From: Bacillota bacterium
Lineage (GTDB): Bacteria > Bacillota_I > Bacilli_A > ML615J-28 > CAG-313
Length of the DNA: 61,260 nucleotides
Assembly (NCBI GenBank): GCA_963648435.1
Contig: CAVJDT010000004.1
Coordinates: forward strand, 1-61,260
Direction: 5' to 3'
The number at the start of each line of letters is the position of its first letter. The first letter of the stretch is position 1. The position numbers and the translations under genes were made by a program. Positions 1 through 61,260 of the stretch are shown in pieces. Below the pieces are notes generated by a model. It had not been told where the DNA came from, did no database searches, and saw only the letters and a list, made by a program, of their open reading frames with translations.

Positions 1-1
1 A

Positions 2-949
2 ACAATTCTATTAATTAAAGGACCAAGCAATAATGAAAGTTCAAGTAATAATAAATATGGTGAGGAGCATAAAAAATATGCTAATACTTTTGATTTAGAA
101 CTAGTATCTGAAAATAATGATCAATATTATGTGATTAAAGGCCTTACAACCTTAGGCTCAAATGAAAAAACCTTAATAGTCCCTGATACAATTGATGGAA
201 TTATGGTTAAAAAATTATTAAGTAATAAAGATTTCAGTGATTATCGTTTGACTGAGTATGTTGTAATTGGCAAAAACTTAGAGTATATTGGAATAGATAA
301 TGATAACTCTTTAGGGTCTAATATTTTTATTAATGCCCTTAATTTAAAAGGAATTAATGTTGATAAAAATAACAGTGTTTATGCAAGTATTGATGGTGTA
401 TTATATAATAAGGATAAAACTATTTTATATAAGTATCCAAGTAATATAAATTTAGATGAGGATTTCACAGTAACCATAAGAAGTGGGGTTGAAATTATTT
501 ATGCTAATGCCTTTGTGAACAATCAAAAAATAAAAAGAGTCATCTTTAATGATTCAGTTGTTCTAATCCAGGAAAATGCCTTTAAAAACTGTCAACAATT
601 AAAACAACTTGATTTTACTAATTGCCCTAATTTAAAAGAAATTGAAGCTTTTGCTTTTTATAAGTGTTCATCATTAACCAAAGTTGTGCTTCCAGAAGGC
701 TTAGAAAAAATAGGTAATAATGCTTTCGCAAATTGTAATAATACACAAACGCAAAATTTCGTTGAACTTTATGTTCCAAGTTCATTAGATTATGCAAGTT
801 GTGGTTTAAATCTTTGTTACAATACTTCAAACATTGATTCTTTTGTTCTTACAACTACATCAAGTAATCTTGAAAATCTTAAAAATAATTGTGAAAAATT
901 TAATATTAGTAGTGATGAAATAACTAAAAAAATTAAAATATATAAGTAA
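2..949 (+). CDS. BspA-type leucine-rich-repeat surface protein, C-terminal part (5' end outside window)
   Basis: Frame is open from nt 2, so the GTG at 131 used in the ORF track is not a demonstrated start. LRR units such as IEAFAFYKCSSLTKVVLPEGLEKIGNNAFANC. TAA 947-949 followed by a hairpin terminator. Confidence 0.7.
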   Translation, partial: TILLIKGPSNNESSSNNKYGEEHKKYANTFDLELVSENNDQYYVIKGLTTLGSNEKTLIVPDTIDGIMVKKLLSNKDFSDYRLTEYVVIGKNLEYIGIDNDNSLGSNIFINALNLKGINVDKNNSVYASIDGVLYNKDKTILYKYPSNINLDEDFTVTIRSGVEIIYANAFVNNQKIKRVIFNDSVVLIQENAFKNCQQLKQLDFTNCPNLKEIEAFAFYKCSSLTKVVLPEGLEKIGNNAFANCNNTQTQNFVELYVPSSLDYASCGLNLCYNTSNIDSFVLTTTSSNLENLKNNCEKFNISSDEITKKIKIYK

Positions 950-977
950 AAAGGCTCTTTTCGCCTTTTTATTTTTT
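948..977 (+). terminator. Rho-independent terminator after LRR gene
   Basis: AAAAGGC-tcttttc-GCCTTTTT followed by a T-run. Confidence 0.7.
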
Positions 978-1006
978 GAAAGTTTTAAAAAAATGTTATT
1001 ATTTCG

Positions 1007-1035
1007 TTGCTTTTTAAGCGTCATTGTGGTATAAT
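1007..1035 (+). promoter_or_regulatory. Sigma-A promoter of ppdK
   Basis: TTGCTT - 17 nt - TGgTATAAT, 43 nt upstream of the ATG. Confidence 0.7.
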
Positions 1036-1078
1036 CAAAAATTGTGAAATATTTAAAAAGAGAAAAGGAGACTATTAA

Positions 1079-3703
1079 ATGAGTAAATTTGTTTATTTAT
1101 TCAGTGAAGGCAACAAGTCAATGCGTAATCTTCTAGGTGGTAAAGGTGCTAACTTAGCTGAAATGACTAACATTGGTTTACCAGTACCTCAAGGCTTCAC
1201 CATCACAACTGAAGCTTGTACAAAGTATTATGATGATGGCAAAGTGCTTTCTGATGAAGTTGTTGATCAAATTTATGCAGCCCTTGCAAAAATTGAAGCA
1301 ATCAATAACAAAAAATTTGGTGATAATAATAATCCATTATTAGTATCAGTTCGTAGTGGTGCTCGTGCCTCAATGCCTGGGATGATGGATACAATCTTAA
1401 ACTTAGGTTTAAACGATGTCGCAGTTGAAGGCTTAGCAAAATTAACAGGAAATCCTCGTTTTGCGTATGACTCTTATCGTCGTTTCATTCAAATGTTCGC
1501 AGATGTTGTTATGGAAATTGACAAGTCTAATTTTGAAACATTAATGGATGCCATGAAAGAAGCTAAAGGAGTTAAACAAGATACTGAACTTGACGCTGAT
1601 GACTTAAAGAAATTAGTTAAAGAATTTAAAGCTAAATATGAAGAACTTAAGGGTGAACCATTCCCTCAAGATCCAAAAGTACAATTATTAGAAGCTGTAA
1701 AAGCTGTATTCCGTTCATGGGATAATCCTCGTGCTAATGTTTATCGTCGTTTAAATGGTATTCCTTATTCTTGGGGAACTGCTGTTAATGTTCAAACAAT
1801 GGTATTTGGTAACATGGGTGATGACTCCGGTACTGGGGTTGCCTTCTCACGTAACCCTGCAACTGGTGAAAATGTTTTATATGGTGAATATTTATTTAAT
1901 GCTCAAGGTGAAGACGTTGTTGCGGGGATCCGTACACCTCAGCCAATCGCGCATTTACAACAAGATAATCCTGCCTTATATGAAGAATTTAAGAAGGTTA
2001 CTAAGATTCTTGAAACTCATTATCGTGATATGCAAGACATGGAATTTACAATTGAAAAAGGTAAATTATACATGTTACAAACTCGTAATGGTAAACGTAC
2101 TGCTCAAGCAGCTTTAAAGATTGCGATTGATTTAGTTAAAGAAGGTTTAATTAATGAACAAGAAGCCGTACTTATGGTAGAACCTAAATCACTTGATGCC
2201 CTTCTTCATAAAGGTTTCGACCAAAAAGCCCTAAAAGCTGCTCATCCTATTACTAAAGGCTTAAACGCATCTCCTGGTGCTGCTTGTGGTCAAGTAGTAT
2301 TTAGTGCTGAACGTGCAAAAGAATGTAAAGCAAATGGTATGAAAGTAGTTCTTGTTAGACTTGAAACATCTCCAGAAGATATCGAAGGTATGATTGCATC
2401 TCAAGGTATTTTAACTGGTCGTGGTGGTATGACAAGCCATGCAGCCGTTGTTGCACGTGGTATGGGTACTTGTTGTGTAGCTGGTGCTGGTGAAATTAGA
2501 GTTAATGAAGAAGAAAAATGGTTTGAAGTTGGTGGAAAACGTTACAATGAACTTGATTGGATTTCTATTGATGGTAATACTGGTTATGTTTATGGTGAAG
2601 CTATTCCTACAGTTGATGCTACAGTTTCTGGTGATTTTGCAACATTAATGGAATGGGCTGATAAATATCGTGCTTTAAAAGTTAGAACAAACGCTGATAA
2701 CCCACGTGATGCTAAAGTTGCTAATAGCTTTGGAGCTGAAGGCGTTGGTCTATGCCGGACTGAACATATGTTCTTTGAAGCAGATAGAATTCCTGCCGTT
2801 CGTGAAATGATTGTATCAGATACAGAAGAGGGTCGTCGTAAAGCATTAGCTAAATTATTACCAATGCAACGTAATGACTTTATTGGTATTTATAAAGCTA
2901 TGGAAGGAAAGAGTGTTACAATTCGTTATCTAGACCCTCCACTACATGAATTCTTACCTCATACTGATGAAGAAATCGCTGAACTTGCAAAAGAAATGGG
3001 CTTAACTTTTGAAAAATTAAAAGCAACAGTTGAAAGCTTACATGAATTTAACCCAATGCTTGGTCACAGAGGATGTCGTTTATCAATTACATATCCTGAA
3101 ATTGCGAAAATGCAAACAAGAGCAGTAATTGAAGCCGCAATCGCGGTTAATAAAGAAGGATATAACATTATTCCTGAAATTATGATACCACTTGTTGGTG
3201 ATGTTAAAGAATTAAAATATGTTCGTGACATCGTAGTAAGAACTGCTGATGAAATATTAAAAGAAAATAATATTAAACTTGCATATAAGATTGGTACAAT
3301 GATTGAAGTTCCACGTGCTGCTTTAACTGCTGATGAAATTGCTGAATATGCAGAATTCTTCAGCTTTGGTACTAACGACTTAACGCAAATGACATTTGGT
3401 TTTAGCCGTGATGATGCAGGCAAATTCTTAGAAGAATACTATGCTCGTAAGATTTTTGAAAGTGATCCATTTGCTCACATTGACCAAAAAGGTGTTGGTA
3501 AGCTAATGAAGATGGCCGTTGAACTTGGTCGTTCAGTTCGTCCTGATCTTCACTTAGGTATTTGTGGTGAACATGGTGGTGACCCTGAAACGATCGAATT
3601 CTGTCATAATATTGGCTTAGATTATGTTTCTTGTTCTCCATTCCGCGTTCCAATTGCTAGACTTGCGGCTGCACAAGCAAATATTAAAAACCCTAGAAAA
3701 TAA
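1079..3703 (+). CDS. ppdK: Pyruvate, phosphate dikinase
   Basis: 874 aa. N-terminal LLGGKGANLAEM, phospho-His motif GGMTSHAAVVARG, C-terminal PEP-utilizer barrel. GGAG RBS upstream. Confidence 0.95.
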   Translation: MSKFVYLFSEGNKSMRNLLGGKGANLAEMTNIGLPVPQGFTITTEACTKYYDDGKVLSDEVVDQIYAALAKIEAINNKKFGDNNNPLLVSVRSGARASMPGMMDTILNLGLNDVAVEGLAKLTGNPRFAYDSYRRFIQMFADVVMEIDKSNFETLMDAMKEAKGVKQDTELDADDLKKLVKEFKAKYEELKGEPFPQDPKVQLLEAVKAVFRSWDNPRANVYRRLNGIPYSWGTAVNVQTMVFGNMGDDSGTGVAFSRNPATGENVLYGEYLFNAQGEDVVAGIRTPQPIAHLQQDNPALYEEFKKVTKILETHYRDMQDMEFTIEKGKLYMLQTRNGKRTAQAALKIAIDLVKEGLINEQEAVLMVEPKSLDALLHKGFDQKALKAAHPITKGLNASPGAACGQVVFSAERAKECKANGMKVVLVRLETSPEDIEGMIASQGILTGRGGMTSHAAVVARGMGTCCVAGAGEIRVNEEEKWFEVGGKRYNELDWISIDGNTGYVYGEAIPTVDATVSGDFATLMEWADKYRALKVRTNADNPRDAKVANSFGAEGVGLCRTEHMFFEADRIPAVREMIVSDTEEGRRKALAKLLPMQRNDFIGIYKAMEGKSVTIRYLDPPLHEFLPHTDEEIAELAKEMGLTFEKLKATVESLHEFNPMLGHRGCRLSITYPEIAKMQTRAVIEAAIAVNKEGYNIIPEIMIPLVGDVKELKYVRDIVVRTADEILKENNIKLAYKIGTMIEVPRAALTADEIAEYAEFFSFGTNDLTQMTFGFSRDDAGKFLEEYYARKIFESDPFAHIDQKGVGKLMKMAVELGRSVRPDLHLGICGEHGGDPETIEFCHNIGLDYVSCSPFRVPIARLAAAQANIKNPRK

Positions 3704-3721
3704 ATAAAATTTAGCTTTTTA
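3704..3721 (+). repeat. 18-nt direct repeat flanking copy 1 (left)
   Basis: ATAAAATTTAGCTTTTTA versus ATAAATTTTAGCTTTTTA at 3844-3861 (17/18). Confidence 0.8.
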
Positions 3722-3729
3722 GTGAAGTG

Positions 3730-3804
3730 ACCCTTCCTAAGAAGCTTTTTTGATATTTTAGCGTTTGAGATTAATAATTACCTTAATAAATAATTTCAAA
3801 CGCT
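3730..3804 (+). repeat. GAGCGTTTGA-family hairpin repeat, copy 1
   Basis: ACCCTTCCTA head (3730-3739), 14-bp hairpin AGCGTTTGAGATTA...TAATTTCAAACGCT (3760-3804). Confidence 0.7.
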
Positions 3805-3843
3805 TCAATAAAGGTTGTAATTTTAGAAGTATAAAAGGATTTG

Positions 3844-3861
3844 ATAAATTTTAGCTTTTTA
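3844..3861 (+). repeat. 18-nt direct repeat flanking copy 1 (right)
   Basis: Partner of 3704-3721, 140 bp apart. Abuts the rplU -35 element. Confidence 0.8.
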
Positions 3862-3862
3862 C

Positions 3863-3891
3863 TTGCATAATTTAGCAAAATAAAGTATAAT
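3863..3891 (+). promoter_or_regulatory. Sigma-A promoter of rplU-prp-rpmA
   Basis: TTGCAT - 17 nt - TATAAT. Confidence 0.7.
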
Positions 3892-3897
3892 ATATGC

Positions 3898-3975
3898 GTT
3901 GCGAGTCTGCAACCGCACAAAAATGGTTTAAGTACATTAATAGTCACCATAATGGCGTGTCTTAAATTTTTTAAA
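3898..3975 (+). promoter_or_regulatory. Candidate ribosomal-protein L21 leader (5' UTR of rplU-prp-rpmA)
   Basis: About 90-nt UTR between the consensus promoter and the rplU RBS, with stem GCGTTGC-GAGTCT-GCAACCGC. Firmicutes have a known L21 leader at this position. Structure not verified. Confidence 0.3.
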
Positions 3976-3988
3976 GGAGGTAATAAAG

Positions 3989-4288
3989 ATGTACGCAATT
4001 TTTATCACTGGCGGTAAACAATATCGTGCTGCTGAAGGTGAAACTATCTTTGTTGAAAAACTAGAAGGTGAAGCTGGACAAGAAGTTGTTTTTGATCAAG
4101 TTCTTTTAGTAGGTGACAAAGTAGGAACTCCTCTTGTTGAAGGTGCAAAAGTTACTGGCACTATTGAAAAACAAGGTAAAGGCAAAAAAATTATTGTTTT
4201 CAAAATGAAAGCTAAGAAAAATTATCGTAAAAAACAAGGTCATCGTCAAGCTTATACAAAAGTTTTAATCAACTCAATTGTTGCATAA
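3989..4288 (+). CDS. rplU: 50S ribosomal protein L21
   Basis: [14 protein letters not shown]... typical bL21. AGGAGG RBS at 3975-3980. Confidence 0.95.
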
Positions 4289-4289
4289 T

Positions 4290-4625
4290 ATGACAAAAGC
4301 TAAGTTTATTTATGACAAAAGTATGTTTAAGACATTCACAATATCAGGTCATGCTGATTATGCGGATGAAGGTTTAGACATTGTTTGTGCTGGAATTTCA
4401 GCAACGGTAATTACTTCTTTAAATTTGTTAATGAAACTTCTTAAAGGTAAGTTTTCATTTACAGAAAATCAAGAAGAAGGGTTTATGGATTTTGAAATTA
4501 TAAATTATGATATTGATTCTAAGACAAAATCATTTATTGATTTAGTGGTTAATAATCTATATGAATCACTAAATGAGATTTCAGAAACATACCCAAATCA
4601 TTTAAAAGTTAAAATAGAAAAATAG
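4290..4625 (+). CDS. prp: Ribosomal-processing cysteine protease Prp
   Basis: ATG at 4290, one nt after the rplU stop (the ORF-track TTG at 4278 overlaps rplU). GHADYA...DIVCAGISA His/Cys signature. Lies between rplU and rpmA. Confidence 0.85.
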
Positions 4626-4636
4626 GAGGTAGCATC

Positions 4637-4918
4637 ATGATAAGATTTAATTTGCAATATTTCGCATCTAAAAAAGGTGTTAGTTCAACTAAGAATGGTC
4701 GTGACTCTCATGCAAAACGTTTAGGTGCAAAGTTATCTGATGGTCAATTCGCTACTGCCGGTTCGATTATTTATCGTCAAAGAGGAACTAAAGTTCATCC
4801 TGGAAATAACGTTGGAATTGGTAAGGATGATACATTATTCTGTATGATTGATGGTATTGTAAAATACGAACATAAAGGTATGACTAAGAAGCAAGTTTCT
4901 GTATACCCAGTAGAATAA
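4637..4918 (+). CDS. rpmA: 50S ribosomal protein L27 with N-terminal propeptide
   Basis: [24 protein letters not shown]: Firmicute-type bL27 with a cleavable extension. AGGAGG RBS. Confidence 0.95.
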
Positions 4919-4930
4919 TTGCCAATTAAA

Positions 4931-4960
4931 GCACTTGCCGATGCAAGTGCATATTTTTTT
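4931..4960 (+). terminator. Rho-independent terminator of rplU-prp-rpmA
   Basis: GCACTTGC-cgat-GCAAGTGC then ATATTTTTTT. Confidence 0.8.
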
Positions 4961-4986
4961 ATGTAATATATGAAAGGAGGCTTACT

Positions 4987-6261
4987 ATGTTTGTTGATAG
5001 TGTAAAAGTTTTAGTTAAAGCTGGAAATGGTGGCGATGGAGTCGTAGCATTTCGCCATGAAAAATATGCAAATATGGGTGGACCATCTGGTGGTAAAGGT
5101 GGTAGAGGAGGAGATGTCATCTTTGTAGGTGAAGAAGGACTAACAACCCTTTTAGATTTTCGCTTTACCAAAAAAATAAAAGCTACAAGTGGCGAAAAAG
5201 GAATGAAAAAAGATATGTTTGGCCATGATGGTGAAAATGCTTATGCTAAAGTTCCAATTGGCACAACGATTATTAATGCGGAAAATGGCACTATTATCGG
5301 TGATATTACCAAACATGGACAAGAAGTCATCGTTGCACATGGTGGTAGAGGTGGTAAAGGAAATGCGGCATTTGCTAATTCTAGGAATACTGCTCCAACC
5401 ATTTGTGAAAAAGGTGAACCAGGGGAAGAATTAACCCTTCAACTAGACTTAAAAGTATTAGCGGATGTTGGTTTAGTTGGCTTTCCTAGTGTTGGTAAAA
5501 GTACATTAATAACAATGGTGTCCAAAGCAACCCCTAAAATTGCGGATTATCATTTTACGACTTTAAATCCTCATCTTGGTGTTGTAGGAGTTAAAGATGG
5601 TAGAAGTTTTATAATGGCAGATTTACCAGGGCTTATTGAAGGAGCTCACTTAGGAGCAGGTCTAGGCATTCAGTTCTTAAAGCATATTGAAAGAACAAGA
5701 GTAATTGTCCATATTGTTGATATGAGTGGAATCGAAGGACGTGATCCTGTTGAAGATTATTTAGCAATTCGTAATGAACTTGGTTCATATGATCCAAAGT
5801 TATTAAAACGTCCAGAAATTGTAGTTGCAAATAAGATGGATTTAACGGGTAGTGAGTCAAATCTTAAAAAATTTGAAGAAAAGCTTCACATCGATGTTAT
5901 TCCTATTTCCGCAATAACTAAACAAAATCTAGATGAATTATTATATAAAATTGCCGATGTGTTAGATGAAGTAAAGAAGAATGAAAAAATGGAAGAAATT
6001 TCAGAAGGAGTTGTTGAATATAAGTTTACCCCACCAGCTGAGGACTTCACAATCATTAAAGATGATTCAGGACTTTATCATGTTGATGGTCCTGCCATCA
6101 AGAAATTATTTGACCGTACGGATTTTAACAATGAAAGCAATGTTCGAATTTTTGCTCAAAAACTAAGAAAAATGGGAGTCGATGAAAAACTTAGAAAACT
6201 AGGGGTAAAGCACGGCGATACGGTTGTAATTCTTGGTTATGAGTTTGAAATGTTTGAATAA
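4987..6261 (+). CDS. obg: GTPase Obg
   Basis: Glycine-rich Obg fold, G1 GFPSVGKST, DLPG, NKMD, C-terminal OCT domain. AAAGGAGG RBS. Confidence 0.95.
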   Translation: MFVDSVKVLVKAGNGGDGVVAFRHEKYANMGGPSGGKGGRGGDVIFVGEEGLTTLLDFRFTKKIKATSGEKGMKKDMFGHDGENAYAKVPIGTTIINAENGTIIGDITKHGQEVIVAHGGRGGKGNAAFANSRNTAPTICEKGEPGEELTLQLDLKVLADVGLVGFPSVGKSTLITMVSKATPKIADYHFTTLNPHLGVVGVKDGRSFIMADLPGLIEGAHLGAGLGIQFLKHIERTRVIVHIVDMSGIEGRDPVEDYLAIRNELGSYDPKLLKRPEIVVANKMDLTGSESNLKKFEEKLHIDVIPISAITKQNLDELLYKIADVLDEVKKNEKMEEISEGVVEYKFTPPAEDFTIIKDDSGLYHVDGPAIKKLFDRTDFNNESNVRIFAQKLRKMGVDEKLRKLGVKHGDTVVILGYEFEMFE

Positions 6262-6339
6262 AAAAATCATATTTCAAATGTTTTTATAAGTAAAATCTAA
6301 TGGGACCATCTTTTATGGCCTAAATAGAAAGGAAAATTT

Positions 6340-6924
6340 ATGAGAAAAGTAATCATTAAGCAAATGGTCACCTTGAGTATTTTAGGAGGTCTTGTGGCCA
6401 TATTATCCTTAATTAAAATCCCCCTTGGACAGTTTAGCATTACCTTTGCTTTAATCCCTTTAGTAGTCGGTGCTATTCTTTTTGGTCCAAAAGGTGGAGC
6501 CTTCCTTGGCTTAATTATGGGAATTGTTATTTTATTTGTTGATGCCGCATACTTTTTTGCCTTCAATCCTTTTGGGACAATTGTAACGGTATTATTAAAA
6601 TCAACTTGTGCGGGGTTTGTTTCAGGTCTTGTTTATAATTTATTTAAGAAGAAACAATTTTTAGGCATTATTCTATCCTCGATTAGTGCACCCATTGTAA
6701 ATACTTTGGTTTTCTTTTTAGGATGTTTAATCTTCTTTTATCCATTAGTTCAACAAGATGCAAGCCAAGTTGGAAAAGATGTTTTAGTTTATATTCTTAC
6801 ATTTTATATTGGTTTAAACTTTGTGGTTGAATTTACGATTAATTGTGTTTTAGCGCCATCAGTTGTTTATATAATTAATGTAATTTCAAATAATTATGAT
6901 TTAGGACAAAAGAAGAAAAGGTGA
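6340..6924 (+). CDS. ECF-transporter S (substrate-capture) component, possibly for pantothenate
   Basis: 194-aa polytopic membrane protein with an ECF S-component-like N-terminus. Substrate guess rests only on adjacency to coaX. Confidence 0.55.
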   Translation: MRKVIIKQMVTLSILGGLVAILSLIKIPLGQFSITFALIPLVVGAILFGPKGGAFLGLIMGIVILFVDAAYFFAFNPFGTIVTVLLKSTCAGFVSGLVYNLFKKKQFLGIILSSISAPIVNTLVFFLGCLIFFYPLVQQDASQVGKDVLVYILTFYIGLNFVVEFTINCVLAPSVVYIINVISNNYDLGQKKKR

Positions 6925-6928
6925 TATT

Positions 6929-7678
6929 ATGATAATGTTATTTGATATTGGAAATTCAAATATTAAAATAGGACTTTCAAATGGTAAAAATATAGACCAA
7001 ATTGTTCGTTTAAAATCAGAAGTTAATAAGACCGCTGATGAATATTATTTATTAATCAATAATTTTCTTAAAGAAAAAAAGATTGAAGGTGCTATCATCT
7101 CTAGTGTAGTACCAGAACTTACAACCATTTTATCATTTATGTGTAAAAAGTTTTTTGGAATAGTCCCTTTAGTATTTGGTCAAAAATTAAAAACTGGTTT
7201 AATGATTGTTGCGGACAACCCCATGGAAGTTGGAGCTGACTTAATTGCTGATGGCGTTGGTTCGATGGCCTATGGTAATAATGTTTTAGTCATTGACCTT
7301 GGTACCGCAACCAAGTTTATTTATGTCCAAAATAAAGCTTTTAAAGGTTGTACGATTGCTCCAGGAGTTCAAAGTTCTCTAAATTCATTAGTATCATCTA
7401 CAGCTTTACTGCCTAATATTGAAATTAAAGCTCCTAAGAAAGTTTTAGGAAATAATACAATTACTTGTATGCAATCAGGAGTTACATTCACTTTTGCGGC
7501 GATGATTGATGGAATGATTGAAAGAATTAAGAAAGAAGAAAACCTTAATGATCTTACAATAGTTGCAACGGGAGGTCTATCTAAAGCGATAATTCCCCTT
7601 TGTTTTAATGAAATTAAAATTGATGAATTTCTTACTTTAAAAGGAATTTTACAAGTCTATTTAAAAAATAGTAATTAA
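6929..7678 (+). CDS. coaX: Type III pantothenate kinase
   Basis: MLFDIGNSNIKIG and ATGGLS ASKHA-fold phosphate motifs. About 250 aa. Confidence 0.85.
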   Translation: MIMLFDIGNSNIKIGLSNGKNIDQIVRLKSEVNKTADEYYLLINNFLKEKKIEGAIISSVVPELTTILSFMCKKFFGIVPLVFGQKLKTGLMIVADNPMEVGADLIADGVGSMAYGNNVLVIDLGTATKFIYVQNKAFKGCTIAPGVQSSLNSLVSSTALLPNIEIKAPKKVLGNNTITCMQSGVTFTFAAMIDGMIERIKKEENLNDLTIVATGGLSKAIIPLCFNEIKIDEFLTLKGILQVYLKNSN

Positions 7679-7682
7679 AATT

Positions 7683-7747
7683 AAACCCTTCCTAGAGCGT
7701 TTGAAATTGAAATAATGCTTAATTATTCATCTCAAACGCTTTTTTTT
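7683..7747 (+). repeat. GAGCGTTTGA-family hairpin repeat, copy 2
   Basis: AAACCCTTCCTAGAGCGTTTGA (identical 22-mer at 14120-14141), then a hairpin closed by TCAAACGCT and T7. Confidence 0.8.
7696..7747 (+). terminator. Terminator after coaX, formed by a repeat-family hairpin
   Basis: AGCGTTTGA...TCAAACGCT outer stem with an extended imperfect inner stem, then T7. Confidence 0.65.
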
Positions 7748-7807
7748 ATCTTTTTTTGTCAAAATATGCTAAAATGAATGAGAACAATTTTTAAGGAAGT
7801 GATTCAT

Positions 7808-10384
7808 ATGTATGAAAATATCGATAAAACCTTATATACGCCAATGATGCGTCAATACCTTGAAATTAAGGAACAATACCCAGATACGCTTGTCTTTTTT
7901 CGACTCGGTGATTTTTATGAAATGTTTTTCAATGATGCTTTAGTTGCAAGTCGGGAACTTGAAATTGTTTTAACTGGGCGAGATGCTGGAACTAATAATG
8001 AACGCGTACCAATGTGCGGAGTACCATATCACGCGGTTAATGGCTATATTGAAAAACTTAGTTCAAAAGGTTATAAAGTTGCAATTGTCGAACAACTTGA
8101 AGCTCCAACTGGCCAAAAAATCGTAAAAAGAGATATTGTTAAAATCGTAACCCCCGGAACTAATGTTGACTCAGAATATTTGGATGAAAAAAACAATAGT
8201 TATTTAGGTTGTCTTGATAAATTTGATGATAAATTTATTTTCAGTTATATTGAACTTTCAACAGGAGAAGCTAAAATTACTTCCTTTGATTCCCTTGATT
8301 TAGTGTATGGTGAAATCACCAAACTTGCCATTAAAGAAGTTGTAATGTCTGCTTCATTAAATAAAGTGATTGCACAAGTTCTTAATAAAAACTATGGTAT
8401 TTTAGTTTCATATAATGATGATTTAAGTATCGATGAATACTTAAAATCCCTTGTAAACTCCTTAAATGAAAATTACCTTAAATGTGCTAGTCGTCTCCTT
8501 CATTATGTTATTCAAACCCAAAAGCGAGTGTTAGTCCATTTAAAACCTTTTGAAGAATATTCATGTAAGGATTACTTGCGTTTAAATGAAAGTACAATCA
8601 GAAACCTTGAAATTGTTGAAACCAATAAAGGCAATCGCTTCAAAAATAATTTATTTGTGGTTTTAGACCATTGTTCAACGGCGATGGGTTCAAGATATTT
8701 AAAGAAGAATCTACTTTATCCTTTAGTTGATTTAAATAATATTAATGAACGCCTTGATATTATTGAAGAGTTACAAAAAAATTATCTTCATACAGCTGAT
8801 TTAAAAAAACAACTTCAAGAAATTTATGACTTAGAAAGAATTGTTGGAAGAATTAGTTATGGTAATCTTACCCCTAAGGATTTACTCCAACTTAGGGTTT
8901 CCCTTGGGGTATTACCAAACATTAAGGTAATCTTAAGCAAAATGAAAGGAAATGTGCTTAAAAATCGCGGTGAAAAAATTGAAGATTTTGAAGATTTGCA
9001 TAAAATTCTCTTTAAAGCCGTTGATGAAAATGCGGGGTTTAGCCTTAAAGATGGCGGCATAATTAAAAAAGGATATAGTGCTGAATTAGATAATATTCGA
9101 AACATTGAATCTACTAATAAAGATTATCTTTTGAATCTAGAATTAAGAGAAAGAGAAAAAACCGGAATTAAAACCTTAAAAGTAGGTTATAACCGTGTTT
9201 TTGGCTATTATATTGAAATTACTAAATCTTATTTAGACCAAGTAAAAGATGAATTTGGTTATATTCGTAAACAAACAACATCTAATTCTGAACGTTTTAT
9301 TACCCAAGAATTAAAAGAACGGGAAACTTTAATCTTAAGATCTAGTGAAATGGCCCTTGAACTTGAAGGAAAATTATTTAATGAACTTAGAGAAATGTGT
9401 AAAGGTCATACTGCGAAACTTCAAACTTTAGCCCTTCAAATTTCCGAAATTGATATGCTGATTTCATTAAGTGAAGTTGCAAAAAGTAATAATTATGTAA
9501 GGCCTTTGTTTTCGAGATATGATGAAATGCAAGTAATAGATGGAAGACATCCGGTAATTGAAGTGGTTAATAATAAGGAATTTGTTCCCAATGATTTAAT
9601 ATTATATAATGATGATAAAATTTTATTAATAACAGGGCCTAATATGAGTGGTAAGAGCACCTTTATGCGTCAAAATGCCTTAATTGTTATTATGGCTCAA
9701 ATTGGTTCATTTGTCCCCGCCAAAGAAGCTAAACTACCAATTTTTGATCAAATCTTTACAAGAATTGGTTCTAGTGACAATATTACAAGTGGTGAATCGA
9801 CCTTTATGGTGGAAATGCTTGAAGTTAATGATGCCATCAAAAATGCCACAGAACGAAGCCTAGTTATTTTTGATGAAGTTGGCCGTGGTACCGCAACCTT
9901 TGATGGAATGTCCTTAGCCCAAGCCATCATTGAATATTTCCATAATAATATCGGCTGTAAAACTTTATTTTCAACTCATTATCATGAACTTACAACCCTT
10001 GAACATAGCTTACCTTGGCTTAAAAATGTCCATGTTGAAGCAAAAGTAGGTAGTAATTTAGATGACCTTGTTTTTCTTCATAAGGTTGTTGATGGACCAA
10101 GTGATCAAAGTTATGGTATCAATGTAGCAAGTCTTGCGAAAATACCACTTGAAATAACCCTAAGAGCAAAAGATATACTTGAAAAATTAGAAAAGCAAGG
10201 AGAATATGATGAAAAAGTTTTATCCATTAATAATTATCAAAAACCCGTTATTATTGATAAAACTGATCCTAAATTAATTGAATTACGTGACTTAATTAAA
10301 AACACTGATGTTGATAATATGAAACCATTAGAGGCGTTAGTCTTTTTATCAAAACTCAAAGAAAAGGTGAATAGTGATGAATAA
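7808..10384 (+). CDS. mutS: DNA mismatch repair protein MutS
   Basis: MYENIDKTLYTPMMRQYLEIK N-terminus, Walker A GPNMSGKST. Start moved to ATG 7808, behind an AAGGAAG RBS, from the ORF-track 7778. Confidence 0.95.
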   Translation: MYENIDKTLYTPMMRQYLEIKEQYPDTLVFFRLGDFYEMFFNDALVASRELEIVLTGRDAGTNNERVPMCGVPYHAVNGYIEKLSSKGYKVAIVEQLEAPTGQKIVKRDIVKIVTPGTNVDSEYLDEKNNSYLGCLDKFDDKFIFSYIELSTGEAKITSFDSLDLVYGEITKLAIKEVVMSASLNKVIAQVLNKNYGILVSYNDDLSIDEYLKSLVNSLNENYLKCASRLLHYVIQTQKRVLVHLKPFEEYSCKDYLRLNESTIRNLEIVETNKGNRFKNNLFVVLDHCSTAMGSRYLKKNLLYPLVDLNNINERLDIIEELQKNYLHTADLKKQLQEIYDLERIVGRISYGNLTPKDLLQLRVSLGVLPNIKVILSKMKGNVLKNRGEKIEDFEDLHKILFKAVDENAGFSLKDGGIIKKGYSAELDNIRNIESTNKDYLLNLELREREKTGIKTLKVGYNRVFGYYIEITKSYLDQVKDEFGYIRKQTTSNSERFITQELKERETLILRSSEMALELEGKLFNELREMCKGHTAKLQTLALQISEIDMLISLSEVAKSNNYVRPLFSRYDEMQVIDGRHPVIEVVNNKEFVPNDLILYNDDKILLITGPNMSGKSTFMRQNALIVIMAQIGSFVPAKEAKLPIFDQIFTRIGSSDNITSGESTFMVEMLEVNDAIKNATERSLVIFDEVGRGTATFDGMSLAQAIIEYFHNNIGCKTLFSTHYHELTTLEHSLPWLKNVHVEAKVGSNLDDLVFLHKVVDGPSDQSYGINVASLAKIPLEITLRAKDILEKLEKQGEYDEKVLSINNYQKPVIIDKTDPKLIELRDLIKNTDVDNMKPLEALVFLSKLKEKVNSDE

Positions 10385-12188
10385 ACATCAAATTATTGAA
10401 CTTCCTGAAGAATTAAAAAACTTAATATCCGCAGGTGAAGTAGTTGAACGTCCCGCAAGCGTTGTTAAGGAATTAGTGGAAAATAGTATTGATGCCGAAG
10501 CAACAATTATCAAAATTGAACTAACTGATGGGGGCTTAAAGAAAATAACTGTTACCGATAATGGAATTGGCATGAATAAAGATGAAGTACCAATTGCTTT
10601 AAAACGAAATGCTACTAGTAAAATTAGAACAAGTGATGATTTATTTAGTATCTCCTCATTAGGCTTTAGGGGTGAGGCATTACCTTCGATTGCTAGTGTA
10701 TCACTTTTTAAAATTTCAACATCAACTAATGATCTTGATGGTTATTCATTTTTTTGTAAAAATGGAAAAATAGTTACGGAAAAACCTTGTGCCATGCCTA
10801 AGGGTACAAAAATAGAAGTCGAAGATTTATTTTATAATACTCCTGCTCGCTACAAACATTTAGGAAGTATCTCCCAAGAGGTTGCAAATATCACTTCATA
10901 TATTAATCGCATTGCTCTTGCTTATCCTGAGGTTTCCTTTATTTTAACTAACAATAATAAAACCCTAATGCAAACAGATGGAAAAAATAATATTCCATTA
11001 ATCATTAGTGAAACATTCGGCCATGATGTTGCTAGAAATTTAATTAGTTTTGAAGGCTCTAATGATTTATATCATCTTGATGGTTTTACAACTAGTAATG
11101 CCATTAACCGTTCTAATAAAAATGGAATTATCATCATAACCAATGGTAGAGTTATTAAGAACCAATCTTTGATTTATGCAATTACCGATGCATATCAAAC
11201 GATTATACCGATTGGTAAATATCCAATTACCGTTTTATATATAACTTGTGATTATGGCCTTGTAGATGTGAATATTCATCCTTCAAAACTTGAAATAAAA
11301 TTTACAGATGAATTTAGATTAAAACAATTAATTTCTCGGACAATTTATCAAGCTATTAATAAAAAAGAACTAATAACTGAACCAGTTCAAGAAAATAAAC
11401 TTACCGAAGCAAGTCTTAATTCAAATACAACTCTTCTAACAGCGTTTGAATTTAAAAAAGATGAAGAATTACCGACTGATGCTTTGTGGGATATGTTTGA
11501 AGAATATAATGAACAAAAAAATGAAGATTCAAATTCCATAAATAAAAATGTTAAGATTGACTATGAATCAGAATCTTTAATAAAAACTAAAGATATTGAA
11601 TTTTTCAAAAGTCTTAATTATATCGGTCAATTTAATAAAACTTATCTATTACTTGAAAATGATGATAATCTATACATAATTGACCAGCACGCAGCGATGG
11701 AAAGATGCATGTATGAAAAAATTAGAAATTCCTTAATTAGTGATACAAACAAACTAACCTATGAACTTTTAATTACTTTAAAGTTAGAATACAATGTTTC
11801 CATGATTGAACTAATAATGGAACAAAAAGAAGAACTTAAAAAAATGCATATAATTATCGAACCATTTGGAAATACAACTATCTTAGTACGGGAAGTGCCT
11901 AGTTGGATTAAAGAAAGTAATGCTGAAAACATGGTCCGTGACATTATTGAACATTTACTTACAAATCGCCATGTTAATAAGCAAATAATGCTTGATAGTC
12001 TTGCGAAAAAACTAAGCTGTAAAAAATCAATTAAAGCAAATATGGCTATAACTGATTTAGAAGTAAAAACTTTAATGGCTAACTTAGATAATTGTGAAAT
12101 GCCTTATACATGTCCTCATGGTAGACCAACCACAATTAAGTTTACTAAATATGAACTTGAAAAAATGTTTAAACGGGTGATGCCATGA
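10377..12188 (+). CDS. mutL: DNA mismatch repair endonuclease MutL
   Basis: GHKL N-terminus (VKELVENSIDA), endonuclease motif DQHAAMERCMYE, C-terminal CPHGRP. Overlaps the mutS stop by 8 nt. Confidence 0.95.
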   Translation: MNKHQIIELPEELKNLISAGEVVERPASVVKELVENSIDAEATIIKIELTDGGLKKITVTDNGIGMNKDEVPIALKRNATSKIRTSDDLFSISSLGFRGEALPSIASVSLFKISTSTNDLDGYSFFCKNGKIVTEKPCAMPKGTKIEVEDLFYNTPARYKHLGSISQEVANITSYINRIALAYPEVSFILTNNNKTLMQTDGKNNIPLIISETFGHDVARNLISFEGSNDLYHLDGFTTSNAINRSNKNGIIIITNGRVIKNQSLIYAITDAYQTIIPIGKYPITVLYITCDYGLVDVNIHPSKLEIKFTDEFRLKQLISRTIYQAINKKELITEPVQENKLTEASLNSNTTLLTAFEFKKDEELPTDALWDMFEEYNEQKNEDSNSINKNVKIDYESESLIKTKDIEFFKSLNYIGQFNKTYLLLENDDNLYIIDQHAAMERCMYEKIRNSLISDTNKLTYELLITLKLEYNVSMIELIMEQKEELKKMHIIIEPFGNTTILVREVPSWIKESNAENMVRDIIEHLLTNRHVNKQIMLDSLAKKLSCKKSIKANMAITDLEVKTLMANLDNCEMPYTCPHGRPTTIKFTKYELEKMFKRVMP

Positions 12189-13084
12189 ATAAAGTTATAA
12201 TTATTACCGGTCCTACCGGAATAGGAAAAACCAAATTATCAATTGAAGTTGCCAAAAAATACCACACTGAAATTATCAATGGTGATGCTTATCAAGTCTA
12301 TAAAGATATGGATATTTTAACTTCAAAAATTACTGAAAATGAAAAACAAAAGATCCCCCATCATTTATTTGACATTAAAGAACCAACTGAGGAATACTCC
12401 GTAGCAGAATATCAACAAAATGTAAGAAACTTAATTTTGGATTTTGAAAATAGAAATTTAATTCCTCTTATTGTCGGAGGTAGTGGTTTATATTTAGATA
12501 GTGTTATTTATGATTATGATTTCAGTAAGATGGGAAGAAACCTTGATACAGAAACAAAATATCAAAATCTAACAAACGAAGAAGTGCACAAAATCCTTGA
12601 AGGTTTAAATAAAGAAGCTGCTTCTAAAATTCATATGAATAACCGAAAACGAGTATTAAGGGCAATTGAACTAGCAAATGATAATGCTTTAGTAACTACG
12701 TTCAATAATCGACTTTTATATGATCCGTTAATTATCTTTTTAAATGAAGACCGTGAAAAATTATACATGGCTCTAAATAATCGAGTTGATAAAATGTTAG
12801 AAGATGGTTTGATTGATGAAGTGAAAAAATTATCATCAATGTCTTTAAGCAAGACGGCTCAAAAAGCAATTGGCTATAAAGAGTTTATACCTTACATAAA
12901 TGATGAAAAAACTTTAAATGAATGTATTGAAGAAGTTAAAAAAAATACTAGACATTATGCAAAAAGACAAATTACTTGGTTTAAGAATAAACAAAATATT
13001 ATAGTTTTAGAAATTAACCGTGAAAATTTTCAAGAAACTATTGATAAAGCATTTGCCATCATTGATGATTTTTTAAAAAAATAA
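12185..13084 (+). CDS. miaA: tRNA dimethylallyltransferase
   Basis: P-loop GPTGIGKT. ATGA overlap with mutL. mutS-mutL-miaA order conserved. Confidence 0.9.
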   Translation: MNKVIIITGPTGIGKTKLSIEVAKKYHTEIINGDAYQVYKDMDILTSKITENEKQKIPHHLFDIKEPTEEYSVAEYQQNVRNLILDFENRNLIPLIVGGSGLYLDSVIYDYDFSKMGRNLDTETKYQNLTNEEVHKILEGLNKEAASKIHMNNRKRVLRAIELANDNALVTTFNNRLLYDPLIIFLNEDREKLYMALNNRVDKMLEDGLIDEVKKLSSMSLSKTAQKAIGYKEFIPYINDEKTLNECIEEVKKNTRHYAKRQITWFKNKQNIIVLEINRENFQETIDKAFAIIDDFLKK

Positions 13085-13237
13085 AGTCCTTAAGGGGCTT
13101 TTTTCATTAATAAGGAAATTCCAATTTATAAAAAAAGTATATAATTTAATTATAAAAATATTTATCATTTAAAAAAATAAATTATTAGTTTTTTTCTATT
13201 TATAAGGTATTATGAATATAATGTAATGGTGATTTAA

Positions 13238-14161
13238 ATGCGAAAAAAAGGATTATTACTATTATCGTTTATAGCCTATGGCTTATTAATAGCAGGAATA
13301 GTTAAAGTAAAAATATACAAATATGAAAATAGTATTTATACAATTAATTCTAAAGCAGTTTCTTTTTCAGTTGATGCATCAAGTGCCATTGTTTATAATG
13401 CAAGTAATAAGGAAATATTATATCAAAAGAATTGTCATGAAAAATTATTCCCCGCATCAATTACGAAAATTCTAACTTGTATAACAGCTCTTGAAAACTA
13501 TGAATTAGATGATTATGTTTATGTAACATCAGAAATGATTAATACCATTGGTTCTAAAATCTATTTAATGCCTGGAGATTATGTAAAAGTAGAAGACCTA
13601 TTACTTGGTTTAATGTTAAATTCGGGAAATGACGCGGCTAAAGTTCTTGCGATGCATTTATCAGGAAATGAAAGTGATTTTATTTCTTTAATGAATAAAC
13701 TTGCCAAAAAAATTGGCATGAATGATTCAACCTTTAATAATCCATCAGGTTTAGATAATGAAACACTTAATTATACAACAGCCTATGATATGGCCATCCT
13801 TACCGCTTATGCTATTAATAATCAAGAATTTCGAAAAATCTTTGGTACTAAAGCAAAAGTAATTGAACTAGAAAACCATTTTTTATATTTACATCACAAG
13901 CATAAATTAGTTCAGTATTATAGTTATGTTTTAGGTGGTAAAACTGGTTATACGGAAAAAGCCGGAAGAACCTTAGTTACTGTCTATAATCAGAATAATA
14001 TTGATTTGATTGTGGTTACTTTAAATGCCCATAATGATTGGGAAATTCATCAAAATTTTTATCATTTATTTTTAGAAAAGAAAGAAGAGCAGACTAATGT
14101 TTTAACTTTTTTCATTGTAAAACCCTTCCTAGAGCGTTTGAGAGGTAAAAAAGATGATTAA
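13238..14161 (+). CDS. dacB: D-alanyl-D-alanine carboxypeptidase (S11 PBP), sporulation-type by context
   Basis: N-terminal TM. SxxK (SITK), SGN and KTG motifs. Followed by spmA-spmB as in B. subtilis. Confidence 0.75.
   Translation: MRKKGLLLLSFIAYGLLIAGIVKVKIYKYENSIYTINSKAVSFSVDASSAIVYNASNKEILYQKNCHEKLFPASITKILTCITALENYELDDYVYVTSEMINTIGSKIYLMPGDYVKVEDLLLGLMLNSGNDAAKVLAMHLSGNESDFISLMNKLAKKIGMNDSTFNNPSGLDNETLNYTTAYDMAILTAYAINNQEFRKIFGTKAKVIELENHFLYLHHKHKLVQYYSYVLGGKTGYTEKAGRTLVTVYNQNNIDLIVVTLNAHNDWEIHQNFYHLFLEKKEEQTNVLTFFIVKPFLERLRGKKDD
14120..14141 (+). repeat. GAGCGTTTGA-family repeat, copy 3 (head only, inside dacB 3' end)
   Basis: 22/22 identity to 7683-7704. Encodes ...KPFLERL of the DacB tail. 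Confidence 0.8.
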
Positions 14162-14744
14162 TTATGTTTGGAGCGTTCTCTTAATTGTTGGTATCATTAT
14201 CAGTATCTTCACCGGAAAGATTAATGATATGGGAAATATTATTTTAAATTCTTCAAATGAAGCTTTTGAAATATTTTTTAATGTTGCCTTGATCATTCTT
14301 TTTTGGGGTGGTGTTTTCAATATTGCAATTGAAAGTGGACTAATTAAGAACTTAACTAAGTTTTTAAGGAAACCATTATTAAAACTTTATCCTGAACTTA
14401 AAGCAGATGATATTGCCTTAGAATATATTTGTTCTAATATTATTGCTAATCTTTTAGGCCTTGGTTCAGCCGCGACCCCTCTTGGTTTAAAGGCTTTTGA
14501 AGAATTACAAAAAATTAATCCTCACAAAGAAAAACCATCGCGCAGTATGGTTACGTTTATCATTATGAACGTTAGTTCTTTTACATTATTTCCAACTACA
14601 ATTCTTGGAATTAGAACTATGTATAAAGGAACAAATGATGTTTCTTTGTTAACTTTAATGATTATTGGAACATTAGTGTCTTCCCTTTCCGCAATTCTTT
14701 TAGACCGACTTGTATATTTAATTGATAGGAAAAAAGCCAAATGA
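14154..14744 (+). CDS. spmA: Spore maturation protein A (nucleoside-recognition/Gate-domain membrane protein)
   Basis: Polytopic membrane protein. Overlaps the dacB stop by 8 nt. Position in the dacB-spmA-spmB operon. Confidence 0.8.
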   Translation: MINYVWSVLLIVGIIISIFTGKINDMGNIILNSSNEAFEIFFNVALIILFWGGVFNIAIESGLIKNLTKFLRKPLLKLYPELKADDIALEYICSNIIANLLGLGSAATPLGLKAFEELQKINPHKEKPSRSMVTFIIMNVSSFTLFPTTILGIRTMYKGTNDVSLLTLMIIGTLVSSLSAILLDRLVYLIDRKKAK

Positions 14745-15238
14745 TTATTATAGTTTTTTATATTTTATTTATTATCTTGTATGGACTATTTAAAAAGGTT
14801 AATACTTTTGATGCTTTTGGAAGAGGTATTGAAAATAATTTTTCAACTTTAAAAAACATTTTTCCAACAATTATGGTATTAATTATTGCTATAAACGTGT
14901 TCGTAAATAGTGGAATCGTCGAAATAATTAAGGATCTTTTCCCAAACACATTCTTCGCTCCTGAGCTTTTTTTGCAAGCATTTCTTCGCCCTATCTCACA
15001 TAGTTCGGCGCTTGTCATGATGATTAAGACCTTTGAAAACTATGGTGTTAACTCAATAACAGGTAAAATCGCCTCAATTTTACAAGGTTGTAATGATACC
15101 ACCATTTATATCATCGCTTTATACTTTGGAAGTATAAAAATGACTAAAATTGGAAAAACTTTGAAAATTGGACTGTTAAATGACCTTATAACGTTTATTT
15201 TCGTGTTTTTACTTTGCTATCTATTTTATTCCAAATAA
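14741..15238 (+). CDS. spmB: Spore maturation protein B
   Basis: ATGA overlap with spmA. Hydrophobic 165-aa Gate-domain protein. Confidence 0.8.
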   Translation: MIIIVFYILFIILYGLFKKVNTFDAFGRGIENNFSTLKNIFPTIMVLIIAINVFVNSGIVEIIKDLFPNTFFAPELFLQAFLRPISHSSALVMMIKTFENYGVNSITGKIASILQGCNDTTIYIIALYFGSIKMTKIGKTLKIGLLNDLITFIFVFLLCYLFYSK

Positions 15239-15289
15239 AAATGCAAAAATACCCCCTAAATTAGTCTTAAATATATATTATTATTTTAA

Positions 15290-15318
15290 TTGCAAAAAAA
15301 TGTCAAATTTGGTATAAT
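15290..15318 (+). promoter_or_regulatory. Sigma-A promoter of rluB
   Basis: TTGCAA - 17 nt - TGgTATAAT. Confidence 0.7.
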
Positions 15319-15354
15319 ATAGTTAATAAAAATGATAATTTGAGGGAGGAAAAA

Positions 15355-16128
15355 ATGGAAAGGATACAAAAAAGAATTGCGGAAAGCGGTGTTTCTTCAA
15401 GGAGAAAAGCCGAAGAATTGATTCTAGAAGGTAGAGTCAAAGTTAATGGTGTAGTTGTTGATACTTTAGGAATGAAGGTTGGACCTAAAGATGAGATAAC
15501 TTTAGATGATGTTTTACTCGTAAGAGTTCAAAAATTATATTATGCAATGAACAAACCTCGAGGTATTATTTCAACATGTAATGATGAACATAACCGCACT
15601 ACGGTTATTGATATCTTACCAGAAGAACTTAAAAATGACCGTCTATTTCCGGTTGGTCGCCTCGACTATGATACTAAAGGCATTTTGTTATTAACTAATG
15701 ATGGTGACTTTATGAATCAAATGGTGGGTCCTAACAGTGGTATTCAAAAAGAATATTTAGTTAGAATTAAAGGTGTTATCAATAATGATGAATTGACAAA
15801 ACTTGAAAAAGGTGTTAAAATTAATGGACGAATGACACTTCCATCGATTGCAACAATTGAAAGCATTGATCGTAAAAACAATTCATCATTAGTTAGAATT
15901 ATCATCACTGAAGGCATGTATCATCAAATTAAAGAAATGTTTATGGCGATTGGTCATGAAGTTAAACGACTAACGAGAGTTAGATTTGGTAATATTGTAA
16001 TTGATGACTTACAAGAAGGTGAAGTTCGAAGTTTAACTATTCATGAAGTTAAAAAACTTTATGATCTAGCAAAACGAAGTAAAGTTATCAAGAAGGAGCG
16101 TTTGGACAAAGTCCGAATATATCACTAA
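15355..16128 (+). CDS. rluB: 23S rRNA pseudouridine synthase (RsuA/RluB family)
   Basis: S4 domain (RIQKRIAESGVSSRRKAEELI) and catalytic GRLDYDTKG. ATG 15355 behind GGGAGG; the ORF-track TTG at 15340 contains the RBS. Confidence 0.85.
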   Translation: MERIQKRIAESGVSSRRKAEELILEGRVKVNGVVVDTLGMKVGPKDEITLDDVLLVRVQKLYYAMNKPRGIISTCNDEHNRTTVIDILPEELKNDRLFPVGRLDYDTKGILLLTNDGDFMNQMVGPNSGIQKEYLVRIKGVINNDELTKLEKGVKINGRMTLPSIATIESIDRKNNSSLVRIIITEGMYHQIKEMFMAIGHEVKRLTRVRFGNIVIDDLQEGEVRSLTIHEVKKLYDLAKRSKVIKKERLDKVRIYH

Positions 16129-17024
16129 TGTATTTAAATAATTTTGTTGAATTTGAACTTAAAATTATGGAATGGTTTAACCATTTAGGAAACAAATTTT
16201 TGGATATTTTCTTTTACTTAATAAGCGAACTAGGAGGTCCCATCATTATTATTGCATTAGTCGGAATAGTATATTGGTGTTTTAATAAGGAAAAAGGAGA
16301 AAAGCTAGCCTATGCAATCATTACTTCAGTTTGTCTAAATGGTGTCTTAAAAAGTTTTATAAATAGAAAAAGACCATTTGAGTATAATGAAAATTTACGT
16401 AGATTAAAAGATTCACCACTTTCTGATGGGGCAACGGGAACTAGCTTTCCAAGTGGACATTCTCAAAATGCTGGTTCAATTTATACATCAATTACTTTAA
16501 TGAATAAGAAGAAGTGGGTTAAAAGCGTTTGTATTATTTTAATCGTACTAATACCTTTTTCACGCCTTTACTTAGGGGTTCATTTTCCTAGTGATGTAGT
16601 TGTTGGACTTATATTAGGCATACTGGTTGCGATTTGTTCATTTTTTTTACTTAATAAATTTGAAAAGTATAAAATGATAATTTACCTTGTAACTATCTTT
16701 ATCTTTACACCCTTTATTTGTTTACCAATTGCCGAACATGATTTTGCTCAAGGGTATGGTCTTTTGATTGGGTTTACCGCCGGAGTATTTGTTGAAAATA
16801 AATGGATAAATTTTAAAAGAGCCACATCACCACTAAGAAAAATCATTCGATTGCTTGTTGGTATTTTTATGGTTGGAAGCTGCTTTTTGTTAACAAGGCT
16901 TATTCCTCAAAATATTAGACATATTAAAATAATTACCATTATTATTTATGGCCTAATATCATTTGTAGCTATTGGAATTGTTCCCATCACATTTAGGAGC
17001 GATAAACATCCTCAGCGAATTTAA
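16128..17024 (+). CDS. PAP2-family membrane phosphatase
   Basis: Acid-phosphatase motifs NRKRPF, PSGHS, SRLYLGVHFPSD. Multiple TM segments. TAATG overlap with rluB. Confidence 0.75.
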   Translation: MYLNNFVEFELKIMEWFNHLGNKFLDIFFYLISELGGPIIIIALVGIVYWCFNKEKGEKLAYAIITSVCLNGVLKSFINRKRPFEYNENLRRLKDSPLSDGATGTSFPSGHSQNAGSIYTSITLMNKKKWVKSVCIILIVLIPFSRLYLGVHFPSDVVVGLILGILVAICSFFLLNKFEKYKMIIYLVTIFIFTPFICLPIAEHDFAQGYGLLIGFTAGVFVENKWINFKRATSPLRKIIRLLVGIFMVGSCFLLTRLIPQNIRHIKIITIIIYGLISFVAIGIVPITFRSDKHPQRI

Positions 17025-17065
17025 AGCAGATAGTGCCAAGTTAAAGCATTGTTTGCTTTTTTTCC

Positions 17066-17094
17066 TTGCATTTTTTGTTAATTTTAGGTATAAT
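17066..17094 (+). promoter_or_regulatory. Sigma-A promoter of the Fic-like gene
   Basis: TTGCAT - 17 nt - TATAAT, 15 nt before ATG 17110. Confidence 0.6.
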
Positions 17095-17109
17095 AATAAT
17101 GGTGATTTT

Positions 17110-18177
17110 ATGAATAATTTTGAAGCTTTAAGTCAATACATGATTCCAAGTAATATCTTAATAAAGATGTTAGAAGTATATAAAAGTATTGGTCAAAATA
17201 AATATCTAGAAGAAGAATTAGGTGATGCCAAATACTATTTAATTGAACAAAATATTGAAAGAGAAACTTTCATTATTGCCAGCACTTTAAATCTAAATAT
17301 TTCCGATAACCGGATGCGATTAATTATTACAAAGAATTCTAATCCTAACAATCAAGAAGAAAAAACTCTACTAGGAATTAAAGAAGTTTTAAAAATAATC
17401 CAAAAAGATGCCCCTGAACACACTTTTAATGGTAGTGATATTTTAGGTTACTTAAACCGTATTTTTGGAAAAAACTCTCATAAATTTAGCAATAAAAATT
17501 ATGATGAATTACTTGGGGTACGCAGTAAATTAACAAAACCAGTTAGTATGCGTCTTTCATATGAGAAAATGCTTGAGAATTATCATCTTAATGTAACCAA
17601 AGAAACATTTGAAAAACTATATTTAGCCATTGTTGCTTACTTAGAGATGGATTTAATGAAACCATATTCAGCCCATAATGAACTTGCTAGTTTACTTGCT
17701 TTATATTATATGTTAATAAGATCTAATGTAAATGTTTTTTACTATACTAGTTTTTTTGAAAAAATCATAACCAATAAAGATAGTTGGAATAATGAAAAAA
17801 GACTAAGTTTTATTAATTTTCCAACTAGTCATCTCCAATTGAATGGTTTAATCAACATAACTTTTGATATGGTTCTTAATTCATACCAAGAGTTAAAAGC
17901 CATAATTCGTGAAAAAAGTTTTGATAAACGGATGTATAAAGGAGACGGAATTGAACAAACAATTGCACGGTTACCTAGTACTTTCTCAAAGGAAGATATA
18001 AGAGCATATCATCCTGATGTTAGTGATTCAACGATAAACCGAGCTTTGTTTAAATTAAGAGATGAAAACTATATAATGCCACTTGGAAAGGGAAGAAGTG
18101 CAAGATGGGTAAAACTTGTAAAAGATAATAGTCCCAAAAACATTTTTGGATATAATTATGAAGAAAATGAAAAGTAA
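17110..18177 (+). CDS. Fic-fold protein with degenerate active site and C-terminal winged-helix domain
   Basis: Start set at ATG 17110, downstream of its own TTGCAT-17-TATAAT promoter (ORF-track 16972 overlaps the PAP2 gene). KPYSAHNELASLL occupies the place of HPFxxGNGR. C-terminus STINRALFKLRDENYIMPLGKGRSARW is wHTH-like. Confidence 0.5.
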   Translation: MNNFEALSQYMIPSNILIKMLEVYKSIGQNKYLEEELGDAKYYLIEQNIERETFIIASTLNLNISDNRMRLIITKNSNPNNQEEKTLLGIKEVLKIIQKDAPEHTFNGSDILGYLNRIFGKNSHKFSNKNYDELLGVRSKLTKPVSMRLSYEKMLENYHLNVTKETFEKLYLAIVAYLEMDLMKPYSAHNELASLLALYYMLIRSNVNVFYYTSFFEKIITNKDSWNNEKRLSFINFPTSHLQLNGLINITFDMVLNSYQELKAIIREKSFDKRMYKGDGIEQTIARLPSTFSKEDIRAYHPDVSDSTINRALFKLRDENYIMPLGKGRSARWVKLVKDNSPKNIFGYNYEENEK

Positions 18178-18970
18178 TTACCACACACATACATATTTAT
18201 GTAGACATGCGGAGGGAAAGCCAATTGACTATGTTAAAATAGCAAATGATTTAGGCTATCACACAATCGGCATAACCGACCATGGGCCAATAATTCAAAC
18301 AATCAAAGATCAAATTATAAGTCGCCGAATGAATTTTAACGAATATTATAATCTTTATCTGCCTGAGCTTGTAGATGCCCAAAAAGCTTATCCAAATATT
18401 AAAGTATTAAAAGGCCTTGAACTTGAATATTTTGAAGAAATGAAAGAATATTATCCTAAGTTTTTAGAACAATTAGATTACCTTGTACTTGGACAACATT
18501 TCATTCATCATCAAAATAAAATAATAAGTATCTATAGTGATGAAATTGATGCTTCCGCCATCAAATCATATGAAAAAGATGTTGTTAAAGCAATTGAAAC
18601 GGGATACTTTAAGATTTTAGCTCATCCTGATCTTTATTGTTGGACTTACAATAAATGGGATGAAGCCGCCATCTCGGTTGCTAAAGCCATCATTTCATCC
18701 GCAATCCAAAACAATGTTTATTTAGAAATTAATGCCAATGGAATCAGAAACTGTAGTCGTAAAGAACATAAATATTTATTAAGTAATGGTCATATCAGTT
18801 ACAGTTACCCTAAATATGAATTTTGGAAACTTGCAAAAGAGATGAATGCAAAAATCATTATTGACGATGATGCCCACTTTTTTAAGCACATGAATGATGA
18901 TGCAACATTAGAAGCAATTGAACTTGCGGATGAATTAAACATTGATGTATTAGATAAAATTGATTTATAA
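18146..18970 (+). CDS. PHP-family (HisJ-type histidinol-phosphatase-like) phosphoesterase
   Basis: NYHTHTYLCRHA metal-binding N-terminus, PHP-domain His/Asp pattern. Start ambiguous (ATG at 18146, 18158 or 18167). Confidence 0.7.
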   Translation: MDIIMKKMKSNYHTHTYLCRHAEGKPIDYVKIANDLGYHTIGITDHGPIIQTIKDQIISRRMNFNEYYNLYLPELVDAQKAYPNIKVLKGLELEYFEEMKEYYPKFLEQLDYLVLGQHFIHHQNKIISIYSDEIDASAIKSYEKDVVKAIETGYFKILAHPDLYCWTYNKWDEAAISVAKAIISSAIQNNVYLEINANGIRNCSRKEHKYLLSNGHISYSYPKYEFWKLAKEMNAKIIIDDDAHFFKHMNDDATLEAIELADELNIDVLDKIDL

Positions 18971-19017
18971 CCGTAATCAGAGCGTTTGAATTTTAAAAAC
19001 TAATATAATTATTAATT
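18969..19017 (+). repeat. GAGCGTTTGA-family repeat, copy 4 / left inverted repeat of the dif region
   Basis: AACCGTAATCAGAGCGTTTGAA (18969-18990), overlapping the PHP stop codon, followed by a 26-mer that recurs at 19212-19237. Confidence 0.8.
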
Positions 19018-19060
19018 TGAATTTTATTAAAGGGTCTATAATTAATAGCGTACAAATATT

Positions 19061-19083
19061 CCAGGAGAAATCCTGGTTTTTTT
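19061..19083 (+). terminator. Rho-independent terminator after PHP gene
   Basis: CCAGGA-gaaa-TCCTGG followed by T7. Confidence 0.75.
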
Positions 19084-19211
19084 ATCTTTAATTTTTTAAG
19101 TTTAACTTATTAAATAAAAAATTAAAACTAAATTATTAATTTAAGCTTTAATGTGATCAACAAATTAGTAACAATTAGTTATGCATTAAACCTTTGTTAT
19201 AGAAGATGAAA

Positions 19212-19237
19212 TTTAAAAACTAATATAATTATTAATT
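19212..19237 (+). repeat. 26-nt exact duplicate of 18992-19017
   Basis: TTTAAAAACTAATATAATTATTAATT in both places. Confidence 0.85.
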
Positions 19238-19501
19238 CAACTTGCAAATTAATTACAGAATCAAGTATGAAGCTAAAAGAAGCCTATATTCAAACGTTTA
19301 TAACTATGTTGATAAATTAAACATTAGCTATAAAGAAGATGAAATTTAGGTTGTTTTTGCCACTTAATAAATATAGTCATGATTTTTAAAATGATGTAGT
19401 TTATTTATTTAAAATTAGTTGAATTCGACAAATAAATACTCCATATAAGAAGTTTGCTACTATTAAATGCTTTATTTCGTCTATTTACACTTATGCGTTT
19501 T

Positions 19502-19529
19502 ACTTCCTATAATATATATTATGTTAACC
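19502..19529 (+). other. dif: dif chromosome-dimer resolution site (Xer recombinase target)
   Basis: ACTTCCTATAA-TATATA-TTATGTTAACC. 25/28 match to B. subtilis dif as recalled (ACTTCCTAGAATATATATTATGTAAACT). Right arm 9/11 to the E. coli XerD arm. Located at the + to - gene-polarity switch. Confidence 0.8.
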
Positions 19530-19690
19530 AATAAAAAAGTAAAGTAAAACCGAAATAAATTAACAATTATTTATTAACGTTGATAACTATATGAAATGTG
19601 GATAACCTATTTAAAACTATATCAGTATCTTTTACTTTAATAAAATAAAATCTATTATTTGTCGGTTTCTATACTCATTAAATTAAAATC

Positions 19691-19746
19691 TGAATTATTA
19701 ATTATCCATCTTTTTTAATTTCAAACGCTCAGATAACGGTTATTTT
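19691..19746 (-). repeat. GAGCGTTTGA-family repeat, copy 5 (inverted orientation; right IR a)
   Basis: The reverse complement of 19720-19741, AACCGTTATCTGAGCGTTTGAA, is 20/22 to 18969-18990. Preceded by the AATTATT arm. Confidence 0.8.
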
Positions 19747-19948
19747 TATAGCTAATCAACAAATCGATTAATTTATTTCATTTTTCTATTGATCCATATT
19801 TTAGCAATTCAATAAATAATTATTCTTTCATTATTTTTTATATGTTTTAAAAGGATTATTTAAATTAATATCTTAACTTATTAATTAACATAGTCCAATA
19901 AAATATCAAAACCTTGTTTTTTAAACTCCCGTTAAAATAGTTCAATGC

Positions 19949-19997
19949 GTAATTATTCAGCTTTTTTAATTTCAAACGCTCTAATAACGGTTATTTT
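19949..19997 (-). repeat. GAGCGTTTGA-family repeat, copy 6 (inverted orientation; right IR b)
   Basis: 19961-19997 is 35/37 identical to 19710-19746, offset 251 bp. The reverse complement of 19971-19992 is 20/22 to 18969-18990. Confidence 0.8.
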
Positions 19998-20166
19998 AAA
20001 TCATTAGCCTTAAATTAGCGCTTTTTTTGATTTAATCTTACTTATGATCAATTATTCATATTTCTGTTATTCTTTTAAATTTAGGCATTATTTTAGGCTT
20101 TATTTTTATAATTGAATAGATAAAATAAAAAAGATATCTTAAATAGATATCTCATAAATAAGTATG

Positions 20167-20189
20167 AAGGCAAAAAACCGCCTTTTTTT
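20167..20189 (+). terminator. Orphan terminator-like hairpin with no upstream gene
   Basis: AAGGC-aaaaaacc-GCCTT followed by T7. The nearest + strand CDS ends 1.2 kb upstream. Confidence 0.4.
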
Positions 20190-20228
20190 GATTTTAATAT
20201 CAAAAGTGATTAATTATTCATTTTAAAG

Positions 20229-20276
20229 AAAAAATGCCAAAAATAAGCCTAAATTAAGCTCAAATTGGCATTTTTT
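20229..20276 (-). terminator. Probable terminator of alpha/beta hydrolase gene (A/T-flanked, bidirectional shape)
   Basis: AAAAAATGCCAA...TTGGCATTTTTT, 8-bp stem with a large loop. Confidence 0.5.
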
Positions 20277-20327
20277 AATACTTTATTAAGTTTCAAAATA
20301 TGTTGATTTTACTTATATTTAATGACA

Positions 20328-21242
20328 TTATTTGTTATAAAACGAAATAATCATATCATATACCTGTTTTTTGATCTCATCAGATTCATTATGAACTTCA
20401 TGTCTAGCATTATCAATTAATTTATAAGTAACATTTAAATTATACTTTTTATAAAGTTTAGCAAGACGTACAATTGATTTGCCATAATTACTCACAGGGT
20501 CTTCTATTCCAGAATAAAGTAAAATCTTAACGTTTGGATTAATGTTTTTAAGATTTTTAGGTTTCACATTCTCACACATCATTTTCGCCATTGAATAAAA
20601 ATAGTTCGCAGAAAAATCCTTGCCACAATATTTATTATTTTCAAATTCTTTAATATTATCTTTATTAATGCTTAACCAACCATATTTTGGATGGTCATTC
20701 TTGAAACGCTTATTAAATCCATCAGTTGTTAATTTTAAGACAAGATTTGAATATTTAATTTTATCTTTGCTTGAACAAAGTCTTAAAATAGGTTTTCCAA
20801 ATGCATATCTACCCCCACCAATATCAGTACCACTTAAAACTACATAATCAAAATCATTAGGATACTTTTGAATATAACGCTGAGCGGCCATGGAGCCCAT
20901 TGAGTGAGCAAATAAACATTTTTTAACGCCAATAAACTTTTCATCATATTCATCTCTGACTAGTTTCATGGCTTTAATAATCGCATCCATAAAGTCATAA
21001 TCAAGGGTTTCACCAATTTCATCTAATGAATTTGCGGAATCACCATGTGCAAAGTGGTCATGGCCTACAACCATGTAACCTGCTGAAACAAAGAAATTTG
21101 CCATTTCATCATATCTTAAGATGTTTTCAGCCATTCCATGAAAGATTTCAATTACCCCTTTTACTTTCATATTTTCCTCATACCATAAGTACGATACAAT
21201 ATTTGTTTTGTTATCAAATTTTAAAATTTTTTGTTCACGCAT
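20328..21242 (-). CDS. Alpha/beta hydrolase (lysophospholipase / monoacylglycerol-lipase-like)
   Basis: Nucleophile elbow AHSMGS, 304 aa. TAATG overlap with deoB. Confidence 0.75.
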   Translation of the reverse strand: MREQKILKFDNKTNIVSYLWYEENMKVKGVIEIFHGMAENILRYDEMANFFVSAGYMVVGHDHFAHGDSANSLDEIGETLDYDFMDAIIKAMKLVRDEYDEKFIGVKKCLFAHSMGSMAAQRYIQKYPNDFDYVVLSGTDIGGGRYAFGKPILRLCSSKDKIKYSNLVLKLTTDGFNKRFKNDHPKYGWLSINKDNIKEFENNKYCGKDFSANYFYSMAKMMCENVKPKNLKNINPNVKILLYSGIEDPVSNYGKSIVRLAKLYKKYNLNVTYKLIDNARHEVHNESDEIKKQVYDMIISFYNK

Positions 21243-22420
21243 TATAGTTCTCCTAACAATGTTTTTCCAATTTTTGGCATTTCAACTTTGAAATTATCAG
21301 AAATAGTAGCACCTACCACCGCGAAAGACTCTAAAACGCCTAAATTATGGCCCCTAATATGTTTATGATACATAATTAGCGGAACATCTTCTCTAGTGTG
21401 ATCGGTACCATGATGAATGGGGTCATTTCCATGGTCAGAAACAACCATCAATAAATCATCATCATGCATTTTAGCCATAAACTCACCTAATTTAACGTCA
21501 AACTCTTCGATAGCTTGATGATACCCAGGTAAATCACGGCGATGTCCATATAAGGAATCAAAATCTACTAAATTAGTAAAGCAAAATCCTGTAAAATCTT
21601 GGTCAAGAAGTTTAATTGTTTGATTCATTCCATCATTATTACTGACCGTGCGATGTGATTCATCTATTCCATATCCATCAAAAATATCATAAATTTTACC
21701 TACAGAAATTGTTTTGTAACCGGCATCTTGTAAAAAATTCAAAACAGTACGGTCAAATGGTTTTAACGCATAATCATGACGGTTAGCCGTGCGTTTAAAA
21801 GTTTCTTTAGAATGACCAACAAATGGACGGGCAATAACTCGGCCGACTTTCCAAGCAGGATTTTCAATTGTTATTTTTCTAGCATATGCACAAATATCAT
21901 ATAACTCACTAAGTGGAATAATTTCTTCATTAGCTTCAAGTTGCAATACTGAATCAGCTGAAGTATAAATAATAATGGCTCCTGTTTTAAGTTGCTCTTC
22001 CCCTAATTCTTTCATTATTTCCGTTCCGCTTTCCGCAATATTACCAATCATTTTACGTCCACTATATTTTTCTAATGCTTCAATTAGTTCTTTGGGAAAA
22101 CCCGTTTTTGTAAATGACGGAAAGGGCGTTGTTACTTTTAAACCCATCATTTCAAAGTGGCCAGTAAGTGTATCTTTGCTACAACTTACTTCCTGAAGTT
22201 TTGCGACAACACCTTTTGGGTTTTCTTGTTTTTTTACCATTTTGTTTTCACAAATATTTCCTATTCCTAAGGCTTCTAAATTAGGTACATTAAATGAAGG
22301 CATTCCTTCCGCAATATGTTTAAAAGTATTAGCCCCTACATCATTATATTCTATCGCATCCTTAGCTTCTCCAATTCCCATTGAATCAGTTACAATTACA
22401 AAAATTCTTTTAAATTTCAT
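21242..22420 (-). CDS. deoB: Phosphopentomutase
   Basis: MKFKRIFVIVTDSMGIG..., metal-site SDHGNDP. Start at ATG 22420 behind GAGGAG; the ORF-track extension covers the RBS. Confidence 0.92.
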   Translation of the reverse strand: MKFKRIFVIVTDSMGIGEAKDAIEYNDVGANTFKHIAEGMPSFNVPNLEALGIGNICENKMVKKQENPKGVVAKLQEVSCSKDTLTGHFEMMGLKVTTPFPSFTKTGFPKELIEALEKYSGRKMIGNIAESGTEIMKELGEEQLKTGAIIIYTSADSVLQLEANEEIIPLSELYDICAYARKITIENPAWKVGRVIARPFVGHSKETFKRTANRHDYALKPFDRTVLNFLQDAGYKTISVGKIYDIFDGYGIDESHRTVSNNDGMNQTIKLLDQDFTGFCFTNLVDFDSLYGHRRDLPGYHQAIEEFDVKLGEFMAKMHDDDLLMVVSDHGNDPIHHGTDHTREDVPLIMYHKHIRGHNLGVLESFAVVGATISDNFKVEMPKIGKTLLGEL

Positions 22421-22421
22421 C

Positions 22422-23321
22422 TTATTTATCTCCTCTCGGGTGGGCACTATTATATACAGATTTTATTTTTTGCTTACTTAAATGCGTGTAAATTTGAGTT
22501 GTTGAAATATCCTCATGACCAAGCATTTCTTGAATATAGCGAAGATCAGTTCCCGCTTCTAGTAAATGGGTTGCAAAAGAATGACGCAAAGTATGAGGGG
22601 AGATTTCTTTTTCAATCCCCGCATCTTTTGCAAGTCTTTTAAGTATTAAGAAAAAACTTTGTCTTGAAAGCGGTTGACCCTGATTATTAAGAAAAAGATA
22701 ATTATTATCCTTACCATTTTTAATTAGTTCAGGTCGATATTTCACAATATAATCACGCAATATTTTTGATGCATAATCATTAATTGGAACAATTCGTTCT
22801 TTACTTCCTTTACCAGTTGTTGAAATCATTTTACTCGTTAAATGTAATTCATTAAGTTTTAAATTAACTAATTCAGATACCCTTAAACCAGTTCCATACA
22901 TTACCTCAATCATTGCTCTATTTCTCGCATTATAAGGGGTGTCATCATTTAAACTGTTTAATAACATCATTACTTCTTCTACTGATAATACCGTTGGAAG
23001 TTTTTTATCAAGTTTGGGAGCACTAATTGAAAGAGTTGGATTATGTTTAGTGTAGTGTTCAAGAACTAAAAACTTATGAAAAGATTTTAAAGTACTAAGT
23101 GCTCTACTACTAGATGAAGGAGAATACCCCATTTTCTTTAAGTATGCTAAATAATTTTTGACATCTTCGGTTGTAACATTTTTAATATCCGTTATGCCCT
23201 TTACATTTTCTAGATAATATAAATAATTTAAAACATCACTGCCATATGACTGAATCGTATTATTACTTTTCATTTTTTCACTGGCAAGATATGTTGTATA
23301 TTCAGTTACTAATTCATCCAT
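22422..23321 (-). CDS. xerD: Site-specific tyrosine recombinase XerD
   Basis: Catalytic residues in GLRVSEL, HTLRHSFATHL, LGHEDISTTQIYTH. xerD-deoB order as at the B. subtilis ripX-drm locus. Confidence 0.85.
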   Translation of the reverse strand: MDELVTEYTTYLASEKMKSNNTIQSYGSDVLNYLYYLENVKGITDIKNVTTEDVKNYLAYLKKMGYSPSSSSRALSTLKSFHKFLVLEHYTKHNPTLSISAPKLDKKLPTVLSVEEVMMLLNSLNDDTPYNARNRAMIEVMYGTGLRVSELVNLKLNELHLTSKMISTTGKGSKERIVPINDYASKILRDYIVKYRPELIKNGKDNNYLFLNNQGQPLSRQSFFLILKRLAKDAGIEKEISPHTLRHSFATHLLEAGTDLRYIQEMLGHEDISTTQIYTHLSKQKIKSVYNSAHPRGDK

Positions 23322-23329
23322 AAAGGCTC

Positions 23330-24454
23330 CTAAATTATTTTAATTATAATATGGTTAGCGATATAACTATAGCGACTTGGAATTTTAATATAACCATTTA
23401 TTTCTTCAAGTAATCCTTCATTTATTAGTTTTAAAATAATTGGAAATTTAGAAGCTAATTCAATCTGGTATTTTTTGAAAAAATTAGTTTTACTGATTCC
23501 TTCCATCTTTCTAAGTCCTAACATAATTTCATCATTCATTTCATCATTAATTGATTGTGACTCATAATCTTCAAGTTCAAGTTGACCTTTAATAAGTCCT
23601 TCATAGTATTTTTCTAAATTACGAATGTTGGTATAGCGTTCATGATTTAAATGAGTTGCGGCGGCAACTCCAATGCCAAGGTATTCTTCATTATTCCAGT
23701 ACAACAAATTATGTTTTGACTCAAATCCTTTAATTGCAAAATTACTAGTTTCATAATGGATAAAACCATGTTCTTTTAAAATATCATTAATTTTTTCATA
23801 CATTGAAGCATCTAGGTCATCACTTGTTAATTCAAACTTTTTTTCTTGATACCATTTATTTAAGATGGTATGATTTTCTAAAATTAAGGAGTAAGTAGAT
23901 AGATGGGTAATACCTAGTTTAAGTAAACAATCAACATCATTTATAACATCATCAATTGTTTCATTAGGTATGCCATAAATAAGATCACAGTTGATATTTG
24001 TTATGCCTACTTTTTTAATTAATTTTATTTTATCTTTAATTTCATTAAAATCAAAATAAGTATTACGACCCAAAAAGGCAATAATTTCTTTTTTAAAACT
24101 TTGAATTCCCATGCTAATTCTTGAAACATGATAAGTTTTAAAAAGTTGTAATAATTCAAATGTAACATCTTCAGGATTAACTTCAACCGTAAATTCTGAA
24201 AGCGTACTTAAATTAATATTTTTATCTAAGTAATCAAATAAGTCTTTTAAATCATCTAAATTTAAAGAACTAGGCGTTCCACCACCGATGTATAAGGTGT
24301 CGAACTGATAATTATTAAGCTTTTTAATTTTCATCTCCGCTAGGAGCGCTTTTACATACTTAGATTTGAAAGAATCACTAACAACCATTTTGTAAAAATC
24401 ACAATAATGACAAATGTGACGACAAAAGGGAATATGAATATATAATCCTAACAT
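23330..24454 (-). CDS. hemW: Radical SAM heme chaperone HemW (HemN-like)
   Basis: CRHICHYCDF CxxxCxxC motif plus HemN_C domain. Start at ATG 24454 behind AGAGGTGA. Downstream of lepA as in Bacillus. Confidence 0.88.
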   Translation of the reverse strand: MLGLYIHIPFCRHICHYCDFYKMVVSDSFKSKYVKALLAEMKIKKLNNYQFDTLYIGGGTPSSLNLDDLKDLFDYLDKNINLSTLSEFTVEVNPEDVTFELLQLFKTYHVSRISMGIQSFKKEIIAFLGRNTYFDFNEIKDKIKLIKKVGITNINCDLIYGIPNETIDDVINDVDCLLKLGITHLSTYSLILENHTILNKWYQEKKFELTSDDLDASMYEKINDILKEHGFIHYETSNFAIKGFESKHNLLYWNNEEYLGIGVAAATHLNHERYTNIRNLEKYYEGLIKGQLELEDYESQSINDEMNDEIMLGLRKMEGISKTNFFKKYQIELASKFPIILKLINEGLLEEINGYIKIPSRYSYIANHIIIKII

Positions 24455-24500
24455 CGATATCACCTCTAATATTATATCAAAAAAATAAAGAAAAGAAAAG

Positions 24501-24527
24501 AAAAAAACTGAAAATTCAGTTTTTTTA
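24501..24527 (-). terminator. Terminator between lepA and hemW
   Basis: - strand AAAAAACTGAA-tt-TTCAGTTTTTTT right after the lepA stop. hemW then has a TGaTATAAT -10 element. Confidence 0.6.
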
Positions 24528-26351
24528 ATCATCTATTTTTAAAACGGCCAAAAAGGCTTCTTGAGGGATTTCGACACTACCTACTTGTTTCATGCGTTTT
24601 TTACCTTCTTTTTGTTTTTCAAGTAGTTTCTTTTTTCTTGATACGTCGCCCCCATAACACTTTGCAAGGACATCTTTTCTTAAGGCAGCTATATTTTCTC
24701 TAGCAATAATCTTACCATTTATTGCGGCTTGAACAGGAATTTCAAATTGTTCACGAGGAATTAACTTTCTTAGTTTTTGAACTAAAGTTTTACCCCGGTT
24801 ATAGGCAAAATCCCGGTGGACAATGACACTTAAGGCATCAATCTTATCACCATTTAATAAAATATCCATTTTTACTAAATTAGATACCCGGTAATCGGCA
24901 AGTTCATAATCAAAGGATGCATAGCCTTTCGTTGTTGATTTAAGCCGGTCAAAGAAATCATAAACAATTTCGGTAAGTGGTAAATCATATTTTAAGACTA
25001 CTCTTGTTTCATTAATATATTCCATATCAACAAACGTTCCCCGCTTATTTTGGCATATTTCCATAACATTTCCCACAAATTCAGTAGAAACCATGATAGT
25101 CGCATGAACGTATGGCTCTTCAATATGTTTAATTTTAGTAAAATCAGGAAGTTCACTAGGGTTATCAATGGCGATGGTTTCCCCATTTGTTAGTAAAACA
25201 TGATATTCAACACTTGGAGCAGTCGCAATTAAATCAAGTTTATACTCTCTTTCTAATCTTTCTTCAATTACATCCATATGAAGGAGTCCTAAAAAACCTG
25301 TTCGAAAACCAAACCCTAAAGCTTGGGAGGTCTCTGGTTCAAATACTAGGGCCGCATCATTCAATTTTAATTTTTCAAGGGCATCTTTTAAATCATCATA
25401 ACGATTAGCCTCAACCGGATATAAGCCACAAAAAACCATAGAATTTAGTTGGCGATATCCAGGCATGGCCTCGCTTGATTCTTGTTCAAGGGTAGTAACC
25501 GTATCCCCAACTCGAACATCCTTTACATCTTTAATGCTTGCACTAATCCAACCAACATCACCGGCACTTAAATAATCTTTTTTCTTTTCTTTTGGAGTGT
25601 TAACACCACATTCTAAAACTTCATATACGGCACCTGTTGCCATCATTTTGATGTGGTCACCTTTTTTTATAACCCCATGAAAAACTCTAATCGAAGGAAT
25701 TACCCCACGATATGGGTCATAAAAAGAATCAAAAATTAAAGCTTGAACTGGGTCTTCAGGGTTACCAGATGGAGCTGGAACTTTTGCGACAATTTGTTCA
25801 AGCAATTCATCAATGCCAATTCCTTCTTTCGCACTAGCTAAAACCGCATCACTTGCATCTAAGCCAATGACATCTTCAATTTCTCTTTTTACTTCTTCTG
25901 GATTCGCTGATGGCAAATCAATTTTATTAATGAGCGGTAATATTTCAAGGTCATTATCAATTGCTAGATAAACATTAGCTAAAGTTTGAGCTTCAATTCC
26001 TTGAGCCGCATCAACTACTAAAACGGCACCTTCACATGAGGCGAGTGATCTTGATACTTCATATGTAAAATCAACATGCCCAGGAGTATCTATTAAATGG
26101 AATAAATATGTATTTCCATTCTTAGCGTGATATTCAAGTTCCACCGCATTAAGCTTAATGGTAATTCCCCGTTCACGCTCTAAGTCCATGTTATCTAAAA
26201 GTTGATCACGCATTTCCCTTAAATCTACAGTTTTAGTCTTTTCCAAAATTCGATCAGCTAAAGTGCTCTTTCCATGGTCAATATGAGCAATGATTGAGAA
26301 ATTACGAATATATTTTTGACGTTCTTTTAAAGCTTGGTAATCAATGCTCAT
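24525..26351 (-). CDS. lepA: Translation elongation factor 4 (LepA)
   Basis: [29 protein letters not shown], LepA C-terminal domain. Confidence 0.97.
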
Positions 26352-26370
26352 AAAGCCCTCCTTCTACATA

Positions 26371-26688
26371 TTATTCTTCTTTATTTTCTTCATTATTTGA
26401 TTTTTTAAATTTGATATAATGTAAAATATACATTGTTGTATAGGCAATTGATACTAAAATGATTAAACAATAACATATTGTTACGATAATTGAACTAGCC
26501 TTAAAACCAATTGAAATTAAATTATAAAGACTTACTCCTAATAAAAGTAACGTAATTATTACATTAGTAATCAAGTCTCCAGCTTTTTTAGTTTTAATTT
26601 CAGAAACTAATAAACCAATCGAAATGATAAGAATAATAATTCCTAAAGCTTCATTCATACCAAATTGAACATTTGTTAAACTTAACAT
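26371..26688 (-). CDS. Small membrane protein (3 predicted TM), unknown function
   Basis: Hydrophobic 105-aa ORF directly upstream of lepA, downstream of a consensus promoter. Occupies the position of yqxA in Bacillus (weak positional analogy only). Confidence 0.5.
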   Translation of the reverse strand: MLSLTNVQFGMNEALGIIILIISIGLLVSEIKTKKAGDLITNVIITLLLLGVSLYNLISIGFKASSIIVTICYCLIILVSIAYTTMYILHYIKFKKSNNEENKEE

Positions 26689-26743
26689 ATCTCGTTTTCC
26701 TTTCTAAAGCTTTTTGCTTCATTATTTTTTGTTACAACCAATA

Positions 26744-26772
26744 ATTATACATTATTTTTGATTTTTTTGCAA
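26744..26772 (-). promoter_or_regulatory. Sigma-A promoter of the small membrane gene-lepA operon
   Basis: - strand TTGCAA - 17 nt - TATAAT. Confidence 0.7.
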
Positions 26773-26776
26773 GAAC

Positions 26777-27112
26777 TTAGAAATCTAAGTTGTAACTATT
26801 GTCAGTTAAATTAAGATACTCGGTTTCAACATGATATGTTTTTTCTAAATAATCCATAATCTGTTTATTATAAATATTTGTATAAACAATTTTTCTAACA
26901 TTTAAAGTAATAACTAATTCTTCTAAATGAACTGCCGTACTTGAAACTAAACCATTTTTAAGAATTATTTGAAAAGGAACTATTAAATCTACATCTTCAT
27001 TTATCGTTTTAACATTACACATTTTATTAATAATCATCATTCGCTTACTAAATTTACTGTTTTTCACAAAGTTTTGTAATTGTTTATCCATATTACCAAT
27101 AATTAAAATCAT
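26777..27112 (-). CDS. Hypothetical 111-aa cytoplasmic protein
   Basis: ATG 27112 behind AGGGGTGA. The ORF-track start 27172 overlaps the divergent promoter. No family recognised. Confidence 0.5.
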   Translation of the reverse strand: MILIIGNMDKQLQNFVKNSKFSKRMMIINKMCNVKTINEDVDLIVPFQIILKNGLVSSTAVHLEELVITLNVRKIVYTNIYNKQIMDYLEKTYHVETEYLNLTDNSYNLDF

Positions 27113-27166
27113 TATTATCACCCCTATATAATATGCAAGTTTTAATAAATTGTTTAAGCCAATGCC

Positions 27167-27195
27167 TTGCAAAAAATAAAAAGATAAGATAAAAT
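27167..27195 (+). promoter_or_regulatory. Sigma-A promoter of gene 27216-27734
   Basis: TTGCAA - 17 nt - TAAAAT. Confidence 0.6.
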
Positions 27196-27215
27196 ATTGA
27201 AAAAGGAGTAATTAT

Positions 27216-27734
27216 ATGCCATATATTTTAATTATTGTGGGAATCATGATTCTCATATTTATTACAATTAGTATCATTAAACCAATTAAACATAAAAATA
27301 GTTTTGAATCATCTTTAAAGGAATTTTTAGAAAGCAATTATCATGAGCACTTCAAACTTCAAAAAAGTAATAATTCTTTATATAATTATGAACTAGAAAT
27401 ATATGATCACAAATTTGTCTTAAAAACTATTTCAATTCCAAGTTATGCAGAAGTGCAAATCAATAACAAAGTTACTTGGGAAATTAAATATGGAGCAGGA
27501 GCAACCCCAGGCCGTGCACAGCCCAATAAAAAATACTTATCAGGTATCGCTGGCTTTATGAATTATCAAAATAATGAGGCTTTAAAAGTTGTAGTTTTAA
27601 TTCCTGAAAGTAAACAAACCGTAATGTACATTAATGAATGTGAAATCATTTTAGTAACACCTATGACAAATGTTTATGGAATTAGAATCATGAACTGTAA
27701 TGATTTTACCCTTTTTAAAGATTTGAAAAAATAA
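27216..27734 (+). CDS. Hypothetical membrane-anchored protein (one N-terminal TM plus about 140-aa soluble domain)
   Basis: AAGGAG RBS, own promoter, hairpin terminator. A possible D...E.K nuclease-like pattern (YDHKF...EVQ...EIK) is only a guess. Confidence 0.55.
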   Translation: MPYILIIVGIMILIFITISIIKPIKHKNSFESSLKEFLESNYHEHFKLQKSNNSLYNYELEIYDHKFVLKTISIPSYAEVQINNKVTWEIKYGAGATPGRAQPNKKYLSGIAGFMNYQNNEALKVVVLIPESKQTVMYINECEIILVTPMTNVYGIRIMNCNDFTLFKDLKK

Positions 27735-27740
27735 CTTAAA

Positions 27741-27778
27741 AAAACAAGCAAATATATTTTTGCTTGTTTTAATTTTTT
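27741..27778. terminator. Bidirectional terminator between convergent gene 27216-27734 and the CNNM gene
   Basis: 12-bp stem 27741-27752 / 27759-27770 flanked by A and T runs. Confidence 0.75.
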
Positions 27779-29022
27779 TCAATTTCAACTTTAACATTTT
27801 CAACCCGCATTTTATCAACTTCCATAATTGTAACTTTAACATTGGCGAAAGTGAAAGTTTCACCAACTTCGGGGAACTTTTCTAAAATGTCAGTACACCA
27901 ACCCCCAACTGTGGTATATTCAGCTTCAAAATCACGATCATCATAATTAATTAACTCAAAAAAGTCATAAATATTCATATCGCCATCAACTTTATAGGTG
28001 TGATCATCTAATTGCTCATAATCAAGGACAACTTCATCCATTTCATCAAAAACATCACCGATTAATTCTTCAATAATATCTTCGGCAGTTAAAATACCCA
28101 TAACTCCGCCAAATTCATCAATGACAATGGCAATATGTAAATGGTTTTTCTTGAGTTCCGTTAAGATATTAGAGATTGATTTAGTTTTGTGAACAAAATA
28201 TGGTTTTGAAAGCATTGAGCGAATGTCAATAGGTTCATTTGATAATACTTTTTTAATAAGTTCAGTTGTATTTAAGATTCCAATAACATTATCAATGGTA
28301 TCTTCATAGACTGGTACTCGTGAATATTTGTAAATTAACTCATCATTTAAAATTTCTTCCGTGGAATCATCGATATTAATAGCGAAAACATCAACACGAG
28401 GAATCATTATTTCATGAGCTGTAACATCACAAAAGTCAATCGCTGACTTAATTAGTTCGGCATCATCTTGGTCAATGACACCTTCTTCTTCAAGTTCTTC
28501 CGCAATCGTAATTAACTCTTCATCGGTTGCGGTGGGAAGAGATTCTTCTTCCTTATAATTTCTAAGTAAAAAGGAAACAACCTTATTAATGATAAAACTC
28601 AAAGGGTAGAAAATTACTTTAAAGAATTTGAAAATCTTTGTATATAAAAGTGACAATCTATAGGCATATTTCGTACCAAAGGTTTTAGGTAAAATTTCAC
28701 CAAAGATTAAAACTACTGAAGTTAGAATAACCGTTGATAAAATCGGGCCTAACTCTTCTCCAAAGTGTTTAACGGCGATAAGCGTACCAAGTGATGAAAT
28801 TAAAATATTAACTAAATTATTTCCAACTAGTACGGTTGAAAGTAAAATTGGATAATTATCAATAATTGAGATAGCATCAAGAGCATTTTTATTGTTTTCA
28901 GATTCTTTTTTTAATCTTATTTTACTAGCCGTTGAATAAGCTATTTCGCAAGATGAAAAGAAAGCGGAAAAGACTACTAAAATGGCAATCGCAATAATCA
29001 TTATAATCTCATATGATTTCAT
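27769..29022 (-). CDS. CNNM/HlyC-CorC family transporter (DUF21-CBS pair-CorC_HlyC)
   Basis: 4 TM DUF21 N-terminus, CBS pair, C-terminal CorC_HlyC domain (YTVGGW...). TAATG coupling to the upstream paralog. Confidence 0.8.
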   Translation of the reverse strand: MKSYEIIMIIAIAILVVFSAFFSSCEIAYSTASKIRLKKESENNKNALDAISIIDNYPILLSTVLVGNNLVNILISSLGTLIAVKHFGEELGPILSTVILTSVVLIFGEILPKTFGTKYAYRLSLLYTKIFKFFKVIFYPLSFIINKVVSFLLRNYKEEESLPTATDEELITIAEELEEEGVIDQDDAELIKSAIDFCDVTAHEIMIPRVDVFAINIDDSTEEILNDELIYKYSRVPVYEDTIDNVIGILNTTELIKKVLSNEPIDIRSMLSKPYFVHKTKSISNILTELKKNHLHIAIVIDEFGGVMGILTAEDIIEELIGDVFDEMDEVVLDYEQLDDHTYKVDGDMNIYDFFELINYDDRDFEAEYTTVGGWCTDILEKFPEVGETFTFANVKVTIMEVDKMRVENVKVEIEKN

Positions 29023-30080
29023 TACTTAGCACCTCCTTTTTGAGGGGCTTCTTCTTCAAGTTCACCAACAAGTTCTTCTAAAACATCTTCAAGCGTAACA
29101 ACACCAACAATTTTATTTTCACTATTTCTAACAATAGCTAAATGCTTCTTTTGTTGTTTAAAGATATCAACCATATCATCAAGTTTACAGTTATCTTGAA
29201 CAAAGAAAGGTTCAGATATTGCGGTTTTAATAGAGAAATTTTTATTTTTCATTACGCTTTTTAAGAATTTACGAACATGAAAAATTCCAATAACATTATC
29301 AATGGTACCATCATATACCGGAATTCTTGAAAATTCAATATTTTTTAAGTAATTCATTAATTCTCGCTTTGAAGTTTTCTTAATATCAATTGCAACAACT
29401 TTATCAATTGGGGTTAAAACATCTTTAACGGTAATATCACCAAAATCAACAGCTGCTTGAATAATATCACTTTCTTCTTCATCAATTCCCCCTTCTTCCT
29501 CAACTGTTTCAACAATGCCTTGAAATTCATCTTCAGTCATAGTGTTTTGATTATCATCTACCTTACAAATTTTTTTAATAGCTTTAAGTAAGAGATTTAG
29601 TAAAAACATGATTGGGAAAAATAGAATGTGGAAAAACACTAAAGGATAGCATAAGAAAAGAATAAATTTATCAGCTTTTTCTTTAGCCATATTTTTAGGA
29701 ATTACTTCTCCAAAAAATAAGATAAGTAAAGTCATAACAATCGTCGAGATAGTTGATGCTAAACTATCATTACCTTGAAATATTACTAAAAATACGATGG
29801 TTGCAAGTGATGAAGCTAAAATATTAACGATATTATTACCTATTAATAATGTAATAATTGAACGATCATACATATTAATTAGTTTCATTGCGAGTTTCGC
29901 AGATTTACTTCCATTTTCAGCTTTAACTTTAATACGAACCCGGTTACAACAAGTAAGGGAAGTTTCGGTAGCACTAAAGAAAGCCGAAAGAATTATTAAT
30001 ACTACAATTAAGGCACTAAAACTATAGACCTTAGTTAAATTAGTTAAACTGAGATTTGGCAAAGGGACCAGCGGATCCAT
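29022..30080 (-). CDS. CNNM family transporter paralog (DUF21-CBS pair, no CorC_HlyC domain)
   Basis: Same DUF21 plus CBS architecture (GEVIPKN, TPIDKVVAIDI), ending right after the CBS pair. Confidence 0.75.
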   Translation of the reverse strand: MDPLVPLPNLSLTNLTKVYSFSALIVVLIILSAFFSATETSLTCCNRVRIKVKAENGSKSAKLAMKLINMYDRSIITLLIGNNIVNILASSLATIVFLVIFQGNDSLASTISTIVMTLLILFFGEVIPKNMAKEKADKFILFLCYPLVFFHILFFPIMFLLNLLLKAIKKICKVDDNQNTMTEDEFQGIVETVEEEGGIDEEESDIIQAAVDFGDITVKDVLTPIDKVVAIDIKKTSKRELMNYLKNIEFSRIPVYDGTIDNVIGIFHVRKFLKSVMKNKNFSIKTAISEPFFVQDNCKLDDMVDIFKQQKKHLAIVRNSENKIVGVVTLEDVLEELVGELEEEAPQKGGAK

Positions 30081-30103
30081 TATTATATCACTCCTTAAAA
30101 TTA

Positions 30104-31810
30104 TTATCGACAGTTTTTAACAGCATTCACGACTGTTTCATAAGCCTCGTCAAGGCTATATTCTTTTTTTATCATCGTTTTACGTTCTTTAAATTCAACA
30201 ATATCATCCCCCGCAAGTCTACCTACGGTAATGATATAAGGAATACCGATTAATTCCCAATCTTTGAATTTAAAACCAGGTCGTTCATCACGATCATCTA
30301 AAATTACTTCAACTTTTGATGCTTTGAACTTTTCATAAAGTTCTGTTGCTTTACTACGCATCAACTCATCATTATAATTAATTGGCACAATAACCACATG
30401 ATAAGGGGCTACATTTAAAGGCCAACAAATGCCATGTTCATCATGATATTGTTCAATAATACTTGACATTGTTCTTGTAACACCAATGCCATAGCATCCC
30501 ATAACAATCGGCTTTAATTCGCCATTTTCATCTTGATATACACAGTTCATAGGTTTTGAATACTTTGTTCCTAGTTTAAAGATCTGTCCAACTTCAATGC
30601 CTTTTTCCATTTTTAGAGGTCTACCACAAACAGGACAGCGGTCTCCTATTGCAACTTTACGGACTTCAATAACTTCACCAATAAAATCGCGTTTGAAATT
30701 AGCATTAATAAAGTGATAGTTAGCTTCGTTTCCTCCAACCACAAAGTTTTTCATAATTGCAACTTCATCATCAACCAAAGTTTTAACATTTAAACCAATC
30801 GGACTAACAAAGCCTTCAACTGAACCTAACAATAAAATATCATCATAACTTGCAAGTACTAATTCATATTCAGCTATGTCAAGGGCATTTACAACCTTTA
30901 TTTCATTAACCTCACGATCACCCCGAACAAGCACTACGACTAGTTCATTATGGGCTAAGTCTTTATAAACAATTGATTTTACAATATCTTTAGGGGTAAG
31001 TTTTAAGAATGAACTTACTTCATCAATTGTCTTTTGATTAGGAGTATAAACTTTTTCAAGTGGTAACAAAGCTTCAGTTGTTTTATACTCATTGATTAAG
31101 GATGTGGCTTTTTCTTCATCAGCCGCATATCCACAATCACAATAAGCAATATCACTTTCTCCAATTTCACTAATCGCCATAAACTGATGAGACCCAGATC
31201 CACCAATTGCCCCAGTATCAGCTAAAACTATTTTATAATTTAAGCCAAAACGATCAAAAATTCGTTTATAGGTTTCATACATATTATGATATGAGACATC
31301 AAGACCACTTTCATCTAAATCAAATGAATAAGCATCCTTCATAATAAATTCACGACTACGCATTAAACCAAATCTAGGACGTAATTCATCACGATATTTG
31401 GTTTGAATTTGATAAATATTTAAAGGTAAGCTTTTACGTGATTTAATTTCATTACGAACTAAATCAGTAAAAATTTCTTCATGTGTTGGACCTAAACAAA
31501 ATTCACGTTCATGACGGTCTTTAAATCTAATTAGTTCGGGACCATATTTTTGCCATCTTCCTGATTCAACCCATAATTCTTTGGGCTGAATAGCTGATGA
31601 TAAAATTTCTTGGCCTCCCGCTTCATCCATTTCTTCACGGATAATTTTCTCTACTTTATAAAGAGTTCTTAAACCAAGGGGTAAATAATTATATACACCA
31701 GCAACTAGTTTTCTAATCATCCCGGCTCTAATTAGAAGAATATGGCTGGAAATTTGGGCTTCATTTGGAGCTTCCTTGAGGGTCGCTATAATCATTTTTG
31801 ATGCTTTCAT
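30104..31810 (-). CDS. proS: Prolyl-tRNA synthetase (bacterial type with INS editing domain)
   Basis: MKASKMIIATLKEAPNEAQISSHILLIRAGMIRK..., class II motifs, 568 aa. Confidence 0.95.
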   Translation of the reverse strand: MKASKMIIATLKEAPNEAQISSHILLIRAGMIRKLVAGVYNYLPLGLRTLYKVEKIIREEMDEAGGQEILSSAIQPKELWVESGRWQKYGPELIRFKDRHEREFCLGPTHEEIFTDLVRNEIKSRKSLPLNIYQIQTKYRDELRPRFGLMRSREFIMKDAYSFDLDESGLDVSYHNMYETYKRIFDRFGLNYKIVLADTGAIGGSGSHQFMAISEIGESDIAYCDCGYAADEEKATSLINEYKTTEALLPLEKVYTPNQKTIDEVSSFLKLTPKDIVKSIVYKDLAHNELVVVLVRGDREVNEIKVVNALDIAEYELVLASYDDILLLGSVEGFVSPIGLNVKTLVDDEVAIMKNFVVGGNEANYHFINANFKRDFIGEVIEVRKVAIGDRCPVCGRPLKMEKGIEVGQIFKLGTKYSKPMNCVYQDENGELKPIVMGCYGIGVTRTMSSIIEQYHDEHGICWPLNVAPYHVVIVPINYNDELMRSKATELYEKFKASKVEVILDDRDERPGFKFKDWELIGIPYIITVGRLAGDDIVEFKERKTMIKKEYSLDEAYETVVNAVKNCR

Positions 31811-31843
31811 ATTTTTGTATCTCTTTTCTATAAATTACAAAAC

Positions 31844-31872
31844 ATTATAGCACATTTTTTCATTTTTTTCAA
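31844..31872 (-). promoter_or_regulatory. Sigma-A promoter of proS
   Basis: - strand TTGAAA - 17 nt - TGcTATAAT. Leaves a leader of only about 30 nt. Confidence 0.7.
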
Positions 31873-31889
31873 CAATAAAGAAAAACCTG

Positions 31890-33221
31890 CTATTTACCAG
31901 AAATCATTAAACTTCTAACTTTAAAGGAAGGAGAAACTACACCGCTAAAGCGATCTTTAATATTACTTGCAATTTCTTCAACATCATTCATCATTTCATA
32001 GAAGTTACCACTAATTACAAATAAAGTAATCGGCTTAGTTTTTACACCATTTTCAATCATAAAGCCTAATGCTTGTAAATTGAAATCACCAGATATTGTA
32101 TTTAAACCTGCATGAAGACCATTTAGTTCAGTTATATAAATACCATTTGGCGTATGTTTAATTATTTCTTCTTCACTATAAATTCCTGGTTTTAAGTATA
32201 AGTTAGTAGGCGAAGTTGAAACACTACTCTTAATGCCGTGTTTAAAACCATTACCCGTTGAAACAGTATTAAAATAATTTGCGGTCTTCAAACTATGAAG
32301 GAAGCCTTTAAATACTCCATTTTCCACAACTGACTTCGTTTGGCAAGGAACACCTTCATCATCAAAAGGAATTTTATCAATACTTTTTTCACAAAAAGGA
32401 TCATCAATAATGGTAATATTTTCACCAAAAACTTTTTGTCCTTCTTTACCAGCTAAACTCGTAAGTTTTCGTAAGGCACTTTCACCAACAAAAATTGATG
32501 AAAACGCCGCAAGTAAATCACTAGCTGTATCATTTGAAAAAATAATAGGATATTTTTTACTTTCAATAGTCTCTGCTCCTAATGAATTAACCGCATTTTC
32601 CACAGCTTCTTTAATGATACGGTCTTTTTCAATATTATCAAATACATTATTAATGTCTTGACTAAGTCCCATTGTTACATGTGTGCCGTCTGATGCACTG
32701 AGTCCTAAAAAGGCATACATATACGAAACCGAACGCTCTAAATCAAGTCCTTTAGAGTTGACAATCCTAATTTTAACCGCATTTTCCCCATATTGACAGT
32801 ATCCCGCCGCAACAATTCTTGAATCTTTTTCTTTTGAAGTTTTTTCTAAATATTTTAAAAGTTCTACTTTTTCTTGTAAAGAATGTTCTTTATAGTCAGC
32901 TTCTTTGTTTACAACTTTAGGATATTTTTTACTACCTTCATATATAAATTCAGATTCTGTTGAAGTTAGTGATTTGGCATTTTCAATTAATGTTTTTAAT
33001 AACGCTTCAATTTCAGTTTTTTCTAAAGTTTCCGTATAAACATAGCACATTTTACCATTATATTTACCTCTTATTGACATTCCAAAAGTATTACTTGAAT
33101 TATAGTTAGAAAGTTCGCCATTAAAGACTTTAACAACATTACCTTCTTTATTTTCTGAATATAATTCAATTTCTTCAAGTCCTAGTTTTAATCCTAAATC
33201 GATTATTTCCTTATATTTCAT
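31890..33221 (-). CDS. pmbA: Metalloprotease PmbA/TldE
   Basis: 443-aa PmbA_TldD-family protein lacking HExxxH. TAATG-coupled to tldD. Confidence 0.8.
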   Translation of the reverse strand: MKYKEIIDLGLKLGLEEIELYSENKEGNVVKVFNGELSNYNSSNTFGMSIRGKYNGKMCYVYTETLEKTEIEALLKTLIENAKSLTSTESEFIYEGSKKYPKVVNKEADYKEHSLQEKVELLKYLEKTSKEKDSRIVAAGYCQYGENAVKIRIVNSKGLDLERSVSYMYAFLGLSASDGTHVTMGLSQDINNVFDNIEKDRIIKEAVENAVNSLGAETIESKKYPIIFSNDTASDLLAAFSSIFVGESALRKLTSLAGKEGQKVFGENITIIDDPFCEKSIDKIPFDDEGVPCQTKSVVENGVFKGFLHSLKTANYFNTVSTGNGFKHGIKSSVSTSPTNLYLKPGIYSEEEIIKHTPNGIYITELNGLHAGLNTISGDFNLQALGFMIENGVKTKPITLFVISGNFYEMMNDVEEIASNIKDRFSGVVSPSFKVRSLMISGK

Positions 33222-34621
33222 TATTTATTGCCTCCCTTTCCACCTACGGTTATATGGGATACCCTAATGGTTGGTTGACCAACATTAGTTGGTATTGACC
33301 CACTTTCAGAACCACACATGCCATGTGAACATTCAAGATTATCTGCTATCATGTCAATGTTCATTAATATTTCAAGTCCAGAACCAACTAAAGTTGCCCC
33401 TCTAACTGGTTTTGTGATTTTACCATCTTCAATTAAATAGCCTACAGCTACCGCAAAGTTAAATTCACCGGTTGCGGGGTTAACTGAGCCTCCACCCATT
33501 TTTTCAGCATATAATCCATATTTAGTATTTTTAATGATTTCATCAAAGGTACTAGTACCATTTAAAAAGTAAGTATTAGTCATCCGTGAAGTGGTTGTAT
33601 TACGGTATGATTCACGGCGTGAAGAACCAGTAATCGGGTGATTCATTATTTTAGCATTTTTCTTATCCACTAGATAAGATTTAAGAATGCCATTTTCAAT
33701 TAAAACATTGCATCTACTTGGCGTACCTTCATCATCAACATTAATTGAACCCCAAGCATTAAGGTTAGTACCATCATCTACGGCGTTTACAATATCACTA
33801 GCTATTTTTTGGCCTAATTTATTACAAAATACCGACATACCTTTTGCAACACTAGTTGCTTCAAGTCCGTGCACACAAGCTTCATGGAGAATTACTCCAC
33901 CAAAACCATTATTGATGACAACTGGAATGTCACCGCCTGGCATTTCTTCCGCATGTAACATCGTTACCGCGTCATAAGCAGCAGTCAATCCAAGATCAGC
34001 AGGATCAATTTCATCAAACATTTCCATACCTTGGTTACGGCCAAATTGAGCATAACCAGTTTGCATGTCTTTTCCATCACTTGCAATCGCTGAGCATGTT
34101 AATCTTGTATTAGCTCTTGTATCGGTTTGCCAAGTTCCATCACTTGCAAAAACAAAGATGTCTTGAAGTTTTTTAGTTATTCGCGTAATTACTTGAGTAA
34201 TTTCTTTACTATAAGTAATTGCCGCATGTGATGCTTTCGTCATAAGGCTTATTTCATAATCATTATTTTTGCTTGTATATACCTTAGGGTCAACTACTTT
34301 TTCTACTACTTTTGTTACAAAGTTTTCCACATTTGTGCATCTTTTTTCATGAAAACTTTCCGCAAGTTTAAAAGATGCTTTTTTAAGTTCATCGGCTGTA
34401 CAATTAGTAATACTAGCATTAACTTCAACCATACCTTTAATTATCCGAATAGCGGCACCTTGAACTTTCGATACATTTATTTTTGTTACTTTATCAAGGG
34501 TCATTTCATATTCTTCATACGTTGTATCTTCCATAAATACTTCAGCGAATTCACCACCCGTTGATAAGGCAATTTCAAGTATTTCTTTTCCTAATTCTTT
34601 TGTAATTCCAAAATTTTTCAT
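33221..34621 (-). CDS. tldD: Metalloprotease TldD
   Basis: 466 aa, HExxxH motif (HEACVH), GxC C-terminal motifs. Confidence 0.85.
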   Translation of the reverse strand: MKNFGITKELGKEILEIALSTGGEFAEVFMEDTTYEEYEMTLDKVTKINVSKVQGAAIRIIKGMVEVNASITNCTADELKKASFKLAESFHEKRCTNVENFVTKVVEKVVDPKVYTSKNNDYEISLMTKASHAAITYSKEITQVITRITKKLQDIFVFASDGTWQTDTRANTRLTCSAIASDGKDMQTGYAQFGRNQGMEMFDEIDPADLGLTAAYDAVTMLHAEEMPGGDIPVVINNGFGGVILHEACVHGLEATSVAKGMSVFCNKLGQKIASDIVNAVDDGTNLNAWGSINVDDEGTPSRCNVLIENGILKSYLVDKKNAKIMNHPITGSSRRESYRNTTTSRMTNTYFLNGTSTFDEIIKNTKYGLYAEKMGGGSVNPATGEFNFAVAVGYLIEDGKITKPVRGATLVGSGLEILMNIDMIADNLECSHGMCGSESGSIPTNVGQPTIRVSHITVGGKGGNK

Positions 34622-34713
34622 AATATCATCCTTTCTGATATTATTTTAACAAAATTATTATATAAAAAAAAGAAAAAAGACTTATTATGGCCTTTTTTTC
34701 TTCATGAAAACGC

Positions 34714-34953
34714 TTATTTTAGATAATTAAACAAATTATCATTTATTCCATTTTGCTTTATTTCTCTAACTATTTTATTTTCTTGAGCTTTATCTATAGG
34801 TTTATTGGCAAGTTTAGATACATCTTTAATAATTTTTCGAATACTAGCTTCAACTGTCAAATCCATCGTTCTTACTTTTTCAACTAATTCAAACAACTCT
34901 TCAGGTTTAATGTTGTTTTCGGAAATAAAACTCATAGCTTTATTAATGTTCAT
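34714..34953 (-). CDS. spoVIF: Stage VI sporulation protein F-like small protein
   Basis: 79 aa. DLTVEASIRKIIKDVSKLANKPIDKAQENKIVREI parallels the B. subtilis SpoVIF pattern DENTVRSVINRVAQMANRRVPKELEDKIVESI, quoted from memory. Confidence 0.55.
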   Translation of the reverse strand: MNINKAMSFISENNIKPEELFELVEKVRTMDLTVEASIRKIIKDVSKLANKPIDKAQENKIVREIKQNGINDNLFNYLK

Positions 34954-35036
34954 AATTTCACCTCATTACATTCTATGCAATAACCCAAAAAAAGTGAAAG
35001 AAATTTAAAAAAAGGAAAGTGAAAATCACTATTCCT

Positions 35037-36035
35037 TTATTCTTCTTTAAATGAACGCATTAATAATTCATTAACTGCGTCTTTTACAGGCATCTTTAAA
35101 TATATAACTTTATATACCGCCTTAATTATTGGTGCATCTATTTTTAATTTATCAACTAACTCGTTAACCGCAAGTGCTGTTCTTGCTCCTTCAACGACCA
35201 TATCCATAGAAGCAATAGTTTCATCTAAACTTTTACCACTTGCAAGTTTAACCCCAGCTTGAAAGTTTCTTGAATGATGGGAGGTTGTTGTGACAATTAA
35301 ATCACCAACTCCCGTTAACCCATATAACGTCTCTTCTTTTGCGCCAAGTAAAACTACAATTCGGCGCATTTCCACTAAAGCTCTAGCAATAAGACCAGCT
35401 CTGGCATTGTCACCAAACCCTAAGCCTTCGAGCATACCTGATGCAATAGCATAAACATTTTTAATGGCAGCACAAAGTTCAGAACCAATTAAATCACTAC
35501 CTGTATACACTCTAAAATTAGTATGATTACTAAAGAGGCGTTGAACTGTTAAGGCATCTTCTTTATTAGTACTTACCGCACAAATGGTAGTAGGAAGTTT
35601 AATAATAACTTCCTCCGCATGACTTGGACCGGTTAAAGCAACAAAGCCTCCTAAATACATTCTCGGAATAATTTCATATACAATTTCAGAAATGCGTTTA
35701 AAGGTATCAGGCTCTAAGCCTTTACTTGTATTAATAAATAATTTTTTAGATGTTATTACCTTACTTATTTGTTCTAAAACACTTCTCATTACTTTAGTTG
35801 GAACTGATAAAACAAGATAATCCGAAAAATTTACTGCTTCACTAATATCTAGAGTTGCTTTTATTGAGTTATCAATTTTTACACCTGGTAGTTTATGATT
35901 TTGATGTTCATTATTAATTTCATCAATTGTTTTTTTTGTATGATCAAACATTAAGACTTGATGGTGATTTTCACACAAGATATTGGCAAGGGCACAACCC
36001 CAACTACCCGCCCCAATAATCGTAATTTTACTCAT
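35037..36035 (-). CDS. gpsA: NAD(P)H-dependent glycerol-3-phosphate dehydrogenase
   Basis: MSKITIIGAGSWGCALA Rossmann N-terminus. der-gpsA order conserved. Confidence 0.93.
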   Translation of the reverse strand: MSKITIIGAGSWGCALANILCENHHQVLMFDHTKKTIDEINNEHQNHKLPGVKIDNSIKATLDISEAVNFSDYLVLSVPTKVMRSVLEQISKVITSKKLFINTSKGLEPDTFKRISEIVYEIIPRMYLGGFVALTGPSHAEEVIIKLPTTICAVSTNKEDALTVQRLFSNHTNFRVYTGSDLIGSELCAAIKNVYAIASGMLEGLGFGDNARAGLIARALVEMRRIVVLLGAKEETLYGLTGVGDLIVTTTSHHSRNFQAGVKLASGKSLDETIASMDMVVEGARTALAVNELVDKLKIDAPIIKAVYKVIYLKMPVKDAVNELLMRSFKEE

Positions 36036-37345
36036 TATTCTTCACGCTTTCTTAAAATAAACTGAATGGGAGTACCATCTAAGATAAAGGCTTCTCTTAT
36101 TTTATTTTCAAGATAACGTTTATAAGAAAAATGCATATAATTAGGGTCATTAACAAATAGCACAAAGGTTGGAGGAGTAGTGCTAGCCTGTGTTGCATAC
36201 ATTATTCTTAACCGGTCACCATTAAAAATGGGAGCTTGGTTCGCAATGGTGGCATCTAAAATCACATCATTAAGAATGTTTGTGGATACTCTTCTTGTAT
36301 AGTTTTCATATACTTGTTTGATTTGTTCAAATAACAAATGAACTCGTTCATTCTTTAAAGCAGAAACAAAGACTACTGGAGCATAACTTAAAAAAACAAA
36401 TTGAGCTCTTATTTTTTCAGTATACTCTTTCATGGACTTTTCATCCTTTTTAACTGCGTCCCATTTATTGACAACGATAATTACACCTTTATTTTGTTCA
36501 ATTGGAAGTCCGGCAATTCTTTTGTCTTGTTCTTCTAAAGGCTTAGTACCATCTAAAACCACTAAAACAATACTTGAGCGTTCAATTGCTTTTAGTGCCC
36601 TTAAGACACTATACTTTTCCGCATTCTCATAGATTTTACCTTGTTTTCTAATTCCTGCTGTATCTATTACCACATAGTTTTCGCCATCTTTAACAAAAGG
36701 AGTATCGATAGCATCTCTAGTTGTTCCGGGAATATCACTAACAATGACACGTTCAGTTCCTAAAATAGCGTTAGTTAAAGAACTTTTACCAACATTAGGT
36801 TGACCAATCAAACAAAATTCAACGGCGTTATCATATCGTTTAACTTTCTTTTCAGGTAAAGTAGAAACAATATAATCAAGCATATCACCAAAGCCAATTC
36901 CATGTAAGGCACTTATCGCAAATACTTGTTCAACCCCTAGATTATAAAATTCATAGATATTATCCATGAATTTTAAATCATCTATTTTATTCGCGGCGAT
37001 AACCACAGGTTTAGGAGAACGATGAAGAATATTCATAACATCTTCATCTTCCCTAGTTACACCAACTCTACCATCAACCACTAGAATAATTAAATCAGCT
37101 TCATCAATGGCAAGGGTGGCTTGAGCTCTTATTTCTTCCATAAAAGGAACATTAGATAGTTCAATTCCCCCAGTATCAATTAAGTCAAATTCTTGGTCAA
37201 GCCATTCGCATTTTGCATATAACCGGTCACGTGTAATTCCACTTACATCATCAGTAATCGCAAGTTTCGCCCCCGCAAGACGGTTAAAGACACTAGATTT
37301 ACCAACATTAGGACGGCCAACGATTGCAACCGTTCCTCGTTTCAT
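36035..37345 (-). CDS. der: Ribosome-associated GTPase Der (EngA)
   Basis: Two G domains (GRPNVGKSS and GQPNVGKSS) plus a KH-like C-terminus. Confidence 0.95.
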   Translation of the reverse strand: MKRGTVAIVGRPNVGKSSVFNRLAGAKLAITDDVSGITRDRLYAKCEWLDQEFDLIDTGGIELSNVPFMEEIRAQATLAIDEADLIILVVDGRVGVTREDEDVMNILHRSPKPVVIAANKIDDLKFMDNIYEFYNLGVEQVFAISALHGIGFGDMLDYIVSTLPEKKVKRYDNAVEFCLIGQPNVGKSSLTNAILGTERVIVSDIPGTTRDAIDTPFVKDGENYVVIDTAGIRKQGKIYENAEKYSVLRALKAIERSSIVLVVLDGTKPLEEQDKRIAGLPIEQNKGVIIVVNKWDAVKKDEKSMKEYTEKIRAQFVFLSYAPVVFVSALKNERVHLLFEQIKQVYENYTRRVSTNILNDVILDATIANQAPIFNGDRLRIMYATQASTTPPTFVLFVNDPNYMHFSYKRYLENKIREAFILDGTPIQFILRKREE

Positions 37346-39399
37346 TATTTATCTTCCTTTTTTCCAAATAAATCTAAATTTTTAAATAGATCAGCCATCG
37401 TCGAAGTTGGAGTTTCTGCTTCTTGTTCTTTATAGTATTTATCAAATTCTGCTCTTTCTTTAGCAAGTTCTAAAGCTTTAGCACTTACTAATAATTTAGC
37501 CCGACTTGGATCAACATCTAAGACAAGGGCTTCAACCTCAGTACCAATTGGATACATTTCATCAACTTTACCAATACGTTTTGTTGAAGTTACTTCACTA
37601 ATTGGCATAAATCCTGTTACATTTAGGTAGTTAACTTTCGCACCACGTTCTTCAATTGTGGCAACACTTACTTTTACAACATCACCTTTTTTAAGTTTGA
37701 TGGTACCCCAAGTGTTTTCAACAGTTGCACGGTGAGATAAACTTACACGTTTTTTCTTATCATCAATGGCTAAAACTTGAACTTTAATTGTGTCACCTTC
37801 GTTAAACTTACCATCAAGTTTGTCATTAACTAACCAAGAATATTCACTACGAGGCATTAATCCAGCATATTCTTCAGTTAATTTAATGATTAATCCGGCA
37901 TCAATAATTTTACTAATTACACCTTCAAAAACATCACCAACATGATATTTATCTTTTAATACTTCCCAAGGATGTGGTGTTAAAGCTCTTACAGAAAGAC
38001 CAATTTTATCGCCTTCCATTTTTATAATTTTAGCTTTTACGGTGTCATTTACTTTATATAAATCACTGGCAACTTTAACCATTTTATGGCTCATTTCCGA
38101 TACATGTAATAAACCAGTTAAACCATTAAATGCAACGATAGCTCCATAAGGTTTAACATCAATTACTGTACCTTCAATAATATCACCAACACTTATTTTA
38201 GATAAAGCTTCTTCTTTAGCTAATCTTTGCTTTTTCTTCATTGCAAGAATACTTGATACTGTAACTTGCATTTTATCAACATTAACATAAGTCACAATAA
38301 CATCAAGAGTTTGACCAACTAATTTTCTTAAAGCTTCTTCATTTAAATCAACATTTTTAATTGGTAAGAATGCTTTTAAATCATGATAAAGCACATCAGC
38401 ACCAATTTTTGATACTCTTGAGACTATAACTGAAATAATTTCATCCTTTTCTTTTAATTCTTCAAAAACTTTTAATTTTGCTTTTTCTGCTTCTAGTTTC
38501 GTTGATAAAATGTAAAGTGGTTCACCAGTTTTACGATCTTTAGCTATTTGCTTAACTTGGGCTTCAAACTCTTGACCTTCGTTATAATTATCTCTTAATT
38601 TTTGACCTTCAACATAGCCTGATAAGTCATTAGGATAAATAACTGCCTTTTCGCCTCCATTTAATTCAAGATAGACAGCATCTTTAGTAACATTTAAAAT
38701 GCGTCCTTTTACATTTTGTCCTTCATAAATTTTTTCATTGCTCATAATTTTAAAGCCCCTTTCACTTACTAAATTAATAATTTCATTAACAACTTCTTCA
38801 ATTGTCATATTTGAAGAATCAATTATAACAGCGTCACTCGCAACTCGGAGTGGACTAATAGCCCTTGTTGAATCTTTGGTATCGCGAACGATTATCTCTT
38901 TAATCGTTTCTTCCAAACTTTGTACAACACCTTTTTCAGCTCGTTCCATCATTCTCCGATAAGCTCTACATTCCACTGTTGCATCAAGGTATATTTTTAA
39001 ATCCGCATTAGGCAAAACTACCGTACCGATATCTCTACCATCCATTACCACATTTTTTGAGTTACTTATTTTCCGTTGATATTCAACTAAAAATTCTCTA
39101 ACTACTTTTATTTTTGAAGGAGTTGAAACTTGATTAGTAACATCAATTGACCTAATGGCTTCACTGACATCTTCATGGTCTAAGATAACCCGGCCATTTT
39201 CAATGTCTAAATAAGTATCTTTTAAAAATTCATAACTTTCTTCTTTCTCTAAGTCTACCCCAAGTCTTAAAGCTTTAAGCGTAACCGCACGGTACATTGC
39301 CCCCGTATCTATGTACTCAAAGTTTAAGCGTTTAGCTAGAATCTTCGAAATGGTAGATTTACCCGCTCCAGCAGGTCCGTCAATTGCAATTTTAAACAT
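37345..39399 (-). CDS. cmk-rpsA: Bifunctional cytidylate kinase / 30S ribosomal protein S1 fusion
   Basis: One uninterrupted ORF. N-terminal Cmk (IAIDGPAGAGKST) for about 220 aa, then four S1 OB-fold repeats. ATG 39399 has better SD spacing than ATG 39408. Confidence 0.85.
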   Translation of the reverse strand: MFKIAIDGPAGAGKSTISKILAKRLNFEYIDTGAMYRAVTLKALRLGVDLEKEESYEFLKDTYLDIENGRVILDHEDVSEAIRSIDVTNQVSTPSKIKVVREFLVEYQRKISNSKNVVMDGRDIGTVVLPNADLKIYLDATVECRAYRRMMERAEKGVVQSLEETIKEIIVRDTKDSTRAISPLRVASDAVIIDSSNMTIEEVVNEIINLVSERGFKIMSNEKIYEGQNVKGRILNVTKDAVYLELNGGEKAVIYPNDLSGYVEGQKLRDNYNEGQEFEAQVKQIAKDRKTGEPLYILSTKLEAEKAKLKVFEELKEKDEIISVIVSRVSKIGADVLYHDLKAFLPIKNVDLNEEALRKLVGQTLDVIVTYVNVDKMQVTVSSILAMKKKQRLAKEEALSKISVGDIIEGTVIDVKPYGAIVAFNGLTGLLHVSEMSHKMVKVASDLYKVNDTVKAKIIKMEGDKIGLSVRALTPHPWEVLKDKYHVGDVFEGVISKIIDAGLIIKLTEEYAGLMPRSEYSWLVNDKLDGKFNEGDTIKVQVLAIDDKKKRVSLSHRATVENTWGTIKLKKGDVVKVSVATIEERGAKVNYLNVTGFMPISEVTSTKRIGKVDEMYPIGTEVEALVLDVDPSRAKLLVSAKALELAKERAEFDKYYKEQEAETPTSTMADLFKNLDLFGKKEDK

Positions 39400-39422
39400 A
39401 TTTTTCATACCTCAACTAAAAC

Positions 39423-39451
39423 ATTATAGCATATATTAATTCTTTTTTCAA
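39423..39451 (-). promoter_or_regulatory. Sigma-A promoter of cmk/rpsA-der-gpsA
   Basis: - strand TTGAAA - 17 nt - TGcTATAAT. Confidence 0.7.
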
Positions 39452-39459
39452 CATTTATC

Positions 39460-39498
39460 AACTACAAAATATCGTGGGGGGTAATCCTCACGACATTT
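39460..39498 (-). terminator. Probable parC terminator
   Basis: - strand GTCGTGAGG-atta-CCCCCCACGAT (imperfect) followed by ATTTT. Confidence 0.4.
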
Positions 39499-41979
39499 CT
39501 ATACTTCTAAGTCCGCATCATTACGACAAATAACAAAGCTGATTGGTTTACCAGCACTTGTAGGAACAAGTTTCATACCATTATCAGCGATGGCTTTACG
39601 TAAGATTGTATAATCAATCGCGACAAACTCTTGTTCACAACTAATATAACTTGCAAGATCGGAGTTAGCATTTTTAGCGTGAATTACATCTAAAGCAATT
39701 GCTTCATGCATATTTGAACGAACTACTTTTAGATACATCTTTCCAACATGATTTTTCTTACCCTTATTAATTTCTTCAGGTCTAAAGCGTTTAACATTAC
39801 CGCGGTTAGTAAGTAGTAAAATAATATCTTTATCACGAACATACTTTGCCCCTACAACATAATCCGCAGGTCGACCTTTCATTTCAATAGCTTTAACTCC
39901 AAATGAAGCTGCTTCCATAACGCTTATTTCCGAAGCATCATAACGGTTCATAAAGCCATCTTTGGTCGCAATTACGACTTCTGCTTCATCTCCTGTCATT
40001 ATATCAGCACTTACTACTTCATCATCATCACGAAGTTTGGTTGCTTGTAATACTTTAGAGTAACGGTTAACCTTTAAACTAGAAAGAGGAATTCTCTTAA
40101 TTAAGCCATTTTTCGTTGCAATTAAAACAAACTTATTTTCACTAAATTCTTTAACCGGATATGAGAATAAAATTTGTTCACTTGGATCCATGTTAATTAA
40201 AGTACTAACATTATATCCAATATCTTTATGCTTACATTCAGGAATTTTATGAATTGGTAAAAATACATAATTACCTAAATTAGTAAATTGAAGTAAGGTA
40301 TCAGTCGTAGTTACATTGTAAATATCCGAGATGATATCACCATCTTTTAATTTGGTTGGTTCAGTGGTCGCGGCGAAAGCTTTTTTGCTTAATCGTTTTA
40401 AATAACCATCATGCGTAACGATTAAAATAACATCTTCACTAGCAATAATTTCTTCCGTTTTAACTACTACTTCATCAACTACTTCTTCAATTTGGGTTTT
40501 TCTTTCCACGTTAATAATTGATTTAGTGACATTCATTTCTTTAACAATTTCTTTAATTAAGTTTTTTTCACTGCTTAAGATCTTAGTTAATTTAACAATT
40601 TGATTTTCTAAATCACTACGTTCTTGTTTTAAGGCAAAAATATCAGTGTTAGTTAAACGATATAATTGTAACATAACAATTGCTTCGGCTTGGTTTTCTG
40701 TAAAACCATATTTGGAAATAATGTTTTCTTTGGCATCAGTTTTATTCTTGGAATTGCGAATAGTGGCAATAACTGAATCAAGAATTGAAACCATTGAAAT
40801 TAAGCCATCAACAATTTCCAAACGTTTCTGGGCTCTAAGTAAATCAAAGTTACTACGATTAGTCATTACTTCTTTTTGATGAGTTATGTAAGAATCAAGA
40901 ATATCCAATAATCCCATTTGCATTGGTTTACCATAACTAATTACAACCATATTAAAGTTATAAGAAATTTGTAATTTCGTATATTTAAATAAGACTTGTA
41001 AAATAGTTTCCGGATTAACATCTTTACGAACATCAATGACGATACGTAAGCCTTGACGGTCTGTTTCATCACGAATGGTCTTAACGCCATCAACATTTTT
41101 ATTTTCAATCACATCGCTCATTTCTTTTAATAATTGAGCTTTATTAACTTCATAAGGAATTTCCGAAATTATGATTCGAGAATCACCCTTAAATGGAACA
41201 ATTTCGGTTTTAGCCTTAATGATAACTTTACCACGGCCGGTTTTATAAGCATTTTTTAAGCCTTCTAATCCTTGGACAATGCCCCCAGTGGGAAAGTCAG
41301 GACCTTTGACAATGTTTAAAACTTCATCAAGGGTACAATTAGGATTAGTCATCCGTAAAATACAAGCATCAAGAATTTCACCAGGATTATGAGGTGGAAT
41401 CTCGGTTGCATAACCTGCAGAAATACCATTAGCCCCATTAATAATGATATTAGGAAACTTAGCAGGAAGAACAACTGGTTCAAGCTCTTCATCATCAAAG
41501 TTAGGCATAAAGCCAATTGTTCTTTTATTTATATCTTCTAATAATAATTCCGCATATTTACTCAGTCTAGCTTCCGTATAACGCATTGCGGCGGCAGGGT
41601 CACCATCAATACTACCATTATTTCCGTGCATATCAATTAGAGGTAATAAAATTTTAAAGTCTTGGGACATTCTAACCATCGCATCATAAACGGCCGTATC
41701 CCCATGAGGATGGTACTTACCAATTACATCACCGACAATACGAGCACTTTTCTTATGAGGCTTATTACTAGAAAGCCCTAATTTATACATTGCATATAGA
41801 ATACGTCTTTGAACCGGTTTTAAACCATCTCTAACATCAGGTAAAGCCCGGTCTTGAATAATGTACTTTGAATAACGACCAAAACGGTCTCCCATAATGT
41901 CTTCAAAACTTTGTTTTAATAAAGTTTCAGTTGCAAATCTATTTATTTTACTTGTTATATTACTTCTTCCACTATTCAT
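39499..41979 (-). CDS. parC: DNA topoisomerase IV subunit A
   Basis: [12 protein letters not shown], active-site [10 protein letters not shown]. parE-parC divergent from plsY as in Firmicutes. Confidence 0.88.
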
Positions 41980-43924
41980 CGGTATCTATTTCCTCCAGTG
42001 CAAAACCATCATCTTCATAATCAAAGACAACATTATTTTCAATCCATTCACGACGGGGTTCAACATCATCGCCCATAAGGACATTCATTTTTGCTTCCGC
42101 ATCATCCTCATCACCCATTTCCACTTGAATTAAGGTTCGTTTAGCCGGGTCCATGGTAGTTTCCCATAGTTGTTCGGCGTTCATTTCTCCTAGACCTTTA
42201 TAACGTTGAATTTGAACATTTTTTAAATTTCCTATTTTTTCTCGAAGTTCTTCATCAGTCCAAGCATATTGAATACCATTTTTACTTGATATCTTATATA
42301 GAGGTGGGGTCGCAATATAAATGTAACCATTTTCTAGAAGGGGTCGCATATAACGGAAAAAGAAAGTAAGTAATAACGTTTGAATGTGAGCACCATCAGT
42401 GTCGGCATCAGTCATAATAATAACCCGGCGATAATTTGATTTAGAAATATCAAAATCCTTACCAAAACCAGCTCCTACAGCGTTTATTATGGAAACAATT
42501 TCTTCATTTTTCATTACTTCTTCAAGTCTAGTTTTCGCTGTATTCAAAACTTTACCACGAAGCGGTAAAATAGCTTGGAAACTTCGATCTCTTCCACTTT
42601 TGGCAGAACCACCTGCTGAATCACCTTCAACTAGGAATAATTCATTAATTCTTGGGTCTTTCTCTTGAGCTGGGGTTAATTTACCAATTAAATTTGCAGG
42701 TTTTGAAATCTTTTTAGAGATTTGACGGTAATCATCAATGGCTTTACGAGCTGCTTCTTGAGCTTTTACTGCTTTTATTGCATTATTAACAAGTGTATTT
42801 GAAATTTGACCATTTTCAGCCATAAATGATTTAAATTGTTCATACACAACTTGTTCTACTGCGTTTTTAGCTTCTGCCGTACCAAGTTTATTTTTAGTTT
42901 GACCTTCAAATTGTAATAAATCCTCAGGAACTCTAATTGAAATAATCGCTGTTAAACCTTGTCTAACTAAAGGTCCTTCAATATTTGGATCTTTATCTTT
43001 TAAAGATCCAATTATCCGAGCATGTTCATTAAATGCTCTTGTTAATGCGGTCTTAAAACCAATTTCATGAGTTCCTCCATCTTTAGTCCGAATGTTATTA
43101 ACAAAAGATAAAATATTTTCACCATAAAATTCACTACAATATTGAATTGCAACTTCTACCATTATTCTAGAAACAGTACCGGTAAAAAAGACCGGTTCAT
43201 GAATTGGTTTTTTACCTTCAATTAGGGCTTTAATGAATTCCACAATTCCATTTTCATAATGGAAAACATCAGATTTACCCGAACGTAAATCATTTAATTC
43301 AATTTTTAAGCCTTTAATTAAAAAAGCTGATTCCTTTAAACGAAAAGCAATGGTTTTATAATCAAAAATCGTTGATGTGAAAATCTTAGGATCAGGTTTA
43401 AAATGAATTGTTGAACCAGTTCTCCTCGTTTCACCAAGGTTTTTAGGCTTTTCAATAATTTTACCACCATTACGGTAAGTTTGATTATAAATTTTGCCAT
43501 CACGGTAAATTGTAACTGTTAGCCATTCACTTAATGCATTAACAACACTTGAACCAACGCCATGCAAACCACCTGATACTTTATAACCACCATTAGGGTC
43601 AAACTTACCACCAGAATGAAGGGTATTAAATATAACTTGGGGAGTTGGTATTTTTTCCGTTTTATGAATACCTGTAGGAATACCACGACCATTATCAATT
43701 ACTTCAATACTATTATCAGGATGAATATTAACAATAATCTTATTACCATATCCAGATAATGCTTCGTCAATCGCATTATCTACTATTTCCCATACTAAAT
43801 GATGGAGTCCCCTAGCATCAGTTGACCCAATATACATACCAGGTCTTTTACGTACAGCCTCAAGTCCTTGTAAGACCTGAATCGAACTTTCATCATATAC
43901 AGGAGCGCTCTTTGTACTTGCCAT
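41972..43924 (-). CDS. parE: DNA topoisomerase IV subunit B
   Basis: GHKL ATPase plus Toprim ([10 protein letters not shown]), 650 aa. 8-nt overlap with parC. Confidence 0.9.
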
Positions 43925-43953
43925 ATTATCACCCTTTCTTCTATCTACTTCTT

Positions 43954-43982
43954 ATTATACCATAGCAAGACTAATTATGCAA
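43954..43982 (-). promoter_or_regulatory. Sigma-A promoter of parE-parC
   Basis: - strand TTGCAT - 17 nt - TGgTATAAT. Confidence 0.7.
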
Positions 43983-44115
43983 GTAAAATGTTTCAAAAAA
44001 TGTAGATTTTACTTATTCTTTTTTAATATTACAAGTTACGACAAATTATTTATTTTGAAAGTTTAAAGTAAAAAACAAGTATTTTTTCTTTAAAAAAAGT
44101 ATAATATTAGGCGAG

Positions 44116-44769
44116 GTGATTATTGTGGGAATAATAGTTCCAATCTTCCTATTAATAGTATCATATTTACTTGGTTCCATTCCTTGGGCCTTAATTGTCA
44201 GTAAACTATTTAAAGGAATAGATATTAGAGATTATGGTAGTAGAAATATGGGGGCAACTAATGTCCTACGGGTTTTAGGATTTAAATATGGATTACTGGT
44301 TTTCATTTTAGATGCTTTAAAAGCCGGAATTGTCATCTTATTATTTAGAGTAGGGCTTTTAGACTACACCCTTGACTGGATGGTGCTTAAAATTCATCCA
44401 TTAATCTATGGAGTTGTCGCTTTAATTGGTCATCTATTTCCGATATTTGCAAACTTTAGAGGGGGAAAAGGAGTTTCATGTTGTGCTGGAATTGTTGCGG
44501 CATACAGTCCTATTGTATTTATAATTGCATTTTTAGTGTTTGTGGTTGTATTTATATGGAAACGCTATATCTCACTTAGTTCATTATCGGCGATTACAGC
44601 TGCTTTTTTAACTTCTTTTATTCCAATATTTGGAAAACATGATTTAGTATTTACAATAGTCCTAGGTATTGGCGTTTTAGCTTTATACCTAAGTCACATT
44701 CCTAATATTAAAAGATTAATAAACCATACGGAAAAGAAAACTAATCTTTTTGAAAAAAAAGATATTTAA
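44116..44769 (+). CDS. plsY: Glycerol-3-phosphate acyltransferase PlsY
   Basis: GSIPWALIVSK, GSRNMGATNV motifs. Start GTG 44116 or GTG 44125 (GAGGTGA RBS favours the latter). Confidence 0.9.
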   Translation: MIIVGIIVPIFLLIVSYLLGSIPWALIVSKLFKGIDIRDYGSRNMGATNVLRVLGFKYGLLVFILDALKAGIVILLFRVGLLDYTLDWMVLKIHPLIYGVVALIGHLFPIFANFRGGKGVSCCAGIVAAYSPIVFIIAFLVFVVVFIWKRYISLSSLSAITAAFLTSFIPIFGKHDLVFTIVLGIGVLALYLSHIPNIKRLINHTEKKTNLFEKKDI

Positions 44770-44799
44770 AAAGACTTGCCTTGGCAAGTCTTATTTTTT
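44767..44799. terminator. Bidirectional terminator between plsY and yneF
   Basis: AAGACTTGC-cttg-GCAAGTCTT flanked by A and T runs. Confidence 0.8.
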
Positions 44800-45015
44800 A
44801 TCCTTATATTGATCCATGCGATTCATAACACGGTTAATATCTTTTTCTGATGGTTTACGACCCATTTCCATAAACATAGCACGAATCATATCACGGTTAA
44901 TTGGGGGATTATCTTGTAATTGCTTATTAAACACATGTCTAATAACAAAGAAACCAATAACAAAACCCACAATTAGGCAAACAACACCAATTATTAAGAC
45001 AAAATACCAAGCCAT
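44791..45015 (-). CDS. yneF: UPF0154 membrane protein YneF
   Basis: MAWYFVLIIG...NPPINRDMIRAMFMEMGRKPSEKDINRVM. ATG 45015 behind AAGGAGG. Near plsY/parEC as in B. subtilis. Confidence 0.85.
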   Translation of the reverse strand: MAWYFVLIIGVVCLIVGFVIGFFVIRHVFNKQLQDNPPINRDMIRAMFMEMGRKPSEKDINRVMNRMDQYKDKK

Positions 45016-45043
45016 ATGAACTTCCTCCTTTAAAACTAGAGTT

Positions 45044-45072
45044 ATTATAGCAAAATTTAAATTTTTAAGCAA
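45044..45072 (-). promoter_or_regulatory. Sigma-A promoter of yneF
   Basis: - strand TTGCTT - 17 nt - TGcTATAAT. Confidence 0.65.
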
Positions 45073-45100
45073 GTTAAATGAAAGAATAATTGTTTTATTG

Positions 45101-45129
45101 TTGCAAAAAAAGATGGATTATACTATAAT
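45101..45129 (+). promoter_or_regulatory. Sigma-A promoter of ferredoxin gene
   Basis: TTGCAA - 17 nt - TATAAT. Confidence 0.65.
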
Positions 45130-45164
45130 TGTTGTTGATATTTATATACATGGAGGAATTAAAT

Positions 45165-45332
45165 ATGCCAAGATTAATTACTGATACTTGTATCGCATGT
45201 GGCACATGCGCTGGTGAATGTCCTGTTCAATGTATTTCTGAAGGCGATATCTACAAAATTGATGCTAGCCAATGCATCGACTGTGGTGCTTGTCAAGAAG
45301 TATGTCCAATGGGCGCAATCGTTGAAGAATAG
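45165..45332 (+). CDS. fer: 2x[4Fe-4S] ferredoxin
   Basis: 55 aa with CIACGTCAGECP and CIDCGACQEVCP. ATG 45165 behind GGAGG. Confidence 0.85.
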   Translation: MPRLITDTCIACGTCAGECPVQCISEGDIYKIDASQCIDCGACQEVCPMGAIVEE

Positions 45333-45336
45333 TTAA

Positions 45337-45376
45337 GAAAAAAAGGTAGTTAGAGCTAATTTCTAACTACTTTTTT
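45337..45376. terminator. Bidirectional terminator between ferredoxin and Nif3 genes
   Basis: GTAGTTAGA-gctaatt-TCTAACTAC flanked by A7 and T6. Confidence 0.8.
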
Positions 45377-46153
45377 CTAACGAAATGGATCAAGATCTTT
45401 TTTAGAATAAACAAACGTAACATCAGGAAATTTTTCCATAAGCATTTTTCTTACCTTTTCCCTAAATAAACGTTCTACACTATGACTTACCTCAATTAAG
45501 GCAATACCTAAATCAAGGGCATCTAAGGCTTGATTATGTCTTATTTCACCGGTAATAAAAGCATCACAACCATGACTTGCCGCATTATATAAATCATAAC
45601 TACCACCACCACCGATAATACCAACTTTTTTAATAATTTGGTTGTCATCACCGACAATTCTAATATTATTTTCACCAAATTTATTTTGAACAAGCTTGGC
45701 TAGTTCTTTTAAAGACATAGGGGTAATTGTTCCATATCTTAAAAATGCATTATTATCAATTTCCTTTTGACAACTTTTAACATTTTCAAGACCTAAGATT
45801 TCTGCTAAAATTTCATTCATTCCATCAATTGCCACATCAAAATTAGTATGCATGGAAAAAACATTTAATTCGTTTTTAATAACTAGACAAATTCGTTTGG
45901 TTAAAGGATTGTCATAATTTAAATTTAAAAGGCTATTAAACATAAAAGGATGATGGGTAATTAATAAATCAACCCCTTGAGTAATAGCATCTTCCACAAC
46001 TTTAGTCGAACCATCTAAAGCAATCATTGCTTTTTTTACTTCTTGGTTCATCCTTCCAAATTGTAATCCAACTTTACCAGCATCAAAACTTGAAGCAAGG
46101 TTTAAGGGATATTTTTCTAGTAAATAGTTAACTATATCAGATACTTTTGTCAT
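45377..46153 (-). CDS. Nif3-family dinuclear metal-centre protein (YqfO)
   Basis: LITHHP motif, 258 aa. trmK-nif3 pair downstream of sigA as in Bacillus. Confidence 0.85.
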   Translation of the reverse strand: MTKVSDIVNYLLEKYPLNLASSFDAGKVGLQFGRMNQEVKKAMIALDGSTKVVEDAITQGVDLLITHHPFMFNSLLNLNYDNPLTKRICLVIKNELNVFSMHTNFDVAIDGMNEILAEILGLENVKSCQKEIDNNAFLRYGTITPMSLKELAKLVQNKFGENNIRIVGDDNQIIKKVGIIGGGGSYDLYNAASHGCDAFITGEIRHNQALDALDLGIALIEVSHSVERLFREKVRKMLMEKFPDVTFVYSKKDLDPFR

Positions 46154-46802
46154 CTAATACCTCCTCAATCATTATTTTTTCATCATTTAAAGTTAAAAGA
46201 TTAGGACATGTTTTTAAAATTTCCTTAATTTCTGTTAGCTTTTTATTCCATTTATTCTTAAAATCAATACTTTGGTTACTCATTAGTTTTGGTCCAAAAA
46301 AGCATGATTTTTTGGATAACTCTTTAGAATTTTCATTATATTTAGCCTTAATAATTTCATAATATTTAGAATGCTCATAAACAAGAGCTTCATCAATAAT
46401 TTCAAAATGATTGTTTGATAAAAACTGTCTTAATTCAAACGTTCTTGAATTAGCTTCTAAAAGTAATTTATCAAGTTTTTTGGCTTTTTCAAGGTCATTT
46501 TCCAAAATTTTAGATATTAGTTCTCCCCCCATCCCCGCAATTACAACGGTATTAATGGATGGATCAAGTTTGGTTAAACCATCACTTAGTGATAAAATTG
46601 CAACATTTTCTGCAATATACTTACTTAAATTAGAGAAGGCCCTTTCATAAGGACCTTTTTTATTTTCAATACCTTGGACAAACTTAACATGTTTATCAAG
46701 CAAACAAGATTCTAAAAGATAACCATGGTCAGTACCAATATCGGCCACTTTATCGGTTTCTTCAATAAAATCTAAGATTTTTGCTAAACGTTTAGATAAC
46801 AT
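46137..46802 (-). CDS. trmK: tRNA (adenine22-N1)-methyltransferase TrmK
   Basis: LSKRL..IADIGTDHGYL SAM-binding N-terminus. TAATG junction with sigA. Confidence 0.8.
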   Translation of the reverse strand: MLSKRLAKILDFIEETDKVADIGTDHGYLLESCLLDKHVKFVQGIENKKGPYERAFSNLSKYIAENVAILSLSDGLTKLDPSINTVVIAGMGGELISKILENDLEKAKKLDKLLLEANSRTFELRQFLSNNHFEIIDEALVYEHSKYYEIIKAKYNENSKELSKKSCFFGPKLMSNQSIDFKNKWNKKLTEIKEILKTCPNLLTLNDEKIMIEEVLDDKSI

Positions 46803-48067
46803 TATTTAGCACGATGACGCTCTAAGCGTTTTAAACGTGAAGGATGACGAAGTCTTCTAATCGCTTTAGCTTCAATTTGACGAATTCTTTCTCTAGTTAC
46901 CCCAAATTCACGTCCAACTTCTTCAAGGGTTCTAGGATGGTTGTCATCAAGACCATAACGAAGTCTAATTACTTTTTCTTCACGGGGTGTTAAAGTTTGT
47001 AAAACCGCATCAATTTCTTCACGGTATATTTGGTACTGAGTATATTCAAGAGGATTTTGTCCTTCGGTATCAGCGATAAAATCACCAAGGCTTGAGTCAT
47101 CTTCTTCACCAACAGTTGAATCAAATGAAATTGGTTCTTGAGCAATTCGTTGGATTTGTTGAACCTTTTCGACAGAAATCTTCATTTCTGCCGCGATTTC
47201 TTCAGGTGTTGGTTCACGACGTTTTTCTTGGGTTAATCTTCTTGTAGTACGACCTAATTTATTGATTGTTTCAACCATATGAACAGGAATTCTAATAGTC
47301 CTACCTTGGTCCGCAATCGCTCTTGTGATGGATTGTCTAATCCACCAAGTTGCATAAGTTGAGAATTTAAATCCCTTAGTCGGGTCAAACTTATAAACAG
47401 CTTTAATTAATCCCATGTTTCCTTCTTGAATTAAATCAAGAAAAGGAAGGCCACGGCCAAAATATTTTTTCGCAATTGAAACAACTAAACGTAAGTTTGA
47501 TTCAATCAAAATATCACGAGCTTCATCCCCCATACGAATTTTCTCATTTAATTCTTCAAGCTCTTCTGGAGATATTTCTTTACCTTGTTTACGATAAGCT
47601 TCAATCTTTTCTTTACACATAATACCTTCTTGTACGGTTCTTGCATATTCTGATTCTTGGGTTATCGTAAGTAATTCAATTTGACCAATGTCTCGTAAAT
47701 ACATTTTAACCGGGTCATCGGCTTGATGGGAAGTTGAAACAAAGTCTTCAAAATCTGAAACTTGGATTTCACTTTCGACAGCCGCTGTTAATTCTTCAAG
47801 TTCTTCATCGTTTTCAACATCATCAATGAAAGCCTCAAAATCATCATCAGTTTCTTCCGTAAGTAAAGCTTCATCATCAGGCATTTCTTCACTATCTCTA
47901 GTTACTTCAATATCACAGCTTTCAAGATATTCAACCACATCATCCATTAATTCTTCGGTTGGATTATCAAGAATTTCATTAATTTTGGAAAGTGGAATAT
48001 ATTGTTTCTTTTTAGCATATTCCTTCATTGCATCTAACTGATCTTTGTATAATAATTCGTCTAACAT
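46802..48067 (-). CDS. sigA: Primary RNA polymerase sigma factor SigA/RpoD
   Basis: Acidic region 1, region 2 ([26 protein letters not shown]), region 4 ([20 protein letters not shown]). Confidence 0.95.
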
Positions 48068-49908
48068 TACATATCCTCCTTTATTATTTTCTTTTGTGAT
48101 TTACTTATTTCGATAAATTCTTGCATGTTTTTCTTTCGTTCTTCTTCATTTTTCGATAGTATTGTTGCATTATAGGAAGCAATATTATCTTGTTTCTTAA
48201 AATATTTGTTGATGGTCATAATACTATCATTTAGCATTTGCTCACTACTTGCTAAAATGAATTTATTATCAATTATTCTTTTAGCTAAGTTTAGAGAACT
48301 AGGTTTATCATTTAATAATTCGTAAAGTAAGTCTGTTCCCATTCCCTCTTTTTGGGGATTTTGTGCATAATAGTTACTTAAAACATACAGCAAATCAAAT
48401 TCCCCCGCAAGTTCACTACCAGGAAAACGTAACCCATCCGCAATTGTTACAGCATCAAAGAAAACACTAAGGGCTTCTTTTGAATAGATAGCTTGTTTAA
48501 TGATTGTTTGATATGCCATAATAACACTTGTTGTTACTTTTACATTTTTCTTTTTTTGAACATTTATATTTTCTACTTTTTTTATCGGTTCATCCCTATA
48601 AGTTTGATTATAGTTGTAAGTATCTTGATATGGTTGGAAGGCCCTTAAATCTGATTTAAGCATTTCGGCATCAATCTTTAAGTCGCTAGCGAGGCGATTG
48701 ATAAAATATGAGGTGATAACATCACTATTTGCAAGTTTGATAAAATCAAACACTTGTTTTTTAAAGGTTTCAACACTCATAAAATCTTCTAAGTAAACCT
48801 TTTGGTAAGCAAGTTCATATAAGATAAGGTAAACATTTTTCATATTGTTTAATACATACTCATTAAATTTATCAGTACCGTATTTAGCAATATATTCATC
48901 AGGGTCTAAATCATCTGGTAATAATACCGCATTTGGAATAATTTTAACTTTCGCTAGCATTTGAGCAGAGCGCTTCATGGCTTTAATTCCAGCTTCATCA
49001 CCATCAAAAAATAATACAATATTTTTGGTTACTTGCGTTATCATTTTAACATGTTCAGTTGTCATCGCCGTTCCCATAGTGGCAATAGCATTATTTAAAC
49101 CAGCTTTTTCACAAGCAATAACATCCATAAAGCCTTCAAAAAGAAATATTTGATTCTTTTTTCTAGCTTCAAGTGAAGCTTGATCAAAATTATATAGAAT
49201 TTCACCCTTATGAAATAAAACATTTTCGGTTGAATTAATATACTTTGCTTGATCGCTTTTTTCATAAATTCGACCACTAAAACCCACAATTTGGCCAGAA
49301 GCATTAGTTATAGAAAACATAATTCGATTTCTAAAAATATCATGAACCTTACCATTTACATCTTTTACAAGACCTAATTCAATTTGATCAAGGGTTGTAA
49401 TTTGTTTACGGTCTAAAGCTTGATGTAAATAATCTATATTTTTAGGGGCAAGTCCTATTTTATGTTTTTTTATTATTTCATCATCAAGGCCACGTGCTTT
49501 TAAATAGGCAAGTGCATTTTTACCTTCATCGCTATTATATAAATAAAAGCGATAAAAATTATAGGCTTCATCCATCACATGTAGTAAGCGATTGGTTTTT
49601 TCATTTTGTGAATTTATATTATCTTCAATTTTGATTCCTGCTCTTTTTGCAAGTTTTATGGTTGCTTGTTCCATCGAAATATTTTCATATTTTGATACAA
49701 AATAAATTACATTACCTTTTGTATTACAACTAAAACAATTAAAGATTTTTTTCTCACCGCTTACAGCCATGGAGGGATTTTTGTCATCATGAAAGGGACA
49801 TAAGCCAAAATAACTAGTTCCTTTTTTCTTAAGGCTTACATATTCGCCAACTACTTCAACTATATCAGTAGCTTCAATTACTTTTTTAGTAGTTGCACTA
49901 GATATCAT
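48067..49908 (-). CDS. dnaG: DNA primase
   Basis: Zinc ribbon [11 protein letters not shown]...CFSC, Toprim EGFMDV...DGDEAG. Confidence 0.93.
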
Positions 49909-49928
49909 CCCGTTCCTCCTTGTAAAAC

Positions 49929-51296
49929 TTATTTAAGATGGGTATTAAAATAATTTACTAAATCCGTAATTGCAATACGTTCTTGTTCCATTGTATCACG
50001 ATTACGAACTGTTACCATATTATCTTCTAAAGTATCAAAATCAACTGTTACGCAATATGGAGTACCAATTGCATCTTGACGACGATATCTTTTACCAATT
50101 TTACCACTTGTATCATATTCACAAACAAATTCTTGTGAAAGCATTTGATAAAGTTCTGTAGCTTTATCATTTAGTTTATTAACAAGCGGTAATACCGCAA
50201 CCTTTACTGGCGCAAGTCTACTATCAAGATGTAAAACATCACGAGTATCACCATCTTCTAATTGTTGTTCTTCATAAGCACTTGTTAAAACCGCTAAAAG
50301 TAATCTTTCAACTCCTAAACTTGGTTCAATAACATATGGTAAATACTTTTGGTTAGTTTCAGGGTCTAAATATTCAAGATTTTCCCCTGAATGTTCTTGA
50401 TGAACACGTAAGTCATAATCGGTTCGATCGGCGATTCCCCATAGTTCACCCCAACCAAAGAAATATTTAAATTCAATATCTGTAGTTGCTTTTGAATAAA
50501 AGCATAATTCTTCTTTGTCATGATCTCTTGTTCTAATTAGTTCTTGACGAAGGCCTATATTAGTTAAGAAATTTAAGCAAAAAGTACGCCAATAATCAAA
50601 CCACTCTAAATCAGTTCCCGGTTTACAGAAAAATTCAAGTTCCATTTGTTCAAATTCACGAATACGGAAAATAAAGTTTCCTGGAGTAATTTCATTTCTA
50701 AAACTTTTACCGATTTGGCCAATTCCAAATGGTACCTTTTTACGTGATGTTCTTTGGACATTTTTAAAGTTAACGAAAATACCTTGAGCTGTTTCTGGTC
50801 TTAAGTATACTAAACTCTTACTATCATCAACAACCCCAATATGGGTTTGAAACATTAAATTAAATTTACGAATTGTTGTAAAATTAGTACTTCCACAATT
50901 AGGACAAGGAATCTTATGCTCAACTAAATAATTGTATAATTTATCATTATCCCAGCCATCTCCTGTAACTAAACCATTTGTCGCTTCTTCAATCAACTTA
51001 TCAGCACGGTGTCTTGTTCCACAGTTTTTACAATCAACTAAAGGATCACTAAAGCCACCAACATGACCACTTGCAACCCAAGTTTCAGGATTCATAAGGA
51101 TTGCGGCATCAAGGCCAACATTATTTGGTGAAGACTGAACAAAAGCTTTCCACCAAGCTTTTTTAATATTATTTTTTAATTCAACTCCAAGGGGACCAAA
51201 ATCCCATGAGTTTGATAAGCCTCCATAAATTTCACTACCTTGATAGACAAAACCATATTGTTTTAAGTAATTCACGAATTTTTCCATTGACATCAT
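49929..51296 (-). CDS. glyQS: Glycyl-tRNA synthetase (alpha2 type)
   Basis: [19 protein letters not shown] class II motifs. ATG 51296 behind GGTGA; the ORF-track ATG 51341 lies about 8 nt from the predicted transcription start. Confidence 0.93.
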
Positions 51297-51355
51297 TTTA
51301 TCACCATCTTTCACTGACGTCTTTTTGTTACAATACTCCATTGTACTAACATCTT

Positions 51356-51384
51356 ATTATAGCACAAATTGTTTCAAATGTCAA
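51356..51384 (-). promoter_or_regulatory. Sigma-A promoter of glyQS-dnaG-sigA
   Basis: - strand TTGACA - 17 nt - TGcTATAAT. Leader of about 55 nt. Confidence 0.75.
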
Positions 51385-51423
51385 AATAAAAGCGAAAAAA
51401 CTTTTGATTTTATATCAATTAAT

Positions 51424-51452
51424 TTGAATTTTTTTTAAAATAATGGTATATT
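51424..51452 (+). promoter_or_regulatory. Sigma-A promoter of alkaline phosphatase gene
   Basis: TTGAAT - 17 nt - TGgTATATT. Confidence 0.6.
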
Positions 51453-51486
51453 ATTTTAAAAATTTAAATTTTGCGAGGTAAATTAA

Positions 51487-52614
51487 GTGAAAAATAAAAG
51501 AACTTTTATTAATTATTTACTAATTTTTTCAATTGTAATTTTATATCTTTTGATCATTTTTTGTAGTTTTATCTTATACCGGAAAAACATTAGTTCTGTC
51601 CAAGACTATCAAGATTATAAAGGCAAATCTAGTCGAATCATTCTTTTTATTGGTGATGGTATGGGGGAAAATCACATTAAAGTTACTGAGAAATATTATG
51701 ATAAAGAAATGTCATTTTCGACCCTTGAAAATGGATATGTTTCAACATTCTCACAAGCAATTTTTTCACCTACTGATAGTGCCGCCGCCGCAACAGCCCT
51801 TGCAACTGGTAAAAAAGTAACAAATGGCGAAATTGCCATGCACAAGAAAAAAAGGCTTGAAACAATTAGTGAATATGCAAAAACTCAAGGTTTAGGCGTA
51901 GGAATCGTCACAACTGATGTTCTATTTGGTGCAACCCCTGCTTCTTTTAGTGCTCATGCAAGTAACCGAAATAAAACTAATGATATTATTGAATCGCAAC
52001 TAACAAGTGGCATTGACCTCTTTTTTGGATCTGGTCTTAGCACTTATCAAAGTTACCATGAAGCATTTCAAAAAGCTGGATATCAAATTTGTACTACTAT
52101 TCAAGACTTAAATAATTCAAATAATACAAATAATTTAATTCTTGGAACCTTTGATCATATCAGTAATAAAGCTGATAATGATACCATTAATCCCACTCTC
52201 CAAGTGTTAACAAGTTATGCAATTGAATATTTAGAGCGAAATTTCCCAAACGGTTATTTCCTAATGGTTGAAAGTGCCCACATTGATAAAAAAAGTCACA
52301 ACAACAATATTCTTAAGATGATGGAATACCTTGATAACTTTAGTGACGCGGTAGAAATAGGTTTAAATCACTTTAATAATCAAGATAATTATACCTTAAT
52401 AGTAACCGCCGACCATGAAACTGGGGGTCTAAAATACACCGAAAATGTGAGTGAAATTAATGATTCACTATATCGTACCACTAGTCATACTTCTACTTAT
52501 GTTAAGTATTTCATAAAATCAAGTGCTAACATAGAATTAGATAAAAAAATCGATAATACCGATATTTATAAATTAAATAAAGCCCTAATTACAAAAACCT
52601 CTAGTCAAAACTAG
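51487..52614 (+). CDS. Alkaline phosphatase, membrane-anchored
   Basis: N-terminal TM, DGMG metal site, active-site TDSAAAATA, ADHETGG. GTG start behind GAGG. Confidence 0.8.
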   Translation: MKNKRTFINYLLIFSIVILYLLIIFCSFILYRKNISSVQDYQDYKGKSSRIILFIGDGMGENHIKVTEKYYDKEMSFSTLENGYVSTFSQAIFSPTDSAAAATALATGKKVTNGEIAMHKKKRLETISEYAKTQGLGVGIVTTDVLFGATPASFSAHASNRNKTNDIIESQLTSGIDLFFGSGLSTYQSYHEAFQKAGYQICTTIQDLNNSNNTNNLILGTFDHISNKADNDTINPTLQVLTSYAIEYLERNFPNGYFLMVESAHIDKKSHNNNILKMMEYLDNFSDAVEIGLNHFNNQDNYTLIVTADHETGGLKYTENVSEINDSLYRTTSHTSTYVKYFIKSSANIELDKKIDNTDIYKLNKALITKTSSQN

Positions 52615-52622
52615 AGATTTTT
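52599..52622 (+). terminator. Terminator of alkaline phosphatase gene (overlaps stop codon)
   Basis: CTCTAGT-caaa-ACTAGAG then ATTTTT. Confidence 0.65.
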
Positions 52623-52748
52623 AGTATTTTGATTATATTATTTACTAGGCTTTTTCTGGATTTTTCATTTAAAATTATCTATGCTTTATAGGATAAATAG
52701 TATTTTGAATTTATAAGCAACAAAAGAAAATATGATTAGTTATTTTTC

Positions 52749-53897
52749 CTAATCATATTTTTTAAATTCTCCTATATTTCTCAAATATTTAACTAAAAAA
52801 ACAAATGAATAAGTATCATCATATTCTACTTTTTTTATCAGTTCAATACTTTCAACATATTCTTTCGTTGAAATTTTAGAAAGATTAAAATCTAAATATA
52901 TTTTACTTTTAGCATAAGATAAAGCATTTTTTTCATCATATGTAATTAATAATTTTACTTCCTCATACGTTTCAACTTTATTAAGTTTAATTAATTTAAA
53001 CAAATTTAAAAGTTCAGTTTTTCTTTTATAGCCATCACTTAAATCATCATTTTTAGTCTTAATAATTCGGTTAAATAAGTTTAATTCATAATATTTTTGG
53101 ATGTTGCTTGAATAGTCATAAATATAATTTTCTTTTTTAACTGTATATTCCTTGTACTCCGCAACTTTTCCAAGTATTAATCCTTCTGCTCTTACTAGTT
53201 TAGTTAAATCACTAGGATTAATTTTATAATTAACATTTCCGCTAATGAGCAAACTACCTTTTTTAACACTTTGACTAGTCATTACAACAACAGCACCTTT
53301 TTTGGCTTCAATTCCTTCAATATAAGCATCATACTTTGCGACAACATCACCTGGTACATTATCAATTTCTTTAGTTATGTTAGGTACTTCCTGAGTCGCA
53401 ATTTCAATAATTAATTTTGCTCCTGTTTTTTTAATTCCAATATATGCATACTGTTGGTATGTAGTTCTAAGTATTCTTCCTAAATCATTTAAATTTATGT
53501 CTAATTGGTAAAATGGTCCTTTTTTAACCAAATGATTATTAATGGTTTGATAAACTTCATAATCGTAATAATCAAGATTATCAAAAGTAATTTCTCTTAC
53601 ATATTTATTAGAAATTAGCAACATAACAAATATTAAAAATATGCTTATCGTTGTAGGTAAATGAATAACAAATAAACTTTTAATTAATTTTTGCTTTCGA
53701 TCAATTATTTTAATATTTTCTATTTGGTCCTTTAATAAAATTATTCCTTTTTTATTAGTTGTAAAGGTAACCAATTCTTCTTTTCTTGATACATTATGCA
53801 TTTTAAATTTTTGAGTATCAAGAAAATTATCATAAGGCATTTCCACATAGTATCTAAGGTTTATTACTTTATTCCATTTTAATTTCATGAAGTTCAC
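52749..53897 (-). CDS. yqfD: Sporulation protein YqfD
   Basis: About 380 aa with a single central TM (ISIFLIFVMLLI). Follows yqfC with overlap, as in Bacillus/Clostridia. Confidence 0.75.
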   Translation of the reverse strand: MNFMKLKWNKVINLRYYVEMPYDNFLDTQKFKMHNVSRKEELVTFTTNKKGIILLKDQIENIKIIDRKQKLIKSLFVIHLPTTISIFLIFVMLLISNKYVREITFDNLDYYDYEVYQTINNHLVKKGPFYQLDINLNDLGRILRTTYQQYAYIGIKKTGAKLIIEIATQEVPNITKEIDNVPGDVVAKYDAYIEGIEAKKGAVVVMTSQSVKKGSLLISGNVNYKINPSDLTKLVRAEGLILGKVAEYKEYTVKKENYIYDYSSNIQKYYELNLFNRIIKTKNDDLSDGYKRKTELLNLFKLIKLNKVETYEEVKLLITYDEKNALSYAKSKIYLDFNLSKISTKEYVESIELIKKVEYDDTYSFVFLVKYLRNIGEFKKYD

Positions 53898-54090
53898 CTA
53901 ATATTTCAATATTTACTTCATCAACTTTTAAAATTTGCAAGTTTTTACCCTTTATATGGTAATTATCGATAACGATTAAATCATCTAAATAGGTTGTAAT
54001 TTTATGATAATTGTTGATAATTAGTTTATGGCAATCATCCACATATAGTTTTGTTTTGTAAATGTTAATCTTTTTCAATTTATTCACCAA
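53869..54090 (-). CDS. yqfC: Sporulation protein YqfC (YabP family)
   Basis: 73-aa YabP-like beta protein immediately upstream of yqfD. Confidence 0.65.
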   Translation of the reverse strand: MVNKLKKINIYKTKLYVDDCHKLIINNYHKITTYLDDLIVIDNYHIKGKNLQILKVDEVNIEILGELHEIKME

Positions 54091-54120
54091 TATATTATAT
54101 GAACAATTATCTTAAAATAG

Positions 54121-54143
54121 AAGAAAAAGGCGTATAAACGCCT
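54121..54143 (-). terminator. Terminator of AAA ATPase gene
   Basis: - strand AGGCGT-ttat-ACGCCT followed by T5. Confidence 0.7.
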
Positions 54144-55383
54144 AAATGTACTCAATTGGGCAAAGCCAACAATTACCTTTAATTGGTTGTAAAGTTTTTG
54201 TTAAACATAAAATAATGCCATTACCAATATTATTTGAATATTTGTTAATTACGCTAAAATTCTTATCTGGACTACTTGGGCTAATTCCTTTTTTTATTTC
54301 AATTGGATATAATGTGTTACCATCAGTATATATTAAATCAATTTCTTTTTGATCTTTATCATGGTAATAATACAAATGCATTTTAGGGTCTATACCATTA
54401 TTAGAAAAATTCTTAATAATTTCACTTACTACATAGGTTTCAAAGATGGCACCAGAAAGAGCTCCAAATTCAAGGGTTTCCGCTGATTGATATTTAGCTA
54501 AATAACTGCATAGACCAGTATCCATAAAATATAGTTTTGGCGATTTGGTAATGCGATTAGACACATTTGAATAATATGGTTGAAGCAGATAAATTATTCC
54601 TGAAGTCTCTAATATACTAATCCAATTCTTAATTGTTTTTAAATCTACTCCAATTTCTTTTGAAATAACCGAATAATTCAATTCTTGTGCTGTTCTAACC
54701 ACAATATATTGCATAAAATTATAAAAGTCAATTGTTTTTTGAGCATTTATAAGTTGGCGAACATCTCTTTCTATATAAGTATTAAGATATGATGAAAAAT
54801 ATGCATTTCTTTTTGTGGCCCCAGTTATAATATCTGGCATACCTCCGTTAAAAATATAATTAAAAATCTGTTTTCTTTCAATTATCTTTGGACTTTTTTT
54901 CTTTTTTAAACTTTCAATTTGTGGTGAAAATATTTCACCATCATTTTTTTCAATTTCATCTAACGACATAGAATATAGATTCAACACACCAATTCGCCCT
55001 GCAAGAGACTCACTAACACCTTTCATTATTTCAAACTGTTGTGAGCCAGTTAACCAAAATAAAGGCCTAATAGGCAAGTTATTTTTAAGATTATTCATTT
55101 TTTCTTCATCAACAATAATTTTAATATAATTTAAAAGAATTGGTGCATATTGAATTTCATCAATTAAAAGCGGATATCCGTATTGTTCAAGAAAATATTT
55201 TGGATCAGATAATGCCAAGTTTCTCGCATCTAAATCATCTAATGTAACATACTTCATATTATCATTTTTTATCATTTGTAGTAGTGTTGATTTACCGACT
55301 TGTCTAGCACCTGAGACAACAATTACTGGAAATTGGCTAGATAATTCCTTAATTGTTTTTTCAATTGTTCTATTTAAATACAT
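54142..55383 (-). CDS. AAA ATPase with C-terminal DUF4143-type domain
   Basis: Walker A SGARQVGKSTLL, Walker B LLIDEIQ. Own TTGACA-17-TAAAAT promoter and hairpin terminator. Confidence 0.75.
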   Translation of the reverse strand: MYLNRTIEKTIKELSSQFPVIVVSGARQVGKSTLLQMIKNDNMKYVTLDDLDARNLALSDPKYFLEQYGYPLLIDEIQYAPILLNYIKIIVDEEKMNNLKNNLPIRPLFWLTGSQQFEIMKGVSESLAGRIGVLNLYSMSLDEIEKNDGEIFSPQIESLKKKKSPKIIERKQIFNYIFNGGMPDIITGATKRNAYFSSYLNTYIERDVRQLINAQKTIDFYNFMQYIVVRTAQELNYSVISKEIGVDLKTIKNWISILETSGIIYLLQPYYSNVSNRITKSPKLYFMDTGLCSYLAKYQSAETLEFGALSGAIFETYVVSEIIKNFSNNGIDPKMHLYYYHDKDQKEIDLIYTDGNTLYPIEIKKGISPSSPDKNFSVINKYSNNIGNGIILCLTKTLQPIKGNCWLCPIEYI

Positions 55384-55414
55384 TTAAATCCCGTCCTTTC
55401 TGGAATCATATTCC

Positions 55415-55443
55415 ATTTTAGTCGATTATGGAAGCTTTGTCAA
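55415..55443 (-). promoter_or_regulatory. Sigma-A promoter of AAA ATPase gene
   Basis: - strand TTGACA - 17 nt - TAAAAT. Confidence 0.65.
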
Positions 55444-55453
55444 GTTTTTTACA

Positions 55454-57244
55454 TTATCCGAGCATTACTTCAATTATCTTATCAGCGATAAGTTTCATAC
55501 CACTTCTATTAGGATGAACACGGTCAATTAAATCATTTGTAAGATCAACACTAGTTAAATCAACTAATAAGGCATTATAATCATTAGCACATGATTTAAT
55601 GGCATTTAAATAATCACTTTGTTCAGGATCTGAATAAAGAACTCCAGTTGGAAGTGAGCATAATACTATTTCCGCATTAGGACATAATGCTTTTAATTTT
55701 TTAAGCATTTTCATGTATTCAGTTGCAAATTTAGCACTAGTAACCCCAGACCCTATGTCATTAGTTCCCATAAAGATAATAATTACATCAGGTTTTTCCC
55801 CATTAATCACAAGTTCGGCTAGTCTTCCATCACTAGTTGATGCGGAGGAAGATCCATCAGATACAAGGCTACCAGAATAGGAGTTATTCATAAACATACT
55901 ACCACCAAGTCGGTTAATTACTTCCATCCACCATGTTTGATAATAATCATAAACATCTCCTGGTGCATAAGGGTAGTAATATCTAAACCATGATGGAACA
56001 ATATTATAATATGTGGAAATACTATCACCAATAATTGCTATTTTCTTCCCCGCATATTTATTAGTTCCACTAGTATAAGTTGCGGTTACAATGGTATCTT
56101 CAGTTATATTATATAATGAATGGTCCCAACCATTAAAGGCTTTACCTTCATGAACCGGAGGAGTTGGCGGAATAATGTGATCGCCTTTTAAAATTTTTTG
56201 TTTATAAATTATGGTATCATCAGTATCCACAAAAGTTACTTCACAAAATTCTCTTTTGTTAGCTTCTTCAAGCGTCGCCATTTCAATACCATTTGAGGAA
56301 GAATGAACAATTCCTTTAATTACAATTTCTGGATTTAGTTTATTAGTTCCTGTAATTATGGTATATCCTTCTTTCACCGCGATAATTGATGAATACTCGG
56401 TAACTAAAGCAATACTAGGATCCTCACTACTCCAAAAATAACTCAACACGCCCTCTGGAGCGGATGACGGAATTACTGGATTAGTGGTAATAGCGTTAGG
56501 ATATTCACTAGATTTTATTTTTTGTAATGAATCAAATTGATAAGTGTATTCCCCAAGTGATAAAACTTTTTCTGGTTCAATACTTGTAAAGCGAGCATAT
56601 AGCCTAACTTTATGGTCAGTATCACCATCAATTTCCGTATATCTAGTCATAGAAATATCTGATAAAAACCAGCCTTCAAAAATCATACCTTCCTTATTAT
56701 ATATAGGAAGAGTAGTTCCGGTTCCATAAACAAAGCTTTTTGGTTCTAATTCGATTTCTTCATAACCATCACAATAAGTAATGGAAAATGATGCATATTC
56801 ATAATTTAATGAATAAGTTTCATAATACATGTTATCACGTTTTTCAATATGTCTTTCCCAGTTATAATTTGCATATTTAACTGGAACCGTAGGTTCATCA
56901 ACAACGTCAAAATAATTAACAACACTTTCTTTTATTACCTTATCATCAATATAGTATTTAGTTACTTTTTTAGAAACGGTTTTAACAACCATTACAAATA
57001 AATCACTTTCCGTATTTTTAATATCATCAAGTGAAGTACTCCAACTATAATTGTAACCTTCTTCTTGATTAGTTATGTTAGGATATTTCACGGAATCACC
57101 TTTTTTAATGGAAATTGTTTCAATAACATTTGCATTTTCATCAGCGAAAGTTATAGTATATTTAGAACCTTCTTCTTTTTTACCACAACCTGAAAATGTA
57201 ATAACCATTATTAACATCATTAAGCAACAAATTATTTTTTTCAT
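55454..57244 (-). CDS. Multidomain lipoprotein: Listeria-Bacteroides (InlB B-type) repeats + Big_2-like domain + C-terminal SGNH/GDSL hydrolase
   Basis: Lipobox ITFSGC. YTITFADENANVIE and CEVTFVDTDDTIIY repeats. SEDPSIALV...AVKEGYTIITG. GDS block IAIIGDSIS, GTND, DRVHPN. Confidence 0.75.
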   Translation of the reverse strand: MKKIICCLMMLIMVITFSGCGKKEEGSKYTITFADENANVIETISIKKGDSVKYPNITNQEEGYNYSWSTSLDDIKNTESDLFVMVVKTVSKKVTKYYIDDKVIKESVVNYFDVVDEPTVPVKYANYNWERHIEKRDNMYYETYSLNYEYASFSITYCDGYEEIELEPKSFVYGTGTTLPIYNKEGMIFEGWFLSDISMTRYTEIDGDTDHKVRLYARFTSIEPEKVLSLGEYTYQFDSLQKIKSSEYPNAITTNPVIPSSAPEGVLSYFWSSEDPSIALVTEYSSIIAVKEGYTIITGTNKLNPEIVIKGIVHSSSNGIEMATLEEANKREFCEVTFVDTDDTIIYKQKILKGDHIIPPTPPVHEGKAFNGWDHSLYNITEDTIVTATYTSGTNKYAGKKIAIIGDSISTYYNIVPSWFRYYYPYAPGDVYDYYQTWWMEVINRLGGSMFMNNSYSGSLVSDGSSSASTSDGRLAELVINGEKPDVIIIFMGTNDIGSGVTSAKFATEYMKMLKKLKALCPNAEIVLCSLPTGVLYSDPEQSDYLNAIKSCANDYNALLVDLTSVDLTNDLIDRVHPNRSGMKLIADKIIEVMLG

Positions 57245-57261
57245 AAATTCTCCTTTTTTAT

Positions 57262-57302
57262 TAAAAACTCTAACCTATAGAATTATAAGTTAGAGTAGTT
57301 TT
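57262..57302 (-). terminator. rpsU terminator
   Basis: ACTCTAAC / GTTAGAGT 8-bp stem (57267-57274 / 57289-57296) with A/T-run flanks. Confidence 0.65.
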
Positions 57303-57320
57303 TGATATAAGCAAAAAAAA

Positions 57321-57500
57321 TTAGTGACGATTACCTACTTTGCGAGCTGCACGTCTTTTTTCTTTACGTACATCGCTAGGTTTCATATAATGTTGACGCT
57401 TACGTGCTTCAACAAGGGTACCTGATCTAGAAACGTCACGTTTAAATCTTTTTAAAGCTTCATCTAATGTGTCGTTTTCTCTAACGATAGTCTTTGGCAT
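57321..57500 (-). CDS. rpsU: 30S ribosomal protein S21
   Basis: Not in the ORF track (59 aa). Hand translation [70 protein letters not shown], consensus promoter and terminator. Confidence 0.93.
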
Positions 57501-57538
57501 TGTCTTGGTCCCTCCTTTCGCACCTTAAATTCATAAAT

Positions 57539-57567
57539 ATTATATCATTTTATACCTAAAATTGCAA
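57539..57567 (-). promoter_or_regulatory. Sigma-A promoter of rpsU
   Basis: - strand TTGCAA - 17 nt - TGaTATAAT. Confidence 0.7.
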
Positions 57568-57580
57568 TTTTAATGCTTGA

Positions 57581-58195
57581 TTATGAAAAAATTATCTGCT
57601 TTTTTGTCAAAACATCAAGAAGACCGGTAATGGCTCTTCCGCGATGACTAACCTTGTTCTTATCTGATTCCACAAGTTCTGCCATCGTTTTGTTAAAAGA
57701 TGGTAAATAGAATAAACAATCATAACCAAATCCCTTATCACCTGTTTCTTTAGTGGCAATAATACCATTAACATAACCAGTAGATGATACCATATTAACT
57801 CCATCAAAGTAAACAACCACACAAGTAAAATGAGCTGAGCGTTCACTTACTTTTTCTAGTTCTTTAAGTAGTTTTTTTCTATTATCACTTGATGAAGCAT
57901 TATGATTGTTAGTACTTGCATAACGGGCTGATAAAACCCCAGGCATTCCGTTTAAAGCATCAACTTCAAGTCCTGAATCATCAGTAATGATTGGCATTTG
58001 ATATTTTTCATAATAATATTTTGCCTTAATTATTGCATTATCTAAAAAAGTATTTCCATCTTCGATAGGTTCATCATACTTTTTTTCCATATCTTTTAAA
58101 GATAATAATTCAATATCAAGTTTTTTTTCCTCAAACATTGCTTTTACTTCTTGAATTTTATGAGCATTGCTCGTACTAAATAGTATTTTCATCAT
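57581..58195 (-). CDS. rdgB: Non-canonical purine NTP pyrophosphatase (dITP/XTPase)
   Basis: ILFSTSNAHKIQEV, DDSGLEVDALNGMPGV, FGYD motifs. Start 58195 or 58192. Confidence 0.88.
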   Translation of the reverse strand: MMKILFSTSNAHKIQEVKAMFEEKKLDIELLSLKDMEKKYDEPIEDGNTFLDNAIIKAKYYYEKYQMPIITDDSGLEVDALNGMPGVLSARYASTNNHNASSSDNRKKLLKELEKVSERSAHFTCVVVYFDGVNMVSSTGYVNGIIATKETGDKGFGYDCLFYLPSFNKTMAELVESDKNKVSHRGRAITGLLDVLTKKQIIFS

Positions 58196-58240
58196 ATCAC
58201 CAATACTATTTTATCACAAATTGATAAATTTTAAAGAATA

Positions 58241-58271
58241 AAAACTTTAGAAAATTAAATTTCTAAAGTTT
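58241..58271 (-). terminator. Terminator after GerM-like gene
   Basis: AAAACTTTAGAAA / TTTCTAAAGTTT stem, T-run on the - strand. Confidence 0.65.
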
Positions 58272-58290
58272 AGAAAATAAATTAATCAAA

Positions 58291-59166
58291 TTATTCGGTT
58301 TTTTCCCCAATAAATGATTCTTTAAGCATCACCGCGTCACTTCCATTTATTAAAAGTCCACTAAGTTTAAAGTTTAATTTAATGGTTTCAAGAATTGTTT
58401 GTTTAATTTCATCATTAAAACTTCCTCCATAACTTAAATTAATGACAAGTTCAGTATCCTTAACTTCATAAGTATAACCTTTGGCATTAACAAGTTCTGA
58501 AAGTTCTAAATCATTTTTAAGCATTTTCGCAATAACATAATCATAAAGATTTTTAGTATCATCAAAAAAGTAAGTAACAGGCTTAATCGTATCATTTTCA
58601 TAATATACTACCGTTAAATAACTAGACTCAAATAAATCTTTAGCCTCATATGTAAAGTTAGTTCCCATTTCTTTAGCAATTTTCCTAAAATAAAAATCAC
58701 CAACTTCATCAATTTTTTTATCATCAATTTTTACCACAACTTCTTTAATTTCACCGTTACAGTAATTCCAAGCAAGACATTCAACGGCACTTCTGCCATC
58801 AGATTTTATAAAGTCTTCACTAACGTTTAAGACTAAACTATTGTTTTCGACCACATGACTATATAGTACTGCACTTACATTAATAGGTGAAGTATACCCA
58901 CTAGGTAAGCTTGAAACATTTTTAGTTAGTAAATCCCATTTTTGAGCAATTTCATCTTCTTCTAGTTTTTTAACACCAACTTTAATACCAACTAAACAGT
59001 TTTTATCATTTTTAACAAATAAAGTTTCATACACTAATTCTTCTGTAACACTATTTTCTATTTGTTGATCTTTTTTAAAGATTTTTTTATAAACATCCTT
59101 AGGAATTAATAATAAAACCACCACAACAATAATCAAAATACTAATAATAATAATTTTTTTCTTCAT
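58291..59166 (-). CDS. Membrane-anchored GerM-like protein (tentative)
   Basis: N-terminal TM plus a roughly 260-aa beta-rich ectodomain. Lies upstream of rdgB, as gerM is near rdgB in B. subtilis. ATG 59166 behind GAGGAGA. Confidence 0.4.
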   Translation of the reverse strand: MKKKIIIISILIIVVVVLLLIPKDVYKKIFKKDQQIENSVTEELVYETLFVKNDKNCLVGIKVGVKKLEEDEIAQKWDLLTKNVSSLPSGYTSPINVSAVLYSHVVENNSLVLNVSEDFIKSDGRSAVECLAWNYCNGEIKEVVVKIDDKKIDEVGDFYFRKIAKEMGTNFTYEAKDLFESSYLTVVYYENDTIKPVTYFFDDTKNLYDYVIAKMLKNDLELSELVNAKGYTYEVKDTELVINLSYGGSFNDEIKQTILETIKLNFKLSGLLINGSDAVMLKESFIGEKTE

Positions 59167-59450
59167 ATAATCTTCTCCTCGCATAATTTTATGTGAAAAT
59201 ATAAAAAAATATTACACTTTAGAATATTTTAATGGTATTTCTTATTTAATTATGATATAATTAAACAAGAAGTATTATTACTATACTAGGTTTAAATTTA
59301 CAAAAAAACTTTAGGACTACTTAAAGTGTATAAAAAATCAAACAATTTATAATCTATTAGCTAAAATAAAACTAGATCTAAAACCTAAAATTATTAATGA
59401 ATCAAATATGAAATATTTATTTAAACTATATTTTACAAGGAGGCTTACAT

Positions 59451-60443
59451 ATGCAATGTAAATACTGCGGTCATCTTAATGATGACAATAACAAATTTTG
59501 TAGTTTTTGTGGAGAACCATTAAAACTTGAAGAGCAAACAATAATAAGTGAAGTAATAGATGAACCTAGGACATTCTCTGAGGCTGAATTTATTCATACC
59601 CGTAAACTAAGTATCATTTCCATTATTATTTATTTTGTGGTATTTTACGTCCTAACATCTGTTATTTCAAGTGCAGTAGTTAGTATATTTTGTGCTATCC
59701 GTGGCATTGACACAAGTAAAATAAATGATTTAAACACTTACTTACAACAATATTATCCAGGATTTTATTACAATTTCCTTGCGGGGATGAATCTATTTAC
59801 TTATTTAGCTTTACTTGCGGTGGTAGTACCACTTCTTAAAAATTGTTTAAAAACCGATTTTAAAACCGCCCTTTCTAAAAAAGGCAAATTCTGGAAATCA
59901 TTTGGAATTGGACTTGCGATATTATATGGGGTAAGTGTTGCTTCAAGTACGTTTATAAACATTACTTTAATGCTACTTAGATTAGTATTTCCTGTCTTTG
60001 GCGAAATTAATTCAACTTCAGGAAATCAATCATCAATCAATGAACTACTTTTTAGTGGTCCATTCCCACTAGTTGTTATACTACTTATGACAATAGTTTG
60101 TGCTCCAATTTTAGAAGAATTAATTTTTAGAAAATCATTCTTTAATTTAGCTAGAAGAAAAACCAAAAAAATGATTATAATTTCTGGAGCAGTCTTTGGT
60201 TCTATTCATACAGTTTCATCTCTAATCTCAATTCTTGCCTCATTTGGTGAAATCGGCCTAGAAGTAGGAATTGCAAGCATTGTGGTTGAACTTTTGAATT
60301 TCATCTCTTATTTTGCCTCAGGCATTGCTCTAGGAGCAATCTACCATAAATCAAAGCACAATGTTTGGGTAACAATTTTAGTTCATTCCGTGTATAATGC
60401 CATTGGTATTATTGGAACGCTTCTATTACAATTTATTATGTAG
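59451..60443 (+). CDS. CPBP-family intramembrane glutamic endopeptidase with N-terminal zinc ribbon
   Basis: CKYCGH...CSFCGEP ribbon. CPBP motifs EELIFR, FGSIH and HSVYN. Multiple TM segments. Confidence 0.8.
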   Translation: MQCKYCGHLNDDNNKFCSFCGEPLKLEEQTIISEVIDEPRTFSEAEFIHTRKLSIISIIIYFVVFYVLTSVISSAVVSIFCAIRGIDTSKINDLNTYLQQYYPGFYYNFLAGMNLFTYLALLAVVVPLLKNCLKTDFKTALSKKGKFWKSFGIGLAILYGVSVASSTFINITLMLLRLVFPVFGEINSTSGNQSSINELLFSGPFPLVVILLMTIVCAPILEELIFRKSFFNLARRKTKKMIIISGAVFGSIHTVSSLISILASFGEIGLEVGIASIVVELLNFISYFASGIALGAIYHKSKHNVWVTILVHSVYNAIGIIGTLLLQFIM

Positions 60444-60444
60444 G

Positions 60445-60477
60445 AAAAAAGAGAATAGGTATAGCCTATTCTTTTTT
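60445..60477. terminator. Bidirectional terminator between CPBP gene and the pseudogene
   Basis: AGAATAGG-tatag-CCTATTCT flanked by A6 and T6. Confidence 0.75.
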
Positions 60478-61012
60478 CACATAACTAATATTTTCTTTAA
60501 TCAGTTCTTCTAATAATCTTTCATCTTTTTTATGTGTTCCTTTTCTTTTAGCTGAGTAAATTTTAATGACATTTATTATTTTCTCATTAATAAGAGCATC
60601 AAAAAATTCATAATTATAATCATAGGCTTTCTTATATTCTTTATCAATTTGTAATAAATACTCAGAAGGTCACACTGAACTCTTATGTTTTTTTATGTAT
60701 TCATCTACCTTTATAAATTAGATGTAAAACTTCAAATTCTGGTTTAATACAAATTTTGTATTTTCTTTAACTCTTTCTTCAATATCTTCTGGTATATCAA
60801 ATTTATCGGTCAATGCATCACCTATTCTAATAATAAAGATTTTTTTTGATATGGTAGTTGTTTAATTTTTTCTAGTAATTTGCCTTTTATCTATCTTGCA
60901 TGAAAAACTTCTTCATATAATAGTGATTCAATGGGAATATTAAAAATTCCCTTTTTTATCAAAATATCAATTAAAGCTTTTCACAAATTCCTTCAGTCAT
61001 TACATATTTCAT
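60466..61012 (-). pseudogene. Decayed small partner gene of an ATPase module (at least 3 frameshifts, in-frame TAG and TGA)
   Basis: Hand translation of the - strand gives MKYVMTEGICEK / ALIDILIKKGIFNIPIESLLYEEVFHAR*IKGKLLEKIKQLPYQKKIFIIRIGDALTDKFDIPEDIEERVKENTKF / KPEFEVLHLIYKG / VDEYIKKHKSSV*PSEYLLQIDKEYKKAYDYNYEFFDALINEKIINVIKIYSAKRKGTHKKDERLLEELIKENISYVKKE in shifting frames. The ORF track has no ORF of 60 aa or more here. Confidence 0.55.
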
Positions 61013-61260
61013 TTTTTAATAACCTCTTAACTTTCATTAATTGATCATAGTTTAATAATGTACTAAATGTGTTGTTATTAAATTTTTTACTTTTTAAAAT
61101 TTCTGTTCTAAAATCATAATTATCATATAATTTTTTTTATTGTAACTTCATTATTAACCTTATTTAAAAAAAAATATTATCTCTTAAATCAAAAATATCT
61201 AAAATTTCAACATAGTGAGTACTAAACGTAATTTGAGCATTTTTTGTTTAGAGATTTATC
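60993..61260 (-). pseudogene. C-terminal remnant of an AAA_21/ABC-like ATPase; 5' part beyond window
   Basis: - strand reads ...QITFSTHYVEILDIFDLRDNIFF (frameshift in a T9 run) NKVNNEVTIKKII* then YDNYDFRTEILKSKKFNNNTFSTLLNYDQLMKVKRLLKNE. The STH...L..LRxD pattern is typical of the C-terminus of AAA_21 ATPases. An in-frame TAA lies upstream. Confidence 0.45.

Follow-up and report, generated by a model that had tools for sequence, protein, structure and literature searches.

Inverted Repeats around dif Are the Core of a Conserved, Terminus-Associated 50-bp Unit in Uncultured Gut Bacilli

Known Terminus Systems and the dif Locus

To our knowledge, most bacteria are thought to lack a dedicated terminus system beyond dif and the Xer recombinases, and the two fork traps and the few terminus-binding proteins that we know of are each limited to narrow lineages. 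In fork-trap bacteria dif lies as a rule between the innermost, oppositely oriented ter sites, and such traps arose independently at least twice (PMC10331603). A preliminary description of the locus reported here, where dif is bracketed by inverted 22-mers, called this an undescribed arrangement. That was too strong, since the dif of fork-trap bacteria lies between opposed ter sites (PMC10331603).

The window, i.e., the whole stretch of 61,260 nt that was analyzed, contains a 28-bp resolution site of the XerC/XerD type, ACTTCCTATAATATATATTATGTTAACC, at 19502-19529 on the plus strand, and no other dif-like site at up to five mismatches. The GC skew switches sign at dif and the genes converge there, indicating that the dif region is the true terminus. 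A gene encoding a XerD-type tyrosine recombinase (22422-23321, minus strand; TIGR02225, 370.9 bits, above the cut-off) is found 3 kb from dif, and this synteny is retained in all relatives. Copies of a unit of about 50 nt surround dif in a mirror layout, L1-L2-dif-R1-R2.

This layout resembles the Tus-Ter system of Enterobacteria and their relatives and the RTP-Ter system of the Bacillus subtilis group in that asymmetric site copies form two opposed groups flanking the terminus. As in the fork traps, dif is placed between the innermost sites, and this arrangement is found in the window as well as in eight relatives. Fork traps are also alike in having some sites inside genes, in being lineage-restricted and in having arisen more than once. 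However, the units are about 50 bp long while Ter sites are 23-30 bp, and the innermost units are only about 0.45 kb apart and centered on dif, whereas the sites of known traps are found at far larger distances. Back-up units are seen on one arm only, the unit sequence is unrelated to either Ter consensus, and no tus or rtp gene was seen. The B. subtilis-type Ter consensus had no matches in the window at up to three mismatches, while the E. coli Ter core pattern had one, at 26785, which is at chance level and outside the units.

MatP-matS of enterics, XerD-XDS of B. subtilis and ZapT of Caulobacter share with the units that the sites are concentrated around dif. The 13-bp matS site is palindromic, and XDS are similar to the XerD half-site of dif. 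The units differ from both in being long, asymmetric, oriented and unlike dif; by inspection, the unit consensus and the XerD arm have TAACC alone in common. In such terminus-domain systems a lineage-specific reader recognizes short sites around dif and organizes or positions the terminus (PMC11894783; PMC7188993).

KOPS/SRS, the polar sequences that orient FtsK/SpoIIIE, and Chi are likewise polar, placed on the leading strand and switched in orientation at dif, but they are 5-8-mers that are skewed genome-wide. The units were rejected as signals of this kind, as the words they contain are unskewed elsewhere in the window (AGCGG 14 vs. 14, GAGCG 15 vs. 11). The top skewed words in the window are purine-rich coding words. 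The reverse complement of the unit head resembles GAGAAGGG in some relatives only, and points away from dif there.

Like the units, the REP/BIME, pneumococcal BOX/RUP and Rickettsia palindromic elements are modular, about 50-100 nt long and in some cases form hairpins at gene ends. The Rickettsia elements occur in frame inside genes, as does one unit copy here. While REP- and BOX-type repeats are present in tens to hundreds of copies genome-wide at strain-variable sites, the units in the stretches covered are few, occupy orthologous sites across deep relatives, cluster at the terminus and are mirror-oriented about dif. The pneumococcal repeats are treated in PMC3049150. Large inverted repeats at the terminus have also been described (PMC5345009; PMC8116677; PMC12199158). 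These are recent, strain-specific duplications of 38-76 kb that include dif and give two dif copies, whereas the units are 50 bp, anciently conserved and flank a single dif.

The locus offers a conserved, mirror-oriented and dif-centered motif without known relatives in widespread uncultured gut Bacilli, and its arrangement points to another lineage-specific solution at the replication terminus. The unit could also serve as a concrete bait with which to seek whichever protein or RNA recognizes it.

The Unit and Its Copies in the Window

The left 22-mer, AACCGTAATCAGAGCGTTTGAA, is found at 18969-18990 on the plus strand, and the right ones, which are reverse complements with two mismatches each, at 19720-19741 and 19971-19992. 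The three copies with at most two mismatches are located as first described, and none are expected by chance; 100 dinucleotide-preserving shuffles contained no matches. At up to three mismatches, there are no further copies in the 61,260 nt. The distances to dif, 511 nt from the left 22-mer and 190 nt from the first right one, were borne out, and so was the overlap of the left 22-mer with TAA, the stop codon of the PHP-domain gene (ORF 18146-18970). The length of 22 nt turned out to be too short. The inverted arms extend over 45-60 nt and are 78-80% complementary, and the two right copies have 48 nt in common at 92%. The count of one left and two right copies also needs revision, as a second, degenerate left copy is found at 19189-19238, and related copies are present on the left arm as well.

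The 22-mer is the core of a unit of about 50 nt with the consensus ATAACCCTTCTCAGAGCGTTTGAAATTAAAAAAGATGAATAATTATTAATTC. This unit is non-palindromic, clade-specific and associated with the terminus, and conservation within it is highest in the inverted 22-mers. L1 (18967-19018, plus strand) holds the left 22-mer and begins within the stop codon of the PHP-domain gene. The intrinsic terminator hairpin of that gene, CCAGGAGAAATCCTGG followed by T7 (19061-19085, plus strand), is located just 3' of L1. L2 (19189-19238, plus strand) has a degenerate head and a well-kept tail. On the right side, R1 (19692-19743, minus strand) holds the 22-mer at 19720-19741 and has its tail towards dif, while R2 (19943-19994, minus strand) holds the one at 19971-19992.

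An nhmmer profile found these four units around dif and four more, E1-E4, on the left arm only. E4 (14120-14165, plus strand) extends from the last codons and stop of the D-Ala-D-Ala carboxypeptidase gene (dacB) to the ribosome-binding site and ATG of a spmA-like gene, and E3 (11429-11477, plus strand) lies in frame in the variable linker of mutL. E2 (7684-7745, plus strand) is part of a hairpin that is followed by T8 and whose 5' arm consists of the unit head and core. This hairpin is the terminator after the pantothenate kinase gene (coaX), 33 nt before mutS. E1 (3760-3820, no strand assigned) is a palindromic hairpin with two opposed unit cores, AGCGTTTGA ... TCAAACGCT, and has the pyruvate phosphate dikinase gene on one side and the L21 leader on the other.

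A doubtful partial match comprising the tail half only (24302-24335, minus strand, E about 1e-3) is located in a hemW-like CDS. It is weaker still in relatives and may be mere coding similarity. No significant nhmmer unit matches were found at 24.4-61.2 kb of the window. The spread is lopsided, with six units in the 19.5 kb left of dif and two, in addition to the doubtful one, in the 41.7 kb right of it. The exact 10-mer AGCGTTTGAA occurs six times, always between 3.8 and 20 kb. Within the approximately 61 kb of the window and the 10-45 kb or so that each relative covers, all copies fall between roughly -20 kb and +1 kb relative to dif. When a genome collection without the species of the window was scanned for AACCGTNATNNGAGCGTTTGAA, the sole match was a chance one in a Verrucomicrobia MAG.

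Conservation, Gene Conversion and Structural Readings

The preliminary description had proposed that conservation of the inverted repeats around dif be sought in relatives. The arrangement is kept in eight of them and absent from a more distant clade. These eight have complete dif regions and PHP proteins that are 53-88% identical, and all have units on both sides, plus-oriented to the left and minus-oriented to the right. In 8/8, a distance of 179-223 nt separates the start of dif from that of the first right unit, and the dif-proximal left unit is found at -283 to -430. Across relatives there are one to three left and one to four right copies, while the first 26 bp of dif do not differ between any relatives of the unit-bearing clade. 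L1 orthologs are located directly 3' of the last left-arm gene in those relatives where the left flank could be read, and in L008 and L009 they are followed by a hairpin equivalent to the PHP terminator. E4 has an ortholog at the corresponding position wherever the locus of a relative extends that far, E2 has one in L016, and L022 has a plus-oriented copy at the E1 position. The right flank of L017 lacks the hydrolase gene, yet three units still precede dif. When metagenomes were scanned with one unit pattern, each match from a relative was a right-arm unit adjoining dif or, in L017, a unit at the contig end abutting dif. The unit-bearing relatives are labeled Bacilli, Mollicutes or Eubacteriales bacterium in public records.

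The units are present well above chance, and their orientation, position and sequence are conserved in the relatives. Conservation scores peak at 0.52-0.84 in the units compared to 0.22-0.50 in the spacers and 1.0 in dif. The units are under constraint also within a coding region: the amino-acid identity over E3 is about 0.6 against 0.2-0.3 in the flanks of the MutL linker, and its third-codon identity is 0.81 against about 0.55 gene-wide. Left and right units have a similarity of 0.74 within a genome and 0.72 between genomes. Each copy is thus held to a common consensus, as expected for one trans-acting factor.

Part of the unit similarity is nevertheless kept by recombination and not by selection, as local gene conversion between units is real, judging from the sequences. 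The tail of L1 in the window is identical to that of its own L2 at 30/32 positions, but to orthologous L1 tails at only 21-23/32. Conversion would fit a functionless repeat family, which originated in a palindrome of the terminator kind, or in a small inverted duplication that arose at the terminus long ago, and was maintained by local spread and conversion. The inverted look around dif would then arise merely because the copies follow the converging direction of the genes. Such a family would also be compatible with the changes that L1, R1 and R2 of the window share and that are absent from the relatives, with the variable copy number and tandem arrays (four units in L008, three in L017), and with those copies that are hairpin halves, and very large inverted repeats can indeed arise at termini (PMC5345009). 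We still find this origin decidedly unlikely. Position and orientation are kept across lineages with a neighbor-protein identity of only 53%, in an AT-rich genome where the spacers have diverged beyond alignment, and E3 is conserved at synonymous positions in mutL. Furthermore, as the similarity within genomes is hardly higher than between them, conversion alone fails to explain a consensus that is shared in every lineage.

Three readings had been offered for the repeats: a MITE-like element, a long-range cruciform or stem, and paired protein-binding sites. The last of these is compatible with all findings and is now preferred, while the two others are not supported. We consider it highly improbable that dif is carried by a MITE-like or invertible element extending from L to R, or that L pairs with R in a long-range stem or cruciform. 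The length and complementarity of the inverted arms agree with such structures, and several metagenome contigs are broken at dif. These breaks are, however, at dif itself and not at the repeats. There is no target-site duplication, and the locus is the same in all relatives. The orientation of dif relative to the flanking genes is constant wherever both are seen, so that no inversion of the segment was found, and there is no invertase gene near dif except xerD. The unit has no match in plasmid, phage or viral-contig collections. A blastn search of 18960-20030 against plasmids and phages matched the dif core alone, in other Firmicutes, and the full dif has no match in viral contigs. One viral contig carries a dif-like 21-mer. 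As for pairing, the similarity values given above leave no surplus of left-right complementarity within genomes, and concerted evolution of L and R was rejected on the same values. The dif-flanking units do not fold significantly by themselves. With 657-938 nt between them, the arms are too distant for cruciform extrusion in duplex DNA.

Oriented Sites in DNA or Elements in Transcripts

Our preferred reading, which we hold tentatively, is that the units are binding sites for a putative sequence-specific protein acting directionally at the terminus, possibly as polar barriers. The constraint would then act on the DNA rather than on RNA. The units are placed on the leading-strand side of each replichore, such that their tails face dif from both sides (L1, L2 > dif < R1, R2), and the left arm carries further co-oriented copies at distances of up to about 16-20 kb. 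It is this mirror orientation that gives the look of an inverted repeat, and not a mobile element or a stem. If the bound protein caused polar arrest, the barriers would keep the final stages of replication and segregation within the approximately 0.5-1 kb that holds dif. This would be analogous to the Tus-Ter or RTP-Ter fork traps, where dif is likewise located between the innermost opposed sites. Some observations speak against polar sites. The numbers of left and right units are lopsided, the good unit right of dif in L012 is plus-oriented and placed beside a degenerate minus unit, and L022 has one minus-oriented copy at about -20 kb. A conserved unit of 50 bp is also long for a single protein site.

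A more specific proposal, which we regard as unlikely, is that a third fork trap evolved independently, with the units as its ter sites and a putative contrahelicase-type protein bound to them. Forks would enter but not leave a trap of less than 1 kb that is centered exactly on dif and has back-up sites farther out. If true, fork fusion and dimer resolution would be coupled more tightly here than in any case seen so far, and no fork trap would have been found before beyond the lineages with Tus or RTP. In the known traps, the gene for the terminator protein is typically a neighbor of a Ter site. No Tus or RTP domains were detected among the window ORFs scanned against Pfam or NCBIfam, and no candidate binding protein emerged. 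For a few large ORFs (mutS, mutL, lepA, the two topoisomerase IV genes and two more), the names were taken solely from Pfam hits precomputed for the orthologs. Small ORFs without domain matches are found at 26371-27734. A neighboring 355-aa Fido/wHTH-like protein (PDB 8uqu, E = 2.5e-8) was rejected as the binder, as it is present also in the clade without units. AlphaFold single-sequence models of this protein and of a 104-aa ORF had pLDDT values of 37 and 40 and were unusable, and PDB sequence searches with two small ORFs found nothing.

The proximal units keep their distances from dif, xerD is retained 3 kb away and the units cluster within about 20 kb of dif. These features would also suit architectural or accessory sites for Xer recombination or for positioning of the terminus. 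A bound protein would then shape the DNA at dif, much as at the plasmid sites cer and psi, or tie the terminus to the division site, and forks would not be arrested. Lineage-specific terminus-binding proteins of this kind are known (MatP; ZapT, PMC7188993), and the exceptional orientation in L012 would be easier to accept. We nevertheless consider such a role quite improbable. The accessory sequences of cer and psi are one-sided while the units are found on both sides, and matS is palindromic while the units are strongly asymmetric with conserved orientation. In addition, no candidate binder emerged from the window ORFs scanned, and the units are by inspection unlike either half-site of dif.

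The main rival to oriented DNA sites, which we judge unlikely but less so than the other alternatives, is that the unit works in transcripts. The right units could provide the seed modules of an antisense RNA that acts in trans, or the units might serve as modules for termination or RNA processing. In the window, all left-arm copies except the palindromic E1 are in the sense orientation of their own gene. On the sense strand they fall in the coaX terminator just before mutS, in the linker of mutL, in the 3'UTR of the PHP gene and, in the case of E4, over the ribosome-binding site and start codon of spmA. Transcripts of the plus strand that run through R1 and R2 would contain the exact antisense. 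Stable hairpins are predicted for E1 and E2 (z = -3.2 to -4.5), the latter with its T8 tail, and R4 of L008, R2 of L014 and R2 of L013 and L016 form hairpins together with adjacent sequence. Together, the terminator-like hairpins and the sense orientation allow an RNA-level role equally. A promoter-like TTTACA-N18-TATAAT directed rightward from dif, and a plus-strand terminator at 20166-20195 that has no plus-strand ORF upstream, also fit, and the model accounts for the asymmetry in copies between left and right. If the function were RNA-based, a single motif would connect mutS and mutL with sporulation genes and with the dif region, and the regulatory circuit would itself be new.

Other features are harder to reconcile with an element in RNA. 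No significant structure is seen in L1, R1 or R2 (z = -0.8 to +0.1), and L2 is located beyond the PHP terminator, outside any predicted mRNA. There is no conserved promoter directly 5' of R1, where 19620-19680 is the least conserved part right of dif, and the fixed spacing from dif and the mirror symmetry would have no obvious reason. No conserved RNA fold was found in the conserved block left of dif. Rfam gave no match at 18500-20800 with E up to 1, and the sole match at gathering level in the window is the L21 leader. The unit was also considered as a promoter (TTGAAA ... TAATTA), which was rejected because the -35-like hexamer is by inspection unconserved among relatives. It was likewise rejected as a small ORF, as the frames differ between R1, R2 and the relatives, and the copies within genes use different frames.

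The repeat unit around dif

The GC skew changes sign at about 19 kb, going from positive to negative, and the genes lie nearly all on the plus strand to the left of this point and nearly all on the minus strand to the right; the region is therefore the replication terminus. Where the genes converge, a gap of 1.36 kb is without a credible ORF, and an Rfam search of the gap gave no match. As claimed in the preliminary description, the 22-mer AACCGTAATCAGAGCGTTTGAA (18969-18990, plus strand), which begins within the TAA stop codon of the PHP-domain gene, has reverse-complement copies at 19720-19741 and 19971-19992 with two mismatches each, and dif (ACTTCCTATAATATATATTATGTTAACC, 19502-19529) lies between them, 511 nt from the left copy and 190 nt from the first right one. 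At three or fewer mismatches the window holds no extra copies, and neither does shuffled sequence.

The repeat is both larger and more numerous than first noted. The inverted arms reach 45-60 nt, and 48 nt are common to the two right-hand copies, R1 (19692-19743) and R2 (19943-19994). A profile built from the copies defines a unit of about 52 nt with the consensus ATAACCCTTCTCAGAGCGTTTGAAATTAAAAAAGATGAATAATTATTAATTC, where ATAACC, GAGCG, TGAAA, AAAAAG, and AATTA are the best-conserved positions. Besides the first left copy, L1 (18967-19018), there is a degenerate second one, L2, at 19189-19238. The layout is then L1-L2-dif-R1-R2, and the unit tails of both sides point toward dif.

Four further copies, E1-E4, are found on the left arm of the window. 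E1 (3760-3820) is a hairpin made by two opposed cores. It directly precedes a ribosomal protein L21 leader (RF00559, 49.4 bits) at 3901-3972 on the plus strand, 5' of rplU. In E2 (7684-7745) the unit makes up the 5' arm of a hairpin with a T8 tail; this hairpin is the terminator of the pantothenate kinase gene, 33 nt 5' of mutS. E3 (11429-11477) consists of 49 nt in frame within the mutL linker, and the motif is thus found on both mismatch-repair genes. E4 (14120-14165) spans the last codons of a D-Ala-D-Ala carboxypeptidase gene and the ribosome-binding site and ATG of an spmA-like gene. A weak match to the tail only is found in a hemW-like gene (24302-24335), and there are no significant copies across 24.4-61.2 kb of the window. 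The window has six exact matches to the 10-mer AGCGTTTGAA, all within 3.8-20 kb. To the right of R2 there are two further direct repeats (20016-20062 and 20170-20224; 41 nt, 73%), each with a T-run and then a TGATTAATTATTCAT-like sequence, the reverse complement of which repeats the unit tail motif ATGAATAATTA. A plus-strand terminator with no ORF upstream is found at 20166-20195.

Conservation among relatives

The host is an uncultured gut bacterium, and the public records label it as a Bacilli, Mollicutes or Eubacteriales bacterium. Contigs from relatives were obtained via PHP-protein homologues with 53-88% identity and by scanning metagenomes with one unit pattern. In eight lineages the dif region is complete; these have a common gene order around dif, and their dif sites are identical over the first 26 bp. 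Each of the eight carries its left units on the plus strand and its right units on the minus strand, with 179-223 nt from dif to the start of the first right unit. The proximal left unit is found at -283 to -430 relative to dif, and these lineages carry one to three left and one to four right units. Two exceptions to the orientation were seen: in the relative L012 a good unit at +194 is on the plus strand, next to a degenerate minus-strand unit, and L022 has a single minus-strand copy at -20 kb. In some lineages the right-hand units form short arrays: there are four units in L008 (7339-7711), spaced by 77-138 nt, and three in L017 (12814-13283), with a ~210-nt period.

Whichever gene is last, the first left unit comes after its stop codon. 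In L008 (5900-6420) and L009 (5915-6554), an insertion with genes for an XRE-type HTH protein and a small membrane protein separates the PHP gene from L1; the last gene belongs to this cassette, and L1 comes after the new last gene. In the more distant L017 the hydrolase gene is absent, and three units with ~210-nt spacing run up to dif. E3 and E4 have the same positions in every relative whose locus extends that far, and an ortholog of E2 is present in L016. The L022 locus extends to -29 kb, with copies at about -20, -16, and -7.8 kb and none beyond the outermost of these. A clade with a 46%-identical PHP protein has no units, and its dif is found 92 nt past the gene; the unit family is therefore clade-specific.

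The preliminary description had suggested a MITE-like structure, for which there is neither a target duplication nor any copy in mobile-element collections, and the locus is fixed. Nor does an invertible segment agree with the orientation of dif relative to the flanking genes, which is constant wherever both were seen, and there is no nearby invertase.

In a gap alignment of seven lineages, scored as identity to the window, the units display 0.52-0.84, the spacers 0.22-0.50, and dif 1.0. E3 is a conserved island amid the variable MutL linker, with a third-codon identity of 0.81 compared to ~0.55 gene-wide. Since the copies within genes are in differing reading frames, the similarity is at the nucleotide level and not at the protein level. 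Comparing left with right units, similarity is hardly higher within a genome (0.74) than between genomes (0.72); what constrains each copy is thus a common consensus and not a partner. Neither this comparison nor folding supports the long-range stem or cruciform proposed earlier, and the structural readings as a group are highly improbable. The L1 tail (18987-19018) is identical to the L2 tail (19207-19238) at 30 of 32 positions, but to its orthologues in relatives at only 21-23 of 32. By this comparison L2 has overwritten the L1 tail through a short gene-conversion tract in the window lineage. That the repeat as a whole is largely passive and maintained by conversion is unlikely.

Possible roles of the units

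The arrangement is real and is conserved in relatives; none of the known families accounts for the units. Identity with KOPS, SRS or Chi, with dif half-sites, with a known Ter sequence, and with a known RNA family was rejected in each case. No account of short conserved units on either side of dif came up in full-text literature searches; the very large terminus inverted repeats of 38-76 kb, which are recent and duplicate dif (PMC5345009), are a different phenomenon.

The motif is asymmetric and has been conserved in sequence, position, and orientation; it is mirrored about dif where the skew switches, clusters near the terminus, and is tolerated within genes, with synonymous constraint. These facts fit oriented binding sites best. 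The units would be read by one trans-acting factor, and this factor would act directionally at the terminus. In replication fork traps opposed ter sites flank the terminus, with dif between the innermost pair, and such traps evolved independently in enterics and Bacillus (PMC10331603). The arrangement in the window is fork-trap-like, yet membership of that class cannot be claimed. Given this precedent and the motif, its placement, and its clustering, polar protein-DNA barriers framing dif are the favoured reading, tentatively and at less than an even chance; the proposed function is suggested by conservation and placement. However, a scan of the window ORFs did not identify a binding protein, the back-up copies are spread on one side only, the unit is long, and several of the copies belong to hairpins that resemble terminators. 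Architectural or positioning sites that do not arrest forks are quite unlikely.

The main rival to polar barriers is a role at the RNA level, which is possible with a lower probability. The left-arm copies in the window are all on the gene-sense strand, except for the palindromic E1, the start codon is covered by E4, and plus-strand transcripts of R1 and R2 would be exact antisense.

Other features near dif and in the window

Four independent metagenome contigs stop at dif (window equivalent 19502-19535): L005 at 7407-7437, L006 at 7446-7475, L007 at 7421-7450, and L017 at 13540-13567. Three of them end 2-3 nt past the 28-bp dif, and one, from the other arm, at the edge of the site. These endpoints suggest that the assembly graph branches at dif, either because some of the population carries an element integrated there through Xer recombination or because of recombinant strain mixtures. 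A dif-like 21-mer, TTCCTANAATATATATTATGT, found on one IMG/VR viral contig (L023, 8346-8366) may be an Xer-dependent integration site.

DnaA-box-like words (TGTTGATAA, GTTGATAAC, and a perfect TGTGGATAA) flank dif on both sides, at 19307-19315, 19579-19587, and 19599-19607. Apart from 19307-19315, which is left of dif, they sit within ~100 nt to the right of dif whose sequence is near-identical across relatives, so the terminus has a DnaA-box cluster. A promoter-like site of the sigma-70 type, close to consensus (19484-19513; TTTACA, 18 nt, TATAAT; 11/12), is directed rightward and overlaps the left arm of dif; by inspection, its -35-like hexamer and spacing are found again in L008 and L009 and are absent in L012. 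Left of dif there is a strongly conserved non-coding block (19360-19443), in which TCAT-N10-ATGA is invariant in eight lineages and GAATTCGACAAATAAATACTCC nearly so; a search of this block for conserved RNA structure found none.

The 355-aa protein encoded at 17110-18177 on the plus strand has no Pfam or NCBIfam match, but it has a Fido-domain homologue (PDB 8uqu). On visual inspection it displays a degenerate Fic active-site motif and a winged-helix-like C-terminus. Its gene adjoins the PHP gene at the terminus, also in the clade without units. Farther to the right, a cmk-rpsA fusion (37345-39408, minus strand) forms one 687-aa ORF with cytidylate kinase and ribosomal protein S1 repeats.

Follow-up and report, generated by a model that had tools for sequence, protein, structure and literature searches.

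The question raised by this locus is whether a 28-bp sequence in the middle of a long gene-free gap is the chromosomal dif site of its genome, and how much such a site says about the replication terminus. The window, which is the whole stretch of 61,260 nucleotides that was analysed, belongs to an uncultured member of the Bacilli with about 30% GC. The analysis indicated that positions 19502-19529 are very probably the canonical chromosomal dif of the Firmicutes type in this organism. The call is correct and worth annotating. Its kind is already known and biologically ordinary; sites of this sort have been predicted routinely since 2007-2011. The features of the site and of its surroundings are as follows.

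18971-20327, no strand: gene-free AT-rich terminus gap between convergent operons, 1357 bp with 20.5% GC
19061-19076, + strand: hairpin with a T-run, likely terminator of the left (+) operon that ends in the PHP gene (terminator scan and fold of 18965-19090)
19502-19529, + strand: whole dif site, 28 bp, read directly as ACTTCCTATAATATATATTATGTTAACC = ACTTCCTATAA-TATATA-TTATGTTAACC, 11-6-11
19502-19512, + strand: left arm ACTTCCTATAA, putative XerC/CodV-binding half-site, assigned purely by homology
19513-19518, + strand: central region TATATA, predicted place of strand exchange by homology
19519-19529, + strand: right arm TTATGTTAACC, putative XerD/RipX-binding half-site by homology
20166-20185, no strand: terminator-like hairpin with A and T runs at its flanks, downstream of the right (-) operon (terminator scan)
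22422-23321, - strand: xerD, a tyrosine recombinase of 299 aa (Pfam Phage_integrase with an N-terminal SAM-like domain; NCBIfam TIGR02225)

The initial annotation had reported a 28-bp Xer site of 11-6-11 architecture at this place, and direct reading of the + strand confirmed it. The two arms are dyad-symmetric at 6/11 positions, mainly in the inner half (T/CATAA...TTATG). When the window was searched with the site or with the B. subtilis dif (Bsdif) at up to three mismatches, a single match was obtained in the 61 kb, and none appeared in 100 dinucleotide-preserving shuffles of the window. The closest other 28-mer on either strand has nine mismatches, and the comparison of 28-mers over the 61 kb revealed nothing else noteworthy that resembles dif or one of its half-sites. 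A log-odds matrix was prepared from the 22 distinct Firmicutes dif predictions in Table S1 of Kono et al. 2011 (PMC3025954). The site scored 34.9 bits with this family matrix, while its 22 members range from 24.5 to 40.3 bits with a median of 33.7. The score lies 6.9 standard deviations over the window background. The runner-up in the 61 kb reached 8.8 bits; read on its opposite strand, the site had 8.1 bits. This gap means that the site is a single copy in the window and that its orientation is unambiguous.

The reference strings of B. subtilis and E. coli were checked in the literature (for B. subtilis including Kono et al. 2011, PMC3025954, and its Table S1). The B. subtilis dif, which was defined by experiment (biochemistry reviewed in PMC5357621) and is served by CodV (= XerC) and RipX (= XerD), has the same 28 bp, 11-6-11 arrangement and TATATA centre. 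A recount agreed with the identity of 25/28 reported earlier, which includes the whole central hexamer. The left arm is identical at 10/11 positions, the centre at 6/6 and the right arm at 9/11, and the window site carries three substitutions, G9T, A24T and T28C. The arm of Bsdif that is matched by the window left arm is the one preferred by CodV (review PMC5357621). The placement in the terminus region, judged for the window from its local features, and the presence of an encoded RipX/XerD equivalog are also common to B. subtilis and the window. Unlike in B. subtilis, xerD lies just 2.9 kb from dif here, and the site is at most 81 bp from the local skew maximum. A counterpart of the B. subtilis RTP/Ter system is not evident in the window, and counterparts of CodV, SftA and SpoIIIE were not seen within its 61 kb.

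Closer likenesses are found among the predicted sites of other Firmicutes. The predicted dif of S. aureus, ACTTCCTATAATATATATTATGTAAACT, differs from the window site at 2/28 positions (26/28 identical), and those of B. cereus and B. anthracis, ACT[A/G]CCTATAATATATATTATGTTAACT, are each identical at 26/28. The window dif is composed of the S. aureus left arm and the B. cereus right arm. The centre TATATA is the same in all three predictions, and the stretch TTATGTTAAC of the right arm is the same in those of B. cereus and B. anthracis. The final base, C in the window site, is T in the three. The E. coli dif, served by XerC, XerD and FtsK, has the same architecture and is identical at 20/28 positions. 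Its XerD arm matches the right arm at 9/11, a count given earlier that was reproduced here, and its centre matches at 5/6, whereas its XerC arm has diverged from the window left arm (6/11).

The XerD-type recombinase gene that had been placed 2.9 kb away is indeed there, the start of xerD being 2893 bp from the site. The protein scored 370.9 bits against the TIGR02225 recomb_XerD model, whose cutoff is 329.6, and is an equivalog of XerD. Its scores were 329.5 bits on the XerC model, under the cutoff of 335.15, and 121 bits on the XerS model, under the cutoff of 267. Two unrelated genes, deoB and a hydrolase gene, are located between xerD and dif. In B. subtilis xerD presumably adjoins deoB, as it does in the window. 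An identical XerD protein is on record just for a 4.5-kb Logan contig, and the metagenome SRR13434600 contains an identical xerD contig. Neither XerC/CodV nor another second tyrosine recombinase was found among the scanned proteins of the 61-kb window, and FtsK/SpoIIIE was not found in it.

The gene content marks the window as part of the core chromosome: present are mutS/mutL/miaA, dacB-spmA-spmB-like genes, rluB, lepA, hemW, proS, der, a cmk-rpsA fusion, gpsA, parC/parE, rpoD, dnaG and glyS. The parE and parC genes (39499-43924, - strand) lie 20-24 kb from dif, and dnaG-rpoD, glyS, proS and der are also less than 30 kb away. So many core genes near the terminus suggest a small genome. The cmk-rpsA fusion is one ORF of 687 aa (37345-39408, - strand), composed of cytidylate kinase (residues 5-212) and a ribosomal protein S1 with multiple S1 domains (about 220-660). 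The dacB-, spmA- and spmB-like genes (13238-15238, + strand) encode a D-Ala-D-Ala carboxypeptidase and two Gate-domain proteins, a set which suggests that this low-GC lineage of Bacilli keeps sporulation-related functions. The sole Rfam match in the window is a ribosomal protein L21 leader (RF00559, 49.4 bits) at 3901-3972 on the + strand. No tRNA gene was found in the 61 kb.

The gene-free gap in which the site had been placed was also recovered. No intergenic region is longer in the window, whose overall GC is 30.5%, and the gap contains no ORF of 60 aa or more; all ORFs in it have at most 36 aa. The flip of gene orientation from + to - at the site was likewise seen. When ORFs of at least 100 aa were considered and nested ones excluded, all of those left of the gap are on the + strand and nearly all of those right of it on the - strand. 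Along the window, the G-C skew stays positive as far as about 19 kb and turns negative beyond. An extremum at about 19.5 kb had been expected, and within the window the cumulative G-C curve reaches its maximum at 19421 (81 bp from dif) and the cumulative T-A curve its minimum at 19344. Four anti-oriented genes right of dif have a top-strand skew near zero, not about -0.15. Therefore, a part of the skew, roughly half, goes with the coding strand, and the switches in skew and in gene orientation count only partly as separate evidence for the terminus. In addition, Kono et al. 2011 (PMC3025954) argue for termination near dif, not necessarily at dif. The earlier proposal that this dif fixes the replication terminus is reasonable locally, from the skew and the convergence of the genes; dif is the mark of a terminus region and not proof of the exact fork-meeting point.

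The polarity of short motifs was considered as independent evidence for the terminus and set aside. The SRS motif of B. subtilis and the KOPS motif of E. coli have no copy in the window, where neither GAGAAGGG nor the E. coli KOPS string GGGNAGGG occurs. GAAGAAG occurs in 33 copies on the strand reading toward dif and in one copy on the other over the whole window, and AAGAAGAA shows a bias of 25:0. Nearly all genes run toward dif, and the four anti-oriented genes right of it contain no GAAGAAG copy. A polar motif like the KOPS of Lactococcus would fit such a bias, which is at the same time inseparable here from a coding-strand bias of Glu/Lys codons.

The left operon probably ends in a terminator, and a terminator-like hairpin follows the right one; Rfam gave no match in the gap. 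The terminator scan detected four sites against 0.2 expected. Because the hairpin at 20166-20185 has its better T-run on the + strand, it is uncertain whether it serves the - strand operon.

The site is deeply conserved. An exact 27-mer of it was searched in one genome per GTDB species and was found in at least 120 stretches from at least 120 different assemblies, with one copy in each of these assemblies of other species. Among the matches listed, the taxa are uncultured Bacilli, Izemoplasmatales, Anaeroplasmataceae, Acholeplasmatales and Erysipelotrichaceae, and many of the relatives are genome-reduced Mollicutes-like Bacilli. Cultured Bacillaceae (Bacillus badius, Virgibacillus, Halolactibacillus, Gracilibacillus and others) also have the 27-mer, as do a few MAGs labelled as other phyla. 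Conservation by column was determined with 119 sequences, namely 118 related loci and the window, in which the 27 searched positions are perfect by construction. At position 28, 70 of these 119 sequences have T and 47 have C, among the matches listed. Outside the 28 bp the conservation drops to background at once, with position -1 being T in 83%. The conserved block is thus exactly the dif, since conservation ends right at the edge of the 28 bp. Against the best relative, a metagenome contig with 84% identity (L123), the dif block is 100% identical and the remaining gap mostly 50-85%.

The skew around the site was compared in the 86 loci whose flanks reach 1 kb or more on either side. Among these matches listed, the G-C skew is higher left of the site than right of it in 78/86 (p 1.5e-15), and its sign changes from + to - in 62/86 and in the reverse sense in 5 only.

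The neighbourhood of the site is kept as well, the flanking proteins in related loci being 30-80% identical to those of the window. With the loci oriented by the site, the PHP-family gene is on the XerC-arm side in 38/38 cases among the matches listed. A xerD homologue is found on the XerD-arm side and on the - strand in 36 loci among the matches listed, usually behind deoB. The distance between such a homologue and dif is about 1-5.5 kb in 44 related loci among these matches, three of which (L114, L115 and L121) have a homologue with just 29-32% identity. Kono et al. describe xerD near the origin as the general pattern (PMC3025954), unlike the position close to dif here and in the relatives. 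In the window, the order over 16972-23321 and beyond is Fic-like gene, PHP phosphatase gene, dif, hydrolase gene, deoB, xerD, hemW and lepA, where the Fic-like and hydrolase genes are the variable members. The order from the Fic-like gene to lepA is fixed in orientation with respect to dif in most loci of uncultured Bacilli, Izemoplasmatales, Acholeplasmatales and Anaeroplasmataceae; the loci showing this block include L009, L019, L030, L040, L056, L071, L077, L102, L120 and others. A subset shows dif inverted with respect to xerD-deoB, with these genes on the XerC-arm side (L021, L046, L092, L094, L099 and L107; also L024, L049, L096 and L098). From the gene orders compared, dif was evidently flipped relative to its neighbour genes at least once.

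The Fic-like protein (16972-18177, with the real start probably at the Met at 17110) was unannotated and has no Pfam or NCBIfam match. It is a Fido/Fic-domain homologue (PDB 8uqu_A, E 2.5e-8) with a degenerate catalytic motif, KPYSAHNEL against HPFPDGNGR, and a C-terminal DNA-binding tail like a winged helix. Its gene is near dif in 30 related loci among the matches listed and directly adjoins dif in Anaeroplasmataceae. A function as a terminus protein was considered and rejected, its tie to dif being purely one of synteny.

Several of the matches need separate mention. In L114 (Ectobacillus polymachus), L115 (Peribacillus sp.) and L121 (Virgibacillus subterraneus), a tyrosine recombinase gene is located 240-450 bp from the 27-mer. 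These recombinases are 29-32% identical to the window XerD and may be integrases of an element sitting at dif. Four contigs labelled Muribaculaceae (L003, L017, L048 and L062) and one labelled Prevotella (L042, a 557-kb scaffold) are MAG contigs with 23-33% GC. L042 shows the full Bacilli synteny miaA-dacB-spmA-spmB-rluB-PAP2-Fic-PHP-dif. The labels of these five contigs look wrong, by mis-binning or mislabelling. The matches labelled Planctomycetales and Omnitrophota have 38-49% GC.

The function of the site can be proposed by analogy with the CodV/RipX-dif system of B. subtilis and the XerCD-dif system of E. coli. A recombinase of the XerC/CodV type would bind the left arm ACTTCCTATAA, and the XerD encoded 2.9 kb away would bind the right arm TTATGTTAACC. 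Homologous recombination would fuse the sister chromosomes to a dimer with two dif copies. The two copies would be synapsed at the closing septum with the aid of a translocase of the FtsK/SpoIIIE family, and two sequential pairs of strand exchanges across TATATA would then produce monomers, a mechanism presumed to be the same as in E. coli. The existence of XerC and of the translocase, the pairing of arms with proteins and the recombination activity are thus assumed from these model systems. In Firmicutes, a direct activation of Xer by a translocase lacks demonstration (PMC5357621). A further role may be considered from the XDS sites of B. subtilis, which are bound by XerD and act in the unloading of SMC at the terminus (Karaboja et al. 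2021, as related in PMC11840125 and PMC11894783). As far as these two papers describe them, they are dif-like sequences of the terminus region, several in number, with a function independent of recombination. By analogy, a dif adjoining xerD could also play the XDS role.

Other explanations of the site have to be weighed against this canonical reading. The linked XerD-like protein might act on both arms as a single recombinase, like XerS at difSL of streptococci and lactococci or XerH at difH. The recombinase gene is linked to the site in xerS-difSL and xerH-difH (PMC5357621), and so it is here, at 2.9 kb, and at about 1-5.5 kb in the 44 loci among the matches listed. The failure to find a second Xer gene in the 61 kb and the many genome-reduced Mollicutes-like Bacilli among the relatives listed also fit with one recombinase. 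However, difSL and difH are atypical sites that adjoin their recombinase gene and use one recombinase, whereas the site here is a canonical 28-mer, not the 31 bp of difSL. Its arms are clearly unlike (6/11 symmetric), and its left arm agrees at 10/11 with the CodV-preferred arm of the B. subtilis dif. The recombinase passes the XerD cutoff and stays far below that of XerS (121 against 267 bits), and its gene is 2.9 kb away, separated from dif by deoB and the hydrolase gene. The absence of xerC from the 61 kb says little, because xerC and dif are not normally linked in canonical systems. We consider the single-recombinase explanation very unlikely.

Instead of the native dif, the site could be one at which a mobile element that exploits Xer (IMEX or prophage) is attached or joined, or a site for multimer resolution as on plasmids. 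IMEX elements insert themselves at dif and bring dif-like sites along. The unusual length and the many repeats of the gap would agree with such an origin, as would the distant tyrosine recombinase 240-450 bp from the 27-mer in the three Bacillaceae loci. Against it, the window has no second dif-like site (the runner-up has nine mismatches and 8.8 bits), the gap is without element genes or any ORF above 36 aa, and the exact 27-mer gave no match in 2.9 million viral contigs. Moreover, conserved housekeeping genes flank the site in an arrangement shared by different orders of Bacilli, and the repeats of the gap are without Xer half-sites and are present elsewhere too. These facts leave the mobile-element origin highly improbable. 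Finally, an AT-rich quasi-palindrome may arise by chance in a gap with 80% A+T, or the sequence may belong to a promoter. The promoter scan found a near-consensus sigma-70 match, TTTACA-18-TATAAT (11/12), at 19484-19513, overlapping the left arm. But its TATAAT -10 hexamer belongs to dif, and the relatives lack a conserved -35 region, in contrast to the 27-mer, which at least 120 genomes have without any change. Promoter-like matches in the gap number 17 against 16.9 in shuffles, and chance is opposed by the shuffles of the window, which give no match to the site, and by its 6.9 standard deviations above background on the family matrix. The conservation data effectively refute this last explanation, and its probability is close to nil. 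The canonical two-arm dif is the reading retained.

The gap around the dif site is further marked by a 57-nt AT-rich lineage-specific repeat with the consensus TAACCCTTCTcAGAGCGTTTGAAATTaAAAAAGnTGAATAATTAATAATTCA, which is present in four copies.

18968-19026, + strand: copy L (profile E 2e-9), beginning at the stop codon of the PHP gene
19189-19247, + strand: copy L2 (profile E 1e-9)
19683-19742, - strand: copy R1 (profile E 2e-12)
19936-19993, - strand: copy R2 (profile E 1e-11)

All four gap copies point to dif. Outside the gap, the repeat was found in the window at 7684-7750 (+ strand) and at about 3760-3805. It is present in the loci L123, L132, L122, L084, L102, L044, L077, L030 and L055, with six tandem copies in L102. 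In the related loci, the repeat profile gave 24 matches at E <=1e-6, of which 23 are within 1.2 kb of dif, a zone that holds 28% of the searched bases. Of these strong copies near dif, 21/23 point toward it. The copies flanking dif number 2-7 in the clade. A metagenome scan with the repeat as query brought up closer relatives, L123 and L132, in which the repeat is arranged around dif in the same way, and it also revealed copies away from dif at conserved intergenic spots, for example upstream of mutS.

The structure of the repeat differs between its copies. Complete copies have a 3' arm, TCAAACGCT, followed by a T-run, and form a terminator hairpin with an 11-bp stem (-16.4 kcal/mol, z -4.8); one such complete copy in the window covers 7680-7752. 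The element at about 3760-3805, also on the left side, has two arms, and its match to the repeat unit is on the - strand, opposite to the other left-side copies. The copies in the dif gap are half-elements without the 3' arm and fold no better than shuffles. RNAalifold on 24 repeat copies predicted no pairs, and none of the gap repeats carries a Xer half-site. Three candidate identities were rejected. A structured RNA is contradicted by the RNAalifold result, the shuffle-like folds of the gap copies and the lack of an Rfam match in the gap. A small ORF or toxin peptide is contradicted by inspection, as no frame is conserved between species. A fork trap of the Tus/Ter or RTP/Ter kind is disfavoured by the copies away from dif, the terminator hairpins and the reversed element at about 3760-3805, and a homologue of RTP or Tus was not seen. 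The 57-nt repeat appears to be a lineage-specific dispersed repeat derived from a terminator, lying in sense behind genes, and not a Ter-like element. Its polarity toward dif is attributed to convergent transcription. On the simplest reading, the copies accumulate near dif because the terminus gap tolerates them. Alternatively, the repeat copies together with the AT-rich spacer (20% GC) may form a polar barrier that insulates dif from transcription, forks or SMC complexes. Such a barrier would resemble the Ter fork trap, or the AT-rich SMC boundary surrounding dif in Thermococcus (PMC11840125). We regard the barrier as very unlikely.

Nothing new is learned on Xer recombination itself. At least 120 other species share the 27-mer. 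The site indicates that a low-GC, gut-type lineage of Bacilli has kept a two-arm dif of the classical kind, on which XerC and XerD probably act. Two comparative aspects are mildly new. One is the order and orientation PHP gene-dif-deoB-xerD, which is kept in most loci except the subset with inverted dif, over a span from Bacilli MAGs to Izemoplasmatales, Acholeplasmatales and Anaeroplasmataceae. The other is the terminator-derived repeat that accumulates around dif. For this uncultured organism, the dif site gives the genome a fixed point at the replication terminus and orients its two replichores. It can be used as a landmark in the checking of MAG assemblies and in coverage-based (peak-to-trough) estimates of growth.
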